A stretch of DNA of 64,000 nucleotides, taken from the NCBI GenBank assembly GCA_017881725.1, contig JADGQO010000026.1:5370-69369 (forward strand), read 5' to 3'. Each line of letters begins with the position of its first letter. The stretch's first letter is position 1. Below, piece after piece: positions 1-64,000 of this stretch. A model generated the notes under the pieces. The model made no database searches and was not told where the DNA came from. It was given only the letters and a program-made list of their open reading frames with translations. This DNA comes from Fibrobacteria bacterium (lineage in GTDB: Bacteria > Fibrobacterota > Fibrobacteria > UBA11236). The position numbers were made by a program, and so were the translations under genes.

Positions 1-188
1 TTGATACAATCCACGGCGTTTCGCACCCCGTCCTGGAGCGATGTGACCTGCTTTTGTCGGTCCATCCGGGCCATGAAATTCCGATAAAAAGTGAAGGCCA
101 GCAACGAAACCAAGGTGCCTACGATAAGGGCAACCAGGATTTCGATCAGCGTCATACCCCGATTGCTCGGGCTTGGGGGATTTTTCAT
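1..188 (-). CDS. Prepilin-type N-terminal cleavage/methylation protein (partial, runs off the window)
   Basis: Manual translation from ATG at 188: MKNPPSPSNRG|MTLIEILVALIVGTLVSLLAF, a class III signal (G-MTLIE plus hydrophobic helix). Not in the ORF track. Confidence 0.8.
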   Translation of the reverse strand, partial: MKNPPSPSNRGMTLIEILVALIVGTLVSLLAFTFYRNFMARMDRQKQVTSLQDGVRNAVDCI

Positions 189-385
189 TTTTGGTAATTC
201 AACAACCCATCGCAACTTTCGCTCAATTATAGAGGGTGGCCCTTGGTAACAGCCACAATTCAGGCCGTTTTAACTAATTTCACACGGCCGGGTGCCGTCG
301 GTTCCCGCTAAATCATCCGGAAATCCGTGCCTTATGCCGGAGTATTCCGTATTTTCACGTTCTTGAATAAAAGAGTTCGACTGGC

Positions 386-3100
386 ATGAGCACACTAATT
401 TCTCAAGCCCAAGCCTCCCGGGGCTTTGGCATTCCTTACCTGTCCGGAGCGGAAATCCGTCAGGGCTTCATCGATTTTTTCGCGTCCAAAGGACACACCT
501 ACGTGCCATCCGCGCCCGTGGTTCCGCATGACGACCCGACTTTGCTGTTCACCAATGCCGGCATGAACCAATTCAAATCCGCCTTGCTCGGGGATAACCG
601 CGAGGGCTGGAAGCGCGTGGCCAACTCCCAGAAATGCATCCGCGTTTCCGGCAAGCACAACGACCTCGACGAGGTGGGCCGCGATACTTACCATCACACT
701 TTTTTTGAAATGCTCGGGAACTGGTCGTTCGGCGACTACTACAAGCAGGACGCCATCGTGTTGGCCTGGGAGCTGTTGACCGAGGTTTGGAAGGTTCCCA
801 AAGACCGGCTGTACGTCACCGTATATAAGGACGATGATGAAGCCGAACAGATTTGGAAAACAAAAACCGATATCGAGCACAAACGCATCATGCGTTTCGC
901 GGAAAAGTCCAACTTTTGGGAAATGGGCGATGTGGGGCCTTGCGGACCTTGCTCGGAAATCCATTTCGACATGGGCGATCCCGCAACGCGCGATCAGACT
1001 TATGCTGATCCCATCCTTGGCGTGAACGGGCCCAATGCCCGATACATCGAATTGTGGAACAACGTGTTCATGCAATTCGAACGCTTGCAAAGCGGGGAGT
1101 TAAAGCCCCTCAAGCACAAGAACGTCGATACCGGCATGGGGTTTGAACGCATTGTTTCCGTGATCCAGGGAACCGGGTCGAATTATGAAACGGACGTGTT
1201 CGGTCCCCTCATCCAAAAAATCGCATCCTTGTCCGGAGTCGCGTATTCGCAAGGGCCGGAAGGCACCGCCCACCGGGTCATGGCCGATCACGTGCGCGCC
1301 TTATCCTTCGCCATCGCCGACGGGGCCACCCCTGGAAACGAAGGCCGCGGATACGTCCTGCGCCGCATTCTCCGCCGCGGCAGCCGCTTCGCCCGCAACA
1401 TGGGCCAACGTGAGCCTTTCCTCTGCAAGCTCGTGGCCGTCCTCGCCGAAACCATGGGCCAGGCCTATCCGGAACTGGTGCAACGACAGGCCTATATCGA
1501 ACAGGTGATCCGCGCCGAAGAGGAACGCTTCATGCGCACCTTGGGCCAGGGACTGGATCGTTTCGCCAAGATTTCCGCCGACGTGAAATCCAAGTCGGCC
1601 ACTGTCATTCCCGGCGCAGACGTATTCACTCTTTACGATACCTACGGGTTTCCCACCGACTTGACGCGCATCCTGGCCGAAGAGCAAGGGCTGACCATCG
1701 ATGAGGCCGGCTATACCAAACATATGGAAGAGCAACGCGAGCGGGCCCGCAGCGCGGCCAAATTCGACGGCAGCTTCGCCAGCGATGAAGGCTGGACGCT
1801 GCTCTCGCCGAGCCTGGAAACGGAATTCGTCGGCTATGCGTCGCTCGCGTCCGACTGCAAGACCTTGCGCTACCGCGAGGACAAGGACCAAGTTTTGGTG
1901 GTCCTGGATCGCACCCCGTTTTACGCCGAGGCCGGCGGGCAGGTCGGCGATACGGGAACGCTGGCATCGACGCTGAAATCCGCCACCGGTCTGCCTGCGG
2001 CCGAATTGCGCGTGACCGACACCATTAAGGTGTTCGACATGATTATCCACCGTTGCGATTTGCTGGGCGGCCTGCTCACGAAAGAGAACATGGCCTCCCT
2101 GGTCGCGAAGGTCGACGCCGATCAACGTTTCGCGATCCTGCGCAACCATAGCGCCACGCATTTGCTGCACGCGGCCCTCCGATCCGTGCTCGGTGAGCAT
2201 GTGCAACAGCAGGGGTCGCGCGTTTCGCCCGATGCGCTGCGTTTCGACTTCACGCATTTCCAAGGCGTCACGGCAGAGGAACTGCGCAAGGTCGAGGACC
2301 TGGTCAACCGTCAGGTGCAGGAAAACCTCGCGATTTCCATGTCCGTGCACGGCATCGACGAAGCCAAGCAATTGGGTGCCATGGCCTTGTTCGGGGAAAA
2401 ATACGGCGACCGCGTGCGGGTGATCAAAATGGGCGGATTCAGCATGGAACTGTGCGGAGGAACCCACGCCACCGCCACGGGGCAAATCGGTTTTTTCAAG
2501 ATCGTATCGGAAAGCTCCATCGCCGCCGGCGTCCGGCGCATCGAAGCGGTTACCGGTAACGCGGCAGTTACCCTGGCCCGCCGCAATTTCGACGCCCTGG
2601 CGGAAATCGCCAAGGTGTTCAAGTCCAAGCCCGGGCAGGAACAGGAGCGCGTCGCGGAAGCGGCCGCGCGCATCAAGGCGCTGGAAAAGGAAATCCTGGA
2701 ATTGCGCCAAGCCCAGGCCCGTTTGCAAGCCGTTGCCTTGGTAGGCGAACGCTCCGTTCCGATGAACGGGACCACGGTGCTCATCGCTAAGTTGGATGAA
2801 AAAACCTATCCCAAGGATTTTGTAGGCCTTTTGGTCGATGGCCTCGCGTCGCAACTCCGTAACGGCGTCGCTCTCCTCACGCAAGTTTCCGGGGACTCCC
2901 TTTCCATCTATGTCGTATGCGGCAAGGAAGCTCAGACGAAAGTCAAGGCCGGGGACTTAATCAAAGCCGTCGGCCCGGTGGCGGACGCGCGTGGCGGAGG
3001 CAAACCGGATCGGGCCCAGGCCGGATCGAAGTCGCCGCAGAAGGAAGGCCTGCTCTTGGCCGAGGCCGAGAAATGGCTCAAACAGGCGTTGGGGGCTTAA
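386..3100 (+). CDS. alaS: Alanine--tRNA ligase
   Basis: LLFTNAGMNQFK, HHTFFEMLGNWSFGDY, VDTGMGFER, editing motifs HSATHLLH and ELCGGTH, C-terminal GGGKPDRAQAG. Confidence 0.99.
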   Translation: MSTLISQAQASRGFGIPYLSGAEIRQGFIDFFASKGHTYVPSAPVVPHDDPTLLFTNAGMNQFKSALLGDNREGWKRVANSQKCIRVSGKHNDLDEVGRDTYHHTFFEMLGNWSFGDYYKQDAIVLAWELLTEVWKVPKDRLYVTVYKDDDEAEQIWKTKTDIEHKRIMRFAEKSNFWEMGDVGPCGPCSEIHFDMGDPATRDQTYADPILGVNGPNARYIELWNNVFMQFERLQSGELKPLKHKNVDTGMGFERIVSVIQGTGSNYETDVFGPLIQKIASLSGVAYSQGPEGTAHRVMADHVRALSFAIADGATPGNEGRGYVLRRILRRGSRFARNMGQREPFLCKLVAVLAETMGQAYPELVQRQAYIEQVIRAEEERFMRTLGQGLDRFAKISADVKSKSATVIPGADVFTLYDTYGFPTDLTRILAEEQGLTIDEAGYTKHMEEQRERARSAAKFDGSFASDEGWTLLSPSLETEFVGYASLASDCKTLRYREDKDQVLVVLDRTPFYAEAGGQVGDTGTLASTLKSATGLPAAELRVTDTIKVFDMIIHRCDLLGGLLTKENMASLVAKVDADQRFAILRNHSATHLLHAALRSVLGEHVQQQGSRVSPDALRFDFTHFQGVTAEELRKVEDLVNRQVQENLAISMSVHGIDEAKQLGAMALFGEKYGDRVRVIKMGGFSMELCGGTHATATGQIGFFKIVSESSIAAGVRRIEAVTGNAAVTLARRNFDALAEIAKVFKSKPGQEQERVAEAAARIKALEKEILELRQAQARLQAVALVGERSVPMNGTTVLIAKLDEKTYPKDFVGLLVDGLASQLRNGVALLTQVSGDSLSIYVVCGKEAQTKVKAGDLIKAVGPVADARGGGKPDRAQAGSKSPQKEGLLLAEAEKWLKQALGA

Positions 3101-3849
3101 TGAAAATCGGACCGATTGAAACCCGTCTCATCCAAGGCCTGGACAAGGTCAAGTCCTTGTTTTTCGTGCTCCTGGATCCGGATTCGGCGTCCGCCGACAG
3201 CATCGTGGAATCCGGCCTGCGCGCCGTTAAACATGGCGCCGATGCCCTACTGCTGGGCGGGTCATTCATCGGCAATCCCAACTTCACGCAAATCGCGGCC
3301 AGCCTCAAGCGCGAAACGCAAACGCCCATCATCCTTTTCCCGGGAGGTTGCTCGCATGTTACCCCGGGTCCGGACGCCATCCTGTTCACCACTTTGATCA
3401 GCGGCCGCAATCCGCAATATTTGATCGACGAGCAAGTGAAAGGCGCCGTCCTGGTGCGCAGCCTCAAGATGGAGGCGCTGCCGACGGCCTATATGTTGAT
3501 CGAATCCGGACGCACCACGGCGGTGGAATACATCAGCAATACACGACCCATCCCCTCCGATAAGCCCGCCATCGCCGCTGCCCATGCCATGGCCGCCGAA
3601 TTGATGGGACAACGATGGGTCTATCTCGAAGCCGGCAGCGGAGCCCTCAACGCCGTGCCCGTCCCCATGGTGCAAATGGTGCGCGCCTCGGTCGACCTTA
3701 AAGTCATCGTCGGGGGCGGCATCCGAACGCCGCAGCAGGCTCGGGAGCGGGTGGAAGCGGGGGCTCATGCCATCGTAGTCGGGAACCTGTTCGAAGCCAA
3801 TCGCGATGAGAGTTTGATGCGCGACTTCGTTTCCGCCGTTCACGGTTAA
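3100..3849 (+). CDS. Geranylgeranylglyceryl/heptaprenylglyceryl phosphate synthase (GGGPS/PcrB family, group II-like)
   Basis: FVLLDPD, LISGRNPQYLI, YLEAGSGA, VGGGIR, IVVGN motifs; ATG at 3100 overlaps the alaS stop (TAATG). Confidence 0.92.
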   Translation: MKIGPIETRLIQGLDKVKSLFFVLLDPDSASADSIVESGLRAVKHGADALLLGGSFIGNPNFTQIAASLKRETQTPIILFPGGCSHVTPGPDAILFTTLISGRNPQYLIDEQVKGAVLVRSLKMEALPTAYMLIESGRTTAVEYISNTRPIPSDKPAIAAAHAMAAELMGQRWVYLEAGSGALNAVPVPMVQMVRASVDLKVIVGGGIRTPQQARERVEAGAHAIVVGNLFEANRDESLMRDFVSAVHG

Positions 3850-3940
3850 GCCGCAACCGCAACCGCCCCAGGCACCACGGCGTCGGCGCGCGACGCGCCC
3901 CGAAGCGACTCCCACTCCGGCCGGATGAATCCCCCGTCGC

Positions 3941-4720
3941 TTACTTGACCGGCGCGGGCAACCAAGGATGGGGCGGCCCTTTGACTCCGGCATACTTTTT
4001 TCGGTATGAACTGGGCGACATGGCCATTTGGGCTTTGAATTGCCGGTTGAAATGCGATAGATCGTAAAAGCCGTTGTTCAACGCAATATCGGATATGCGC
4101 TCGCCCGTTTCCGCCAGGGCCTGGCAAGCCGCGTGGATGCGCACCATGGTGATGTATTTGAGTGGCGAGATTTTGAACAGGGATTTGAACCTGCGCTCGA
4201 ACTGGCTGATGGACAAGCAGACCAAGGACGCCAGCTTGGCCATGTCGATGGTTTCCGTATAATGCTCCATCACGTAATCGAATATTTCCCCCATCTCCAG
4301 AAAATGCCGGGAACCGGATTCCATCTGCTTGATGTCGCGCGTATAGCCCGCCAAACCGATGATTTCACCGGCAGAATTCCGGACCGGCACCTTGGTCGTC
4401 GAATACCAATCGGTGGCTTTACCCGCATGGATGATCAACTCGATCAAATTGATCATCGACTCGCCGGTGCGAATGACTTGCTTGTCATCGCGCACGTACT
4501 TTTCGGCGTGATGGCGGGGGAAAAAGTCGAAATCGGTAAGGCCCAATAATTCTTCTTCGCGCTTCAATCCGCACTTTTCCACGAAAATGCGATTGGCCTT
4601 GGTGAACCGGCCCTCAAGGTCCTTGGCGAAAAGGAAAATGTCGGGCATATGCTCGAATAAATCGAGTAATGCCCCCGTCACGCCGTCGGCGCTGGCATCC
4701 CAGGCTGGCTTGCCCTTCAT
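3941..4720 (-). CDS. AraC-family transcriptional regulator with N-terminal PAS domain
   Basis: PAS-like FAKDLEGRFTKAN...GLTDFDFFP; AraC HTH SQFERRFK...ISDIALNNGFYDLSHFNRQFK; start uncertain (4720 or 4777). Confidence 0.9.
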   Translation of the reverse strand: MKGKPAWDASADGVTGALLDLFEHMPDIFLFAKDLEGRFTKANRIFVEKCGLKREEELLGLTDFDFFPRHHAEKYVRDDKQVIRTGESMINLIELIIHAGKATDWYSTTKVPVRNSAGEIIGLAGYTRDIKQMESGSRHFLEMGEIFDYVMEHYTETIDMAKLASLVCLSISQFERRFKSLFKISPLKYITMVRIHAACQALAETGERISDIALNNGFYDLSHFNRQFKAQMAMSPSSYRKKYAGVKGPPHPWLPAPVK

Positions 4721-4859
4721 TGGTTTCCTCCACTCCCGGCCCCTCCAACCGATCCACGGTTCAGGGAACGGCTTCAATAATAGCTTGAACGCCCGATTTC
4801 AGGCAGCCTTTGTATCCGGATTTCCGCCGGCCCCCTGTAACACATCCAAAGCAGAATCC

Positions 4860-5190
4860 AGGGAAGCCTGCAAGGGGCGCGCGCCTGCGCCGGCCATCCG
4901 CCGCGATTTGTTCCAAGGCGTGAATCGCCGTGGCGTCGACATGATGCACGTTTTCCAACAATAGAATCAAGGCCCTGGACGCGTTTCCCGCCACCCGAAT
5001 CGATTCCTCGAACCGCTGGGCCGCGCCGAAAAAAATCGATCCTTGAATGTCAAACACATCCACCCCCTTGGGATCCAGCGCTTGGCGGCCACCGCCGGTT
5101 CCAACGTCGGCGCATTCTCCACCGCCAAGATCAGTAGAAAGGTCGCCATCAAGACGGTGATGTCGGAGCGCGGGGTTTTAAAATCTGCCG
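4860..5190 (-). pseudogene. Decayed SulP-family anion permease fragment (last TM segment plus STAS domain)
   Basis: FKTPRSDITVLMATFLL in one frame; VFDIQGSIFFGAAQRF...LILLLENVHHVDATAIHALEQ (STAS) in another; most of the permease is absent. Confidence 0.7.
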
Positions 5191-5486
5191 GGTATAGCCT
5201 TTGAAGGCGGTTAGGATTTTGGGGCGTTACGGAACTCGTCATTGCACAGCCTATCTAAAATTAATCCTGCAGGATTTCCGGCGACCCAAAACATGAGTTG
5301 ATACGCATGAAATCCGGAGGATTTTGACAAAATACTGTGTTTTTTGGTCGGATTTTGCACGGGGATTGCTTTGCCAAGGGAAAAAAGGGTGACCCAGAAA
5401 CGCCTTCGACCCAAATCCATGGCGTAAAAATCCGGATCAGGATATAATAGTGGGCCCGGAACGGCTTAAATTGAGGCCGCTTTTGC

Positions 5487-5515
5487 TTGACCAGCCTAGG
5501 TGGGATTACTAAATT
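5487..5515 (+). promoter_or_regulatory. Sigma70-like promoter of the rplM operon
   Basis: TTGACC (5487-5492), 17-nt spacer, TAAATT (5510-5515), 36 nt before the rplM ATG. Confidence 0.55.
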
Positions 5516-5551
5516 AGGCTGTCTAAATTTTTTTAATTAGCAGGATTCGCA

Positions 5552-5989
5552 ATGAAAACGGTTACGGTAAATCCCAAGACCATTACCAGCAAATGGTTTA
5601 TCATCGACGCCAAGGACGTGGTCCTGGGACGCTTGGCCAGCACGGCCGCAAGCCTCCTCATGGGCAAGACCAAGATCGCTTGGGCTCCCAATCAGGACCT
5701 CGGCGACCATGTCATCATCATCAACGCCGAGCATATCGCCATGACCGGCAAGAAGCGCGATGAGATCAAGTATTTCAATCACTCGACGCATCCGGGCGGA
5801 CACCGTACCTTGTCGGTTACCCAAGCCCAGGCCATCCGCCCAGGTTACCCCCTGCGCCACGCCATCAAAGGCATGCTCCCCCATACCATCCTGGGCGAGC
5901 ACATGGGCAAGAAACTATTCATCTACGACGGCGAAAAGCACCCGCACGCGGCCCAGAAGCCCGAAGTGCTTTCCATCAAGAAGCCGTAA
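5552..5989 (+). CDS. rplM: 50S ribosomal protein L13
   Basis: WFIIDAKDVVLGRLAS, GDHVIIINAE, AIKGMLP, HPHAAQKP. Confidence 0.99.
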   Translation: MKTVTVNPKTITSKWFIIDAKDVVLGRLASTAASLLMGKTKIAWAPNQDLGDHVIIINAEHIAMTGKKRDEIKYFNHSTHPGGHRTLSVTQAQAIRPGYPLRHAIKGMLPHTILGEHMGKKLFIYDGEKHPHAAQKPEVLSIKKP

Positions 5990-6013
5990 CCGAGTCAAAT
6001 CCAGGAGGCTATC

Positions 6014-6409
6014 ATCGCTACCCAAGAAAACTACCGGGCAACCGGCCGCCGTAAAACCGCCATCGCCCGCGTCATTCTGAAGCCCGGCACCGGCAAGCGC
6101 GTCATCAACGATCGCACCTTCACCGATTATTTCGCCAACGCCATCCGCGAAATGATCGTCGAACAGCCACTCACCATCCTCAATGCCAACAAGCAATGGG
6201 ACGTGATCGTGACCAGCACCGGTGGCGGCGTGAATGGACAAGCCGGAGCCGTGCGTTTGGGCATCGCCCGGGCCTTGGTCGCATACAAGGAAGAATTCCG
6301 CAAAGCCATGCGCGAACACGGTCTTCTGACCCGCGACTCGCGCGCGGTGGAACGCAAGAAGTATGGTAAGTCCGGCGCACGCCGCAGCTTCCAGTTCTCC
6401 AAGCGCTAA
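6014..6409 (+). CDS. rpsI: 30S ribosomal protein S9, apparent non-canonical ATC start
   Basis: [43 protein letters not shown]...QFSKR; SD AGGAGG at 6003-6008; no in-frame ATG/GTG/TTG before the conserved N-terminus. Confidence 0.97.
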
Positions 6410-6443
6410 TAGACTGGAAGAGAAAGAGAATAAAGGAATAAGC

Positions 6444-7193
6444 ATGCCAGTACCTGAAATCAAAGAGATGTTGGAAGCCGGAGTTCATTTTGGGCATCTC
6501 ACCAAGCGGTGGAATCCCAAGATGAAGAAATTCATCCTCACGGAAAAAAATGGGATCTACGTGATCGACCTGGCTAAGACCCAGGAAAGCCTGACCAAGG
6601 CCATTGAAGCCGTGAAACGCATTCGTCACGCCGGCAAATCCATTCTCTTCGTGGGTACCAAGAAGACCATTAAAGACTGCATGAAGGAAGAAGCCACGCG
6701 TTGCGGCATGTACTACGTGACCGAGCGCTGGTTGGGCGGCATGCTCACCAACTTCCAGACGGTTCGCAAATCCATCAAGCGTCTCGAGGAAATCGAGAAG
6801 ATGGAAACCGACGGCTTGTTCAAGGAAATTACCAAGAAGGAAGTGCTGTCCCTGAATAAGGAACGGGCCAAACTCGAGGGAATTTTCTCCGGCATCCGCC
6901 ATATGAAGACTTTGCCTGGCGCGCTTTTCGTGGTCGATTCCGAGCATGAGGAAATCGCCGTTCACGAAGCCAATCGCCTCCGCATTCCCGTCATCGCCAT
7001 TGTCGATACCAACAGCGATCCGGACAAGGTGGCCTTCCCCATTCCCGGCAACGACGACGCGATTAAATCCGTCGGTTTGTTGACCCGCGTGATTTCCGAT
7101 TCCATCGGCGCAGTTTCCGCTCCCCTGATTGTTGAGGAACCCAAGAACGGCGCCGCCCCTGCGATGGCGGAAGTGCTCGAAGGGGCCGAGTAA
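6444..7193 (+). CDS. rpsB: 30S ribosomal protein S2
   Basis: MLEAGVHFGH, WNPKM, RWLGGMLTN, PGNDDAIKS. Confidence 0.99.
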   Translation: MPVPEIKEMLEAGVHFGHLTKRWNPKMKKFILTEKNGIYVIDLAKTQESLTKAIEAVKRIRHAGKSILFVGTKKTIKDCMKEEATRCGMYYVTERWLGGMLTNFQTVRKSIKRLEEIEKMETDGLFKEITKKEVLSLNKERAKLEGIFSGIRHMKTLPGALFVVDSEHEEIAVHEANRLRIPVIAIVDTNSDPDKVAFPIPGNDDAIKSVGLLTRVISDSIGAVSAPLIVEEPKNGAAPAMAEVLEGAE

Positions 7194-8059
7194 TGGCAGA
7201 AGTTACTGCCCAAACGGTCGCTCAACTCCGGGAAAAAACCGGATTGGGCATCCTACAGTGCCAAAAAGCGCTGAAGGAAACCGCTGGAGACATGGAAAAA
7301 GCGATTGAGTTCCTGCGCAAGCAGGGCGCAGCCGTAGCCGCCAAGCGCATCGGTAAGGAAACCAAGGAAGGCAAGGTCATCCTCGCCGCAGGTTCGAATG
7401 CCGTTGCCGCAGTCGAAATCAATTGCGAAACCGATTTCGTTTCCGCTTCGGATGATTTCAACGCCTTTGCGTCGAAAGTCGCCCACGTAATTCTGGCGAA
7501 GCAGCCCGCCGACCCGGAAGCGCTGAAGGGCTTGCCCCTCGACGCCTCCACCGTGGGCGAAGCCAACACGGCCATTATCGCCAAAATCGGCGAATTAATC
7601 ACCGTCCGCCGCTTTTCACTGGAAAAGGTGGGACCGAACGAGCATGCCGAGACCTACTCGCACATGCAAGGGAAAATCGGCGTCATCCTCAAGCTCGGAT
7701 ATTCCGGGATTTTAAAAGATGCCGCAGCCTTATCCACCGTCGCCAAGGATTTGGCCATGCAGGTTGCCGCGAGCATGCCCATTGCCATCGAACCCAAAGA
7801 CATTTCCGCGTCCATCGTGGACAAGGAACGCGAAATCGCCCGGGAGCTGACCCTTAAGGAAGGCAAAACCGGCGATGTCGTGGATAAAATCGTGGAAGGC
7901 AAAGTAGCGAAGTTCTACAAAGAGAACTGCTTGGTGAACCAGGTTTTCATCAAGGACAGCAAACTCAGCGTCGACAAACTACTTGTCAACACAGCCAAGG
8001 CTTTAGGCCTGGAGTCCCTGAAGGTTCTCGCCTTCCACCGGCTGCAATTGGGTCAGTAG
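7193..8059 (+). CDS. tsf: Elongation factor Ts
   Basis: [23 protein letters not shown]; follows rpsB with a TAATG overlap. Confidence 0.98.
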
Positions 8060-8063
8060 CCCG

Positions 8064-8786
8064 ATGTCCGGTTTACGGTACAAACGAATCCTCCTCAAGC
8101 TCAGCGGGGAGGCTTTCGCTGGCGACAAAGACGGCGGCATCGACCCCGAAACCATCCGCTCCATAGCCGAAGAAGTCGCGCAAGTCTATCATAGCGGCGT
8201 CCAGATGGGCATCGTCATCGGTGGCGGAAACATCATCCGCGGAGCCACCCTCAGTCAGTTCGGTTTTGACCGCGTTTCGGCGGATCAGATGGGCATGCTG
8301 GCGACTGTCATCAATTGCCTGGCCATGCAAGATGCTCTCGAAAAACAAGGCATCTCCACGCGTGTCATGAGCGCAATCAAAATGTCGGCCTTGGCGGAAT
8401 TTTACATTCGGCGTCGCGCCGTGCGACATCTTGAAAAAGGCCGAATCACTCTGTTTGCCGCCGGCACCGGAAACCCTTACTTCACCACCGACAGCGCCGC
8501 CACCTTGCGCGCCATCGAAACCGAATGCGATATCATCATGAAAGCCACCAACGTGGATGGCATTTATGATAAGGATCCCAACAAGCATAAGGATGCGGTG
8601 AAATACGAATCCATTACTTATACCGAAGCCATCAACCGCCAGTTAAAGGTGATGGATACATCGGCCTTCGCGCTTTGCCGCGAGAATAATATTCCGATCT
8701 TGGTCTTTGACATGGGCGTCCACGGCAATTTGGCCAAAGCCGCACTGGGCGAAAAAATCGGAACCTTGGTCAATAGCGGAGAGTAA
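8064..8786 (+). CDS. pyrH: UMP kinase
   Basis: [37 protein letters not shown]. Confidence 0.98.
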
Positions 8787-8790
8787 TCCC

Positions 8791-9339
8791 ATGGACGAAA
8801 AAGCCATCAAGGATCACATGCAAAAGACGGTGGATAACGTCCGGCGCGACCTTGCGAAAATCCGTACCGGCATGGCCTCGCCCTCCATTCTCGATAACGT
8901 TTATATCGACTATTACGGCACCCGGACACCCATCAGCCAGGCGGCCGCCATTTCCGTTCCCGAGCCACGCTGCCTGGCCATCAAGCCTTGGGACAAGGGA
9001 TTGATGCAAGCCATCGAGAAGGCGATTCAAACCAGCGATATCGGAATTAATCCGGTGAACGACGGTACCTATATTCGCCTCAATATGCCCGTGCTTACGG
9101 GCGAGCGGCGCAAGGAGCTGGCCAAGGTCGCCAAGCGGATCGGCGAAGAAGGCAAGGTCGCCATCCGCAATATCCGCCGCGACGAGAATGAGCATTTGAA
9201 AAAAGCCTCCAAGGACGAAGGCAAATCGGAAGATGAGCTGAAGGGCGAGATGGACAAGGTCCAACAAATCACCGATCGGTTCATCGTGGAAGTGGACAAG
9301 GTAATCGCCGAAAAAGAAAAGGACATTCTCACCGTCTGA
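8791..9339 (+). CDS. frr: Ribosome recycling factor
   Basis: IRTGMASP, DYYGTRTPI, ERRKELAK, AIRNIRRD. Confidence 0.98.
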   Translation: MDEKAIKDHMQKTVDNVRRDLAKIRTGMASPSILDNVYIDYYGTRTPISQAAAISVPEPRCLAIKPWDKGLMQAIEKAIQTSDIGINPVNDGTYIRLNMPVLTGERRKELAKVAKRIGEEGKVAIRNIRRDENEHLKKASKDEGKSEDELKGEMDKVQQITDRFIVEVDKVIAEKEKDILTV

Positions 9340-9491
9340 GACGAATTTCCTAGGAACTCGGAGATTGCGGCTGCTGGAAATATTCCGGCTCTTTCGTTCG
9401 GGAAAAGTGTTCCAGGGACTTGACCGGGGTAGGATGACGAGGATTATGTCGCGGACGAAGCTTTCAGGTTTTGTTCCGAGGAGCGCGGATC

Positions 9492-10202
9492 ATGCGTGAG
9501 CCCCTGCAGCATATCGCGATTATCATGGATGGCAATGGCCGGTGGGCCAAGAAGCGGCTTTTACCTCGTGTTATGGGACACAAGGAAGGCACCAAAGCCA
9601 CCAAGCGCATCGTCCGGGCCTGCGGCGAACTGGGCGTCAAATACCTCACCATCTACGTTTTTTCATCGGAAAATTGGGAGCGTCCGCTACCCGAAGTAGA
9701 TGCGTTGATGAATTTATTGGTGGACATGATTCGCCAGGAAATCCAGGATTTGATGGACAATAATGTCCGTCTCTGCGCGTTGGGAAACCTTGCGAGATTA
9801 CCTGAGTTCACCCGCCGTGAATTGGAATGGGGCATCGAGCTTACCAAAAATAATACCGGCTTACGCCTGAATCTGGCCGTTTCCTATGGCGGACGAGAAG
9901 AGATCTTGGACGCCTGCCGCGCCTTGGCCGAACGTGCCAAGCGAGGTGAAGTCAATCCGGCTGACATTGATGAGCAAATGTTCCGGACCCATCTCTACCA
10001 ACCGGAAGTTCCGGATCCGGAGCTCCTGATACGCACCGGCGGGGATCAACGGATTTCCAATTACCTGCTTTGGCAAATCGCCTACACCGAGCTTTACGTC
10101 ACGACGACCTTGTGGCCCGATTTCGATCGGCAAGGGTTGACTGAGGCCATCGACGCTTATCATTCCCGGCAGCGTCGCTTCGGAAAAGTCCTCGAGGGTT
10201 AA
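9492..10202 (+). CDS. uppS: Undecaprenyl diphosphate synthase
   Basis: HIAIIMDGNGRWA, FSSENW, YGGREEI, LLIRTGGDQRISNYLLWQ. Confidence 0.97.
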   Translation: MREPLQHIAIIMDGNGRWAKKRLLPRVMGHKEGTKATKRIVRACGELGVKYLTIYVFSSENWERPLPEVDALMNLLVDMIRQEIQDLMDNNVRLCALGNLARLPEFTRRELEWGIELTKNNTGLRLNLAVSYGGREEILDACRALAERAKRGEVNPADIDEQMFRTHLYQPEVPDPELLIRTGGDQRISNYLLWQIAYTELYVTTTLWPDFDRQGLTEAIDAYHSRQRRFGKVLEG

Positions 10203-10203
10203 C

Positions 10204-11028
10204 ATGTCCAACTTGGCCGTGCGCATCCTATCGGCCGTGGTTTTAGGAGTCGTGGGGTTTTCCGCCCTGGTACTCGACGTGCGCAGTCGTTGGGCCATCG
10301 TGGCCCTGGCCTTGGCGTTGGGAGCCTGGGAGTTTTCCCGCATGATATCGGCCAAATTTTCCGGACCTCGCGTCGCCGCGCTTACCGCCGTCTTGACTTT
10401 GATCTGCGTCCTCCCCCATTATCCGGGGATCCATTTGCCCTTCGCCGTCCACTGGACCGAACTGATAATAGTGGTTGCCTTTTTGGGACTTACTCTGATT
10501 GGTTTCCGCTACGTGGACATCTCGGGCTTGGCGCCATGGTTATACCTGCAGATTTTTTCAGTCGCGTATTTCGGCATCTATGCGGCGGCGTTGTTCGGTT
10601 TACTCAGGTCCGAGTCCGGATGGTCCGGCATCTTCCCCCTCTTGTTGACGCAGGCCGCCATCGCCATGGCGGATACCGGTGCTTACGCCACAGGCCGCGC
10701 GTTTGGAAAGCATAAGTTGTGCCCCTCCATCAGTTCGGGAAAAACGATTGAGGGCGCGATCGGCGGAGCGATTTTGACGACGGCCCTGGTGGCTTGGATC
10801 GGCCCTAAATGCGTCGGCGGAGGTTTGCTATCCAATATCGGATTGGGAGTCGTGCTGTCCATCACCGCCATTCTAGGCGATCTTTTCATATCCATCCTGA
10901 AACGGTATACCGGCACCAAGGACTCTTCGCATTTGATCCCGGGTCATGGAGGCGTACTGGATCGATTCGATTCGCTCTTCTTTTCCGCTCCGGCCGCCCT
11001 GCTTTATTTGCACCTGGTCCAAGCCTGA
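10204..11028 (+). CDS. cdsA: Phosphatidate cytidylyltransferase
   Basis: Polytopic membrane protein; DTGAY, SSGKTIEG, GDLFIS..KR..GTKDS..IPGHGGVLDRFDS. Confidence 0.96.
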   Translation: MSNLAVRILSAVVLGVVGFSALVLDVRSRWAIVALALALGAWEFSRMISAKFSGPRVAALTAVLTLICVLPHYPGIHLPFAVHWTELIIVVAFLGLTLIGFRYVDISGLAPWLYLQIFSVAYFGIYAAALFGLLRSESGWSGIFPLLLTQAAIAMADTGAYATGRAFGKHKLCPSISSGKTIEGAIGGAILTTALVAWIGPKCVGGGLLSNIGLGVVLSITAILGDLFISILKRYTGTKDSSHLIPGHGGVLDRFDSLFFSAPAALLYLHLVQA

Positions 11029-11040
11029 ATCCAAGCCCGG

Positions 11041-11532
11041 TTATTGGCTTCTTCGAAAAATGATGGGTTGATCGTTTTCTACGACCGTCCAGGCCCCGGC
11101 TTTCACATTGATGGGCTTTTCCCTGGTCAACGGCGCGCGGCATCCCGAAGTATCGTTCAATTGGTAGGCGGGCGGATCGCGGTACTGGCATAGCGTCTTG
11201 GCGCTGATCATTTTTCCGTCCGTTACCGACCATGTCCCATATTCATGGCTGAGCTCCACATAGTCGTTGGGGGCGGGAACTCCCGTCGCCGTGCGATAGG
11301 ATAAGAGCATGGTATGGTCCGAATCGACCTCCATCGTCACCTTGATGTCCGCGGGAGGCGTAGTCGTTGTGATGGGGATGTTTGTGCGCCAAATGCCGAC
11401 CACCGTTGCTTCTGTGGCCGGCTCATTGGGCACAGCCTTGGACGAGGATTGGGTCAATTGCGATAAATCACACCCGTTAAGAATCAAAGTTACGGCTGCG
11501 CCTGTTATGAAAATCCGCCCGAATCCCAACAT
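11041..11532 (-). CDS. Hypothetical lipoprotein (beta-rich)
   Basis: Hydrophobic leader with lipobox LILNG-C; VVGIW lipocalin-like motif. Confidence 0.6.
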   Translation of the reverse strand: MLGFGRIFITGAAVTLILNGCDLSQLTQSSSKAVPNEPATEATVVGIWRTNIPITTTTPPADIKVTMEVDSDHTMLLSYRTATGVPAPNDYVELSHEYGTWSVTDGKMISAKTLCQYRDPPAYQLNDTSGCRAPLTREKPINVKAGAWTVVENDQPIIFRRSQ

Positions 11533-11744
11533 AGTCGTCCACCTTTCGTCTCCATGCCTATTCCGATCCAGGAAGAGGACCTTCTTTTACCGATCGAATT
11601 CTAGCACGCGGAGCAAAGATTCAACAAGCGCCGGGGCGCCGGAGTTTTTGAGGAAGAACCGGAGGTTTTACTCACAATCCTTGCGCTCCGATGGGATGGG
11701 CAATACAATGAGGGGGGCCTGGAGAACGGGCAGGGACGGCCAAG

Positions 11745-14021
11745 TTGCGCAAATCAGGGCATTTACGAAATTGGAAATTTCTTTTGGCGGCGTATTGTCT
11801 ACTGTCGCCTAACTGGGTTCATGGCGCCGGCGTGGATTTGGACAGCCTTTCCCTGAAGCGCTTGATGGATTTGGACGTCACTTCGGTTTCCAAGCGCGCC
11901 CAAAAAGTACGGGATGTCGCGACTTCGATTTACGTCATCACGCAGGACGATATTCGCCGATCCGGGGCCACGCGTATTCAAGATGCACTGAAGCTGGCTC
12001 CCGGGGTTTGGGTGGATGAGGCCAGTTACACCATCACCGGTGAAGGCATCCGCAATTCCGCATTCGCCTTTTCCAGTTCCCTCCTTTGGATACTCGATGG
12101 CGTGCCGATGACGGATCCCATTATCGGAGGCGTGTTCTTCAACGCGCTTGACCTTCCCCTGGAAGACATCGATCGCATCGAAATCATCAAGGGGCCGGGA
12201 GGCAGCATTTACGGAGCGAATGCGGCCACGGGCATCGTGAGCATCTTCACGAAAAGCGGAGAGGCGTCCGAAGGATTGAAAGCGTCCTTGTCGGGCGGAA
12301 CCCAAAATTACCTGGCTCCGTATTTTCGATATGGCTTCGAGGCGCGGCCGGATTTTTTCGTGACCGTTTGGGCCCGTTTGAAAACCCATGACGGTTACCG
12401 TCGCAACCCGCTCTTCGCCGGAGACAGCCTGTGGGCGCCCATCAACGGCAGCGGGGACGTGAGGACTGCCAACCAATTCCGCGGGGTCGACGATTACCAG
12501 CGCGCGCAATCCGGCGGCTTGAAATGGGACTACCAGCCGGGTGAGAAATGGAAATGGTCCGGACAAATCCGGGATATGCATGTGAATGACGGACAATACT
12601 CCATCCAATTGACGCCCTATCCCGACTCCGCCCCGGCCACGCCGGGTGTTGTCAAAGCGCCGGACAGCGTCTATGCCAACCGCGAGGCCATGGATCAATT
12701 GGTGATACAAACCCGATTCGACGGCAGCCTCGGCACGGACAACAATTATTTCTTATCCACGTACCATTGGCGTTACCGGTATGACGTGGCTTTGGCCAGC
12801 GGATTCCTGGCGGGATTCGACATCACGGAAGTGGAAGCGCAGGACAATTTGAAATACGGCCGCCACAACGTCAGCGCCGGAGCGAATTTCCGCAGGGTCC
12901 AATACGAATTCCGCGATTTGCGGGCGACGGGATCCATCATCGTCCAAGAGCCCGACTATTTGGCTTTTTTGGCCGGCGCCTTCCTGCAGGACGAAATGGA
13001 ATTCGGCCCGCGTTGGCGTTTAACCGCCGGGGCCAAGGCGGAAACGTGGACGCCGCTGGGTTGGGTCCCGGAAATTTCCCCAAGTCTGAGGCTGGCCTTC
13101 AAGCCGAATAACGATCAAACGTGGTGGGCGGCGGCATCGCGCGGAGTCACGACCCCGGCCAACTCCCAGCGGGACATGGAGGTGCGCGTCTCGCAACTCC
13201 CGCCCACGTGGCAAAAGTGGGTATGGGGCGCGCAACCTCCGCCCGGCGCGGGAAAATGGGTGGCCCTGGTTTCCGGAGATGAGGTTCCCGTTAACTATTA
13301 CACCCTGGAATGCGGCCAACGGGGATCTTGGAAGCAGCGCGTCCAATGGGACGTCAGCGGATTTTATAGCTGGGTACGCGGGCAAATCGGCCTGACTCCC
13401 GTGGATCCGACGTTTCAAACCGTTATCGCTTCCAAGGGCAACCCATCCGACTCGCTGGTTCCCTTATACAATGCCAATCTCGACGACGAGGAAACCTTCG
13501 GCGGGGAAGCTTGGCTTCGCCTATTGCCGATGGAGGCTCTGCGGATGGAGTTCTCCTATTCTCTTTTTTGGGTTTACAATTTCGTCGGATACCCTATTCC
13601 CAATGACCCGGGCGGCCGCACGTTTCCGAGGCCCGATGAATTTAATCGTCAGACCCCCAATCATGTCCTGCGCGCCCGCGCGAATTGCGTTCTGCCTTTC
13701 GAAACCGGCTTGAACGTCAACGGCATCGTATCGTCCCCCTTCTCGCGCGGCGAGGCCTTTAATTACGCCCTGCAACGTCCCGTCTCCCAAACCGGACGCT
13801 TTTTTGCGAATCAGGCGGTTATAGCCGATGCCCCAAGGTGGCAGTTCCAAATGGATGTTTCCTTGGAAAAAAAATTCCTCGCCGATCGCCTTACCGTGAC
13901 CGCGTGGGGGCGCAATCTTTTGGCGGATCCGTTCGTGGAGGTCTTTAACCAATACGGTTGGATCAGTTATCCCCACCAAATCTATCGCACTTTTGGCATT
14001 AACCTGTCGTACCAACCTTGA
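11745..14021 (+). CDS. TonB-dependent receptor
   Basis: Plug region LSLKRLMDLDVTSVSKR...VITQDDIRRSGA, DIDRIEIIKGPGGSIYGANAATG; C-terminal GRNL...FGINLSYQP beta-strand. Confidence 0.93.
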   Translation: MRKSGHLRNWKFLLAAYCLLSPNWVHGAGVDLDSLSLKRLMDLDVTSVSKRAQKVRDVATSIYVITQDDIRRSGATRIQDALKLAPGVWVDEASYTITGEGIRNSAFAFSSSLLWILDGVPMTDPIIGGVFFNALDLPLEDIDRIEIIKGPGGSIYGANAATGIVSIFTKSGEASEGLKASLSGGTQNYLAPYFRYGFEARPDFFVTVWARLKTHDGYRRNPLFAGDSLWAPINGSGDVRTANQFRGVDDYQRAQSGGLKWDYQPGEKWKWSGQIRDMHVNDGQYSIQLTPYPDSAPATPGVVKAPDSVYANREAMDQLVIQTRFDGSLGTDNNYFLSTYHWRYRYDVALASGFLAGFDITEVEAQDNLKYGRHNVSAGANFRRVQYEFRDLRATGSIIVQEPDYLAFLAGAFLQDEMEFGPRWRLTAGAKAETWTPLGWVPEISPSLRLAFKPNNDQTWWAAASRGVTTPANSQRDMEVRVSQLPPTWQKWVWGAQPPPGAGKWVALVSGDEVPVNYYTLECGQRGSWKQRVQWDVSGFYSWVRGQIGLTPVDPTFQTVIASKGNPSDSLVPLYNANLDDEETFGGEAWLRLLPMEALRMEFSYSLFWVYNFVGYPIPNDPGGRTFPRPDEFNRQTPNHVLRARANCVLPFETGLNVNGIVSSPFSRGEAFNYALQRPVSQTGRFFANQAVIADAPRWQFQMDVSLEKKFLADRLTVTAWGRNLLADPFVEVFNQYGWISYPHQIYRTFGINLSYQP

Positions 14022-14145
14022 AAGGCTTAAATTCACAATGCCCACGCCGACCGCGAGCAAAGATTTCCTTGCACTTTTCAAACCTCACCCATTACAATGG
14101 AAAGGGTTTAGAAATCCCGCTTGATCTCCTTTTGATGGGAAAGCC

Positions 14146-14682
14146 ATGAGTCCGAACGACCCGATTGTAGACGCGCTCTACGAAATGGTGCGATCCTTCG
14201 AGGGCTGCGTCACCTGGGCCATTCGCGCCATATTGGAAACCGAAACCAAACCCGCCTTGCCTTTCCGCGTGACAGCCTCCTTTCCGGAACCGCAATCGCT
14301 TTTTTGCATCCTCCCTGCCGGCAGCGCGAACTTCCATTCCCAGATTATTATCGGCGTCGAGGAAGCCGACTTGCCGGCGATTTTTCCGAGCGAAGTGGAC
14401 CCCAAAATCCGCAGGGACGCCGTGGGCGAAATGGCGAACGTAATATCCGGCTTATTCGTGGCCGACGATATTTTCATTTCCCGTTTCGGCTATTTGAAAC
14501 CGTCCTCGCCGTTTTTCAGCGACGGCCCGTTCACGGCGCGCAAGGACTGGAGCATTGAAGGCAACGTCGAGGCCAACGGCAAACTGATTCACTTGCATTT
14601 CAGCATTCGCCCCATCGAGGATATCCGTGAAACATCGAACCTGCGGGGAAAAAATCCGGAAAAATCCGGGACGAAGCCATGA
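14146..14682 (+). CDS. CheX/CheC-like phosphatase
   Basis: DAVGEMANVISG matches the ExxN CheC/CheX motif; overlaps the receiver gene (ATGA). Confidence 0.75.
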   Translation: MSPNDPIVDALYEMVRSFEGCVTWAIRAILETETKPALPFRVTASFPEPQSLFCILPAGSANFHSQIIIGVEEADLPAIFPSEVDPKIRRDAVGEMANVISGLFVADDIFISRFGYLKPSSPFFSDGPFTARKDWSIEGNVEANGKLIHLHFSIRPIEDIRETSNLRGKNPEKSGTKP

Positions 14683-15062
14683 TTAAACGCATTGTGATCA
14701 TCGACGACTCGTTGTTCCTCATCAAACAGTTGACGGCATTCTTCGAAGCCGTGATGGGATATCAGGTCGTGGCCGCCGGCGCGGACGGCACCCAGGCGCT
14801 GGAACTTTACCGGAAGCATAAACCGGATCTCATGACCCTGGATATCACCATGCCGAACAAGGACGGGGTGGAAGCCCTAGCCGAAATCCTCGCCGCCGAT
14901 CCAAATGCGCGGGTGATGATTATTTCCGCCGTGCGCGGCCCGGAAATGACGCGCTGCCTGGCCTTGGGCGCGCGGGGCTACATGGCAAAGCCCCTTCTGT
15001 TCAGCGACGATCAATTCGTGCGTGAATTCCGGGAGTCTCTGGAAGATATTTTCGGCCCCTGA
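14679..15062 (+). CDS. Single-domain response regulator (CheY-like)
   Basis: IIDDS, TLDITMP (phospho-Asp), ISA, KP. Confidence 0.93.
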   Translation: MIKRIVIIDDSLFLIKQLTAFFEAVMGYQVVAAGADGTQALELYRKHKPDLMTLDITMPNKDGVEALAEILAADPNARVMIISAVRGPEMTRCLALGARGYMAKPLLFSDDQFVREFRESLEDIFGP

Positions 15063-15064
15063 AT

Positions 15065-17428
15065 TCAGTCGTGAAGGCCGGACGGCAACCTGAGCGTAAT
15101 CCGGGCGCCTTGGCCCGGCAACGAATCCACATCGACTGTTCCGCCCCGCTCCTCGGCCCACTTCACCACGGCATGCATCCCCACGCCCCGTCCGGAAATC
15201 TCCGTGGCCGAATCCCGGGTCGAAAAACCGGGGAGGAAAATCAACTTTTGCCGATCGGATTCGCCCAATCGGGACAAGGTCTCGACGGAAACCAATCCCT
15301 TTGCCAACGCCTGGGAAGCCACGTGGTCGGGATCGATGCCTGCGCCATCATCGCTTACAGTCACGTCTAAGTTACCCTGCCGTTCCTCGATGCGGATCGT
15401 AATTTTTCCGCAAGGGCTTTTGCCCAACGCCGACCGCTCCGCATCCGTTTCGATGCCATGATCGGCCGCGTTGCGGATCATATGCACCAAGGGTTCGTCC
15501 AAGGCGGCGAACATTCGCGGAGAAATTTCCAATCCCTCCGGTTCCACTTTCAGCTCCAAGCGCTTGCCCAGGGATTCTCCCAGGCGCCCCACCATGCGGC
15601 GGTATTTTTCCGCCCATCTCCCCAAAGGGATGGAATCGAGGTCGCGACAGGCGCGTAGCAGCCTGCGAAGCCCGTCATCCCCGCCCGTTCCAGAGCCTAA
15701 AACCGATGCGGAGGTTTTGGGTTCCAAGGCCCGCGCTAGCGCGCGCAACTCCGCAAGCCGGTGGTCCGCGATGGAAACCGCGTCGGGACCTCCCCGCGCC
15801 ATTTCCCCGCGCAAACCCAGGAGGCGAGACTGTTCCGAACGCATATCCATCAGGAAGGCCTGGAATCCGGACCAGGGATTCGTGTCCATACTCCCGCCGG
15901 GCCGCGCGACCAGCCACTCTTCCGCCATCCTCATGACGCGCGCAAGCGCCTCGAACCCATAAGTCGCGGAGGTCCCTTTCAAGGTGTGCAGATCGCGGGA
16001 CAACGACTGGACGAGGCTACGATAAGCGCCGACCTCCGCCGTCGATAAGCTATCCGCCGCCACGCTCATACGTTGAATCCGCTCCTCCAAATCGTCCAGG
16101 AATTCGGGAATGGATTCACCATACCGTACCATGCCCAGAATGGCTTTCACCTCGTCTTCATGACGCTGTTTCTGATCGCGGATTGCCTGCTCCACGCGCC
16201 TGGACTCGGTGACGTCCTGCACCAGGATCATCAGTTTCTCCAACCTTTCGTCGTGATTCAACATTTTCTGGTAACCCACGATAACCGTGCGTTCGCGGCC
16301 GTCGGCGCCGTCCAAGCGCAATTCGCGCACCGGACATACCCGCAAAATCTTTTCCCAACGGAGCGACCGGTGTTTGGACTTCACCATTGCGAACCAGTCC
16401 ATCCACTCGGACAGGGCCGCCGCATCCAAATGCAGCAGCTCCGCAAGCGACTTTTTGGAGACGTCTGCGACGCCCAGAACGGCATTGGTGGACAGGGCGT
16501 AATCCGGATTCACTTTTCCATCCAAACCGATGGTGAACAATCCCTGCTCGATATGATCGAGAATATCCTTGATTTCCCGAATCTTGTCCTGGACCATCTC
16601 CTCCAGGCGCTCCGTGTAATCCTTTACCGTCCGGCGCATGGAATCGAAATCCGCCGCCAGGAGCGCGATTTCATCTTCTCCGGTAACCTCCAGGGGACGG
16701 GCGTAGTCGCCGCGCGCGATGGCGTTGGCCGCTGTCTGCAAAGCTTCGATGGGGCGCGTGATGCGCTTGGCCTGCCGCCTGGCAGCCAAGTAAGCCAGCC
16801 CAATGGCGAGGGTGCCCAACATAACCAATGCGCCCAACATTTTAACGAGGGATTGCCGGGCCTCCGCTGCCGCCGCCGCGATGGCGTTTTCCATGAGCGC
16901 CGTGGTAAGTCCGTAGCGTACCGAGCCCATACGACGGCCATCCACCATGACCGGCGCCGCGAATTCATAAACGTCAACGCCGGCGGTATGCGACCACCGG
17001 TGAGTCGCGCCGGGTACCGAAGAGGCCCAAATGCTTAGGGAATCCTCCAAGAAGTAGGCGGACTTGACCAAGCCGTCCGGGTGCAGCGAATCGGCGAAAG
17101 CCCACGGCCTCCTTCTTTCGTCCATGTAGATTCCGTAAACAATGTCACGGTCCGAGGAGACGGTATTGGCAATAATCGACGCGACTCCAGAGAAGGAATT
17201 GTCGCCGACCATGCCCGACAACGCGAGCGCATTATTCGCGGCCAGCATCTGGCCTTTGGCTAGGAGTGTATTGCGGATGGATGAGACCGCCGCCGCCTTT
17301 TGACGTTGGGATAAGGACACATTGAGCAATATGACGATGGCCAGGAACCCGATCAAGGTGGAGGCCAGCACCGTGACGGAGCTGACCAGCAACTTCCGCT
17401 CGATGCCTTGGCCGGGACGGGCGCTCAT
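15065..17428 (-). CDS. Membrane-bound CheA-like histidine kinase (TM-periplasmic-TM-HAMP-PAS-Hpt-HATPase; no CheW domain)
   Basis: Two TM helices; HAMP RPIEALQ...DEIALLAADFDSM; Hpt DLHTLKG; CheA-type HMIRNAADHGIE and SGRGVGM; ends immediately after the ATPase domain. Confidence 0.88.
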   Translation of the reverse strand: MSARPGQGIERKLLVSSVTVLASTLIGFLAIVILLNVSLSQRQKAAAVSSIRNTLLAKGQMLAANNALALSGMVGDNSFSGVASIIANTVSSDRDIVYGIYMDERRRPWAFADSLHPDGLVKSAYFLEDSLSIWASSVPGATHRWSHTAGVDVYEFAAPVMVDGRRMGSVRYGLTTALMENAIAAAAAEARQSLVKMLGALVMLGTLAIGLAYLAARRQAKRITRPIEALQTAANAIARGDYARPLEVTGEDEIALLAADFDSMRRTVKDYTERLEEMVQDKIREIKDILDHIEQGLFTIGLDGKVNPDYALSTNAVLGVADVSKKSLAELLHLDAAALSEWMDWFAMVKSKHRSLRWEKILRVCPVRELRLDGADGRERTVIVGYQKMLNHDERLEKLMILVQDVTESRRVEQAIRDQKQRHEDEVKAILGMVRYGESIPEFLDDLEERIQRMSVAADSLSTAEVGAYRSLVQSLSRDLHTLKGTSATYGFEALARVMRMAEEWLVARPGGSMDTNPWSGFQAFLMDMRSEQSRLLGLRGEMARGGPDAVSIADHRLAELRALARALEPKTSASVLGSGTGGDDGLRRLLRACRDLDSIPLGRWAEKYRRMVGRLGESLGKRLELKVEPEGLEISPRMFAALDEPLVHMIRNAADHGIETDAERSALGKSPCGKITIRIEERQGNLDVTVSDDGAGIDPDHVASQALAKGLVSVETLSRLGESDRQKLIFLPGFSTRDSATEISGRGVGMHAVVKWAEERGGTVDVDSLPGQGARITLRLPSGLHD

Positions 17429-18414
17429 CGCAACACCTTGTCGATTTCCACCAGGGCCTCATCCCGGATGGAGGCGACCTTACGCGCCTGCGGCAAGTTC
17501 AGGATTTTATACACCGCCAACGGCTGCTCCAACCGGGTCGAATCGGGCGCTTCCCAATCCGCCGCTTTGAGGCGCAGGATAATTCCGGCGGTCTGGACTC
17601 CCAGCGCATAATGGTCGGGCAGCAAGGCGAAAGTTCCAAAACTCACGGCGGACGTCACCAGATTTTCCACTCCGACCACCACGGGTTTACGGAAATGCTC
17701 CAAGGCGGGCAGCCATCCGCCCGCGATGATTTCCGGAGTGAGGAGAAAATTGTCGTTGAGAATCCACAGCGCGTCGACGTCCTGATCCAGGCGCAAGCGG
17801 CGCAATCCCCGGCGCACGGCCAGGGAAGGATCTTGCCCGGCCTCGGGAATTTCAAAGGCCAGCAACTGGATGTTTTCTGACTGGCACCATTTGGCGTTCT
17901 CCTTAACGAAGTCGCGCATGGACGGCCGCGCCAGCACGCCGACCTTCCGCACCGGTGAGGACAAGATGGATCGCAAATTCATGACCGTAGTGACCGCCGG
18001 AACCTCGTAGAAAATCCCCGTCATGCGGGCCATGCCGGCGATGGCCCTATCCACACGGACGGCCATGAGAGCCACGCCCGGCGGGGGCGGCAGGGAATCG
18101 CGCCAAAGCTTCTGGACCTGGGCATAAAGTTGAATGGCCTGATTGTCCATGAGCACGACGGCCTTGCAATGGGCGAGGTGGATCTCATTCGCGACCGCGG
18201 CGGCATCGTCTCCGGCCGCCAGCAGGCGCGCGTGTGTTTCGAATTCCAGCCCCAGTTCATGGACCAACCCATTCGCCGCTTCGTCGAAGTGGATGCCGGA
18301 CGGACGCAGGATCAGGATGGAATCGGAACCATTGGCGATGGCCGCCAAGCACACGGCCATGATTAAAGTTCGGCATGTCCAGGGACCGTGCCGTTGTCGG
18401 GAATTCATTTCCAT
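17425..18414 (-). CDS. Periplasmic ABC substrate-binding-like protein
   Basis: Signal peptide; alpha/beta pattern VDALWILND, KPVVVG, GVQTA, ILNL resembling ABC_sub_bind; no permease nearby; overlaps the kinase start. Confidence 0.65.
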   Translation of the reverse strand: MEMNSRQRHGPWTCRTLIMAVCLAAIANGSDSILILRPSGIHFDEAANGLVHELGLEFETHARLLAAGDDAAAVANEIHLAHCKAVVLMDNQAIQLYAQVQKLWRDSLPPPPGVALMAVRVDRAIAGMARMTGIFYEVPAVTTVMNLRSILSSPVRKVGVLARPSMRDFVKENAKWCQSENIQLLAFEIPEAGQDPSLAVRRGLRRLRLDQDVDALWILNDNFLLTPEIIAGGWLPALEHFRKPVVVGVENLVTSAVSFGTFALLPDHYALGVQTAGIILRLKAADWEAPDSTRLEQPLAVYKILNLPQARKVASIRDEALVEIDKVLR

Positions 18415-19118
18415 CCGTCCACCCCCAGCATCCGTAGGCTACCGGCGTCCAAATGCCGCCATTGCATCAGCATTTCCTTGGCATCGAAGCCTTCGCGCAC
18501 GGCCAGGGCCGTCAGCGTCACTTGGCCCTTTTCCAATCGGGAAGCCGTCAATTTTTCCTGGGACTTCCTTTGCAGTTCCGCCATGTTGGATTCGGAAACC
18601 AATACCGCGTCCACGGAATGGAAAATGAGCAGCGGAAGCAAATCCTCGACCTTGGTCACGCGGTTTAACCGGGGCGTTCCGCCCACCAACCCATTAATGA
18701 AAGCCCCCATCTCCGCCCGCTCCAAAATGCCGACAACGCCGATTTCCAATTTCGAGACGCGACCCATATCAACGGGCTTCTCCAAGGACAGGAGCACGAA
18801 GTTTTCCGTCGTTGATCCATTCCGAACGCCTTGCAGGCGAGAAGCGTAACCTCGGAATGGGCCGAGCACCATGCCGGGAGCGACGAGTATTTCCGGCTTT
18901 TCCTGCGCGACCTGGGCTTCTAAATCCGCCAGCCGCGCGAAAACGGTGATTTCCAATCCGGGACAATTACGGGCCAGCGACTCTTGAATCGCCAAAGGCC
19001 GGGCCAGCGAGGGGTAATACACATAGACTTTGCCGCCACCGGGGGACGGCTTTCCCGCCATAGCCACGATCAAAACCAGGGACAAAATCGCGCGCGCCTT
19101 AAGCCGGACTTTCACCAT
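18405..19118 (-). CDS. Exported periplasmic-binding-fold-like hypothetical protein
   Basis: Signal peptide; SD GGGAGG before ATG at 19118; RVTKVEDLLPLL...VDAVLV segment; coupled to the downstream gene. Confidence 0.55.
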   Translation of the reverse strand: MVKVRLKARAILSLVLIVAMAGKPSPGGGKVYVYYPSLARPLAIQESLARNCPGLEITVFARLADLEAQVAQEKPEILVAPGMVLGPFRGYASRLQGVRNGSTTENFVLLSLEKPVDMGRVSKLEIGVVGILERAEMGAFINGLVGGTPRLNRVTKVEDLLPLLIFHSVDAVLVSESNMAELQRKSQEKLTASRLEKGQVTLTALAVREGFDAKEMLMQWRHLDAGSLRMLGVDGWK

Positions 19119-19302
19119 AACCTCCCGAAGAATCCATCCCATGGACCTCCCGCGCCAGCCCCATTCCATCCCGGCGTCTCATGTCTCGGACCGATTATAG
19201 CACGCGCCGACGCCGCCGGGCATGGATTGGGTCGACAATTACGGGATATGCCCCGGAAACCTTGGTATAATCGCAATCAGGGATTTTTTATATTGACCTC
19301 GG

Positions 19303-20565
19303 ATGAATAAGAAACGCATCGCCTTGCTCGGCGCCACCGGTTCGATTGGAATGGCCGCCCTAAAGGTGATCCGCCAGCATCCCGATCGGTTCCAGTTGGT
19401 GAGCGTCGCCGCCGGCAGACAATGGGACAAGCTCCTCCCCGTCATCCAGGAATTCAATCTCGGTAAAGCCTGCCTGTGGGAAGAGGCTGCGGCCGCTGAA
19501 TTGCGCCGACACACTGCGGCGAAAGTTTTTTCCGGCATGGACGGCCTGTTGGAATTATGCGCCGACGCGGATGTGGATTTCGTCTTGAACGGTTTGGTGG
19601 GGGCCATCGGCTGCCGTCCAACCCTGGAGGCGATTCGCCACGGGAAGCATGTCGGACTCGCGAACAAGGAAACCATGGTCATGGCCGGAGCCATCATCAA
19701 TGAGGCTTTGAGTCGTCATCCGGAAAGCCGCATGATTCCGATCGATTCGGAGCATTCCGCGATTTTCCAATGCTTGGCCGGGCGACCTGTTTCCGAAGTG
19801 GAACATATCGAATTGACCGCGTCCGGCGGCCCGTTCCGTGAGCGCCCGCAAGCGACCTTCGCGACCATCACAAAATCGGACGCCCTGAAACATCCCACTT
19901 GGAAGATGGGCGCCAAAATCACCATCGACTCCGCGACCCTGATGAACAAAGGGCTGGAAGTCATCGAAGCGCATTATCTCTTCGGCATGGATTTCAATCG
20001 CATCAAGGTGACCATCCACCCCACTTCCATCATCCACAGTTTCGTGCAATTCCGCGACGGCTCACTTATGGCCCAACTCGGTTGCCCCGATATGCAATTG
20101 CCCATCCAATACGCGATGACCTACCCCGAACGCTGGTCCCTGGACGTCGAACGCTTGGACTTGGCCAAGGTGGCCAAATTGGAATTCTTCCCTCCGGATT
20201 TCGAAAAATTTCCCTGCCTGGGTTTAGCCTACCGGGCCGGATCTTTGGGCGGTACGGCCCCGGCCGTTCTCAACGCCGCCAACGAAGCCGTAGTCGCCAG
20301 GTTTTTGGAAGAGTCCATCGCCTTCACGGACATACCCATCATTTTAAGCCAGGTTTTGGAACAAGCGGCCCTATCGGGACAATCAGCCCAAACGGCCAGG
20401 ACCGATACCCATGCTGTGCATGGCCTTGCAAGCAAGGCTTCGCAACCAACCTTGGACGATGTGCTGAAGGCCGACGCCTGGGCGCGCGCCGAAGCGGAAA
20501 AAATCATGTCGCGGGGAATCGGAAAAACCGCCGTCTCCCCTGCGGCCAAAGTCGGAAATCGATAG
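19303..20565 (+). CDS. dxr: 1-deoxy-D-xylulose 5-phosphate reductoisomerase
   Basis: LGATGSIG, LANKE, PIDSEHSAIFQ, HPTWKMGAKITIDSATLMNKGLE. Confidence 0.99.
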   Translation: MNKKRIALLGATGSIGMAALKVIRQHPDRFQLVSVAAGRQWDKLLPVIQEFNLGKACLWEEAAAAELRRHTAAKVFSGMDGLLELCADADVDFVLNGLVGAIGCRPTLEAIRHGKHVGLANKETMVMAGAIINEALSRHPESRMIPIDSEHSAIFQCLAGRPVSEVEHIELTASGGPFRERPQATFATITKSDALKHPTWKMGAKITIDSATLMNKGLEVIEAHYLFGMDFNRIKVTIHPTSIIHSFVQFRDGSLMAQLGCPDMQLPIQYAMTYPERWSLDVERLDLAKVAKLEFFPPDFEKFPCLGLAYRAGSLGGTAPAVLNAANEAVVARFLEESIAFTDIPIILSQVLEQAALSGQSAQTARTDTHAVHGLASKASQPTLDDVLKADAWARAEAEKIMSRGIGKTAVSPAAKVGNR

Positions 20566-20595
20566 GGCTGCGGCCCGTTCGGAAAAGGATCGCCA

Positions 20596-21930
20596 ATGCA
20601 TCTCACGGGATATTATTCATTGCTGTACCAATTACCGGTGGGGCTCATCGGATTGAGCCTGATGGTATTCGTGCATGAATTTGGACATTTCATCGTGGCC
20701 AAACGCGTGGGCGTGAAGGTGCATACGTTCTCGATCGGATTCGGGAAGAAATTGATCAAGTGGCGTCGCGGTGACACCGAATATTGCATCTCGGCCATTC
20801 CCTTCGGAGGCTATGTCGCCATGGCGGGTGAAAGTCCCGATGACGGCGGCTACGGCAACACCGATGAATTCCGCATGCGGCCCATTCCGGCCCGGCTGGC
20901 CATCGCGGTAGCGGGTCCGGCGGCGAACCTGCTTTTCGCATTTGTCATCCTGTTCGGACTCTACCTGTATGGAGTTCAAGAACCCAAGACGTCCATGGTG
21001 GTGGGCGAAGTGGAAGAGGGTTCCGCCGGCGAAAAGGCAGGGATCAAACGCGGCGACGAAATCCTGGCCCTGAACGGCAGTCCCGTCAAGGGGTGGGAAG
21101 AGTTCATGCAGGAAGTGGCCATGCAAGGCGGCCATCCCGTGCCCGTGAAAATCCGGCGCAATAACTCCCTGGATACCACCGTGCAAATGACTCCGGAGAT
21201 GAACCCCAAATTCGGAATCGCGTTGGCGGGCCTGACCGGCGAGGCCGACGTATTGGTCGCCCAGGTGATGCCCGGCAAACCGGCCGAGGCTGCGGGCCTC
21301 AAAGTCGGCGATAAAATTCTCTCCGTAGACGGCATCCGCATCCCTTCCGCCATGGCTTTGATTGAAATGGTGAACGGATCCAAAGGCGAACCCATCAAAT
21401 TGGCCCTGGTCCGGGACAGCGTCCAGCAAGTCAAGGAAATCCGCCCGGTGCTCGATGAGGGAACCAAGCGCTTTATCATCGGCATTTATCCCGGCGTCTC
21501 ACCGCCTACCGAATTGGTCAAGCGCGGCGTCGTCGGCGCGATGAAATTGAGCCTGCAAAAAAACGGGGAGTCCGCAACGCTGGTGATTAAAACCTTTTCG
21601 GGAATCCTGACGGGCAAGATCAAATTGAAGGCCTTATCCGGACCCATCGGCATCGTGCAAATGATCGCCGGCAGCCTGCGCCAGAGCTTGCAAAAGTTTC
21701 TGGAATTTATGGCCTTGCTCAACACCAACCTCGCCGTGCTCAATATCCTTCCACTGGCCATCACGGACGGCGGCGTCGTGGTGTTCCTTTTGTTGGAAGC
21801 GATTCGTCGTCGCCCGTTGAGCCTAACCACGCAACATGTCATCAACCGCGTAGGTTTCAGTTTCTTCCTGTTGTTGTTTCTGTTCGTGACCTTTCAGGAC
21901 ATCATCCGCATCCCCTGGTTTCTGAACTGA
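20596..21930 (+). CDS. rseP: RIP metalloprotease RseP (two PDZ domains)
   Basis: HEFGH, FSIGFG, PFGGYV, AGPAAN, NILPLAITDGG. Confidence 0.96.
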   Translation: MHLTGYYSLLYQLPVGLIGLSLMVFVHEFGHFIVAKRVGVKVHTFSIGFGKKLIKWRRGDTEYCISAIPFGGYVAMAGESPDDGGYGNTDEFRMRPIPARLAIAVAGPAANLLFAFVILFGLYLYGVQEPKTSMVVGEVEEGSAGEKAGIKRGDEILALNGSPVKGWEEFMQEVAMQGGHPVPVKIRRNNSLDTTVQMTPEMNPKFGIALAGLTGEADVLVAQVMPGKPAEAAGLKVGDKILSVDGIRIPSAMALIEMVNGSKGEPIKLALVRDSVQQVKEIRPVLDEGTKRFIIGIYPGVSPPTELVKRGVVGAMKLSLQKNGESATLVIKTFSGILTGKIKLKALSGPIGIVQMIAGSLRQSLQKFLEFMALLNTNLAVLNILPLAITDGGVVVFLLLEAIRRRPLSLTTQHVINRVGFSFFLLLFLFVTFQDIIRIPWFLN

Positions 21931-22018
21931 TGTTACGTGGCCGCGATGCGGTTCCTGGCCCGATGCAAGTCCTAGTCGGCGTCGGATCGGCGGAACCGCT
22001 TTCCTATATTTCTCCGCC

Positions 22019-23317
22019 ATGAATATTCTCATTATCGGCAACGGCGGACGCGAACACGCCATCGGCCTTAAGCTCTCGCAATCCCCGCAGAAACCCGTTT
22101 TGATTTTCGCCCCCGGCAATCCGGGCATGGAGGAATTGGGCTCCTGTTTTTCGATTTCCACGGATGATTTCCGAGGCCTGATCACCCTGGCGCAAACCCA
22201 GAAGGTGGACCTGACCGTGGTCGGACCGGAACAGCCCTTGGTCGGAGGAATCGTCGACGCTTTCCACGCCCAGGGCCTCAAGATTTTCGGGCCCACCCAG
22301 GCGGCAGCGGCTTTGGAAGGAAGCAAAGCCTTCTCCAAGGACTTTATGGGCCGCCATGGAATTCCCACCGCGCATTATCGGACTTTCCGCGCCTTGGAGC
22401 CGGCGCGAGCGCACTTGCGAGAGGTCGGCGCGCCCATCGTCATCAAGGCCAGCGGCCTGGCGGGCGGCAAGGGAGCCGTTGTTTGTATGACCATCCCGGA
22501 AGCCGAATCGGCCTTGCAGTCCATGTTGGGACCCAAAGCGATTTTCGGAGCCGCCGGTTCTGAAGTGGTCATGGAGGAATTCATGGAAGGCGAAGAGGCC
22601 TCGCTGTTCGCGCTCACGGACGGAAAGGATTTTGTATTGCTACCGTCCGCGCAGGATCATAAGCGCATCGGCGACGGCGATACCGGGCCCAATACCGGCG
22701 GCATGGGGGCTTATTCGCCCGCTCCCATCATGACCCCGGAACTGCTGGAAATCGTTTCCAAAACCATAGTCGCGCCCACGTTGCAGGGAATGCGCGAAGA
22801 GGGCGTCCCGTACCAGGGCATCCTTTTCGTAGGCTTGATGATGACGCGTCAGGGCCCGAAGGTCGTGGAGTACAATTGCCGCCTGGGAGATCCTGAAACC
22901 CAAGCGGTTTTGCCGATTCTACAAGAAGATTTTTTGGATTTGATTTTAGCTGCCGTGGAAGGGCGTATAGGCCAAATCGTCTTACAACCCTCGCAGCAAT
23001 GGGCCGCAGTTGTGGTCATGGCTTCCAAAGGCTACCCCGGACCGTACGAAACCGGCATACCGATTCATGGCCTGGACCAGGCCGGAAGTAATTCGGCCGG
23101 ATTACTTCCGGATGCGCATGCCGTCCACGCGGGTACACGCTATATGCAGGAAAAACTGGTTACCGGCGGCGGTCGGGTATTAGGCATGGTCGGACAAGGT
23201 CCATCTCTCGAGGCGGCCATCCGGGCGGCGTATACGGCAGTCTCCAAAGTCGAATTCGCAGGCATGCAATATCGCCGCGATATCGGTAAAAAAGGCCTGT
23301 CGAGAATGGTCTCCTAA
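22019..23317 (+). CDS. purD: Phosphoribosylamine--glycine ligase
   Basis: GNGGREHA, VVGPEQPL, QDHKRIGDGDTGPNTGGMGAYSP, RLGDPETQ. Confidence 0.99.
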   Translation: MNILIIGNGGREHAIGLKLSQSPQKPVLIFAPGNPGMEELGSCFSISTDDFRGLITLAQTQKVDLTVVGPEQPLVGGIVDAFHAQGLKIFGPTQAAAALEGSKAFSKDFMGRHGIPTAHYRTFRALEPARAHLREVGAPIVIKASGLAGGKGAVVCMTIPEAESALQSMLGPKAIFGAAGSEVVMEEFMEGEEASLFALTDGKDFVLLPSAQDHKRIGDGDTGPNTGGMGAYSPAPIMTPELLEIVSKTIVAPTLQGMREEGVPYQGILFVGLMMTRQGPKVVEYNCRLGDPETQAVLPILQEDFLDLILAAVEGRIGQIVLQPSQQWAAVVVMASKGYPGPYETGIPIHGLDQAGSNSAGLLPDAHAVHAGTRYMQEKLVTGGGRVLGMVGQGPSLEAAIRAAYTAVSKVEFAGMQYRRDIGKKGLSRMVS

Positions 23318-23322
23318 CCGGC

Positions 23323-24270
23323 ATGACTGACCCCAACGGTCCGGAACGTTCCTCTCGCTCCGGTTTTCTCCGCAGCCGTTCCCGCCCTCGACTGAGGTCG
23401 ATCATTTTCACTTGCGTCGTGGTGGTGACTCTCCCCTTCCAAACCACCTGGTCTAGAGCCCAAACCGCTCCCGCAACCCCGTCTCAAACCGCAAAACCTG
23501 TTCTGGTCGAAAAGCGCAAAGTCACTCATTCACCCACCACCTTAAAAACCGAATTCGAACCCATTGCGAGTCCAAAGGACTCCCTGCCCGTTCCCTTGCG
23601 AAAGCTGGACCAAAAAGCCTTGCAGGCGCCGGAAAAACTGCTTTTCGACATCATTTGGGGGGGATGGAGTTTCAGTTGGATCAATGCCGGGCAAGCCACG
23701 CTGGAATTGTTGCCCACGGATAAACCCTATCAGTGGAAAATCCAATCGCTGGCCCGCGGAAACAGTTTTTTCCAATCTTTTTATCCGGTTCAAGATACCG
23801 TCGCGTCCATCATTGATGCCCGGGGAATTTACCCCGTCCGTTTCGAAAAACATTTGCATGAGGGCACTTATAATGCCCATATAACGGCCTCGTATGACCA
23901 AAATTTGCATGTATTGCGCACCCAGGATACCTCGTTATCGATAGACCCCTTTACCCATGACGTCTTGTCCGCTTTTTATTTCATCCGCACCCAAAAGCTG
24001 AAAGTCGGCGACAGTCTGGAATTGGCCGCCGTTTCCGGAAAGAAGAAATACAATCTCAAAGTGCTTTGCCATGGACGGGAGGACGTCGAGGTTCCCGCAG
24101 GCAAGTTCCATACCCTGGTGGTTGAACCGGTTTTAAAAGAAGACGGCCTTTTCAAAGCCAAGGGTAAATTGACGATTTGGGTAACCGACGACGAAGCGCA
24201 TATGCCCGTCAAAATGCAGAGCAAAATCCCCGTCGGATCCATAAAAGCCGAACTGGTTTCCAAGGGATAA
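23323..24270 (+). CDS. DUF3108-like exported protein
   Basis: AGQATL, DVLSAFYFIR, VPAGKF, IWVTDDEAHMPVK..SKIPVGSI pattern. Confidence 0.75.
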   Translation: MTDPNGPERSSRSGFLRSRSRPRLRSIIFTCVVVVTLPFQTTWSRAQTAPATPSQTAKPVLVEKRKVTHSPTTLKTEFEPIASPKDSLPVPLRKLDQKALQAPEKLLFDIIWGGWSFSWINAGQATLELLPTDKPYQWKIQSLARGNSFFQSFYPVQDTVASIIDARGIYPVRFEKHLHEGTYNAHITASYDQNLHVLRTQDTSLSIDPFTHDVLSAFYFIRTQKLKVGDSLELAAVSGKKKYNLKVLCHGREDVEVPAGKFHTLVVEPVLKEDGLFKAKGKLTIWVTDDEAHMPVKMQSKIPVGSIKAELVSKG

Positions 24271-24423
24271 ACGCCCTCCCTCAATCCCTGTCCCTGTTTC
24301 CCTGACTCGAACTCTGGTTGGGCTCTTTAGCACGGCGCTTGGAAATTAATCGATGTTATATGGAAATCGTGTTATATTCCTTCATCATAAGCTGCATCGA
24401 ATCTTCCAACCCAGGAGACGCCC

Positions 24424-25080
24424 ATGACCGACTCGCATATGGATGATATTCAAGATGACAAACCCCTCTCCGGCGATTCCGGCCCGGCCCAGGAGATCGA
24501 AGAGGAGTTCGAGGAAGAAAGCGCCCTGCCGGCTGCGCCCGTGAGTACCGCGGCCGATAAGGACGAGGATGATTTATGGGATTCGGACGACGAAGAGGAA
24601 GCCGGTGAAGCCGCCGGATCCGCTGCCGCCGAACCCGCGATGCCGACGACCACTGCGAAGAAAGCCGCCGCGACCAAGAAGGTCGCCGCCGTGAAAAAAT
24701 CCGCGCCAGCTAAAAAAGCCCCCCCTGCCAAAAAACCAGCGCCGGTTAAAAAAGCTTCCGCCGGCAAAAAAGCCGCGCCCGCTAAAAAAGCCGGGTCCGC
24801 CAAGAAAGCGGTAGCCCCTAAGGCAACAGCCAAGAAATCCGCACCGGCTAAAAAAGCCGCCCCGAAAGCCAAAGCGAAGGGAAAAGGTCCCGCCAAAAAG
24901 ACGGGGCCCGTCCAAAGGCCGGGGGCCGCAAAAAAGGCTGGACCGATAAAAAAAGCCGGGGCCGCAAAAAAAGCGGCCCCGAAATCCAAGGCAAAAGGCA
25001 AAGCACCCGCGAAGAAAGCCGCACCCAAGCCGAAAGCAAAAGCCAAAAGCGTCGGCAAGGGAAAGAAAAAGAAGAAGTAA
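24424..25080 (+). CDS. Histone H1-like Lys/Ala/Pro-rich protein with acidic N-terminus
   Basis: D/E-rich first ~65 aa, then many xAKKA/PAKK repeats, ends KGKKKKK; SD AGGAG. Confidence 0.8.
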   Translation: MTDSHMDDIQDDKPLSGDSGPAQEIEEEFEEESALPAAPVSTAADKDEDDLWDSDDEEEAGEAAGSAAAEPAMPTTTAKKAAATKKVAAVKKSAPAKKAPPAKKPAPVKKASAGKKAAPAKKAGSAKKAVAPKATAKKSAPAKKAAPKAKAKGKGPAKKTGPVQRPGAAKKAGPIKKAGAAKKAAPKSKAKGKAPAKKAAPKPKAKAKSVGKGKKKKK

Positions 25081-25113
25081 CTTAGACGTTACCCTATCCA
25101 CTCTTCAAAATGG

Positions 25114-25151
25114 AAAAGCCCCTTCAGTGAAAATTGGAGGGGCTTTTATTT
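25114..25151. terminator. Bidirectional intrinsic terminator
   Basis: AAAAGCCCCT...AGGGGCTTTT stem with A/T tracts between convergent genes. Confidence 0.8.
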
Positions 25152-25184
25152 GGGGCGGTTCCAGTAAACCGTTGGCTTCCGCCG

Positions 25185-27299
25185 TTATCGGAACAACCGG
25201 AACCGGAGCGTCTTTTCTCCCGGAGCCAGGTTCACCACCGTGTCAATGGTAGGAAAGCTGCGGTGGGTCACTTCAACCTTGTGCCGACCGACTGATAATT
25301 CCTTGTCCTTCACGGGCGTCGTCCCGATGAAACGGCCATCCACGATGACCTCGGCGAAGGGTGGTGCCGAGGTGACGGTCAGGACGGCTTTTGCCGAAGT
25401 TCCCCCGGTGGGTTTGTCATTTCCGGTCCCAGGACCCTTACCGGAATTTCCGGTAGCGGCGTTTTCAACGCCCGTTGCCGCTCCCGGAGCAGGCTTTCCG
25501 TCGTGGCTTGAAGGCGTCTTCTGCGCGGACTGCACGGCCCCATTGTTTTCGGCGGTCATGCCGTCGCCATTGGTTGGGGAATGCTTTTCCGTAGTCGGGT
25601 TGCCGCCGGCCGATTTGCCCTGGAGCCCTTCCGCGGATGCGCCGGCCGCGGCCGAGGCTGCGGCCGCGCCTGAGGAACCGCCATTGGCTGCGGGGCCGGA
25701 TGCGGGCGAGACGATGATGTCCGCGGCGCTAACCTTGGTTTCATTCCCGACCACGATGGCCTTGACGGAGGTTTGCCCGGGCTTTTGACCCCATACTTCT
25801 CCATCTTGCACGGACGCGATGCTCGGATCGGCGCTTTCCCAGCGGATGGAGACGGTCGCCTCCGGCGGTTTGACGTCGACGAGGAATTTTCTTTTTTCAC
25901 CGGAATGCAGTTCCATGGAACCGGGTTGCAATGCGATCGCGGTAACACTTACGTTACGGGGTGCGGAAGGTTCCGAGGCGTTCCCCGCCCCGCTCTGGCC
26001 TCCGCCGCCGTGACGCATAGCCAAAATCAGGGCCGTCACCAGCAGGACGAATCCGAGCGCTCCGGCGCCGACCCACAGGCCGAGATTTTTTCCCCGGCTC
26101 GGGCCGCCGCGCGACCCCGTTCCGCGAGCATTTCCCCGCTGCGATTCCCCGTCCCCGAAATCCATGTCCTCTTCCGGCGCGCCGGCCTGCCAAGTTCCGG
26201 GTTTGGATTTTGCCGCCGCATCCGATTTCGATCCCGGACCGGATTTTATTCCCGTTCCGGATTTGACTTCCGCTTCCAACGAATCGCCGTCATCGGATTT
26301 TGACTTTTCGAATTTCATTCCGGGCTTCAACGGCGCCTTGGCTTTCGATCCCAAGTCGTCCGGGCCCGGCGCGGGGGTCAAATCGATAACGGTTTGATTG
26401 CCCATCTTGCCGATGGTTTCCAGGAACTCCTTGCTGAGGTCGGTGGGATCCAGCATTCCCTGTTGGTTCAAATACGTCCGCAATTGCAAGGACAACCAAC
26501 GCGCGCCTTTGCCGCGATTCTCCGGGGCCTTTTGCAACAACGTCTCGACCAGGTTTTCCAAAACCGGATCCACGTCCGGGATAATGGTGCCCAGGGACGC
26601 GTGGGGCATATCGCAAATGTTGCGCATGATGGTCGGAATGTTGGGACCCGAAAAAGGCTTCCGGCCGCTCAGGCAATAATAAAAGACCGCTCCGAGGGAA
26701 AACATGTCGGTTTGATGCGTCGGCTTTGAGCCATCGATTTGTTCCGGCGACATGAAATTGGGCGACCCGAGAATGCTGCCCGTAGCCGTCAGGTTCTGCT
26801 CGCTGATATGCGCGATGCCGAAATCCGCGATCTTCAGTTTTCCTTCCGACGTGAACATCATGTTCTCGGGCTTGATATCGCGATGTACGACGTTGAATTT
26901 TTCGGCCGTCGACAAACCTTCCGCGGATTGTAAAATCACGGCGGCGCACACTTTGGGATCCATCGGCTGACCGCCCAGAAGATTCAGGACGAATTGCAGG
27001 TTCGGGCCATCGATATATTCCATGACCAGGTATTGTTGGCCGTCCTCCAGGCCGTAGTCGAAAATCTCCACGATATTGGGATTGCGCAGGCTGGCGGCGG
27101 TTTTAGCCTCCACGGTGAAACGATCCAGCAGGTTGGAGTTGCTGGACAAATGGGAATGGATGACCTTGATCGCCACCATGCGGTTCAACGAGGGATCCTC
27201 AGCCAAATAAACCGTCGCCATCGCCCCTTGGCCCAATTTGGTCAAGGCGTTGTATCGTCCAAATTTTTGTTGGGTTGTGCCCTTGCTCGCTTTTGCCAT
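25185..27299 (-). CDS. Membrane Hanks-type Ser/Thr kinase with extracytoplasmic Ig-like (Big_2) and PEGA domains
   Basis: LGQGAMATVY, VAIK, HRDIKPEN, DFG, SPEQ; one TM; WESADPSIASV; SAPPFAEVIVDGRFIGTTP. Confidence 0.93.
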   Translation of the reverse strand: MAKASKGTTQQKFGRYNALTKLGQGAMATVYLAEDPSLNRMVAIKVIHSHLSSNSNLLDRFTVEAKTAASLRNPNIVEIFDYGLEDGQQYLVMEYIDGPNLQFVLNLLGGQPMDPKVCAAVILQSAEGLSTAEKFNVVHRDIKPENMMFTSEGKLKIADFGIAHISEQNLTATGSILGSPNFMSPEQIDGSKPTHQTDMFSLGAVFYYCLSGRKPFSGPNIPTIMRNICDMPHASLGTIIPDVDPVLENLVETLLQKAPENRGKGARWLSLQLRTYLNQQGMLDPTDLSKEFLETIGKMGNQTVIDLTPAPGPDDLGSKAKAPLKPGMKFEKSKSDDGDSLEAEVKSGTGIKSGPGSKSDAAAKSKPGTWQAGAPEEDMDFGDGESQRGNARGTGSRGGPSRGKNLGLWVGAGALGFVLLVTALILAMRHGGGGQSGAGNASEPSAPRNVSVTAIALQPGSMELHSGEKRKFLVDVKPPEATVSIRWESADPSIASVQDGEVWGQKPGQTSVKAIVVGNETKVSAADIIVSPASGPAANGGSSGAAAASAAAGASAEGLQGKSAGGNPTTEKHSPTNGDGMTAENNGAVQSAQKTPSSHDGKPAPGAATGVENAATGNSGKGPGTGNDKPTGGTSAKAVLTVTSAPPFAEVIVDGRFIGTTPVKDKELSVGRHKVEVTHRSFPTIDTVVNLAPGEKTLRFRLFR

Positions 27300-27475
27300 G
27301 CTGGGTGCGGAGCCAATGTTGAAACATCGCTGGTGGGCCGGAACAGCCCCGATACCGCCCTTTCATCCCGAAATTTAAAATACTTGCCCCTTCTTGCGGG
27401 CATGTCCCCGGGGGGAACGGGCTTTTTTTAACTTTTTGAAGCCAAACGGTCCCGTAACCTCGACTGGAGATCCGC

Positions 27476-30349
27476 ATGATTGCCAATTCTGTCCGAGCGA
27501 TTCTCGAAAAGCTGAATAAATACACCAAGAGCCTGCTCGAGGGCTCGGTCGGTTCCGCCGTCAATCGCTCTCATTATGAAATCACCCACAGTCACTTGCT
27601 GCTCCAGGCTTTGGAAGATGGCAAAGGCGATCTCTCGTACATCCTGGCCTATTTTAAAATCAACGAAGGCTTGTTTAAGAACGCGTTGCAGCAGGAATTG
27701 AAAGAGCTGCGCATGGGCAATACGGGACGGCCCGTGTTCTCGCCGACCTTCATGGATTTACTCGAAGCGGGTTGGGCCGAGTCCTCCCTCAATCTCGGCC
27801 AGCCGGAAGTACGCGTGGCCGGAATCGTGCTGGCGCTGAGGAAGCGCGCAGCGTCCATGTCGCGCGGCTTGGCGGACCAACTCGCCTTGATCAATGTGGA
27901 GACCTTGATTGGCAAATTCTCCGAGATTACGGCCCACTCCAAGGAAACGGCCGACGCGCCCCAGGGGGCCGAACGCAGCGCCGACGGCTCGGCGGCGGAA
28001 GGTTCCAATCTCCAACGCTTCACGGTGAATTTCACCGAGATGGCCCGCAAGGGAAAAGTCGATCCGATTTTCGGCCGCGACAATGAAATCCGCATGGTCA
28101 TCGACATCCTCTCGCGCCGCCGCAAGAACAACCCCATCATGGTAGGCGAAGCGGGTGTGGGCAAGACGGCCGTCATCGAAGGACTCGCGCTGCGCATCGC
28201 GCAAGGACAGGTACCGGACATCCTGAAGAACGTGGAAATCCGGGGCCTCGACATGGGCCTCATGGCCGCCGGCGCGGGCGTGCGCGGCGAATTCGAAAAC
28301 CGTTTGAAAGGCGTGATCAAGGAAGTGAAATCCTCGGCCACGCCGGTGATTCTTTTCATCGACGAAACCCACACCATCATCGGCGCCGGCGGCGAAGCGG
28401 GACAGAACGACGCGGCCAACCTGCTCAAGCCGGAAATGGCCCGCGGCGAATTGAAAATCATGGGCGCGACGACGATCACGGAGTTCAGAAAGTATTTCGA
28501 AAAGGATCCGGCCATGGCCCGCCGCTTCCAAATGGTGCGCGTGGAGGAACCGGATCCGGAAACCGCCGCCATCATGTTGCGCGGCTTGCGCACCAACTAC
28601 GAAAAATTCCACGGCGTCAAGATCACGTACGAAGGCGTGAAGGCCGCTTGCGAACTCTCGCACAAATACATCGCCGGACGGCAATTGCCGGATAAGGCCG
28701 TGGACCTGCTTGATACCGCAGCAGCGCGCGTGAAGATGGGACTGACTTCCAAGCCCCCGGTGTTGGTGAATCTGGAACAAGCCGTCGAGAATTTGAAAAT
28801 CGAAATCATCTCGTTGGAAAAAGATTTGGCCAACGGCATTTTGCCGGACACGGAAGGCTTGGAAAAGGCCCGCACGCGCCTGGAATTGGCCCAAGCGGAA
28901 GCCGCCGAAGTCGAAGCGCGTTGGACCATCGAGCTCAACGCCGTCAAGGAAATCATCGCCATGCAGGATCAGCTGACCGCAGGTCAGCCGCTGAGCTCTT
29001 CTGCTCAGTCGCTGTCCGCCGGGAAGCCCGCGCCGGCCGCGGGAGCCGCGGTCGCGGGAGCCACAGATGCGAAATCCGCGGACGGCAAAGACGCCGCAAC
29101 GCCGCTGACCGCCGAAGAGGAAGCGACCCTCCGCAAACAAATGGATTTCAAATGGAAAGCGCTGGAAGAATTGCAGGGTGAGACGCCCATGGTGCACGCA
29201 CATGTAGGCCGTGAAGTCATCGCGCAAATCATCGGGGAATGGACCGGCATCCCGGCGGGCAGCATGCTGAAGAACGAAGCGCAATCCCTGATCGATTTGG
29301 ACAAGACCATCAATGAGCGCGTGGTGGGCCAGGAAAAAGGCGTGGCGGAAATTGCCTCCACGCTACGCAGCGCCAAGCTGGGCTTGGGCAATCCGGAAGC
29401 GCCCATGGGCGTGTTCCTGGTCACCGGCCCGTCCGGCGTGGGTAAAACCGAGGTGGCCCGCGCCATTTCCGACATCCTTTTCGGCGGCGAGAAATTCGTC
29501 GTCACCATCAACATGAGCGAATACCAGGACAGCATGTCCATCACGCAGTTGAAAGGCGCCAGCGCGGGTTACGTCGGTTACGGAGACGGCGGCGTGCTCA
29601 CGGAAGGCGTGCGCAAGCGGCCTTACACGGTCGTCATCCTGGACGAAGTGGAAAAGGCGCATAAAGACGTCCTCAACATGTTCTACCAGGTTTTCGACAA
29701 GGGCATCCTGCGCGACGGCGAAGGCCGCGACATCAGCTTCCGCAACACGGTCATCATCATGACCAGCAATCTGGGCCTGGACACCATCACGCGCATCCAT
29801 GCCGAAGGCAGCGCCAACACGCTCGACGATTACCGCCAAGCTATTTTGCAGGAGCTGACCGATCATTTCGCACCCGCCCTGCTCGCCCGTTGCAAAGTCG
29901 TGCCCTTCCTCCCGCTGGATTCGGACGTACTGAAACGCATCGTGTTCCTCAAGCTCATGAAGCTCGGCAAGCGTCTCATGGATAAGCACAAGCTGGCCTT
30001 CGCCGTGGCGCCGGAAGTGGTCCGCGACATCGTCATGCTGTGCACCACGTCGCAAAGCGGAGCGCGCAATATCGATACCATCATCGACCAGCGGCTGATG
30101 CCGGAAATCACCAAGCATTTGCTTTTGCATATGGCCGAAGGTTCGACTTACACGCATCTTTTCCTGTCCTCGGACGATAAGGGCGGATTCAATTGCTCCT
30201 TCTCCGTGGGCGATTTCCAGATGCCGGAGCGTAACGAGGACGGCTCCATCGTCGATAACGGCGATGGCTCAACGAGCGAAGATACCACGGGCGATGACAC
30301 CTTGGTCATGGAACGCAGCGGCACGGACACGTCGGAACAGCCGGAGTAG
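27476..30349 (+). CDS. tssH: Type VI secretion AAA+ ATPase ClpV/TssH
   Basis: SHYEITHSHLL N-domain, RRRKNNPIMVGEAGVGKT, GRQLPDKAVDLLDTA, GPSGVGKTE, SGARNID; directly upstream of vgrG. Confidence 0.9.
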   Translation: MIANSVRAILEKLNKYTKSLLEGSVGSAVNRSHYEITHSHLLLQALEDGKGDLSYILAYFKINEGLFKNALQQELKELRMGNTGRPVFSPTFMDLLEAGWAESSLNLGQPEVRVAGIVLALRKRAASMSRGLADQLALINVETLIGKFSEITAHSKETADAPQGAERSADGSAAEGSNLQRFTVNFTEMARKGKVDPIFGRDNEIRMVIDILSRRRKNNPIMVGEAGVGKTAVIEGLALRIAQGQVPDILKNVEIRGLDMGLMAAGAGVRGEFENRLKGVIKEVKSSATPVILFIDETHTIIGAGGEAGQNDAANLLKPEMARGELKIMGATTITEFRKYFEKDPAMARRFQMVRVEEPDPETAAIMLRGLRTNYEKFHGVKITYEGVKAACELSHKYIAGRQLPDKAVDLLDTAAARVKMGLTSKPPVLVNLEQAVENLKIEIISLEKDLANGILPDTEGLEKARTRLELAQAEAAEVEARWTIELNAVKEIIAMQDQLTAGQPLSSSAQSLSAGKPAPAAGAAVAGATDAKSADGKDAATPLTAEEEATLRKQMDFKWKALEELQGETPMVHAHVGREVIAQIIGEWTGIPAGSMLKNEAQSLIDLDKTINERVVGQEKGVAEIASTLRSAKLGLGNPEAPMGVFLVTGPSGVGKTEVARAISDILFGGEKFVVTINMSEYQDSMSITQLKGASAGYVGYGDGGVLTEGVRKRPYTVVILDEVEKAHKDVLNMFYQVFDKGILRDGEGRDISFRNTVIIMTSNLGLDTITRIHAEGSANTLDDYRQAILQELTDHFAPALLARCKVVPFLPLDSDVLKRIVFLKLMKLGKRLMDKHKLAFAVAPEVVRDIVMLCTTSQSGARNIDTIIDQRLMPEITKHLLLHMAEGSTYTHLFLSSDDKGGFNCSFSVGDFQMPERNEDGSIVDNGDGSTSEDTTGDDTLVMERSGTDTSEQPE

Positions 30350-30575
30350 CCAAAGTTCGAACGCATCGGGAGCGCCACAACCTTCGGCGTCGTCGCGCGC
30401 TGCGGGTGCGCGCCGCGCCTTTCGGATGCGGAACGGATTTTGGGAACGCTGGATTGCAGCCCATTGACTGTGACCGGCATCACGTCTTCGGCCGCTGGAT
30501 TTTATTTCTTTTAGTGTCGAATCACATTTTCCGGTATATTGTGCGCCTCAGCACAGTCCAATGCCTGAGGGAATT

Positions 30576-32675
30576 ATGGCTTCAGCGGATACATCGGTTT
30601 TTTCCTTCCAGGTGGGATCCAATCCCCTGGACACCTTTCGCGTTATTGATTTCATCGGCCAGGAAGCCCTGTCGGAATGCTTCGTGTTCACCGTGCGGGC
30701 GGTGGCCTTTGATTTTGAATTGAAATACGACGACGGCATCGGAGCTGCGGCCACGCTGTTTGTCCGCGGGAAAGACTTCGAGGTCAAGCATTACGGCTTC
30801 ATCACGGGATTCACGCAAGTTCCGGACAGCGACGGCACCGTGGCGCTGAATTCGACCTTTGAATTCACCGTGGAGCCGCGCGTCAAAATCATGTCGTACA
30901 TGGTCCAAAGCCGGATTTTCCAGAACCAGAACGTCTTGGAAATCCTTTCCGCCGTCATCGGCGATTACGTGAAGGAAGGGACGGATTTCAAGATTGACGC
31001 GAAATTCGAAGCTTCCGGCCAGGATTACGCCAAGCGCGAATTCACGGTGCAATACAACGAGTCGGATCTCGATTTCATCCAGCGTTTGATGGAGGACGAA
31101 GGGCTCTTTTACTTCTTCAACCATGAAGGCGACCGCGAGGTGATGATCATCACCAATAAAAAAGAAGCGGTCAAACCCCTGCCCAATTCCCCCAAATTGC
31201 CCTTCATTCCCGATACGGGCATGCATTTCGAGGCACAGGAATTCGTCCGGGCCATGTCCCGGAGCTCCAAATTCGTGACGGGACGGACGACGGTTAAAGA
31301 TTATAACTATCGCACGCCCGACGTGAAGGTCGTGGGGTTTTTTGAGATGGAAGGGCCGGGAGAGTATTATCATTTCGGCGATCATGTGAAAACCACAGAT
31401 GAAGCCAAACGCCTGGCGCAAATCCGGACCGAGATGTTCGCTTGCGACCGCGAAGTATACCGCGGCGAAGGCGTGTTCCGTTCCGCTTGCCCGGGTTACC
31501 GCTTTACCTTGGAAAAAGCCGACGCGGAAGGCTTCAACGGCGATTACCTGATCACGCGCGTGACCCACAAAGGCGGGGAAAGCGACGCCGTGGACGCGGT
31601 AAAAGGCCCTACCGCCCACTACACGAACAACTTCGAGGCCATTCCCGCCATTACGCAGTTCCGGCCCCCATTGGTCACGCCCAAGCCCAAAGCGCCGGGC
31701 ATCCTGACCGCCAAGGTAGACGGACAAAAGGGCGCCTACGCCTACCTGGACGAAGAAGGCCGCTACCGCATGAAGCTATTCTTCGACCGCAGCGAGGACA
31801 AGGACGGCAAGGCCAGCAAAGCCATCCGCCTGGCGCAGCCCTACGCGGGCGCGGGCTACGGCATGCATTTTCCGTTGCACACGGATACGGAAATCGCCGT
31901 GGGCTTCGTGGATGGTGATCTCGACCGGCCGATAGGGCTCGGCGCGATACCGAACCCGTCCAAAGGCACGCCCGTGAAGGCCGGCAACAAGAGCCAGAAC
32001 ATGATCAAGTCCCACTCGGGGCATTCGGTCACCTTGGACGACAAGGAAGGCAAGACCGGCATCCATATCGTGACCTCCGGCGGGCATGCCGTGGGCATGG
32101 ACGACAGCGCCGACAGTAAGGGCTACAACGTCAAGACTTCCGGCGGCAACAGCATCGCCGCCGACGACAAGAACAAGAACATCGACATCAAGACCACCGG
32201 CGGCATGGAGTTGAAGCTCGATGATCAGGGAACGACCATCATCTTGGTCACCACGGGCAAGAACACGCTGGAGATGAAGGACGGCGGCCACGTCGTCACG
32301 CTTTCGGACGGTTCGGGAAACATCTCGCTCACCATGAACGGCGACTCCGGCAAAGTGGAATTGAAAGCCAGCGCGGAGATCAAGCTGACGGTCGGCGCCG
32401 CGAGCCTGACCATGAAAAGCGACGGCACCATCGAGCTGAACGGCAAGGACGTGAAAGTAACGGGGGCCGCTTCCGTGCAATTGGATGGCGGACCGAAAGG
32501 CTCCTTCACAGCCGTGGATTTGGCTTTGAAAGGAACGGGATCCGCCAATCTGGCCGGGGCGAAGGTGGATGTCAAAGCGGATACGATGTTGAATTTGAAA
32601 GGGGCGGCAATCATGTCCGATGCCTCCGCAGTCAATACCATCAAAGGCGGCGCGGCCGTCATGCTCAATCCTTAA
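30576..32675 (+). CDS. vgrG: T6SS spike protein VgrG (1)
   Basis: VQYNESDLDFIQRLMEDEG, KDYNYRTP, GMHFPL...DLDRP, gp5-like DD/K beta repeats; SD GAGGGA. Confidence 0.95.
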   Translation: MASADTSVFSFQVGSNPLDTFRVIDFIGQEALSECFVFTVRAVAFDFELKYDDGIGAAATLFVRGKDFEVKHYGFITGFTQVPDSDGTVALNSTFEFTVEPRVKIMSYMVQSRIFQNQNVLEILSAVIGDYVKEGTDFKIDAKFEASGQDYAKREFTVQYNESDLDFIQRLMEDEGLFYFFNHEGDREVMIITNKKEAVKPLPNSPKLPFIPDTGMHFEAQEFVRAMSRSSKFVTGRTTVKDYNYRTPDVKVVGFFEMEGPGEYYHFGDHVKTTDEAKRLAQIRTEMFACDREVYRGEGVFRSACPGYRFTLEKADAEGFNGDYLITRVTHKGGESDAVDAVKGPTAHYTNNFEAIPAITQFRPPLVTPKPKAPGILTAKVDGQKGAYAYLDEEGRYRMKLFFDRSEDKDGKASKAIRLAQPYAGAGYGMHFPLHTDTEIAVGFVDGDLDRPIGLGAIPNPSKGTPVKAGNKSQNMIKSHSGHSVTLDDKEGKTGIHIVTSGGHAVGMDDSADSKGYNVKTSGGNSIAADDKNKNIDIKTTGGMELKLDDQGTTIILVTTGKNTLEMKDGGHVVTLSDGSGNISLTMNGDSGKVELKASAEIKLTVGAASLTMKSDGTIELNGKDVKVTGAASVQLDGGPKGSFTAVDLALKGTGSANLAGAKVDVKADTMLNLKGAAIMSDASAVNTIKGGAAVMLNP

Positions 32676-32696
32676 TGCCGGCTCCGAGGTAACACT

Positions 32697-33872
32697 TTGG
32701 CTACGGTATCATCCATGTCACCTCGCAACGAGCACCCTTCGGACGGCGCCGGAGTTTCCCCTCCCGCGCATGGGAACGCGAAGCGCAAGGCCGCCTATGC
32801 CATGCTTCCGGGCCAAGATGATCTAGGTCAACCCATATTCTCCGTACTGGTCAAACGCACCTACGACATCGTTCCGGATAAGCCCGTCACGCGCGCGCAA
32901 AAAGACGAGCCGCTTACCGAAATTGATCGCTATTACGATATGGGCGATCCGCAAACCTCCACGGTCCAATTCGAAAGTGATTTGGTCCCCTACAAGGCCC
33001 TGACCGATGTGGTCTTCATCGGCAAGGCGCTGGCACCGGAGGGCAAGCCCGTATACGGCATGGACGTGGGCATCCAGGTGGAAGGCTTGGGCGCGAAAAT
33101 CGTACGCGTAATAGGTCCGCGGCGTTGCGTTTATCAGAACGGCCGGCCGCCCATCTTCACGCCGCCCGAGCCGTTCACGGAAATGGAAATCCGTTACGAC
33201 AATGCCTACGGGGGCAAAGACAAGAAAAGCCTGCCGGATTTTCCTTTCCATTATCCGCGCAACGACATGGGCAAGGGCTTCGCTCTGAAAAACCGGAAGG
33301 ACTTGATCGAGGGCATGGAATTGCCCACCATCGAGGATCCAGCCGATATGCTGACTCCGGATCGCATCATCATCGATGGACCCGAGAACTGGCATAAGGC
33401 GCCCATGCCCTTTGGACTGGGCTGGTTCCCGCGCACGGGCTATCCGCGCGCATTCTACGCGGGCTCGGTGCCGGGTTTCATCTATCCCGGCACGGTGACC
33501 AAGGAGGAATTCCTCGGTTACGTCGTAAAGGATCATATCGCCCTGGCCCGCCGGTTTAAATTGCCGGGCTTTGATCCCCGCTTCCTGCAAGGTGCGTCCC
33601 AAGGCCTGTCGTTGCCGCGTCTGGCGGGTAAGGAAACCTTGAAGTTACGGGGCCTTACCGTGGAAGGCATGCTGAAATTTTCCCTGCCCGACGAAATGCC
33701 CAAGCTGCAAATGGACATCGGCTTCGGAGCCAAGGACATGGAACCGGTCCTGGATACCGTTTGCATCCGCGGCGAGGAGCGCCAGGTGGATTTGGTGTGG
33801 CGCGGATCGCAGGTCTATCCGGGCCTGGATTGGCTGCCGGAGATGACGACGCTCGTGGTCAAGGTGGATTGA
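32697..33872 (+). CDS. DUF2169 family T6SS accessory protein (A)
   Basis: ESDLVPYKALTDV, YDNAYGG, GKGF, LDTV...VDLVWR. Confidence 0.88.
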   Translation: MATVSSMSPRNEHPSDGAGVSPPAHGNAKRKAAYAMLPGQDDLGQPIFSVLVKRTYDIVPDKPVTRAQKDEPLTEIDRYYDMGDPQTSTVQFESDLVPYKALTDVVFIGKALAPEGKPVYGMDVGIQVEGLGAKIVRVIGPRRCVYQNGRPPIFTPPEPFTEMEIRYDNAYGGKDKKSLPDFPFHYPRNDMGKGFALKNRKDLIEGMELPTIEDPADMLTPDRIIIDGPENWHKAPMPFGLGWFPRTGYPRAFYAGSVPGFIYPGTVTKEEFLGYVVKDHIALARRFKLPGFDPRFLQGASQGLSLPRLAGKETLKLRGLTVEGMLKFSLPDEMPKLQMDIGFGAKDMEPVLDTVCIRGEERQVDLVWRGSQVYPGLDWLPEMTTLVVKVD

Positions 33873-33893
33873 GATGCGCCGAGGCGATTTCCA

Positions 33894-34973
33894 ATGACCG
33901 TCCGCAAAGTATTCCTGCCGGGGCAGACGCCGGAAGGCCAACATATTTACAGCCTGATCACCAAGCGTTCCTACGATATCGTGCCGGGCGGAATGTGCGT
34001 GCGGGCCAAGGACGACAATAAACTCTTTCCGGCCGACGTGCATTTCGGCGATCCGAACAATTCCTCCGTGCGCTTCGAGACGGACTATATCCCCTTCAAG
34101 CTGCAAACGGACGTAGCTTTCGACGGCAAAGCCTATTCCCTGGGCGGCACTCCGGTGCTGAATTTGATGACGTCCATCACCGTCGGCAAGGTGAAAAAAG
34201 AATTGCTCGTAGTGGGCGATCGCACCTGCCGCTTCGCGGACGGCGGACGCATCGCGGCTTCGGCCCCATCGCCCTTCGCGACCATGGAATTGCGCAGCGA
34301 GAACGCCTATGGCGGCGTCGACGTGTACTCGGATCCGAAAATGGCTTTCGCCTATCCGCGCAACAAATTGGGCAAGGGTTTCGTCGTCAAGCCCACGCCG
34401 AAATCGCTTTTCAATTTGCCATTGCCTAACTTGGAAGACCCGAAGGATCGCATTACGGCCGAGCGCCTGTGCATTTTGGAAATGAAGAATTGGGAGAAGC
34501 AACCTTTGCCCGCCGGGTTCGGATGGTATTCCAAATACAGCCCGCCGCGCATGAACCTGATGGGTGTGATGCCCGCCGACGTGCCCCTGGAAAAGGAATT
34601 GCGCGAAGCCAACGCGGCGCTGCTTAGCGGCAAGAACAAAGAGTTGTATCTCAACAATCCCCTGCCCAAAATGGACTTCCGTTTTTTCAACGGCGCGGCT
34701 CCGGGGCTGTCCATGCCCTATCTGACGGGCACGGAAGGCGTGCGCCTGGAAAATCTGTCGCCGGAAGGCGTGCTGGAATTCCAATTGCCGGGGGAAACGC
34801 CCAAGGTACGTATCGATATGGGACAGGGCACGCAAGAGCCGCAGGCTTTCCTGCATACCGTGCAAATCCATGGCGAGACGCGGCAAGTCGATATGGTGTG
34901 GCGCGCCAGCGTGACCTATCCCGGCCCCGACTGGCTGCCGGAAATGACCATGCTGGACTTGAGCCTGGAGTAA
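33894..34973 (+). CDS. DUF2169 family T6SS accessory protein (B)
   Basis: ETDYIPFKLQTDV, ENAYGG, LPNLEDP, FFNGA, LHTV...VDMVWR. Confidence 0.88.
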   Translation: MTVRKVFLPGQTPEGQHIYSLITKRSYDIVPGGMCVRAKDDNKLFPADVHFGDPNNSSVRFETDYIPFKLQTDVAFDGKAYSLGGTPVLNLMTSITVGKVKKELLVVGDRTCRFADGGRIAASAPSPFATMELRSENAYGGVDVYSDPKMAFAYPRNKLGKGFVVKPTPKSLFNLPLPNLEDPKDRITAERLCILEMKNWEKQPLPAGFGWYSKYSPPRMNLMGVMPADVPLEKELREANAALLSGKNKELYLNNPLPKMDFRFFNGAAPGLSMPYLTGTEGVRLENLSPEGVLEFQLPGETPKVRIDMGQGTQEPQAFLHTVQIHGETRQVDMVWRASVTYPGPDWLPEMTMLDLSLE

Positions 34974-34976
34974 ATC

Positions 34977-35375
34977 ATGACCACCACCTATTCGCCCACG
35001 GGAGGACGCTTTATCTACATCTTCGCCGGACTGATGATCGCCGGAGTGATCCTCTGGTACGCCTACCGCTTCGCAGACGGCGGCTTCCTGGCCGAACAAG
35101 AGGCGCAAGCTTCCGTGCTTGGCAAGGAGCATGTCCCGCCAAGTGAGAAATCCATGCTGCAGAATATCGGCGGCGTGAACCAATTCGTGAAGGTGGCCAT
35201 TCCGGAAACCTGGTTGTTGAACCTGGACATCGCCGGAAAAACCGCGCAAGCGGCCGTCGACCAGGAAGAGTTCCGAAAACGGATGACGGGGGAATCGGTC
35301 AAAGTGCGGTTCAAGCGAAAGCGCATTTCGGGTAACTTACAAGTTACCCAGTATCTCGGAAAGGAAGGCGGCTGA
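34977..35375 (+). CDS. Small single-TM hypothetical protein
   Basis: N-terminal TM plus beta-rich domain; tightly packed in the vgrG operon. Confidence 0.65.
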   Translation: MTTTYSPTGGRFIYIFAGLMIAGVILWYAYRFADGGFLAEQEAQASVLGKEHVPPSEKSMLQNIGGVNQFVKVAIPETWLLNLDIAGKTAQAAVDQEEFRKRMTGESVKVRFKRKRISGNLQVTQYLGKEGG

Positions 35376-35376
35376 C

Positions 35377-36180
35377 ATGCCCCTCTTTCCCGCCGTCACC
35401 ATGGGCACGGCCATCGTGGGCTTGGATATCCACGCCCAAATCATCCCTCCCGCGCCCGCGCCCATACCCACCCCGGAGCCGTATGCCGGTTCCGTCTTCA
35501 TGTGGATGACGCCGAAATTCCCCATGGGCAACGTCTTCATCAACAGCAAGCCCGCCTGCGCGGTCGGTGCGATGGGATATTCCATGCACGTCCCCCTCGG
35601 GGCGCCGGTGCTGCCCACCAATCCCTCTTATTGGGCTAGGTACCTGACCCATGTGGCCATGGGCTTAACCCTGGCCGGCCTCACCATCTTCGCCAACATG
35701 GCGATCGCGGCGCTGTCTTCGCTCCTGCCCTTGCCCAAGGCGGCGGAATCTTTTGTTAAAGACGTCACGGGCATCGACACGACGGACGCGTTGACATTTT
35801 GCAATACCACCATGACGGCCTTCGCCTCCTTCACGCAATGGCAGACCTGGGTTAAACTGTTGATGCCGCCCATGCCATTTCCGGGTGCGCAAGGCTCCAC
35901 GGCGGTAGGTAGCCCCAATGTTACGGTAAACGGCGGAGCGCTGGCTTTTTGCGCGCCGTTGATGGCCACGTCTTGCAGCGATATTCCCGTGGTTCCAAAC
36001 GCCGCTACGCTGGGATTTTCCAACGTGATGGTGGGCGTGAGCGTGGCCGCCTTGGTGCGGGGGTTGGCTGTGAACGCGGCGAAGGCGGGGATTGCCAAGG
36101 GGCTGAGCGCGGGCGTGGCGAAGTTGACGGCGCCCCCGGCCAAACCCGTGGAAGGCCAGGAGGATTGTGGATGCGGATGA
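35377..36180 (+). CDS. PAAR-like protein with hydrophobic insert (Rhs N-terminal module encoded separately)
   Basis: GLDIHAQIIPPAPAPIPTPEPY, NVFINSKPAC, GSPNVTVNG, GFSNVMVG; TM-like segments. Confidence 0.75.
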   Translation: MPLFPAVTMGTAIVGLDIHAQIIPPAPAPIPTPEPYAGSVFMWMTPKFPMGNVFINSKPACAVGAMGYSMHVPLGAPVLPTNPSYWARYLTHVAMGLTLAGLTIFANMAIAALSSLLPLPKAAESFVKDVTGIDTTDALTFCNTTMTAFASFTQWQTWVKLLMPPMPFPGAQGSTAVGSPNVTVNGGALAFCAPLMATSCSDIPVVPNAATLGFSNVMVGVSVAALVRGLAVNAAKAGIAKGLSAGVAKLTAPPAKPVEGQEDCGCG

Positions 36181-36195
36181 TTTCCAGGACCGACC

Positions 36196-39100
36196 ATGCC
36201 GATTGATGTCGCCTCCGGAGCGGTCCACTTCGATACTGAGGATATCAAACTTGCCGGTCGGTTTCCCCTTTCGTGGGGCAGAACCTACCATACCAATCTC
36301 AAAGGCGAGTCCGACTCCCACCTTGGACCGGGTTGGACGAATCGATACTTTTCGAAACTCACCCGCCTCGGCAAGGACTACCATTTCCGGAATCCGGGCG
36401 GATCCGTCATCGTGTTCCCCGATCCCGAAGATACCGTGGACCGCCAGGGAATCATCCGGGACTTCGGAAGCTACCATGAAATTTCCCGGAAGGGAATCTT
36501 TCTGCAGATTACCCAATGGGGCGTGGACGGAGCCATTACCAAATTCACGTTTCAACCGGAACGAAACGGACAGTGGTGGCCCCTGCGAACGATCGAGGAT
36601 GCTTGCGGAAATGGCTTGGAGATGGCCTGGGACGAACAGGGAAGGCTCAAAGGCATACGGCAAAAGCATGAGAAACGGACCTTGGCGATCGCCTATTCGA
36701 ACAAGGGTTGCGTCGCCTCCGTTGCCTTTCGATATCCGGATGGACGTCAGCAGATTCTTGCAAAATACGACTTTGATACTCTAGGACAATTGGTCTCCGC
36801 CCAGGACGCGCTCGGATTCACCGAACGCTACGAATATGATCCGGCCGGGATGGTAACCCGTGTCCTGGCTAAAGACGGCGGCGTCCTGAATTTCAAATAC
36901 GATGACCTCGGAAGATGCATCCGCAGCGGCGGCCTGGGTAATTACGATCTAAAAATCCTCCGGTACATGGCGCATATCAACCAGACCGAAGTGAAGAACA
37001 GCCTGGGGAAATCACACCACTATGTATGGCTGCCCTCGGGCCAGGTCACGGTGCATATTGATCCGCTAGGCGCAAAAACCGAGACCGAATACGACGACCA
37101 TGGCCGCGTCCTGTCCAAAACCGGCCCTTTGGGCGGAAAAACAGTTTATGCGTTTGATGCAGAGGGCAACCGCGCCAAGCTCATCGATCCGCAGGGCAAC
37201 GAAAGCGTATTCGAATACAATGCTTCCCATCAGCCCACCAGGTTTATCGGAGCGGATGGATTCGGTTGGGAAAAGACCTATAACGAATTCAATCGCCCGC
37301 TAACGGCCACTGATGAGCTCGGAAATGTTTCCAGCATCGAATACGACAGCTTAGGCAACCCCGTGCTTTTAAAGAGATCGGATGGCGCCGTTTCCAAACG
37401 GACCTATTCCGAATCCGGAAACCTGATTGCAAAAACGGATTGGAAGGGTCGGAAAACCCTTTTCGATCATGATGAATTCGGCAGGATTATCAACCGCCGC
37501 AATCCCGACGGAAAAACCTCGACCACCCAATACGATCTTCTCGGCCGGATTGTCCAAGTCGGCTATGACTCCGGAAAAACGGTCAAGTATCAATATGATG
37601 CCGGCAGCAACGTCATCCTGATCAAGAGCTCGGCGGAAAATCCAGTCGCTTTCAGATACGGAACCTGCCGCCGCCTTTTGGAAAAAAAATACGGCAACGG
37701 CCGGACAGTCAAATACGCTTGGGGCAGCGAACCCGAGCGCTTGGAATCCGTGATCAATGAGGTGGGCGAGACATACACGTTCGAGTACGATCCCTGCGAT
37801 CGAGTCATCGCCGAAACCGGTTTCGACAATCGTAGGACCTCTTTCAAATTCGATCTCGCCGGCGGCTGCATCCGCAGGACCAATAACCTTGGTCAAGCCA
37901 TCGACCGGGAACTCGACCTCATGGGCCGCTTGGTCAAGGAGACAGTCCAAGGCGAGGCGCCAGCCTCCTTCCGATATGATATATCGGGGAAACTCCTTAC
38001 CGCGACCAATGCGTGGAGCGCGATCAAATTCGAACGCGATGCCGCCGGCCGGATCATAAAGGAAGATCAAAACGGATTTTCCATCTCCAGGAAATTCAGT
38101 TCCCGCGACGAGGTTTTGCGGCTGGAAACGGATGCCGGGATCCATTTCGAATACGGCTATGATGAAAACGGGGAAATAGCCTCCGTCGACGCCAATGGGC
38201 TCAGCACGTTTTCCTATTCACGCGATGAACGCGCGCAAGTCGTTGCCGTGGAACTCCCCGGTGAGGCTCGGCTGGAGCAGTCCTACGACTCCCGAGGAAG
38301 GTTGTTGAAACAATCCGTTTCCGGAACCGGATCCGGGAGTTTGCGGTCGCCCCCGCTGATTGAACGGGAATACGCATACGACGAAACCAACATGCCGCTT
38401 TCGATTACGGATAGCCGATGGGGAAAGACCCGCTATTCCCATGACGATGCGATGCGGTTGCTCCAATTCGTGACCGACGGAACCAGGATCGATTATTCAC
38501 TGAATCCAGCCGGCGATCCGATTTCGTTACTCCGAAACGGGGGCGAGGAAGCGCGCTTCAGTTTTGATCCAGGCGGCGCCCTGAATCGGCAGGGTGACTT
38601 CGTGTATGAATTCGATGGGGCCGGTCGCTTGGTTTCCAAATTCAGCGCATCGGAAAGGGATTCGTCCAGGAAATGGACCTATTCCTGGGATGCGAAAGAT
38701 CGCCTTCGCGGCGTCTTGACTCCAACGGGCGAATCCTGGGAGTATGCCTATGATCCATTCGGCAGGAGATGCCTGAAAAAAAGCGCGGAGCGGGAAATCC
38801 GATACATCTGGGATAAGGATGTCCTACTTCACGAACTCGAATCGGGAAAAGAAACCCGGACCTGGGGATTCGAACCGAACGGTTTCCGGCCCTTGTTCAA
38901 AATCCAGGGTGGTTCGCTTTTTTCCATACTTCTCGATCATTTGGGCACGCCCCTGGAAATGCTGGATTCTGGTTCCAAAATCGTTTGGAGCATTCACTAT
39001 GATCCGTGGGGAAATCCACTAGCGGGAAAGGGAACGCTTGAAGATTGCCCGCTTCGCTTCCAAGGCCAATACTTTGACGCGGAATCGGGTCTCCATTATA

Positions 39101-39600
39101 ATCGCTTCCGTTACTATGATCCGCAAACGGGACGGTTCATTTCCCAGGATCCGATTTTATTGGATGGCGGTCTTTCCGCCTATCAGTACAGCCCCAACCC
39201 CACGCGGTGGGTCGACCCGTTGGGACTCTGTCCGGAGAAAATATATCGAGCGATGAGTGAAGAAGATTTCAAGGAGCTCAAGCGTACGGGTAGGATGCCT
39301 GGAACCGGGGAAACTTCGACGTCCCCAAACCGGGAATTTTCGGAAGATTATCGAGGCGTGCTGGTGGAGTTCGAGCTCAAACCGGGGACGATAGCCAAGC
39401 TAGAGGCCATTGGAGTCACTGACGGTACCCCCGATACACGTTCAAAATACCCTGATATGCCGATTGGGGAAAAGGGTTGGAATCAGACGAATGCCCGCTT
39501 CAAGGAAGAAAACGGCCAAACGAATATTCAATTGGGGAAAGGCGACGCCCTTGACACGTTCAACGATAATATAACGGGGTACAATGTCTTACGTCCCTAG
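36196..39600 (+). CDS. Rhs toxin (DUF6531-like start, YD repeats, Rhs core) with ADP-ribosyltransferase-like C-terminal domain
   Basis: PIDVASG, LGPGW, YD repeats, RFQGQYFDAESGLHYNRFRYYDP...WVDPLGL; tip YRAMS/ETSTS/FKEE. Confidence 0.93.
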   Translation: MPIDVASGAVHFDTEDIKLAGRFPLSWGRTYHTNLKGESDSHLGPGWTNRYFSKLTRLGKDYHFRNPGGSVIVFPDPEDTVDRQGIIRDFGSYHEISRKGIFLQITQWGVDGAITKFTFQPERNGQWWPLRTIEDACGNGLEMAWDEQGRLKGIRQKHEKRTLAIAYSNKGCVASVAFRYPDGRQQILAKYDFDTLGQLVSAQDALGFTERYEYDPAGMVTRVLAKDGGVLNFKYDDLGRCIRSGGLGNYDLKILRYMAHINQTEVKNSLGKSHHYVWLPSGQVTVHIDPLGAKTETEYDDHGRVLSKTGPLGGKTVYAFDAEGNRAKLIDPQGNESVFEYNASHQPTRFIGADGFGWEKTYNEFNRPLTATDELGNVSSIEYDSLGNPVLLKRSDGAVSKRTYSESGNLIAKTDWKGRKTLFDHDEFGRIINRRNPDGKTSTTQYDLLGRIVQVGYDSGKTVKYQYDAGSNVILIKSSAENPVAFRYGTCRRLLEKKYGNGRTVKYAWGSEPERLESVINEVGETYTFEYDPCDRVIAETGFDNRRTSFKFDLAGGCIRRTNNLGQAIDRELDLMGRLVKETVQGEAPASFRYDISGKLLTATNAWSAIKFERDAAGRIIKEDQNGFSISRKFSSRDEVLRLETDAGIHFEYGYDENGEIASVDANGLSTFSYSRDERAQVVAVELPGEARLEQSYDSRGRLLKQSVSGTGSGSLRSPPLIEREYAYDETNMPLSITDSRWGKTRYSHDDAMRLLQFVTDGTRIDYSLNPAGDPISLLRNGGEEARFSFDPGGALNRQGDFVYEFDGAGRLVSKFSASERDSSRKWTYSWDAKDRLRGVLTPTGESWEYAYDPFGRRCLKKSAEREIRYIWDKDVLLHELESGKETRTWGFEPNGFRPLFKIQGGSLFSILLDHLGTPLEMLDSGSKIVWSIHYDPWGNPLAGKGTLEDCPLRFQGQYFDAESGLHYNRFRYYDPQTGRFISQDPILLDGGLSAYQYSPNPTRWVDPLGLCPEKIYRAMSEEDFKELKRTGRMPGTGETSTSPNREFSEDYRGVLVEFELKPGTIAKLEAIGVTDGTPDTRSKYPDMPIGEKGWNQTNARFKEENGQTNIQLGKGDALDTFNDNITGYNVLRP

Positions 39601-40150
39601 CCGGAAAACAAAACTCGTCTATGACTTGATGAACAAACGCATCTCCGAAGAACAATTTTTCCTGGAATTCCCGGCGGTCAGGGAAAAAATTGGCATGGTG
39701 ATATTGGATCTACTCGAATGCGGGCTTGCAGAAAAGAACGCGGACCTGATTGAAAGCGCTATTCCGCTTGCTTACCGGTACGGTCTTTCCAACGAATATT
39801 TGGGCGCGTTCAATATTCTGGCTTTAGTACCCTGGCATTTTCGACATGAAGACGTGGTTTTTGCCCTTGGACTCTTGAAGGACCCGACCAGCATCGAGGT
39901 CCTCGCCAAAACCGCTTTGGCCAAGCACCCTTACCTCGAGAACGATGAATTCTTTGCATTAGGATCCAAATCCATTTATGTCCTGAGAAATATTGGAACG
40001 TCGGAAGCCATTCAGAAAATCGGCGAGTTGGCCCGGAATGAAAATGAGGTTTTGAAATCGACGGCGATTGGACGGCTGAAGGAAATCGCGAATAAGGGTG
40101 AGTCGGATGCCCTAAGAGCGGAGGCCCAATCATTATTGAAAATCCCATAG
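39584..40150 (+). CDS. Putative cognate Rhs immunity protein (HEAT-like)
   Basis: Overlaps the toxin end by 17 nt; helical; WHFRHED motif. Confidence 0.8.
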   Translation: MSYVPSRKTKLVYDLMNKRISEEQFFLEFPAVREKIGMVILDLLECGLAEKNADLIESAIPLAYRYGLSNEYLGAFNILALVPWHFRHEDVVFALGLLKDPTSIEVLAKTALAKHPYLENDEFFALGSKSIYVLRNIGTSEAIQKIGELARNENEVLKSTAIGRLKEIANKGESDALRAEAQSLLKIP

Positions 40151-40228
40151 AGAAACTATTTTGAATATTAAAGATCTTGATTCCAAGAACAGCGCCCGAA
40201 TATTTTCAAAGACAACATTATGATGCCA

Positions 40229-40807
40229 ATGTCTTACGTCCCTAGTCGGCAAACGAAACTAGTCTTCGACCTGATGCACAAAAAAATTTCCGAGGAACAA
40301 TTTTTCAAGGAATTCCCAGCGTCTAAGGAAAACATTAAGACTGTCATTTTGGATCTGCTAAAGCGCGGACTTAGGGGAAAGGATCCGGATCCGGTGCATT
40401 GCGCCACGCCGCTGGCTTATAGGTATGGCATTTCCCGGGAGTACTTGGATTTATTCAACTCCCTGGCTTTGGAACCTTGGCACTTCCGGCATGAAGATAT
40501 CGTTTTTGCCCTTGGAAAATTGAAGGACCCGACCAGCGTCGAAGTGCTCGCCAAAACAGCCTTGGCCCGGCACCCTTACCTGGAGGACGATGAGTTCTTT
40601 GTTTTAGGCACCAAGTCGATCCATGCGCTGGAAAATATCCAAACTCCGGAAGCCATCCGGGTTTTGGGCGAACTTGCGATGAACGAAAATGAAGTTCTTA
40701 GGACAAGGGCAATTGAACGGCTGCGGAACCTCGTCAAAAACGGAGAATCGGAAATCGCTAAGTCAACCGCGCAGGCGGCTTTAGAATCATTGAATAAAAA
40801 TCATTAA
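40229..40807 (+). CDS. Paralogous immunity protein (HEAT-like)
   Basis: Colinear with 39584-40150 (MSYVPSR, WHFRHED, KDPTS.EVLAKTALA.HPYLE). Confidence 0.8.
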   Translation: MSYVPSRQTKLVFDLMHKKISEEQFFKEFPASKENIKTVILDLLKRGLRGKDPDPVHCATPLAYRYGISREYLDLFNSLALEPWHFRHEDIVFALGKLKDPTSVEVLAKTALARHPYLEDDEFFVLGTKSIHALENIQTPEAIRVLGELAMNENEVLRTRAIERLRNLVKNGESEIAKSTAQAALESLNKNH

Positions 40808-40908
40808 GCCTTGCCGGTTGCACCGGACCAACTATTCAAGAAACTATTTTTTAAAAGCGTCAATGAGCCGAAATCATCAGCACTATAGTAGCGGTCGAGG
40901 CGATTGAA

Positions 40909-41556
40909 ATGAATCCCGTCCAAGGATCCCTGGAACCGGACGCGCGCCCGACCCGCGAGGTCCGCGCCAGCTTCAATGAAAAGACCATTCGCATATACCA
41001 AGCCTACTCTCCTGAAATCGCCGTTCCTGCGCTTGCCGCCCAAAAATTCCTGCCGCCATTCAAGACTACCAGAATGACGTGGATCAAACCGTCCTTCATC
41101 TGGATGATGTATCGATCCGGTTGGGCGGGAAAATCCGGCCAGGAGTACATTCTCGGAATCGACATCCTCCGCTCTGGATTTGAATGGGCCTTGGCGAATT
41201 CATGTTTGTCCCATTTTATTGAGGACGTTCATCCGACCCATGCCGACTGGGAAAACCAGATCCGCGATTTCCCGGTCCGAATCCAATGGGATCCGGAGAG
41301 GACCATTCGACTCCAGCCGTTACCCTGGCGCGCCATCCAAATCGGATTGGGTCCGCAAAGCGTCCCGGCGTATATCTCCGAATGGATTACCCGAATTGAT
41401 GACGTGACCCCGCTTGCGAAAAAGATCGAATCCCTGGTTAAGGGTGGCGAGGCCGGCTTGATCCGGAACCTGATCCCAACGGAGATCCCGTATCCTTTGC
41501 CGGATTCGATTTCAAAAAGAATCGGATGCGTTCAAAACAGAGGCACACCCGCATGA
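40909..41556 (+). CDS. DUF4291 family protein
   Basis: IYQAY, RMTWIKPSFIWMMYRSGW, QE.IL, VRIQWDPER, RAIQIGL. Confidence 0.85.
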   Translation: MNPVQGSLEPDARPTREVRASFNEKTIRIYQAYSPEIAVPALAAQKFLPPFKTTRMTWIKPSFIWMMYRSGWAGKSGQEYILGIDILRSGFEWALANSCLSHFIEDVHPTHADWENQIRDFPVRIQWDPERTIRLQPLPWRAIQIGLGPQSVPAYISEWITRIDDVTPLAKKIESLVKGGEAGLIRNLIPTEIPYPLPDSISKRIGCVQNRGTPA

Positions 41557-41636
41557 AGGTCGCCTTCACGGCGATGGGTTGGAAATGAACACGAAAATCT
41601 CGCTCCGTATAATCAAAACTTGTTGAACCCACCCCA

Positions 41637-42794
41637 TTGATCTACTTCGACCAAAACGCCACCACTCCCCTGGACCCGCGCGTGCTCGCGAAAATGTTGC
41701 CTTATCTGAAAGGAAAATGGGGCAACCCCTCCAGCCGCGACCATGCCTTTGGATGGGATGCGCAGGAGGCGGTCGAAGCCGCCCGCATGGAGGCTGCGGC
41801 TCTCATCAACGCGTTGCCCAATGAAATCGTTTTCACCAGTTGCGCCACGGAAAGCATCCATCTGGGACTCCACGGTCTCTTCCCTGTTCACGCGTCCATC
41901 AGCACGGGATTTGTCACCTCAAGCGTCGAACATGAAGCCATACGAGCCTCCTGCAAGGCTCTTCGCGAGCGCGGCCGAACATTGAAAACTCTACCCGTCG
42001 ACTCCCAAGGACGATTAGACCCAGCGACAGTTGAACGCGCCTTGATCTCCCAGTCGACGAAAGTATTGAGCCTCATGGCCGCCAACAACGAAACCGGCGT
42101 ACTCTTCCCCATCCGCGCATGCGCCGCCATCGCCCATGCCCACGGCGCGATCTTCTTCACCGATGCCGCCCAAGCGCTGGGAAAAATCCCCCTCGACGCC
42201 GCAGCCGACGGATTCGACCTCGCCGCCTTTTCCGCCCATAAGCTGGGCGGCCCCAAAGGCGTGGGCGCTTTATATATCAAAGGCGGACCGGGCGCGATTC
42301 CGCTGGAACCGTTATTCCCCGGCGGCGGCCAAGAAGGCGGGCTGCGGGGCGGCACGCTGAATGTCCCCGGCATCGTTGGATTCGGCGAAGCCTGCCGCCT
42401 GGCCGGATTGGAAATGACCCAGGAAACCTCCCGGTTACGGTCGCTACGTGATCATTTGGAACAATCCTTGTTGTCACGCTTCACGCAAATCCGCATCAAC
42501 GGCTCCGGCTCCGAACGCCTCGCCAATACGTCCAACCTTTGTTTTCCCGGCATCGACGCACGTGCCCTGATCCGCGACATGCACGATGTCGCCGTTTCCA
42601 CGCGCTCGGCCTGCAGCAGCGGCTCCTCCGAACCCAGCCATGTTTTGAAAGCCATGGGCTTGTCCGACGAAGACGCCTTCGCCTCCATTCGTTTCAGTCT
42701 GGGAAAATCCAATACCAAGGAAGAAATCGATTTGGTGATCGAAAAGGTGTCGATGTCGTACGCCAAACTTCTTGGCATGGGGAATCCGATTTGA
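41637..42794 (+). CDS. Cysteine desulfurase (IscS/NifS group I)
   Basis: YFDQNATTP, ANNETG, SAHKLGGPKG (PLP Lys), SACSSG (catalytic Cys); TTG start. Confidence 0.93.
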   Translation: MIYFDQNATTPLDPRVLAKMLPYLKGKWGNPSSRDHAFGWDAQEAVEAARMEAAALINALPNEIVFTSCATESIHLGLHGLFPVHASISTGFVTSSVEHEAIRASCKALRERGRTLKTLPVDSQGRLDPATVERALISQSTKVLSLMAANNETGVLFPIRACAAIAHAHGAIFFTDAAQALGKIPLDAAADGFDLAAFSAHKLGGPKGVGALYIKGGPGAIPLEPLFPGGGQEGGLRGGTLNVPGIVGFGEACRLAGLEMTQETSRLRSLRDHLEQSLLSRFTQIRINGSGSERLANTSNLCFPGIDARALIRDMHDVAVSTRSACSSGSSEPSHVLKAMGLSDEDAFASIRFSLGKSNTKEEIDLVIEKVSMSYAKLLGMGNPI

Positions 42795-42814
42795 CCCTAG
42801 AAGTCGAATCGGCC

Positions 42815-43492
42815 ATGCAGGCGGCCATCGCCGATACCTGGGAAACCTTGCGGTTACGGGTAAAGAATTACCGGTTCACGGCTTTCGCATCGCTCGGCCT
42901 GGCGGCCACCATCTTAGTTGCAGCGATATGGCTCCGGACCCCCTGGGTTCTGGTCTTAGGCCTGGTTTTTTTCCCCCTGGGCGCGGTTTTTGTCTGGCGC
43001 GATCAATGCGCTGTGTTCGATTGGGAGGAACGCATCTTCAAGGCATGGGCAGAATCCGGTCGGCTTGCTCGGGCGCGTGCGCAAGGAGGTCCTGAAACTG
43101 AATCCCTTCCCAAATCGGATTTCGTGATGGGAATTTTCATTCCCGCTATCGCCAATCAACCGCATCGATTATCCAATTCGTTGAAAAGCATGGTCGCAAA
43201 CCTGCCTGCTGATCCGGATTATCTTCCTCCGCAAAATGAACAGATTCAAAAGGTGTTTCGCGATTATTATACCCGGCGAAGCAATCAGGAAACTCGCTTG
43301 CTACGTCGCCTTCTGCGTATAGTCTTTTTAGTGACAATACCCGTGTCCTACGTGTATTTCAGACCATTTACAATATCAATAGTTGCGGGGACATCAATTT
43401 TAGCACTAGTATTTTTCGGCGTTGAAATCCTACTTGCGCCTTGTGTGCGCTGGCATCATCGAAAATCTGCGGAAAAAATAGGATTGGAATAA
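42815..43492 (+). CDS. Hypothetical membrane protein (about 4 TM)
   Basis: Two hydrophobic hairpins; start inferred at ATG 42815; 3' part is AT-rich. Confidence 0.55.
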   Translation: MQAAIADTWETLRLRVKNYRFTAFASLGLAATILVAAIWLRTPWVLVLGLVFFPLGAVFVWRDQCAVFDWEERIFKAWAESGRLARARAQGGPETESLPKSDFVMGIFIPAIANQPHRLSNSLKSMVANLPADPDYLPPQNEQIQKVFRDYYTRRSNQETRLLRRLLRIVFLVTIPVSYVYFRPFTISIVAGTSILALVFFGVEILLAPCVRWHHRKSAEKIGLE

Positions 43493-43558
43493 GAGAGCGT
43501 TTGACCTGACGGGTCCCCTAGTTTACGTAGCACATCAGTTACCCAAATCATGTCTTTA

Positions 43559-44270
43559 GGGCTTGCTGAATAGCCTTCTCGCTCAATATTGACAGCGGTT
43601 TCACAGTAATTTACGTAGATTAATGTGCAAAGAAAAGCCAACTTTCATCCCGGAAAGCGGGCTCTCGAAGCGAGTGCCGTGCACATCCCGATGTACAAAA
43701 ACCCGCCGAACCGCTCCCAAGTGAAGATGGAATTTTTGGACTTCCCCAATCCTTTCGGGGTGAAACTCCATGGTTGATGAAGGACGTCTCGCTCGAAGCG
43801 ATTGGGAAACGGCTCTATCGCGCCCTGCTGGTTGTCGCGAAACTGGAGCGGCAGCAGCGCATCCTTTTCTCTCTGGCCAAAGGCGAACGACGCAGCGTTC
43901 CCGATCGCATCGTCAGCGTGTGGAAACCTCATGTGCGTCCCATCGTGCGGGGCAAGGCCGGGTGTCCGGTCGAGTTCGGAGCGAAGTTATCCATCGCCGT
44001 GATTGAAGGGATGAGTTTTGTGGATCGATTGTCCTTCGATGCCTACAACGAGTGCGGCGATCTGATCGGCCAGGCTGTGGCCTATCACAGGCGTACGGGC
44101 CATTGGCCTGCATCGATACACGCGGACAAGATTTACCGAACGCGGGAAAATTTGGCATGGTGCAAAGCTCGAGAGATACGTTTTTCAGGTCCGATGCTGG
44201 GTCGGCGGCCGGTGGATGCCAAGATAAGGAGGGAAAATCAAAAACTGACGGCGAACTATTCAGCAAGCCC
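43559..44270 (+). mobile_element. Internally deleted IS5-family element
   Basis: Perfect 15-bp terminal IRs GGGCTTGCTGAATAG (43559-43573) / CTATTCAGCAAGCCC (44256-44270), flanked by TA on both sides; transposase fragments inside. Confidence 0.88.
43691..44255 (+). pseudogene. IS5-family transposase remnant
   Basis: N-terminal MYKNPP..QVKMEFLDFPNPFG, then RIVSVWKPHVRPIVRGKA..VEFGAK...ADKIYRTREN; middle and C-terminus missing. Confidence 0.85.
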
Positions 44271-44448
44271 TATTTACAGAATTTCCTGTTTTGAATGAAT
44301 ATCAAATTCCAAAATTACAGATGACACCTTCGATTCAATCGGTTTCGCGATAGGACGACATTTTCCAATCGATTCAACGCGGTCGTTACATCCGTCCGAA
44401 ACAAAGTAGCGGCCCCTTTTCCTTCGGCGTAAAAAGTTCGAAGAAGGA

Positions 44449-44952
44449 TCAGATAAGCGGAACCAATTCCGGTTGCAAGTTTGACAGCGTTTCGATTGCC
44501 ATTGCGTCGTCCCGCAGCATTTTGAAATCAGCAAAATCGAATCCGGGCCCAACCGTACAGCCCACTAACGAGTAGTCGCCCAGACATTCGGCCGCCTGTC
44601 AGTGGCCTGCGGGTATGGCGGCGACCGGCGCGTTGCGAGAGTCCGTTTCCATTTTTTCTGGAGGCCCCAGAATAAATAACTCCTGCTTCTCAAACCCTGG
44701 GTCAAGGTGCCTCAATCGCAACGGATCGCCCGCGTAAAAATGCCACGCTTCGTCGGATCTAACGGAATGAAAAGCGCTTTTCTCGCCCCGACGCAATAGG
44801 AAATAGATGGTGGTCAGTCCTGCCCGCCGTCCCTGTCCGGCCATCACGGTTTGTTGGGAACGGTAAATCTCCCGGTAAAAACCGCCCTCCGGATGAGGCT
44901 TCAATTCGAGGCGGCGAATGAGTCCATCCGCGGTGGATTCGGTTTTTTTCAT
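44449..44952 (-). pseudogene. DUF985 (cupin_5) gene with in-frame TGA
   Basis: PHPEGGFYRE, TTIYFLL, DEAWHFYAG; TGA at 44599-44601 where Trp is expected; frame continues QAAECLGDYSLVGCTVGPGFDFADF. Confidence 0.85.
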
Positions 44953-44969
44953 CGGGTAGGATCATTGTC

Positions 44970-44993
44970 CTAGTAGACTAGTCGACTAGTAGA
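44970..44993. repeat. Three tandem 8-mers (CTAGTAGA CTAGTCGA CTAGTAGA) containing a 14-bp palindrome
   Basis: Read directly; ACTAGTCGACTAGT is self-complementary. Confidence 0.7.
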
Positions 44994-45464
44994 ACCCGTA
45001 CGGATCGGTTTTCATGGGCATGGAGTCCCAGGTTCCCGATGAAGTGAATATCGATTTTCCCTCAAACCCCATGGACGTGACGTTGCGTATGGGATAGGTA
45101 TTCGTGTTTGGTTTTTCCGTAAACGGTTGGAAAGGGTAGGCTTGGAATTGGGCCTTGGTCATGCCGCATTGCTCAATGCTGGTTCCGAATTTCGTCTTGG
45201 TTAAAGTCAAAGTGGAGTCCGTTCGTGAATAGTTGCCGCCCTGCCGGGTGACTTGGCACAAGTTCGCGGGATTTCCCAGTCGGTAACCGTATTCGACAAA
45301 TTCCCATAAATGTCGTCGGCATCGCTTTGGATGTAATAATGGCCCGACATGAATTCGGGTCCCGTTCCACAGTCCGCTGCGCCCGAATCCGTGACGCAAC
45401 CGGATTGAATCATCGAAAATGCCGACAATGCGAGGACGGATAGGGTCTTACGCCAATAAGCCAT
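44986..45464 (-). pseudogene. Probable frameshifted lipoprotein
   Basis: Lipoprotein-like leader (MAYWRK...IQSG-C) with SD in ORF 45207-45464; the plausible C-terminal half is in another frame (44986-45399). Confidence 0.5.
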
Positions 45465-45699
45465 GGATGCTCCCGGTTGGATGGATACGCCTGGAAAAAT
45501 ATAACAACGGGACCGGATTTCCTGCTCGCAACCCGCAATTGGCCGAGCCCATCCGATAGTGTGACCCCGCTCACCGACAAGTCATTTACTGAATTCTACT
45601 ATTCAATCTCCGGAAGCCGATGCAGGTTCCGGAGCCTGACCCGAGCGGATCCACGCCAGGGTTCCGGCGCAAGGGAATCAACCCAAAAAGGATGAGCCA

Positions 45700-47868
45700 A
45701 TGCCTTCCTCGACAGCTTTGAAATTCGCCCTCAAGATTGGGGCGCTCGCGCCGGACACTTTCCGCGTCCATGAATTCGATTTTAGCGAAGCCATCTCGGA
45801 GTGCTTCCTGCTGAAAATCACGGCTTCGTCCACGCAGGCCGAAGTGGCCTATGCCGATATGATCGCCAAAGACGCGACCTTGACCGTCACCGGGCAGGAT
45901 TTTTCCGTGAAGCATCATGGCATCGTGACCGAATTCCGGCAAACCCCGGATGCGGGAGGAAATTTCGGGCATGAAAGCCACGGGTACCTCATCACCATCG
46001 AGCCGCATGCGCGCCTTTTGTCCTTCACTACGCAAAGCCGGGTTTTTCAGAAAAAGAAAATCGGCGAAATCATCGCGGACGTCATGGCGGGAGCGTCGCT
46101 GGCGAAAACCACGCATTGGGATTTCCAAGCCCAGGGGCCGTTTCTGGAGCGCGAGTACACGGTTCAATACAACGAATCCGATTTCGATTTCATTTCCCGG
46201 CTTATGGAGGAAGAAGGAATCTTTTACTTTTTCGATCACCAAGGGGACAAAGACGTGATGATCATGGCGGATAAGGTCGACGCCTTCAAGCCGATTCCAC
46301 ATACTCCTAAGGTGGAAATCCAGGTTGAGGCGGGATTGTCCCACATGGCCGTGGATCATATCACCAAAATGGTTCGGACCCAGCGCATGGTGACGGGTAT
46401 GGCGACCATTAAAGACTATAACTATCGTACGCCGGGCACCAACGTTATTGGAAAGGCCAGCCGTCCCGGACAGGGAGAGGACTATCAGTTCAGCCCGCAT
46501 GTGAAAACGACGGCCGAAGCGGAGCGCATGGCGAACCATCGCGCTGAAATGCACGCCAGCGGCAAAGTCACTCTCGAAGGCGAAAGCCTGTGCCGGGCCT
46601 TCCGCACGGGAATGCGATTTGAATTGGATGACCCCTCGGCTTTCACGCCCTTCAAAGGCAAATACACTCTGACGCGCATCCATCATCATGGCGATCAAAA
46701 GGAAGGCTTCGAAGGCGACAACGAGGACATCATTTACAGTAACTCGTTCACGTGCATTCCCGCCGACGTAGTTTTCCGCCCCCATCTTTCCACTCCTCGG
46801 CCGAAAATCAACGGCGTCATCACCGCGCGCGTGGACGGCGTGGATGGTAAACACGCCTACCTCGACGACGACGGCCGCTACCATGCCAAACTTCCTTTCG
46901 ACCTGACCGACCTCAAGGACGGCCAAGCCAGCCTGCCTATCCGCATGAGTCAGCCCTATGGCGGCGCCAATTACGGCATGCACTTTCCAGTCCATAACGG
47001 CAACGACTTGGTATTGGCCTTCATAGACGGCAACGTCGACCGTCCCATCGCCATCGGAACCGCGCCCAATCCCAGCAACGCCTCGCCGGTGAACAAGCGG
47101 AACAACACCGAAAGCATCATCCGTACCGCCTCCGGACATCAAATCCGCCTGGACGACAAAGACGACAAAACCGTCATCGAGATTACGACCAAGGGCAAGC
47201 ACGTCATCACGCTGAACGACGACGCCGATCACAAGGAAATCCATGTCAAGACCACGGACGGCAACGAGCTGGTCATGGACGACAAGAACAAGAACATCCG
47301 CATCTGCACGCCGGAAGGCGCGCACACGATGAAGATGGACTATGACAAAAAAGTTTTCACGGTGGAAACGAAGTACGGCCACAAGCTGACCATGGATGAC
47401 GAGAAAAAATCCTTGGCCATGCAAACCAAGGACGGACATATCCTTTCCCTCGATGACGACAAGAAATTGTTGGCCTTGCAGGACGGCAAGGGAAAGCATT
47501 GTTTCCAAATCGACGCGGGCGGAAGCAAGGTCTCCATTACCACCGAAGGCGATTTGGAATTTTCCGCGAAGGGCAAGTTGGATATTACGGCCAAGGAAAT
47601 CAAGATGGAGGCCAAGCAGGGCGCAATCAATGCCAAGGCCGCGCAGGATATAGTGCTGGACGGCATGAACATCAGTGCCAAGGGCCAGCAGAAGGTGACG
47701 CTGGAAGCGACCATGGATGTCAGCATCAAGGGCCTCAACGTGAAGACGGAGGGCAAGGTCAACGTGGAATCCAAAGCGGGCGTGCAAAACAAAGTGACGG
47801 GAGTCATGACCAATGTGGAAGCCTCCGGCATCAATACCATCAAGGGCTCCATGGTGATGATTAACTGA
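45700..47868 (+). CDS. vgrG: T6SS spike protein VgrG (2)
   Basis: VQYNESDFDFISRLMEEEG, KDYNYRTP, GMHFPV...NVDRP, long gp5-like MDD-K repeats. Confidence 0.95.
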   Translation: MPSSTALKFALKIGALAPDTFRVHEFDFSEAISECFLLKITASSTQAEVAYADMIAKDATLTVTGQDFSVKHHGIVTEFRQTPDAGGNFGHESHGYLITIEPHARLLSFTTQSRVFQKKKIGEIIADVMAGASLAKTTHWDFQAQGPFLEREYTVQYNESDFDFISRLMEEEGIFYFFDHQGDKDVMIMADKVDAFKPIPHTPKVEIQVEAGLSHMAVDHITKMVRTQRMVTGMATIKDYNYRTPGTNVIGKASRPGQGEDYQFSPHVKTTAEAERMANHRAEMHASGKVTLEGESLCRAFRTGMRFELDDPSAFTPFKGKYTLTRIHHHGDQKEGFEGDNEDIIYSNSFTCIPADVVFRPHLSTPRPKINGVITARVDGVDGKHAYLDDDGRYHAKLPFDLTDLKDGQASLPIRMSQPYGGANYGMHFPVHNGNDLVLAFIDGNVDRPIAIGTAPNPSNASPVNKRNNTESIIRTASGHQIRLDDKDDKTVIEITTKGKHVITLNDDADHKEIHVKTTDGNELVMDDKNKNIRICTPEGAHTMKMDYDKKVFTVETKYGHKLTMDDEKKSLAMQTKDGHILSLDDDKKLLALQDGKGKHCFQIDAGGSKVSITTEGDLEFSAKGKLDITAKEIKMEAKQGAINAKAAQDIVLDGMNISAKGQQKVTLEATMDVSIKGLNVKTEGKVNVESKAGVQNKVTGVMTNVEASGINTIKGSMVMIN

Positions 47869-48962
47869 TGGACTGGTTAACGCGCATAGCACCCGGCAAT
47901 GCCCCCGACGGTTCGCCCATCCTGTCGGTACTGGCCAAACGTACGTTCAAGTTCGCCAACGGCAAGGCCGCGACCGTGGATGAAGAACAATTGGATTTCA
48001 TCGAGGCCGATGAATTCTGGGGCCAAGGCAATCCGGCCAGCGATGCCTTGCGTTTGGAGTCGGACCTGGTGGCCTATAAGCCCATGACCGACGTGATCCT
48101 GATCGGCAAGGCCCATGTGCCGGGCGGGAAAAAAATCGGGCAACTGGATGTCGGCGTCCAAGTGGGACAGGGAAGAAAAATCGCGCGCGTATTCGGCGAT
48201 CGCAAAGCCTATGTGACGGGAACGGGCCTGGCCTTTACGGAACCGGAACCGTTTTCGGAAATGCCCTTGGATTTTTCCCGGGCGTATGGCGGGCAGGACG
48301 TAAAATCCGATCCGGGCTTCGCATGGTCCTATTTGAAGAACCCCGTGGGCCGCGGCTTCGTCGTCAAGAATACTCCGCAAGCGATTCAAGATCTGCTGCT
48401 CCCCAATCTCGAGGATCCGCAGCGCCTGCTGACGCCGCAAACACTGGCTATCGGTAAATACGAAAAATGGTCCACCGGTCCGGAGCCCATCGCCTTTGGA
48501 TGCATCAATAAGAATTCCCATCCGCGATTCACGCTCGCAGGCTTGCCGCCGGAAGAATGGATGAAGTCCGAAGCCGATCGGCAACGCGCCTTACATGCCG
48601 CGCCGGAAGTGGGCACGCCCCTCGCGCGCCAACCGTCGCAAGTGCCGCCCATGTTGAATCCGCTGTTCTTCAACGGGGCCGCGCCGGGAATGCGGTTTCC
48701 CTATTTGCAAGGCGACGAATCCATCAAGCTGGCCTTTATGGATCCGGCCCATCCGCAATTCGCATTCAACTTGCCCGGCAGCAAACCCAAAGCCTGGATG
48801 GACGTGGGCGAAGGCCCGGAAGAAATGGCGATGGTTTTGCATACCGTGGTCATTTACAAGGAGACCAATCAAGTCGCCTTGACCTGGCGCGGCTGCGCCT
48901 ATTATGGCGGCACGGAAGCGATGAAGGAATTCACTACCCTGGAGTTCGGAGTGAAGGAGTGA
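47868..48962 (+). CDS. DUF2169 family T6SS accessory protein (C)
   Basis: ESDLVAYKPMTDV, RAYGG, NPVGRGF, LPNLEDP, FFNGA, LHTV...LTWR. Confidence 0.88.
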   Translation: MDWLTRIAPGNAPDGSPILSVLAKRTFKFANGKAATVDEEQLDFIEADEFWGQGNPASDALRLESDLVAYKPMTDVILIGKAHVPGGKKIGQLDVGVQVGQGRKIARVFGDRKAYVTGTGLAFTEPEPFSEMPLDFSRAYGGQDVKSDPGFAWSYLKNPVGRGFVVKNTPQAIQDLLLPNLEDPQRLLTPQTLAIGKYEKWSTGPEPIAFGCINKNSHPRFTLAGLPPEEWMKSEADRQRALHAAPEVGTPLARQPSQVPPMLNPLFFNGAAPGMRFPYLQGDESIKLAFMDPAHPQFAFNLPGSKPKAWMDVGEGPEEMAMVLHTVVIYKETNQVALTWRGCAYYGGTEAMKEFTTLEFGVKE

Positions 48963-48972
48963 AGGAGTCCTG

Positions 48973-50067
48973 ATGGGTAAGCCTGCGGCCCGCATGGGCG
49001 ATCTCACTGCGCATGGCGGCACCATCATATTGGGCACGCCGACTATTTTAATCGGCAAGATGCCGGCCTCCGCTCTCGGCGACATGCACACCTGTCCCAT
49101 GTGCACGGGCCCGGTGCCGCATGTGGGCGGCCCCATCCTGCTCGGCAGCACCGGAGTTTTTGTCGGGAAGAAGCCCGCCGCCCGCATTTCCGATCAAGCC
49201 TTATGCGTGGGACCACCTTCCATGAATGCCATGGGCTGCTTCACGGTGTTGATCGGGGAAGTCGGCAGCGGGTCGCAAGCCGGCGCCGCCGAAGCCGCTT
49301 CCTCATCGGCCGCCGCCAACAAGACGGGCCCCAAAGCCATCAAACCCTTTCCTCTCTCCGAACCTCCGGAAGCGCCGCCGCAAGTCCATAGCGTGGAATT
49401 CGAATTCGTGGACTCGGCCGGAAAACCCTTGGGCGGCATCCCGTTCACCATGAAGGATCCGGACGGCCAGGACATTGTCGGCGTCAGTAGCATGGACGGC
49501 AAGGGGTATTATGGCGGTTACGTCCAGACCGGTAACTTCACGGTTACGGTCCCCGAATTGTCCGGCGCCAAATGGGACAAGCCGGAAATCGCCGCCTCGG
49601 AAAAATGCAGCTGGTCCGTCACGGCGGATGGCTTTGAGGACGGCGCGCAGGCGTGGATCAGCATTTACGGCGTGGGCGAAGGCGGTTTAAGGATGATGGT
49701 GAGCACGGAGGAGATGAAAGTCTCGGGGGGAAAGGTCACGGGCGCTTGGGACGTGAAAGCCGCGCTGGTTGACGAAGACGGGACCGGAACCCACAAACCG
49801 GAATTAGAAACGTGCGAATCATTCCAAATTCTGATCTGCGTGGGACAATGCGTGGCGGTCAGCCCGATTTTGAAAGTGCATGATACGGTGGACATCGAAT
49901 TGACCGGCGACGGCGGCAAGCCGCGCAAAAATACACCTTACACCCTGACCTTGCGGGACGGCACGGTACTGACAGGCAAGTTGGACGGACAAGGCAAAGC
50001 CAAGCACGAGAAGGTTACGCGGGGCCGATTCAAAGTGGAGTTCGGGCCCAGCCCGGCGGAAGGCTGA
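48973..50067 (+). CDS. PAAR protein with C-terminal extension (transthyretin-like adaptor segments)
   Basis: KPAARMGD, PASALGDMHTC, KPAARISD; extension with VDSAGKPLGGIPF and GKPRKNTPYTLTLRDG...GKLDGQG. Confidence 0.9.
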   Translation: MGKPAARMGDLTAHGGTIILGTPTILIGKMPASALGDMHTCPMCTGPVPHVGGPILLGSTGVFVGKKPAARISDQALCVGPPSMNAMGCFTVLIGEVGSGSQAGAAEAASSSAAANKTGPKAIKPFPLSEPPEAPPQVHSVEFEFVDSAGKPLGGIPFTMKDPDGQDIVGVSSMDGKGYYGGYVQTGNFTVTVPELSGAKWDKPEIAASEKCSWSVTADGFEDGAQAWISIYGVGEGGLRMMVSTEEMKVSGGKVTGAWDVKAALVDEDGTGTHKPELETCESFQILICVGQCVAVSPILKVHDTVDIELTGDGGKPRKNTPYTLTLRDGTVLTGKLDGQGKAKHEKVTRGRFKVEFGPSPAEG

Positions 50068-50068
50068 T

Positions 50069-51730
50069 ATGGCGGAAGGCGACGGACACTCCGGCACAGC
50101 CGCGCGCTTCAGCACGGCGGCGGTGCATATCGTATTCCAAATGCGCCCCGGCACCACGGCCAATCGCCGCATCACGACCGGCGGAGACGCAACGCTTACC
50201 TTACATTCCGGAGCGGTCTCGCAAGTGCAAGCGGTGGACGGTATTTATCATTTCGACATGCCCGCGGGCGAAGAAGCCGTGCTCGAATTGTTCGGCACGC
50301 AATTCCGCGTGGTGCGCGTGAACGGCATCGATCCGGATCCGACGGGCGAAAACACCATAGTAGTCTGGGACGGAACCCTGCGGCCCAACACGGGTTTGGA
50401 AGGCCAACTCCAGCGCCTGCAAATCCTAGGCTATTATTGCGGGGCCGTGACGGACGCCATGAACGATATTGCGGAACGCGCCATCCTGGAATTCCAGGCG
50501 GATAACGGTTTGGTCATCGACGGCGTGTCCGGCAACCATACACGCGATAAAATCGCCGAAATATTCGGCCGCGTGGGTAACATGAACGGTACCCATCAGC
50601 CCCTTAACCGGCGCTACCTGGCTTTTTTCGAAAGGGCCAATGTCGGGCCGTCACAACGGAATTCGCCGCAAATCGATTTCCGAGGCGGCGAGGCCATGAA
50701 ACTGTCCCTGCCCGCTCCAGCAACCGATGGGGCCACGTCCATGACCTACCTACTGGGTTGCACGCCGGTCCACCTGGACGAAGCCTCCTTTCCCTTGCAC
50801 CTGACGTCACGTGGCGGTAACGGTATCCTTACGGTTACGACGGCAATCGAACCCACCCGCAACGACATGTTCGAATTCCGGGCCGTGGCGCAGGGCGATG
50901 AAGTATTGGAAGTGCATCAAGGCTCCGCAGCGGGTCCCCTAATCGCCACTTTGGACGTCCATGTCGTGCCCTTGGTCAACGTGGAACTTTGGGGCCATTT
51001 GCTCACGGTCACGGACGCAGCCGGGGCCCAGCTGGCGGATCCGCCGTTGTGGACGCAAGCTGAAGCGCAAGCCTTGATCGACAGCATCAACGATATCTGG
51101 AACCCGGTGGGCGTTCGCTTCGTGTTCCGCGGCTTCGAGTCCCATGACGTGCAGCAACCTCAGGCCGGGACCATCGCGGACGATTATATCCACCTCCATC
51201 TCCGTTCCCAAGCCATCGCTCGAAGCCTCAACCGCCGCGGAGTGATGAACGTCTACTTTACCCAGCTGTTGAGCATGACTTTCACCAACGCCGACGGAGT
51301 CCCGGAAACCATGGCGCCGCTGGCGCATGCAGGCAACCGGTGGGCGTTTAATCCCTCCGCCGTTTTTACAAGCAAGAGCAGTGCCTTCAATATGGGCCGC
51401 GTCCTGGCCCACGAATTCGGACATATGCTCCGGCTTACCCGCGCGCAATACGCCCACACGGATGATCGCGGCGTCGCGACCCCGTGGCGCCACGACCTTT
51501 GGTCGCGCATGCGCATGATGTCCAAGTACGTGAACTATAATCCGCATAACCCCGAGCGTGGCTGGCAGAATCTCACTTACGGTTCGGACGATCAGAATTT
51601 CATGCTCGCGGGGGATTTGATTTCCGTGAAGGATTTTCCGAATGACGGCACGGATGGCGAACTGCAAAGGTCGCGCGCAAGCGTAAGTCTGCGCCCATAC
51701 GCAACCCACGGATTACCATTGAATGCTTAA
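50069..51730 (+). CDS. Putative T6SS effector: peptidoglycan-binding domain plus zinc metalloprotease
   Basis: LQILGYY...FQADNGLVIDGVSG (PG_binding_1); GRVLAHEFGHML (HExxH). Confidence 0.75.
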   Translation: MAEGDGHSGTAARFSTAAVHIVFQMRPGTTANRRITTGGDATLTLHSGAVSQVQAVDGIYHFDMPAGEEAVLELFGTQFRVVRVNGIDPDPTGENTIVVWDGTLRPNTGLEGQLQRLQILGYYCGAVTDAMNDIAERAILEFQADNGLVIDGVSGNHTRDKIAEIFGRVGNMNGTHQPLNRRYLAFFERANVGPSQRNSPQIDFRGGEAMKLSLPAPATDGATSMTYLLGCTPVHLDEASFPLHLTSRGGNGILTVTTAIEPTRNDMFEFRAVAQGDEVLEVHQGSAAGPLIATLDVHVVPLVNVELWGHLLTVTDAAGAQLADPPLWTQAEAQALIDSINDIWNPVGVRFVFRGFESHDVQQPQAGTIADDYIHLHLRSQAIARSLNRRGVMNVYFTQLLSMTFTNADGVPETMAPLAHAGNRWAFNPSAVFTSKSSAFNMGRVLAHEFGHMLRLTRAQYAHTDDRGVATPWRHDLWSRMRMMSKYVNYNPHNPERGWQNLTYGSDDQNFMLAGDLISVKDFPNDGTDGELQRSRASVSLRPYATHGLPLNA

Positions 51731-52574
51731 GGTCACCGCTCTATTGACCGCCATGCTACTGTCGGCCGGAACAGGAAAAGGAAACCCCATGGAACAAGCC
51801 AGCATCAAAGCGCGCATCGAAAAGGCGGATCGCACTCTCATGAAAGGGTTGGACTCAGGCATGGCCGGGGACTTCGCCTTCCTGGCCGGCTATCATCCTG
51901 CAACACTCAAAAGCCGAGAGCTGGTGCTGGATATCGTCGAAACCTTCTTTACCGATTGGAGTTTCGAGGTCCTCTTCCAAGATCTGCATGACAAGGACGA
52001 GTCCATCCAATGCCGATCCGCGGAAATCCTTTCCGAGCGCGCCCGTCCCAAGGACGGCAAACGGCTTTTGCAAGAACTGGAACAAAGGTACACGCAACCG
52101 ATATCGCATTTACCCAATCGCGAGATCGTTCTGGCAGTCGGCAATTCCAATGACAGCTCGGCGATGGAACCGCTTTTAACCTTGCGCAAAAAAGAAAAGG
52201 ACCGCGAAGCCCTGGAAGGCTACGATATGGCCCTGGCCAAGGTCGGCTATATCAAGGAAATACGTAAGCTTGAATTCGCGCTGGAGCATGGACCCGCTCC
52301 CGACAAAGCAAAAGCCCTGACCACGCTCCGATATGTGAACAAACCGGAATGGATCCCAAAAGTGATCCCGCTCCTGACAAATAAAATGGTCGCCCGCCAA
52401 ACATCCTTAGGTCCCGCGACTTTTCATATCCGGGTTTGCGATGAGGCCATCGCCACGCTGGGTACCATTGATCCGGCCAAGAAAATTCCCTTCGAAGTCT
52501 CATCAATCTTCGGCAATCCTTTCAGCGACGAGCAAGTACGTCAAGCCCAACAGGCTTACGGCCTCAATAAGTAG
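51723..52574 (+). CDS. Exported HEAT-like protein, putative immunity
   Basis: Signal-peptide-like N-terminus, helical repeats, overlaps the effector end. Confidence 0.6.
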   Translation: MLKVTALLTAMLLSAGTGKGNPMEQASIKARIEKADRTLMKGLDSGMAGDFAFLAGYHPATLKSRELVLDIVETFFTDWSFEVLFQDLHDKDESIQCRSAEILSERARPKDGKRLLQELEQRYTQPISHLPNREIVLAVGNSNDSSAMEPLLTLRKKEKDREALEGYDMALAKVGYIKEIRKLEFALEHGPAPDKAKALTTLRYVNKPEWIPKVIPLLTNKMVARQTSLGPATFHIRVCDEAIATLGTIDPAKKIPFEVSSIFGNPFSDEQVRQAQQAYGLNK

Positions 52575-52580
52575 CCCGCC

Positions 52581-53516
52581 ATGCCCAAGTTCAACGGAAA
52601 AACCGACTCGCCGCTGCAAATCAAATTGAAGTCCGCCATCCTCGAGGCGCGCTGGGGCGAATTCGAAGTGGCCCAAGGCGGTCGCGTGCAAATCGAAGTC
52701 GTCACAGCCTTCGTTTCCGACGGCTCCACGGTGAAGTTCAGCCTGAAGGATAAAGAAGGCGCCGCCATCGATACAGTGACCGGAAAAATCTACGCGAATC
52801 TTTATCGCGGATATTATACCGTGACCAAGCCCAATAAGACCGGAGCCATGACCTTCGAAGCGGAGCTGCCTGATCACAATGCCAAGGGCAAATCCGGATT
52901 CATCAAAGTATCGCCTCCGGTGAAAATCACGGAACTGAAAATCCTCGACGGCTCCGGTAAGGAGCTGAAAGAAATCGCCAAGGAAGCCATTCTGCAAATG
53001 TCCGCCAAAGTAGGCGGACCGCCGGAGGGCACGGTTTGCGATTTCGTGATGTACTGCACCAATGGTCCCATGCAACCACAGCCCACCTTCACGGGCCGCG
53101 CGAAAATCGCGGACGGCAAAGCGGTTTGCCAATGGAAGCGGAAAGCCCCGCAACAAGAGCCGCATGTCCACGTGCAATCCGACTTGAATAAATACGGGGA
53201 AGACTATCATACCCTGACCTACCACTTTGAAATTTCCTGCCTGGGCATGACTGCCGCCTCCAAGCCCGTGGACTATGTGAGCTGGCTGGAAATGCATTTC
53301 GGCGATTTGCGCGGTAAGGTAACCTTGGTGTTACCCGATGGATCGGAGAGCAGCAAGGACATTCCGGAGGACGGGGTGCTGAAGCTAGAGAAGCCGAAAG
53401 CCGGCGGGGTGATGATTAAGAAGATCGAGCCGAAGGATGGGACGGCGGGGGAGAAGAAGGGATCTGGAGGCAAACCCAGCGACGAAAACACCAATAAAAA
53501 TCCGAAAATTGATTGA
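52581..53516 (+). CDS. Hypothetical T6SS-associated beta-sandwich protein
   Basis: Segments resemble the PAAR extension (ARWG...FVSDGS vs AKWD...FEDGA; LPDGS..K). Confidence 0.55.
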   Translation: MPKFNGKTDSPLQIKLKSAILEARWGEFEVAQGGRVQIEVVTAFVSDGSTVKFSLKDKEGAAIDTVTGKIYANLYRGYYTVTKPNKTGAMTFEAELPDHNAKGKSGFIKVSPPVKITELKILDGSGKELKEIAKEAILQMSAKVGGPPEGTVCDFVMYCTNGPMQPQPTFTGRAKIADGKAVCQWKRKAPQQEPHVHVQSDLNKYGEDYHTLTYHFEISCLGMTAASKPVDYVSWLEMHFGDLRGKVTLVLPDGSESSKDIPEDGVLKLEKPKAGGVMIKKIEPKDGTAGEKKGSGGKPSDENTNKNPKID

Positions 53517-53697
53517 TAAACATTACCACGGCGGCGGCAGATTTTTCGGGTACAGAGGGAATAGTTCAGCCATCCAGGACGCCGTCGATTGCGCAAATCG
53601 CCGGACCGGGTGTACGGTCATCGTCGCGGATGCCAACCCGGGTGGACAAGTGCAAACGAACGCCTAAGTCGGCCGGAATTTCGATATTTATGTCTAC

Positions 53698-54342
53698 ATG
53701 AACGGATTCATTATTTCCGCAGCCCTGAGTTTCTTCTTGATTCTTCCCGAGCGCGACAGCTCGGGAGCGTGGCCCGCGCACGCGGAAGCATTGGCGACTC
53801 CTTCGACATCTACGGATGGGAATCCCGCCAAGGTCCGCACCTTGGATTCGGTAAAATTCATCGAACATCGCGAAGAAAATATTTTCGTGATCCGCTCGGC
53901 TGAGTCCGGAACCTACGGGAACGATTTGGCCTGCGAATTAACGGCCGTACTGCTGCGGTCCGTCGGCAAAGGGCGCCTAATTGTTTGGAAATGGAGGGAT
54001 GCCACGCAGGATCCGTTTACGACGCTGGCATACGAATCCGGAAATTACCGGATTTTGGATGTCGATGGGGAGGGAGGCCTGGAAGTTGAATTCTGGTGCC
54101 GAAAAATCCGTGACGGCTTGGATCCGGACTCGGTGAAGCTGTTGTTGTTCAGCTCCGGAAAAAAGTACGGCATTCGCGCGGCAATACCCAAGGAACCGGA
54201 AACCATGGAGCAATACCATGTTCTTCCCGACAAATCCGTAGGCGAGGCGCCCGCAGCGCTGCGTGAGTATTTATATGCCGAATGGAATCGACTGGTTGGC
54301 CCGGAAATATCCGATTTGCGGGAAGACGCCGAGTCCGATTAA
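53698..54342 (+). CDS. Exported hypothetical protein
   Basis: Signal peptide; DVDGEG motif. Confidence 0.55.
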   Translation: MNGFIISAALSFFLILPERDSSGAWPAHAEALATPSTSTDGNPAKVRTLDSVKFIEHREENIFVIRSAESGTYGNDLACELTAVLLRSVGKGRLIVWKWRDATQDPFTTLAYESGNYRILDVDGEGGLEVEFWCRKIRDGLDPDSVKLLLFSSGKKYGIRAAIPKEPETMEQYHVLPDKSVGEAPAALREYLYAEWNRLVGPEISDLREDAESD

Positions 54343-54384
54343 TCGGAGTTCGTTACCCAAGCCGCTTGGATCGGGTGTCCGGCG

Positions 54385-55902
54385 TTAAAACCCGTACTTG
54401 GTCCGATTTTGATCGATGAGGATCATGGCGATGATGCGCGGTACGTACTGATTGGTCTCCTCGGGCATCACGTTCATGCGATACAAATACCAGAAATCAC
54501 GATCGTTCACAGGATCCTCGATTTGCCGCAAAACCTTGCGCAGTTTGTTGCCGCCGGCGTTATAGGCCGCCATGGCCAAGGCCGCGTCTCCGAATTCCGA
54601 ATAGAGAAGGTGCAGGTACTTCGCCGCCGCGCGCGTGGATGCCCGTGGGCGCGTGCGTTCATCCTCAAAGGCAGGCCGCGTTTCCCAATCATCCGGCACC
54701 TTCAAATCAAATTGCCGCGCCGTTTCCGGAACCAACTGCCATAGGCCGCGCGCATCGTTTCCCGAAAGGGCCGCGCTGTCGAGTAGGCTTTCCTGCATGG
54801 CCAGATAGAAAAATTCCTCCGGCAATTTCAGGCGCGCCAACTCTTGGCGTATCAGCGTTTCATATTTCGGCTTCCGGGCGAAACATTTCTGAAGCGTCGC
54901 CCGGTTTTCCGGTTTGCTTAGGATATCGATTTGATTTTGGACGGCGAGAATGAAACTCTCCGGGATGATGAAGCCGCGCTTTCCCAACTCGGCCAATACC
55001 TGGTGGACATCATTGCCCAAGGGGAGACGGTAAGCCGGAGCCCTGTCCGGCAATTTCAATTTTTCGCGGATCTGAAAAAGTTGATGCTCCGCGTCCAATA
55101 ATTGATGCACCAGCTTGCCGCGCAGGGGCGCTTGCGAAGAACTGCTACCCGGAATTGCCTCGAGGTTTTTTTCCAGTTCATGAATTTGCGAGAGGAGGTT
55201 TCCCTGCTTCTTGATTTTCGCGCGGTAGCTGAAATTTTGGAATCCGAGAACGGAGAGCAAACAAAATGCAATCGACCCGAGCACTATTCCCGCCCATAGG
55301 ATACGCTTCCGGGAACTCGAAATTCCGCTGCCGATACCACCCAACCAACCGCCCATCCGTTCAGGCATGATGCCACCTTTCAACAGACGGGCCAACCGTT
55401 CGGGGTCGCGCAATAAGCCTTGCATCACTTGGTGCGGGCCGTCCGTGCTGCGCAAACGGCGCGCCATCTCGCGGATCCGTCCTTGGTTTCCGCCATGGGT
55501 TCCCGCTAAAAGGCCCAGTTCCGGGATCGGCATGGCCGTGGTGTCGCGGCCTTTTATCGTGAGCGTTTCCGTACCGTCCAAGGATTCTCCCAACGCATCC
55601 ATTACCGTCACACGCATGGCTGGGCCCATCGGCCCAAGGCTGATCACTTCCCCTCCCAAAAGCTCGCGCTCGGTCACGCGCACCTTGCCGACAAAAGTCC
55701 CATTCTTGCTGTCCAGATCGCGAAGCCACAAGGTATGGCCCTTTAACGCCACCAGGGCATGGCGCGCCGAGACGATACCGGCATCGTCGCCCAGGAAGGA
55801 TAGATCGTTCCCGTGGCTGCGGCCCAAAGTGATCGAGGCCATTACCTCCACCAGGCGATTTTTTTCCGTACCGTTGAGTACTTCCAAATAAAACCGCTTC
55901 AA
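54385..55902 (-). CDS. FHA domain - TM - coiled coil - lytic transglycosylase (SLT/MltD-like)
   Basis: FHA LGR...VSARHA...DLDSKNGTFV; one TM; MQES, ARGLWQL, AAYNAG, ETNQYVP; SD GAGGAGG before TTG. Confidence 0.9.
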   Translation of the reverse strand: MKRFYLEVLNGTEKNRLVEVMASITLGRSHGNDLSFLGDDAGIVSARHALVALKGHTLWLRDLDSKNGTFVGKVRVTERELLGGEVISLGPMGPAMRVTVMDALGESLDGTETLTIKGRDTTAMPIPELGLLAGTHGGNQGRIREMARRLRSTDGPHQVMQGLLRDPERLARLLKGGIMPERMGGWLGGIGSGISSSRKRILWAGIVLGSIAFCLLSVLGFQNFSYRAKIKKQGNLLSQIHELEKNLEAIPGSSSSQAPLRGKLVHQLLDAEHQLFQIREKLKLPDRAPAYRLPLGNDVHQVLAELGKRGFIIPESFILAVQNQIDILSKPENRATLQKCFARKPKYETLIRQELARLKLPEEFFYLAMQESLLDSAALSGNDARGLWQLVPETARQFDLKVPDDWETRPAFEDERTRPRASTRAAAKYLHLLYSEFGDAALAMAAYNAGGNKLRKVLRQIEDPVNDRDFWYLYRMNVMPEETNQYVPRIIAMILIDQNRTKYGF

Positions 55903-56175
55903 GGATCCTCCTCACCTGGACTCCGCGCGTTGCCTGGATGCGTTGCGGGCGCGGAATTCGAAATGGATCTAAATCATACCGCGAAGCTGCGGGCAATACA
56001 ATCCACGGCGGAACGGACAATTTCATGCCAATGCGAATCGCGAAATTAAATCGATTCCATCAATCGGCCCATAAGACTCAATCCAAATCAATCCTCCATG
56101 CATAGGGGCGAATGGGGATTTTGGTTTTCTCAATTCACGAATTTTATGGTTCCGCAAAATTCGGAACTCTTTGAA

Positions 56176-58497
56176 TCATTTTACCGGAGTGATCAAAATG
56201 AGTTGTTTCGCGACCGTCAGATTGTAGGTGGAAATTATTTTCCCGTCCGACGCCGTGCATACGATCGAAATGGCATTCGCGCCGGTGGCCAGCGAGATGG
56301 ATGCCGAGGGAGTGCCCGTGGGGACGGCTACGCCTTTGACGGTAATTTTCGCCAGCTTGTCCGTCGCGGTTGGGGTGATGACGACGAATCCCGAGGTAGT
56401 CACGGCCGAATATGCCAAAGTCGCACTGCTGAACGCCGGCGTGAGAGCCAGGTTCGCGCCGGTAGTCGGATTCACGACCAACGCGGACAGCGTGGAAACC
56501 GTACTCGGCAATTTATCGATGTTGACGGTATAGGTTTTCTTGGTGACCCCGTCTTCAGCCGTTACCTCCGCCGTGACCCAACTGATTCCGGGTAATAACT
56601 CCAAAGGCTTGTTGACCACGGGGTATCGGATGGTATCCGTCGAAAGGACGACGGTACGCACGATAGGAAGGGGAACCCCCGTACCGGAAGTGATGTAGGT
56701 TATCTCGGTATGATTAAGCCTTAGCACGATGGTCGCGCCCGAATCCACGGCCTTCGCGCCCACATTCAAAGGGCCCACCAGATTACCAGCCAGGGTGTCG
56801 TTATAGGTAAGTACCGCGGCCGAAAAGGCTGGCTTGATACCTGCCCCGGGAGTAATCGATAAAGAACTTAAATCCGGGTTCACGCCCGGAAGCCGTTTGA
56901 TGGACAATGAATAAGTGTTCGCATTGTTTCCGTCCGGAGCCGTGACGGCGATAAGCACGGTATTCATTCCAACCCGCAAGCTCGCGCTTGCCGTTGCGAC
57001 CACGCTCGCCCCGACATGGGTAGAAGCGGATTTAACCGTTGCGCCGTTGACGGATACCGCGATGCCGGTAACATTGTCCGGAGCCGTTGCCTGAATGGTC
57101 TCAGCGGCTTGGATCCTGGGAACGGAATCGGAATAATGCAATCGATCGGAGCGGAAGGCCGAATCCAACTTGCCGACGGAAACTTTCAAATCGGTCAGGA
57201 ACGCATCGGGACTTGCGCGATTGAACGTCAGGGAGTAGGAACGCTTGGATTTGCCGTCCGGAGCGGTGGCGGAAAGAATCGCGACGGTGAGCCCGACGGG
57301 CAAGTTGATGGGTGAAGAAGCGACCGCGTTCCCCGTCGCGTTGCCATTGAGGTTTATGACCGACGGTGTCTGCCGCGCCGTGGGAATGATCGAAACCGTG
57401 TTCGCCGGTATCGTCGCGGTATATTGGAATAGATCCGGATCAAAGGGCGGGACCAAATTACCCGTGGAAAGCGTGATGCTCGACAATGCGCCATCATCGC
57501 TCAGTGGCCGCTTCACATTCAGGGTATACTCCTTGGAAACGGAGCTGTCGGGTGAAACCACTTTAACGATCACGGCCGTGACCGTTCCCGGACTCAAGTT
57601 GATCAGGTTGCCCCAAGAGGAGTCCTGCGGAACAGCGTTCATGGAAATCCGGGCCATGTGATCCTTGGGAAATCCCAACAGGTTTACAAGCTCCACGTCC
57701 GCGCCTACCGTCAGTGCATAGGTCAGTGAGTCGGGCGAGAACGCCGGCGCCAACTTCCCGTCCGAAACCGTGAGGGAATCGAGCCGATCCTCGGTACCCG
57801 GCTTGCGCTGGATTGTCAAGGCGTAGTAATTCGCAAGGGTTCCTCCCGGCGGCTGCACGCCGATTTTTAAACTCGTGACGCCGACGGGGATGAACCGTTT
57901 CGCGGTCGGCAGGCCGGCCTGCGCTCGATCGCCGTTCAATGTCAATACCGCCAGGCTGTCGTTGGGAGTGGCCGCCAAAGCCAGGGAATCGGATGCGTAC
58001 GGCAACTCGATATTGTAGGCGAACGAATCCGGATGGAAAGCCGGGGATAATGCGCCTGCCGAGGTTTCCAGCAGGGATAATTTCGCTCCCGAAAGCCCGG
58101 CGATCAACGCGGGTAGGTTTTGCGGCGGGGTTTTCTTGGGCTCACCGGCGGAGCCTCCCAGCACGGCCACGGTCGATTGCATGGCCAACAGCCCTTGCTG
58201 ATCGAACCCTTGCACGCGGACGATAAAATCGGACCCGACATTTTCCGGAAGCGTGTAAGCGCCCATCGCTTTCGGATCGGACAGCTTGCCTGCAAAGGCC
58301 GTGTCCAATACCCGCACCGTATCCTTCGCGTCGAGTAGGGTGATGACCACCTTATCGTATTTCTTCAGGGAGTCGTTCAGATTGAATTGGATTTGCCGAG
58401 CGCCGCCGGAAGAACCCGAATTGCATGCGGTCAGGAACAGACCCGCGAGAGCCAAAACGGAAAGGGCCAGGAAAAAATTTTGTTTGCGGCTTATCAC
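56176..58497 (-). CDS. Lipoprotein with tandem cadherin-like beta-sandwich repeats
   Basis: Lipobox LTA-C; about six LS.L...L.PAF......Y...TAPDG...Y repeats. Confidence 0.88.
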   Translation of the reverse strand: MISRKQNFFLALSVLALAGLFLTACNSGSSGGARQIQFNLNDSLKKYDKVVITLLDAKDTVRVLDTAFAGKLSDPKAMGAYTLPENVGSDFIVRVQGFDQQGLLAMQSTVAVLGGSAGEPKKTPPQNLPALIAGLSGAKLSLLETSAGALSPAFHPDSFAYNIELPYASDSLALAATPNDSLAVLTLNGDRAQAGLPTAKRFIPVGVTSLKIGVQPPGGTLANYYALTIQRKPGTEDRLDSLTVSDGKLAPAFSPDSLTYALTVGADVELVNLLGFPKDHMARISMNAVPQDSSWGNLINLSPGTVTAVIVKVVSPDSSVSKEYTLNVKRPLSDDGALSSITLSTGNLVPPFDPDLFQYTATIPANTVSIIPTARQTPSVINLNGNATGNAVASSPINLPVGLTVAILSATAPDGKSKRSYSLTFNRASPDAFLTDLKVSVGKLDSAFRSDRLHYSDSVPRIQAAETIQATAPDNVTGIAVSVNGATVKSASTHVGASVVATASASLRVGMNTVLIAVTAPDGNNANTYSLSIKRLPGVNPDLSSLSITPGAGIKPAFSAAVLTYNDTLAGNLVGPLNVGAKAVDSGATIVLRLNHTEITYITSGTGVPLPIVRTVVLSTDTIRYPVVNKPLELLPGISWVTAEVTAEDGVTKKTYTVNIDKLPSTVSTLSALVVNPTTGANLALTPAFSSATLAYSAVTTSGFVVITPTATDKLAKITVKGVAVPTGTPSASISLATGANAISIVCTASDGKIISTYNLTVAKQLILITPVK

Positions 58498-59300
58498 GGC
58501 GACACCGTTATCGTATGGGTTTTCGGGGAGGGATTATCCAAGGCGATGAACAATAGGGCCGCTGTGCCCACGGCCAGCACGGCTCCGCCCGCCGCCCAAT
58601 ACAACGTTTGATTCTTACGTGAGGCGCCGGATGGCTTGGCCGGGTCGGCGGCCGAAGCTGTGTTCGTTGTAGTCACGCTGGTACCTGTCCCCTTGGTACC
58701 GGCAGCGCCCGCTTGCCCCGCAGCGTCGGATGATGCGGACCTAGCCGACCCATGCTTGCTTTCATAATCTTCCTGCACATTACGGAAAATGAGGAAAATC
58801 ATGTCACTGGCATACATGTCGAGAATCTTGGCCGTCGGCTCGATTTCGATCAGTTTATACATGTAGTACTTGCCCTTTTCCTGGGTCGCCTTGTTGGCCG
58901 CGTACATCACGCCCATATGCTTGTAGACGAACACGCTCTCCGGATGGCTCATGGACTTTTTGGCTTTAAGGAAATCCTCTAATCCGCGGATGGCCTGATC
59001 AAAATCCCCTTCCAGGTAGGCGGCATGCGCCTTCGCGGTATCCAGGACGGCGGCCGTGTTCTCTTTCGCATCGTCTTTACCATGACGTTTGGTGGAGTGT
59101 TTCTGCGCGGCATCCTTTCCGCCGACGTCCCGGTCGGCAGCATCCTTAATGGGCTTGTCTTTTAAGGTCGCATCCTTTACAGGGTCAGCCTGCGGGGGCG
59201 GATTGGCGATGAAGTCTTCCGGCGATTTGTTGGCGGCCCCGGCGTACAAGGGAAGAAGGATGAACAAGAACAAAGGGAAATGACGGAAAAGTGTCAGCAT
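58494..59300 (-). CDS. Exported TPR-like protein with C-terminal hydrophobic segment
   Basis: Signal peptide; AYLEGDFDQAI helical repeat; C-terminal YWAAGGAVLAVG; coupled to the lipoprotein gene. Confidence 0.65.
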   Translation of the reverse strand: MLTLFRHFPLFLFILLPLYAGAANKSPEDFIANPPPQADPVKDATLKDKPIKDAADRDVGGKDAAQKHSTKRHGKDDAKENTAAVLDTAKAHAAYLEGDFDQAIRGLEDFLKAKKSMSHPESVFVYKHMGVMYAANKATQEKGKYYMYKLIEIEPTAKILDMYASDMIFLIFRNVQEDYESKHGSARSASSDAAGQAGAAGTKGTGTSVTTTNTASAADPAKPSGASRKNQTLYWAAGGAVLAVGTAALLFIALDNPSPKTHTITVSP

Positions 59301-59357
59301 GACATGAAATTAATTAATTGAAGAAAATCGGTTGTGCGCCGGGTCACAAACAATGGG

Positions 59358-62300
59358 CTAGTCGTCGGGTTGTTCGGCCGGAAGTTGGGTGGTATCCGGT
59401 ACTGACGGTCCCAAAAGCATTTGGGAAAGGAATTGCGAACTCAGGGGCGGCTTTTGCGAACGAACGAGCGAGGAAGGCAGCGACATGCGACCAAAACGGG
59501 GTTCGTCCAATGCCATCGGAAATCCGTCCGGACGCTCCGTCGAGGGCGGAGGAGCCTCCAGCAACGGCTTTAAGCTAGGTTGCAAAAGACGCAGTATCTG
59601 CACCGGCATGGAACTGGTGAAATCATATTTCTTCGCGACCTCCCCATGTACATGCGCCGTGACGGTGCCGAAAAACCGGCTGCCGAGAAAGAAGACGAAT
59701 GTGGCGGTCCGATTTACGGCTCGCGATTCCAGGAGCTGCCCTCCCTTACTGAACGTTTCAAACCGTTGATCCCCCGTGCCGGTTTTGCCGCCGAGGGGAA
59801 TAAATCCGCCCCTGCCGTCCGGAAAGGCATGGAAACCGCGTACGGCCGTGCCGTGTTCCACGACGTCCAACAGCAAGGGCCTTAGGGCTTGGCACACTTC
59901 CAAGCTGAGCAAGCGGCGGGAAACCGTATCACCCAGGGCCCAATCGGATTCAAAAGGGGTGCCCTCCGCCAAGCGAAGCCGGTCGATCAGGACCGAAGGG
60001 TAGCGGATGCCGTCGTTCATGATCAGTCCGACCAACTCAGCGAGCGCATTGGGACGATCCGCCGAGCTGCCGATAGCCGTCGCGTAGGAGGGAACCAGGG
60101 AACTGAAGGGGTAACCTACACGTTGCCATGCCTTATGGATTTCGAGGAATGCCTCCAACTCCATGATGGTTTTTATCCGGATGTCCTGCGCGGACCGATG
60201 ACGGGTTGTAAAAAGCCATTGATAGGTTTCCTGAATTTGGTCCCGGGACGCTTCCTTGGCCTGCGACCATGACGCGCCTGGGTGGGCGCGGAGAAAACCC
60301 ACTAACCACAGTTCCAACGGATGCACTCCCGCCGAAAATCCCAAATCGGCTAACCCCAGGTTCTCGCGTTTGAATTGTTCGCGGAGGGATTCAAACTGAC
60401 GGACGGGAAATAACGAGTCGCCCAATTGGGCGCGCATGAAACCGAAATACGATGCGCTGTCCGAGTTGGGCGCCAGATACAGGTAGGCCGAGGCCAAGCG
60501 CCTGGGCACGGGCCGGAAACTTTGAAAGAATGCGTCCATGACCCCTTCCCGGTTCATGCCCCGGTACTTGCGGAAAAAACGGCCGAGAAAGGTCTGGCCC
60601 TCCTGTTCGGCGAAACGCGCCAGGTAAACCCTGCGTTCCGGCGATTCCGAGGAATCCATCAGTGTTGCCCGACTCACTTCGGCTTGCGCGATATGATAAT
60701 TGACGACGTCGCGCATCAACCGGATGAAGACCAGGTTCACCGAATGGCGGAAGGCTTCCTTGACCGATTGCACGCCGCCCTCATTGGCTTCGAAATTGAC
60801 GAAGGTGTGCACGCCGCTGCCGGTAAAAAATTTCTCGCGGGTGTCACCGGAGTATTTCCGCTCCAAGGAGGCATCCAGAAACGCCGGCAATGCGGGGTCT
60901 TTCGCGCCCGATAAATAATCCGCGGCCCATCGGGTCAATTCATCCAAACCGTTTTTCGCCAGCGCCTGATTGTCGGCCACCGGTTTTCCCGCCAGGCGAT
61001 GATGAAGCTCCGACATGATCTCCAGATAATGCACCAGGGTGCGCAACTTGGCCGTCGAGCCCAGGTCCAGTTTTACGCCTTCATTAATGTTCAGGGGCTG
61101 GTCGTAATTGTCCGCCTGCACGCGCAACAGGTTGCGCCCGGCGAAAGTCTCGTACAAGGTAAAGCTGTATACGACGCGCGTCGGATCGCCCTTATCCAGC
61201 ATCCGGAAGGATTTCAATCCCACCGAATCGACGAAGGCCGGTGAAGCCAGTTTTTGCAAAAACCGTACGACATCCATTTGCACCTTTCCGTCCAAGCTGG
61301 TGCCTACGGTCAAATCGAGTCGATCCAAATCATACAGACGCGGCAAGCCCAACATTCCGGCCAGGGTATTCCGCACGGCGTCCACATGCTTGCGCTCCAC
61401 GAAATCCTCCGGAGTCGAGCCGCCATGCCGCCGCAATTCCGGATGGGCGGCCAAAGCGGCGTCGCGCAACTGGGGGCTGATCACGCCTTCACGCCCCAAA
61501 ACGCGCAGGTAATTATCCCCGATGGAAACCAGCGCGTCGCGATGAAGAAGCAAATAGGAGGAAGGCCGACGATGGGCGATGAAAAGGTTGAGCACCTGGC
61601 GATAGCCTTTTCCCATGGCCGGCATGTCCACGCCGGTATCGATGCCCTGGGCATTCGGACCCCGCCCGACAGGCGCGCGCAGCAACCGCCCGATGGAGTC
61701 CAAAGACGCGCCGTACCAGGCAAGCATGCCGTCGTACAACCCGTTCACTTCGCCGTAACCGGGAAGCGCCGCCAAAGGAACCGTATTGACGTATTGAAGC
61801 ATGATCCCTTTACGCGCGGTTAGCGTGGACTCCCCGGCTTGATAGGCCCGCAGGCTGGCGGAGACCATTTGCCGGTATTTTTCGGAGGGACTCAGGGTCC
61901 GGCCTTCTTCGGAATGCTGGTACTTCTCCAACTGCGTCGCCAGCGTGCTGCCCCCGGGGACATTGCCGTTGCGGCCCAATTTCTGGCGAGCCAATTCCAT
62001 AACGGCCTTCGCCATGCGCGACCAATCCACGGCGGGATTCAAATACGGGTGCGCCGAATCCAACAAATCCTTGTTTTCGATGAACAGTAAGGTCTTGACG
62101 ATTTGCGGCGGAATGGAGTCGAAGGCGGGATAGACACGCAAGGGATAATTTCGCGCGAGCATGATTTCACCGCGACGATCCAAGAGACGCAGGCCCGCCT
62201 GGGTCTTTTCAGGATAGATGGGATTGATGCCGCGCCGGGATAGGGAGAGCATCCGTTCCGATGGGCGCGCTTGACCCGAGGACACGAAGCCTCGGCCCGC

Positions 62301-62660
62301 CAACGCCGCTCCGAACTCCTCCGCTTGGACATAGCCGCGCCGTTCATCCATCGGCCCATAGTCGGGATGGATGAGATGGCTTTGGGTCCCGGATTCAACG
62401 TTGTAGTGGATTTCCCCCACCAGGCGGTGGAGGTAACGCGCCTGTAACCTCGATGTGGCCATTTCCCGGAGAACGAAGATTGCACAAAGAATTCCAAAGA
62501 CCGACGCCGCTGCGGCGGAGAATTTCAAGGACCTCCGGTAGAACCGCTTCCACAGCAGGTCATCCAATACCAAAAAAGGATCTCCGACCGGTTTGGGCGT
62601 CGAATCCGTCGCGATGTCGTCGGCAGCGGCGGAAATTTGTCGATTATTTTTTTCGTTCAA
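59358..62660 (-). CDS. Large class A PBP-like protein (GT51 transglycosylase plus transpeptidase-like domain)
   Basis: LLFIEN, GGSTLATQL; STAK (SxxK), SVN (SxN), KTGT. Confidence 0.85.
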   Translation of the reverse strand: MNEKNNRQISAAADDIATDSTPKPVGDPFLVLDDLLWKRFYRRSLKFSAAAASVFGILCAIFVLREMATSRLQARYLHRLVGEIHYNVESGTQSHLIHPDYGPMDERRGYVQAEEFGAALAGRGFVSSGQARPSERMLSLSRRGINPIYPEKTQAGLRLLDRRGEIMLARNYPLRVYPAFDSIPPQIVKTLLFIENKDLLDSAHPYLNPAVDWSRMAKAVMELARQKLGRNGNVPGGSTLATQLEKYQHSEEGRTLSPSEKYRQMVSASLRAYQAGESTLTARKGIMLQYVNTVPLAALPGYGEVNGLYDGMLAWYGASLDSIGRLLRAPVGRGPNAQGIDTGVDMPAMGKGYRQVLNLFIAHRRPSSYLLLHRDALVSIGDNYLRVLGREGVISPQLRDAALAAHPELRRHGGSTPEDFVERKHVDAVRNTLAGMLGLPRLYDLDRLDLTVGTSLDGKVQMDVVRFLQKLASPAFVDSVGLKSFRMLDKGDPTRVVYSFTLYETFAGRNLLRVQADNYDQPLNINEGVKLDLGSTAKLRTLVHYLEIMSELHHRLAGKPVADNQALAKNGLDELTRWAADYLSGAKDPALPAFLDASLERKYSGDTREKFFTGSGVHTFVNFEANEGGVQSVKEAFRHSVNLVFIRLMRDVVNYHIAQAEVSRATLMDSSESPERRVYLARFAEQEGQTFLGRFFRKYRGMNREGVMDAFFQSFRPVPRRLASAYLYLAPNSDSASYFGFMRAQLGDSLFPVRQFESLREQFKRENLGLADLGFSAGVHPLELWLVGFLRAHPGASWSQAKEASRDQIQETYQWLFTTRHRSAQDIRIKTIMELEAFLEIHKAWQRVGYPFSSLVPSYATAIGSSADRPNALAELVGLIMNDGIRYPSVLIDRLRLAEGTPFESDWALGDTVSRRLLSLEVCQALRPLLLDVVEHGTAVRGFHAFPDGRGGFIPLGGKTGTGDQRFETFSKGGQLLESRAVNRTATFVFFLGSRFFGTVTAHVHGEVAKKYDFTSSMPVQILRLLQPSLKPLLEAPPPSTERPDGFPMALDEPRFGRMSLPSSLVRSQKPPLSSQFLSQMLLGPSVPDTTQLPAEQPDD

Positions 62661-62819
62661 GCCGGTTCTCTCACAAGCGGCGTTTGTACCTGCCGCGTCG
62701 ATGGAGTATATTGTAACATCTCCGACAGGACCAATGCGCCTTCACACGAATCACGCGGGATGGAAATTGAAAATAGGCTTTTCACACGCTGAAGCGATGG
62801 ATTCTTTCCAGGCCCGACA

Positions 62820-63356
62820 ATGATTCCGGTCCATTCAGGCGATAGCGAGGACGCCGGCGGCACGCCATTCGGCGTCCAGGTGCTGGCGTTCTTTTGCGGG
62901 TTGGTCGTCGCCTTCATGGGACAAAAATCCATGCGGCAGGATGTGGTCCGCATCAAAGCCATGACCCATCTGGAAAGCTACCTGGAAACTCCCGGACATT
63001 TTCTCAAGGTCGCCGTTCGCCGCGATTCCTCCGGCGGAGCCGACGATTATTATCCCGACCTCCTTTTTGAATATTTCATTGACGGGAAAAGCGTTTGGGG
63101 TTGGCAGCTTTCCTACGAACAAGAACCGCGTCCCAAAGCCTATTGGGAGTCGCGGCTGGGGGCTTATCATGTCGGCGAATTGGTCAATGTCTACTATGAT
63201 TCCGGAAAGCCCAAGGATTCCATCATCGAAAAAAAACATGACAGCATGTACCGCACCTGGATGAAACTTTTGCTCGGCGCGGGATTCTTCGCCATCGGAG
63301 CCGTGCTGTTCCTGCTTCCCTTAGGCAATTTTTTACGATCACTAAGTAAGCGGTGA
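62820..63356 (+). CDS. DUF3592-like membrane protein
   Basis: TM, YYP...YFIDGK, YHVGELVNVYYD..KP..S, TM. Confidence 0.7.
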   Translation: MIPVHSGDSEDAGGTPFGVQVLAFFCGLVVAFMGQKSMRQDVVRIKAMTHLESYLETPGHFLKVAVRRDSSGGADDYYPDLLFEYFIDGKSVWGWQLSYEQEPRPKAYWESRLGAYHVGELVNVYYDSGKPKDSIIEKKHDSMYRTWMKLLLGAGFFAIGAVLFLLPLGNFLRSLSKR

Positions 63357-63452
63357 TCCGAGTGATCGGGCTTGCCGCCTTTCGGCCTCGGCCTCGATGT
63401 CAACTGTGGCGGCCCGGGAAAAATTCCGCTGCGGCCCGTCAAGCTGGCTTCG

Positions 63453-64000
63453 TTAAAAGATGAACCCCGCCATGATGGCCACCACGGCCGTCTTCACGTC
63501 GACGCGTTTGGTCTTATCGAGGGAGTTTTGTCCCAAGTTGAACCGAATCTGAAAAGACCCCAAGCCCCATTCCACTCCCCCGCCGAAACAAAAGCTGTAA
63601 TCGAAATCCACCAGGTCATCCTTCGCGATCAACGGCTTTCCGGTTATTGCCTGGACGGTTCCGCCCGTGTCGATGGCGACGATGTCGGCATAGGAATCCT
63701 TCTTGAAAAAATAGGCGACTGAGGGGCCGGCGAAAAATATCGGCGTGACTTCCGAGCCGGTGGGAGCCGTCACCTTCAAAAGCAAAGGCATTTCCAAACC
63801 ATGCAGGGTCAGGACGTTCGGTTGGGGATAACCGCCGGCATAGGTTAGTATCGATCCGCTTTTGCTGACGTACAGTAAATCAGTTTCCAAACCCAGAAAT
63901 ACCGGAAGGTGGAGTGCCAAGGTGAATCCCGTGGTAGGCCAAACCGCCATGTTGAATTCCTTGACTTGATCCCCCCAAAAAGACGCGCCGGTTAATCCTC
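63453..64000 (-). CDS. Outer-membrane beta-barrel (porin-family) protein, partial
   Basis: Frame open to the window edge; LEMPLLLK, FAGP, terminal AGFIF. Confidence 0.7.
   Translation of the reverse strand, partial: GLTGASFWGDQVKEFNMAVWPTTGFTLALHLPVFLGLETDLLYVSKSGSILTYAGGYPQPNVLTLHGLEMPLLLKVTAPTGSEVTPIFFAGPSVAYFFKKDSYADIVAIDTGGTVQAITGKPLIAKDDLVDFDYSFCFGGGVEWGLGSFQIRFNLGQNSLDKTKRVDVKTAVVAIMAGFIF

Follow-up and report, generated by a model that had tools for sequence, protein, structure and literature searches.

Judged from its sequence, the conserved gene set described here is most likely a signalling route that starts at an outer-membrane receptor and leads over two periplasmic binding proteins to a chemotaxis-type kinase. 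It lies in a stretch of 64,000 nucleotides (the window) from a permafrost Fibrobacterota genome, where open reading frames and domain searches place seven genes between cdsA (10204-11028) and dxr (19303-20565). These are listed in Table 1, together with the abbreviations that we use for them.

Table 1. Genes of the locus between cdsA and dxr, with their positions in the window
Gene product	Position	Strand	Description
Lipoprotein-like ORF	11041-11532	-	163 aa; LNGC lipobox; divergent from TBDR
TBDR (TonB-dependent receptor)	11745-14021	+	758 aa; Plug and barrel, signal peptide
CheX-like phosphatase candidate	14146-14682	+	178 aa; D91-x3-E95-x2-N98 ... P122 motif
CheY-like single-domain receiver	14679-15062	+	127 aa; Response_reg
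Membrane sensor kinase	15065-17428	-	787 aa; HAMP, Hpt, HATPase_c
SBPL (large periplasmic binding-like protein)	17425-18414	-	329 aa; predicted distant PF04392 (ABC_sub_bind) relative
SBPS (small periplasmic binding-like protein)	18405-19169	-	237-254 aa by start choice; signal peptide; predicted PhnD/AioX-like fold

The reading frames of the TBDR, CheX-like protein, receiver, kinase, SBPL and SBPS are as the initial annotation described them, and its limits need adjustment. Its end at 19118 is an internal methionine with a clean signal peptide, and the SBPS frame extends further, to 19169; its start at 11041 is the end of the lipoprotein-like ORF, which it did not include. The genes were said to form two convergent units 2 nt apart (15062/15065) with overlapping starts and stops, and this can be read directly from the junctions. 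The receiver stop (15060-15062) faces the kinase stop (15065-15067), an ATGA is common to the cheX-like and receiver genes and another to the SBPL and kinase genes, and where SBPS meets SBPL, stop and start overlap by 4 or 10 nt, according to the methionine chosen. The direct neighbours of the SBPS-SBPL pair in the window are the kinase gene and dxr. A scan for promoters and terminators was uninformative (no sigma70-like site was found where 4.0 were expected by chance, and the 12 terminator-like sites equal the expectation of 11.7). Also as annotated, domain searches found no MCP, CheW, CheR, CheB, permease, ECF sigma factor or FecR between cdsA and dxr, and FecR-like and ECF sigma genes were not found elsewhere in the window either.

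The plug and 22-strand barrel expected of a TonB-dependent receptor are both recognised in the TBDR (Plug PF07715, 1.5e-19; barrel PF00593, 2.3e-13). They are the only domains that Pfam finds in it, with no STN signalling domain. Its N-terminal motif is LSLKRLMDLDVTSVSK, and a motif of the same kind can be seen by eye in nearly all of 33 linked TBDR ORFs, of which a strict regular expression caught one. Against NF053590, the NCBIfam model for the TOL_0244 TBDR, the protein scores 232 bits, below the curated threshold of 645. None of 12 other linked TBDRs scores above this cut-off (best 240 bits), and all 12 match the profile from positions 1-5, which is the conserved N-terminal segment. A link between such receptors and YfiR-like proteins had been mentioned in the initial annotation; the names of the models NF053590 and NF053592 fit it, but neither of our binding proteins is YfiR-like. 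Exact-phrase searches of open-access text found no literature joining 'YfiR-like' or DUF4154 with TonB.

The lipoprotein-like ORF beside the receptor is a clade-specific accessory. It has no Pfam or NCBIfam family, and a homologue adjoins the TBDR in four loci of other genomes (L006, L007, L008 and L011). The gene is present in 8 of 10 genomes of the same genus and in 1 of 15 other searched genomes of the family, and it often shares a contig with SBPS in those genomes.

SBPS belongs to a protein family that has no Pfam or NCBIfam model. At E values up to 10 it matches no family of either database, PF12974 and YfiR/DUF4154 included, and none of 63 homologues carries a Pfam domain. Among 1.84 billion representatives, 594 match SBPS at E<=0.001. 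Its predicted structure (AF2, pLDDT 92.5) has the two-lobe class II binding-protein fold, nearest to PhnD, PtxB and AioX. The top 27 structural matches (VIA rows) are all of the PhnD/PtxB/HtxB/AioX/ArrX/BstB/XAC2383 type, with Z 13.9-16.8 and 203-211 residues aligned at an rmsd of 3.0-3.5, and the next rows have Z of about 13. An endonuclease matched by the SBPS profile among PDB sequences at 0.036, which is chance level, was rejected as a relative.

SBPL appears to be a distant relative of PF04392 (ABC_sub_bind). The window protein itself has no match in Pfam or NCBIfam at E values up to 10, YfiR/DUF4154 included, but 7 of 37 aligned homologues match PF04392 (best 1.7e-8), and the SBPL profile finds binding proteins of the 5z6v type (0.003) and the PF04392 structure 3lft (0.009) in the PDB. 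Single-sequence searches of the PDB gave nothing meaningful for SBPL or SBPS. No fusion of the two was seen among 87 SBPL-like proteins (180-576 aa) or the 150 SBPS representatives listed.

The kinase begins with a transmembrane segment (TM), an sCache-like periplasmic domain (residues ~38-196) and a second TM, followed by HAMP, a PAS-like domain, an Hpt domain with H481, a linker and a CheA-type ATPase. Pfam places HAMP at 220-268, Hpt at 442-516 (7.6e-9) and HATPase_c at 645-783 (9.8e-18), and NCBIfam models of the CheA type align to residues 588-784. The two databases agree with the initial description of a sensor-fused, CheA-type kinase without a CheW domain. The PAS domain that had also been proposed is missed by Pfam but appears in the AF2 model of residues 1-440 (pLDDT 87) as PAS-like strands at 296-405. 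The best Foldseek match of this model is a WalK model (1.2e-21), and the top Atlas match of residues 38-196 is sCache_3_2. The part from TM2 to HAMP matches NF053592 ('HK near YfiR-like protein', NCBIfam) at 1.9e-8, with a score of 34 against a cut-off of 194.

Measured against the domains of CheA, the sequence of the kinase has P1, an Hpt domain with a phosphorylatable histidine, and P4, with its N, G1 and G2 boxes. The ATP-binding residues H649, N653, H657, G658, DDGxG (693-697) and SGRGVGM (745-751) are present; all 21 kinase sequences keep H481, within HTLKG, and the residues of the N, G1 and G2 boxes without change, and the ATPase domain is 38-46% identical to canonical CheA. With an E limit of 10, no P3 dimerisation domain (PF02895, H-kinase_dim) is recognised; the canonical CheAs among the homologues listed do carry P3. 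By eye, residues ~545-640 resemble the P3-P4 junction. P2 is lacking, and P5/CheW finds no match, the protein ending at residue 787 directly past the ATPase. The 20 other kinases of the alignment likewise have no CheW domain and end at this point. Exact-phrase searches of open-access text, from which absence in print does not follow, found nothing on sensor-fused CheA without P5. The name 'class III histidine kinases', which had been given to such proteins, finds no support, as the phrase matches listed all concern fungal class III kinases.

The receiver is CheY-like, as had been proposed, with the complete residue set D9, D10, D55, S83, Y101 and K104-P105 and a Response_reg match of 4.6e-22 in Pfam. 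NCBIfam matches it best with its models for the CheB receiver and CheY, and the score stays under the cut-off of each (CheY 76 against 200). The receiver and its three close paralogues in the genome (49-53% identity) all adjoin a CheA-type kinase without P5, and the next best receiver in the genome is only 37% identical.

The 178-residue protein had been called CheX-like, and the evidence for this comes from its active site and from profile searches. The CheX motif is D/S-x3-E-x2-N-x22-P. D91 is present in the window protein, and all 16 homologues keep G94, E95, N98 and P122. P122 lies 24 residues past N98, one more than the spacing of the motif, and we counted the motif as present; a paralogue in the same genome (L004) matches the spacing exactly. 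Against Pfam CheX (PF13690) the protein scores 14.7 bits, below the gathering threshold of 27 (E=0.033), and relatives reach 6.2e-4 (L005) and 1e-6 (L048), still at or below threshold. The four best PDB matches of the profile are all CheX (E 0.12-0.3), and 26 of 30 Atlas matches lie within the CheX set.

The linkage between these genes is not due to chance. This genome has three copies of the set, one in the window and two paralogous ones, each with a gene order of its own. Every copy comprises a TBDR, SBPS, SBPL, a sensor-fused kinase of the Hpt/CheA type, a receiver and a CheX-like protein; in one paralogous set (L005) all genes are on one strand. For other genomes, SBPS patterns served to select 52 loci, in which homologues of the window proteins were then sought by phmmer (E<=1e-4). 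All 52 hold SBPS by selection and say nothing on parts without SBPS, and because the loci are mutually related their counts overstate independent support. The loci were counted by phmmer, and iterated HMMs for the sensor and Hpt parts were dropped; these were unspecific because they included HAMP. The loci come from Fibrobacterota, KSB1, Gammaproteobacteria and Myxococcota. SBPL is adjacent to SBPS in 49 of the 52, and the three misses end 74-270 nt after SBPS. The distances of the two proteins correlate with r 0.96, which may reflect shared descent alone. A homologous sensor domain is found in 38 loci and a TBDR in 29, either in 45 and both in 22. For the 27 loci whose flanks reach 8 kb or more on each side, these counts are 27 for SBPL, 22 for the sensor, 20 for the TBDR, 16 for both and 26 for either. 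The sensor domain was thus not found in 5 of these 27. The receptor is not obligatory either, since no TBDR was found within 10 kb in 7 loci, among them an entire subgroup of Fibrobacterota (L013, L017, L021). The island between cdsA and dxr is itself shared with three other loci (L006, L008, L011), and its dxr side with three more (L007, L009, L010). Co-occurrence had been named beforehand as the test by which the idea that the two convergent halves belong together could fail, and this recurrence, within the genome and across four phyla, bears the idea out.

The combination of TBDR, SBPS, SBPL and sCache-HAMP sensor forms an input unit that stays constant while the transmitter varies, although the TBDR itself can be missing. 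Of the 25 loci with a CheA-type sensor, 19 have a single-domain receiver (<=200 aa), as do 2 of the 13 with another transmitter. CheX-like genes are found in 13 of the 52 loci, 10 of which also have a CheA-type sensor. In some loci of Myxococcota there are also Peripla_BP_6 and SBP_bac_1 or Peripla_BP_4 proteins, an addition that fits a scaffold or multi-ligand model as well as a simple relay. Exact-phrase searches of open-access text, which do not imply absence in print, found no literature on the gene set apart from the Pah paper discussed below.

On balance, we think that the locus probably encodes a three-tier envelope sensor feeding a small chemotaxis-type phosphorelay. What we observe, and build this reading on, is which genes are present, the domains and folds assigned to their products, catalytic motifs that are intact and a linkage that recurs; all the binding steps, the ligand, the direction of the response and the target of the CheY are what we infer, as is the fast, non-transcriptional output that had been proposed initially. 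The TBDR would bind and admit an external ligand. The co-translated SBPS (PhnD/AioX-like) and SBPL (PF04392-like) would take up the ligand, or the state of the receptor, in the periplasm, and the pair would dock on the sCache-like periplasmic domain of the kinase. The signal would then travel via HAMP and the PAS-like domain to the CheA-type transmitter, leading to autophosphorylation on H481 of the Hpt domain. From H481 the phosphoryl group would move to D55 of the receiver, and the CheX-like protein would remove it. Because no component has a DNA-binding domain, the output would go through protein contacts, with the flagellar motor as the likeliest target. This flagellated organism encodes flagellins (5 matches), a FliM N-terminus, 7 MCPs and 4 canonical CheA-CheW kinases.

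More tentatively, TBDR, SBPS, SBPL and the sCache-HAMP sensor might be a portable 'outer-membrane-to-kinase' input device for varied transmitters, which in Fibrobacterota, some Myxococcota and some Gammaproteobacteria drives an array-independent mini-chemotaxis whose parts are a CheA without P5, a dedicated CheY and CheX. Between receptor and kinase, the pair of binding proteins would then act as a heterodimeric shuttle. If this were true, cells could steer towards substrates that enter only through TonB-dependent receptors, such as glycans and other bulky, scarce nutrients.

A rather unlikely alternative is that nothing needs to be imported, and that the periplasmic face of the TBDR captures or releases the binding proteins, which hold the kinase on or off as regulators and not as ligand carriers. 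This face would consist of the N-terminal LSLxxLLNxEV...SK segment, which includes the TonB box. YfiB-YfiR-YfiN is regulated by sequestration of that kind. The match of all 12 scanned linked TBDRs to NF053590 from the conserved N-terminal segment speaks for such a relay, as does the match of the NCBI 'HK near YfiR-like protein' model to the TM2-HAMP part of the kinase, and the unrelated additional binding-protein families in Myxococcota loci would suit a scaffold. A further point in its favour is that the affinity between PahS and PahP shifts 30-40-fold with ligand order, as PMC10570129 reports. Against it, the two binding proteins match neither YfiR/DUF4154 nor any other NCBIfam model even at E up to 10, SBPS retains both lobes of a complete PhnD-like fold, a type known to bind small ligands, and the TBDR is absent from the 7 full-flank loci given above.

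We consider it improbable that SBPS and SBPL work in uptake with an ABC or other importer whose genes lie elsewhere, with the TBDR and the binding proteins primarily a nutrient route and the kinase monitoring the loaded binding protein. Such monitoring has precedents in Tar with MBP and ChiS with CBP, and the paralogous set on contig C8 adjoins GH67 and GH129/CBM genes. Binding proteins with a dual use are also common, according to PMC8050422. But membership of an ABC transporter had been named beforehand as a second way in which the initial idea could fail, and our searches came out in favour of that idea: the two proteins are predicted to have binding-protein folds, and no permease or importer ATPase adjoins SBPS-SBPL in the window or is found among the flanking ORFs scanned. 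A binding-protein-dependent permease was found in none of 54 flanking ORFs from 12 loci (54 of 110 candidates, scanned with Pfam), and the lone ABC ATPase among them is CcmA, with CcmB and CcmC (L018). A Walker/LSGGQ motif proxy picked out 2 ORFs, both more than 7 kb away; it missed CcmA and is hence insensitive. Furthermore, a search with the PF04392 model found no other gene of this type in the genome, which is 90% complete.

That the convergent units TBDR-cheX-cheY and SBPS-SBPL-kinase are unrelated and were joined by an insertion accident between cdsA and dxr is very improbable and already disfavoured, for although they lie on opposite strands, the TBDR is inconstant (29 of 52 loci) and the TBDR of L011 sits at the opposite end of the island, one genome has the six families together in three gene orders, once on a single strand, other phyla have them again, and the receiver paralogues track P5-less kinases in four of four cases.

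The sensing of substrates that porins exclude is understood mainly for FecA/ECF-sigma and Bacteroides Sus-type systems. To these, work on the Pah system in 2023 added a route from TBDR to binding protein to kinase for one ligand class (PMC10570129). Our results place the same input logic in Fibrobacterota, KSB1, Myxococcota and marine Gammaproteobacteria, with an obligatory second binding protein of an unnamed family, and suggest that this input can also feed a kinase of the chemotaxis type without a receptor-coupling domain. A defined six-gene set with three copies in one genome offers a handle on both the relay and the role of a CheA without CheW.

Several known systems share single features with the locus. 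WalK (with YycH/YycI) has a comparable input of extracytoplasmic PAS/Cache, HAMP and cytoplasmic PAS, as far as the kinase model predicts. XAC2383 of Xanthomonas citri is a PhnD-like periplasmic protein and a close structural match of SBPS (Z 15.4); its partner in XAC2383-XAC2382 is a membrane diguanylate cyclase. Unlike the window locus, both systems use other transmitters and have no outer-membrane receptor. In FecA-FecR-FecI an outer-membrane TBDR also starts a signal that reaches the cytoplasm, but here the TBDR has no STN domain, the window no FecR-like anti-sigma factor or ECF sigma factor, and the relay would use soluble binding proteins and a kinase. The layout of a TBDR, a periplasmic accessory and a HAMP kinase is shared with the systems behind NF053590, which the TBDR resembles in its N-terminus and plug, and NF053592. 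The window proteins score far under both cut-offs, however, the periplasmic part of the kinase does not match NF053592, and the accessories are predicted to have binding-protein folds and are not YfiR-like. With the CheA-CheY-CheX core of Thermotoga and Borrelia (CheX structure PDB 1xko) the locus has in common the HTLKG-type Hpt domain, the N, G1 and G2 boxes of CheA, the D-D-D-S-Y-K set of the receiver and the E-x2-N ... P motif of CheX. It differs in that the kinase has no P2, no P3 detectable with Pfam and no P5/CheW and the island no MCP or CheW; since the sensor is fused to the kinase, the input bypasses a receptor array.

A signalling PhnD-like binding protein (PF12974) paired with an sCache-like kinase is also found in AioX-AioS-AioR for arsenite and ArrX-ArrS for arsenate, as described in PMC8050422. 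In structure, AioX and ArrX rank with the best matches to SBPS (Z 14.9-15.9), although SBPS has no sequence match to PF12974, their family, and unlike the window these systems have no outer-membrane receptor and no second binding protein. Their kinase is of the classical HisKA type and works with a sigma54-type regulator.

The closest known system is PahS/PahP/PahK/PahR of Cycloclasticus sp. P1, for which sensing from TBDR to binding protein to kinase was first demonstrated experimentally, with PahS-PahP and PahP-PahK binding measured and modulated by the ligand (Wang et al., iScience 2023, PMC10570129). Compared by layout and size, both have an adjacent TBDR (687 aa in Pah), a binding protein without a transporter (318 aa in Pah, near the length of SBPL) and a membrane kinase (771 aa in Pah). 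The Pah system has one binding protein and our locus has two, and the relay does not explain the need for a pair. The Pah kinase pairs with a GacA-type DNA-binding regulator encoded elsewhere, in place of the CheA-type transmitter with CheY-like and CheX-like proteins, and its ligands are PAHs in a gammaproteobacterial, not a Fibrobacterota, host. The description of the locus as an uncharacterised system was therefore too broad: the principle of a relay from TBDR to binding protein to kinase is already known, and what is new is a variant with a second binding protein and a CheA-type transmitter.

The window corresponds to contig C115 in a Fibrobacterota assembly of 5.2 Mb and 90% completeness, and the sequencing runs matching it are solely DNA runs of one permafrost metagenome. 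The island sits within a housekeeping gene row, with rplM-rpsB-tsf-pyrH-frr-uppS-cdsA on one side and dxr-rseP-purD on the other. The same placement between cdsA and dxr is found in L006, L008 and L011, three of the numbered loci that we fetched from other genomes with patterns of the small binding-like protein, and the dxr side is visible in L007, L009 and L010. The gene layout described in the initial annotation is correct, as we could confirm by reading the ORFs and junctions directly, and the island indeed lacks an MCP, CheW, CheR, CheB, permease, ECF sigma factor and FecR. ATGA overlaps join cheX to the receiver gene and the large binding-like protein (SBPL) to the kinase, the small binding-like protein (SBPS) overlaps SBPL by 4 or 10 nt, and the receiver and kinase genes converge with exactly 2 nt between their stops. 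Further along, the window carries a type VI secretion (T6SS) effector region (27476-53516), which also includes two DUF2169 genes and several ORFs without a family.

Features of the island and of the rest of the window
Feature	Position	Strand	Basis or context
Lipoprotein-like ORF	11041-11532	-	ORF call
TonB-dependent receptor (TBDR)	11745-14021	+	Plug + barrel
CheX-like protein, 178 aa	14146-14682	+	Conserved motif, profile matches
Receiver, 127 aa	14679-15062	+	CheY residue set
Kinase, 787 aa	15065-17428	-	HAMP, Hpt, HATPase_c
SBPL, 329 aa	17425-18414	-	Homologues match PF04392
SBPS, 237-254 aa	18405-19169	-	AF2 fold
DUF3108 protein	23323-24270		
Ser/Thr protein kinase with Big_2 + PEGA domains, 704 aa	25185-27299	-	
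ClpV-like AAA+ protein	27476-30349		T6SS effector region
VgrG	30561-32675		T6SS effector region
RHS-repeat protein	36196-39600		T6SS effector region
Transposase fragment	43774-44298		T6SS effector region
PAAR protein	48973-50067		T6SS effector region

The best-supported reading of the island, and in our view a probable one, is a three-tier relay from the TBDR through SBPS and SBPL to a sensor kinase of the CheA type and on to a CheY-like receiver reset by the CheX-like protein. The TBDR would admit or report an external ligand, and the two binding-like proteins would bring the ligand information to the sCache-like domain of the kinase. HAMP and the PAS-like domain may then switch the CheA-type transmitter, so that a phosphoryl group could pass from H481 to D55 of the dedicated receiver, which the CheX-like protein would reset. 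The organism has five flagellin matches, a FliM N-terminus at a contig end, seven MCPs and four canonical CheA-CheW kinases, and motility is therefore possible as the output.

The kinase combines HAMP, Hpt and HATPase_c domains and its C-terminus falls just past the ATPase; a domain search found no match to the P2, P3 (dimerisation) or P5 (CheW-like receptor-coupling) models of CheA. In the AF2 model of residues 1-440 (32-row alignment, pLDDT 87) a long helix leads to an sCache-like periplasmic domain of five strands, after which come TM2-HAMP, a PAS-like domain (strands in 296-405) and a helix leading into Hpt. Foldseek pairs this structure best with a WalK model (1.2e-21, 451 columns), and in the Atlas residues 38-196 fall closest to sCache_3_2. 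When the transmitter (residues 430-787) is used as the query, the 21 best relatives, the protein itself set aside, cover 81-100% of it. Precomputed domains show HAMP with Hpt in 19 of them and HATPase_c in 19. The rows below are nearly all canonical CheAs, which match about half of the query (the ATPase) with 38-46% identity. An alignment of 21 relatives shows no variation at H481 (within HTLKG) or in the N, G1 and G2 boxes of CheA type. One protein of 1346 aa (P0347) carries the same Hpt and CheA-type ATPase transmitter, 35% identical over 99% of residues 430-787, fused to a periplasmic Reg_prop/Y_Y_Y sensor of the type known from Bacteroides hybrid two-component glycan sensors. The initial annotation had called sensor-fused CheA-like kinases class III histidine kinases, a label that the literature did not support; the 10 papers listed, of 48 matching the phrase, all deal with fungal kinases.

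The TBDR consists of plug and barrel only, and a domain scan detected no STN signalling domain. Its top NCBIfam model is that of the TOL_0244 TBDR (NF053590), where it scores 232 bits and the cut-off is 645. We scanned 12 further linked TBDRs; each matches this model starting within its first five positions, and all stay below the cut-off. Judged by eye, nearly all of the 33 linked TBDR ORFs have an N-terminal segment resembling LSLxxLLNxEVxxxSK. The receiver has the complete CheY residue set (D9, D10, D55, S83, Y101 and K104-P105). Despite missing the Pfam CheX threshold (E=0.033), the 178-aa protein is by its sequence features a divergent CheX-like protein, because all 16 homologues share G94, E95, N98 and P122, the four top matches of a PDB profile search are all CheX (weak, E 0.12-0.3) and the CheX set accounts for 26 of its 30 Atlas neighbours.

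Neither Pfam nor NCBIfam has a model that SBPS matches at E up to 10, and the 63 homologues retrieved by a word search are likewise free of Pfam domains. Its AF2 model (pLDDT 92.5) has a class II binding-protein fold, and the 27 best VIA rows (Z 13.9-16.8, with the following rows at about 13) form a single structural group comprising BstB, PtxB, HtxB, PhnD, ArrX, AioX, XAC2383, PA3383 and GpxB; a table in an eLife paper assigns nine such PhnD/AioX-group proteins to PF12974. A full HMMER scan with SBPS retrieved 594 representatives at E<=0.001 out of 1.84 billion, and the best 150 of these 594 are 168-310 aa long. The SBPL of the window has no family match of its own; PF04392 is matched by 7 of 37 aligned homologues (best 1.7e-8), and the SBPL profile reaches PF04392-type structures with E 0.003-0.009. 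These proteins might instead act by occupancy or sequestration in the style of YfiBNR, relaying without import, which we regard as rather unlikely. It seems more improbable still that they chiefly serve an importer encoded elsewhere. In the window the SBPS-SBPL pair is flanked by the kinase and dxr, and a Pfam scan of 54 flanking ORFs from 12 loci (the nearest to the set among 110 candidates) found no binding-protein-dependent permease; the sole ABC ATPase was CcmA, alongside CcmB and CcmC. The PF04392 model found no other gene in the 90%-complete genome. In four Myxococcota loci (L038, L039, L048 and L054), extra transporter-less binding proteins bracket the TBDR beside SBPS-SBPL, namely Peripla_BP_6 together with SBP_bac_1/8 or Peripla_BP_4, so that a set can hold as many as four SBP-like genes.

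The three-tier relay can also be considered in the light of the recurrence of its genes. Scanning with patterns from the SBPS alignment gave 52 confirmed loci from 79 matched stretches. By record title these are 17 Fibrobacterota, 1 KSB1, 6 Gammaproteobacteria, 3 unspecified Pseudomonadota, 21 Myxococcota or 'Deltaproteobacteria', 3 named only 'bacterium' and 1 Bifidobacteriales; the gammaproteobacterial loci include Aliikangiella, Colwellia, Colwelliaceae, Oleiphilaceae and Pleionea. The locus labelled 'uncultured Bifidobacteriales' (L011) is probably mis-binned: it has the complete island of Fibrobacterota type between dxr and cdsA, its proteins being 44-46% identical, and the bin label looks wrong. 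Screening by phmmer with the window proteins (E<=1e-4) placed SBPL next to SBPS in 49 of 52 loci, and the three exceptions end 74-270 nt past SBPS. The sensor domain occurs in 38 loci and a TBDR in 29; 22 loci have the two together and 45 have at least one of them. In the 27 loci with flanks of 8 kb or more on either side, SBPL is present in 27, the sensor in 22, a TBDR in 20, sensor and TBDR together in 16 and at least one of the two in 26; L033 has neither sensor nor TBDR. These linkage counts are not independent trials because the loci are kin and were chosen for SBPS. That two unrelated operons lie adjacent by chance is very hard to credit beside this recurrence. In the phylum sample, whose tallies include the unpublished genome G194, SBPS occurs in 52 of 201 genomes and 25 of 61 genera, including 8 of 9 genomes of its own genus. 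One Fibrobacterota family (f3) yielded none in 78 genomes searched, and another (f14) has it in 24 of 46.

Across the loci the input is constant and the transmitter variable. A Pfam scan of 26 locus proteins included 19 sensor proteins with a homologous N-terminal sensor region, and their transmitters fall into three groups: Hpt with CheA-type ATPase (Fibrobacterota and some Myxococcota), GAF with Hpt and ATPase (four gammaproteobacterial loci), and classical HisKA-HATPase-REC(-Hpt) hybrids or plain kinases (KSB1, Colwellia and Myxococcota). Of the 25 loci whose sensor is of the CheA type, 19 contain a single-domain receiver, compared to 2 of the 13 that have another transmitter. In 13 loci there is a CheX-like gene, and 10 of these also have a CheA-type sensor; Pfam adds one CheX in L048 and two in L024. 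One Fibrobacterota subgroup has a second, apparently soluble kinase of about 700 aa directly upstream of SBPS (L013:7869-9992, + strand; L021:15422-17494, - strand), in which an N-terminal CheX domain (Pfam 1e-5) is fused to Hpt and CheA-type ATPase. In an Oleiphilaceae locus (L024:3902-11589), SBPS and SBPL are accompanied by a TBDR, a sensor of GAF-Hpt-ATPase composition, a receiver, two proteins with CheX domains, a 252-aa stub of an MCP signalling domain and an ORF of 132 aa. In L013 (14055-15353) and L022 (11881-13086), too, the set has an MCPsignal protein at its flank.

The organism's own genome holds three full gene sets. On contig C8 (L005) the order on one strand is CheX-like, receiver, kinase, SBPS, SBPL and TBDR; on contig C150 (L004) kinase, SBPS and SBPL are convergent with the CheX-like and receiver genes and divergent from the TBDR. 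The C8 set is flanked, at L005:1978-4935 and 13218-15578, by genes for a GH129/CBM_4_9 protein and for a GH67 alpha-glucuronidase, which hints at a plant glycan as the ligand of this copy. In the C150 set (L004:5407-8969) the CheX-like gene (8076-8564) is very divergent, and the receiver is at 8580-8969; the opposite strand nearby has a FapA-family protein (5407-7404) and an ORF that weakly resembles a receiver (7394-7846). Contig C55 (265-6017) has a fourth trio without a sensor, made up of a CheX-like protein (265-834), a receiver (4078-4470) 50% identical to that of the window, and a soluble PAS-Hpt-CheA-type ATPase kinase with no TM, HAMP or CheW. The four receivers are mutually 49-53% identical, and the next best receiver reaches 37%.

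We consider the finding to be real, conserved and coherent. An exact-phrase search of open-access text found no paper on this gene set, and the terms TonB, CheA and ABC_sub_bind are absent from a 2021 review of binding proteins in signalling (PMC8050422). The principle of a TBDR acting through a binding protein on a kinase is already published, because work on the Pah sensing system of Cycloclasticus sp. P1 shows such a complex. There, three neighbouring genes code for PahS, a TBDR of 687 aa (Q91_0827), PahP, a binding protein of 318 aa (Q91_0826), and PahK, a kinase of 771 aa (Q91_0825). The three proteins co-immunoprecipitate as one complex with the GacA-type regulator PahR, and by SPR the PahS-PahP and PahP-PahK binding depends on PAH (Wang et al., iScience 2023, PMC10570129). 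We draw the parallel from gene layout and the published description. Compared to Pah, what is new is the obligatory second binding protein, from an unnamed PhnD-like family and translationally coupled to a PF04392-like one, the wiring of the input to a CheA-type kinase that lacks CheW and has a CheY and a CheX of its own, and the presence of three copies of the set in one Fibrobacterota genome.
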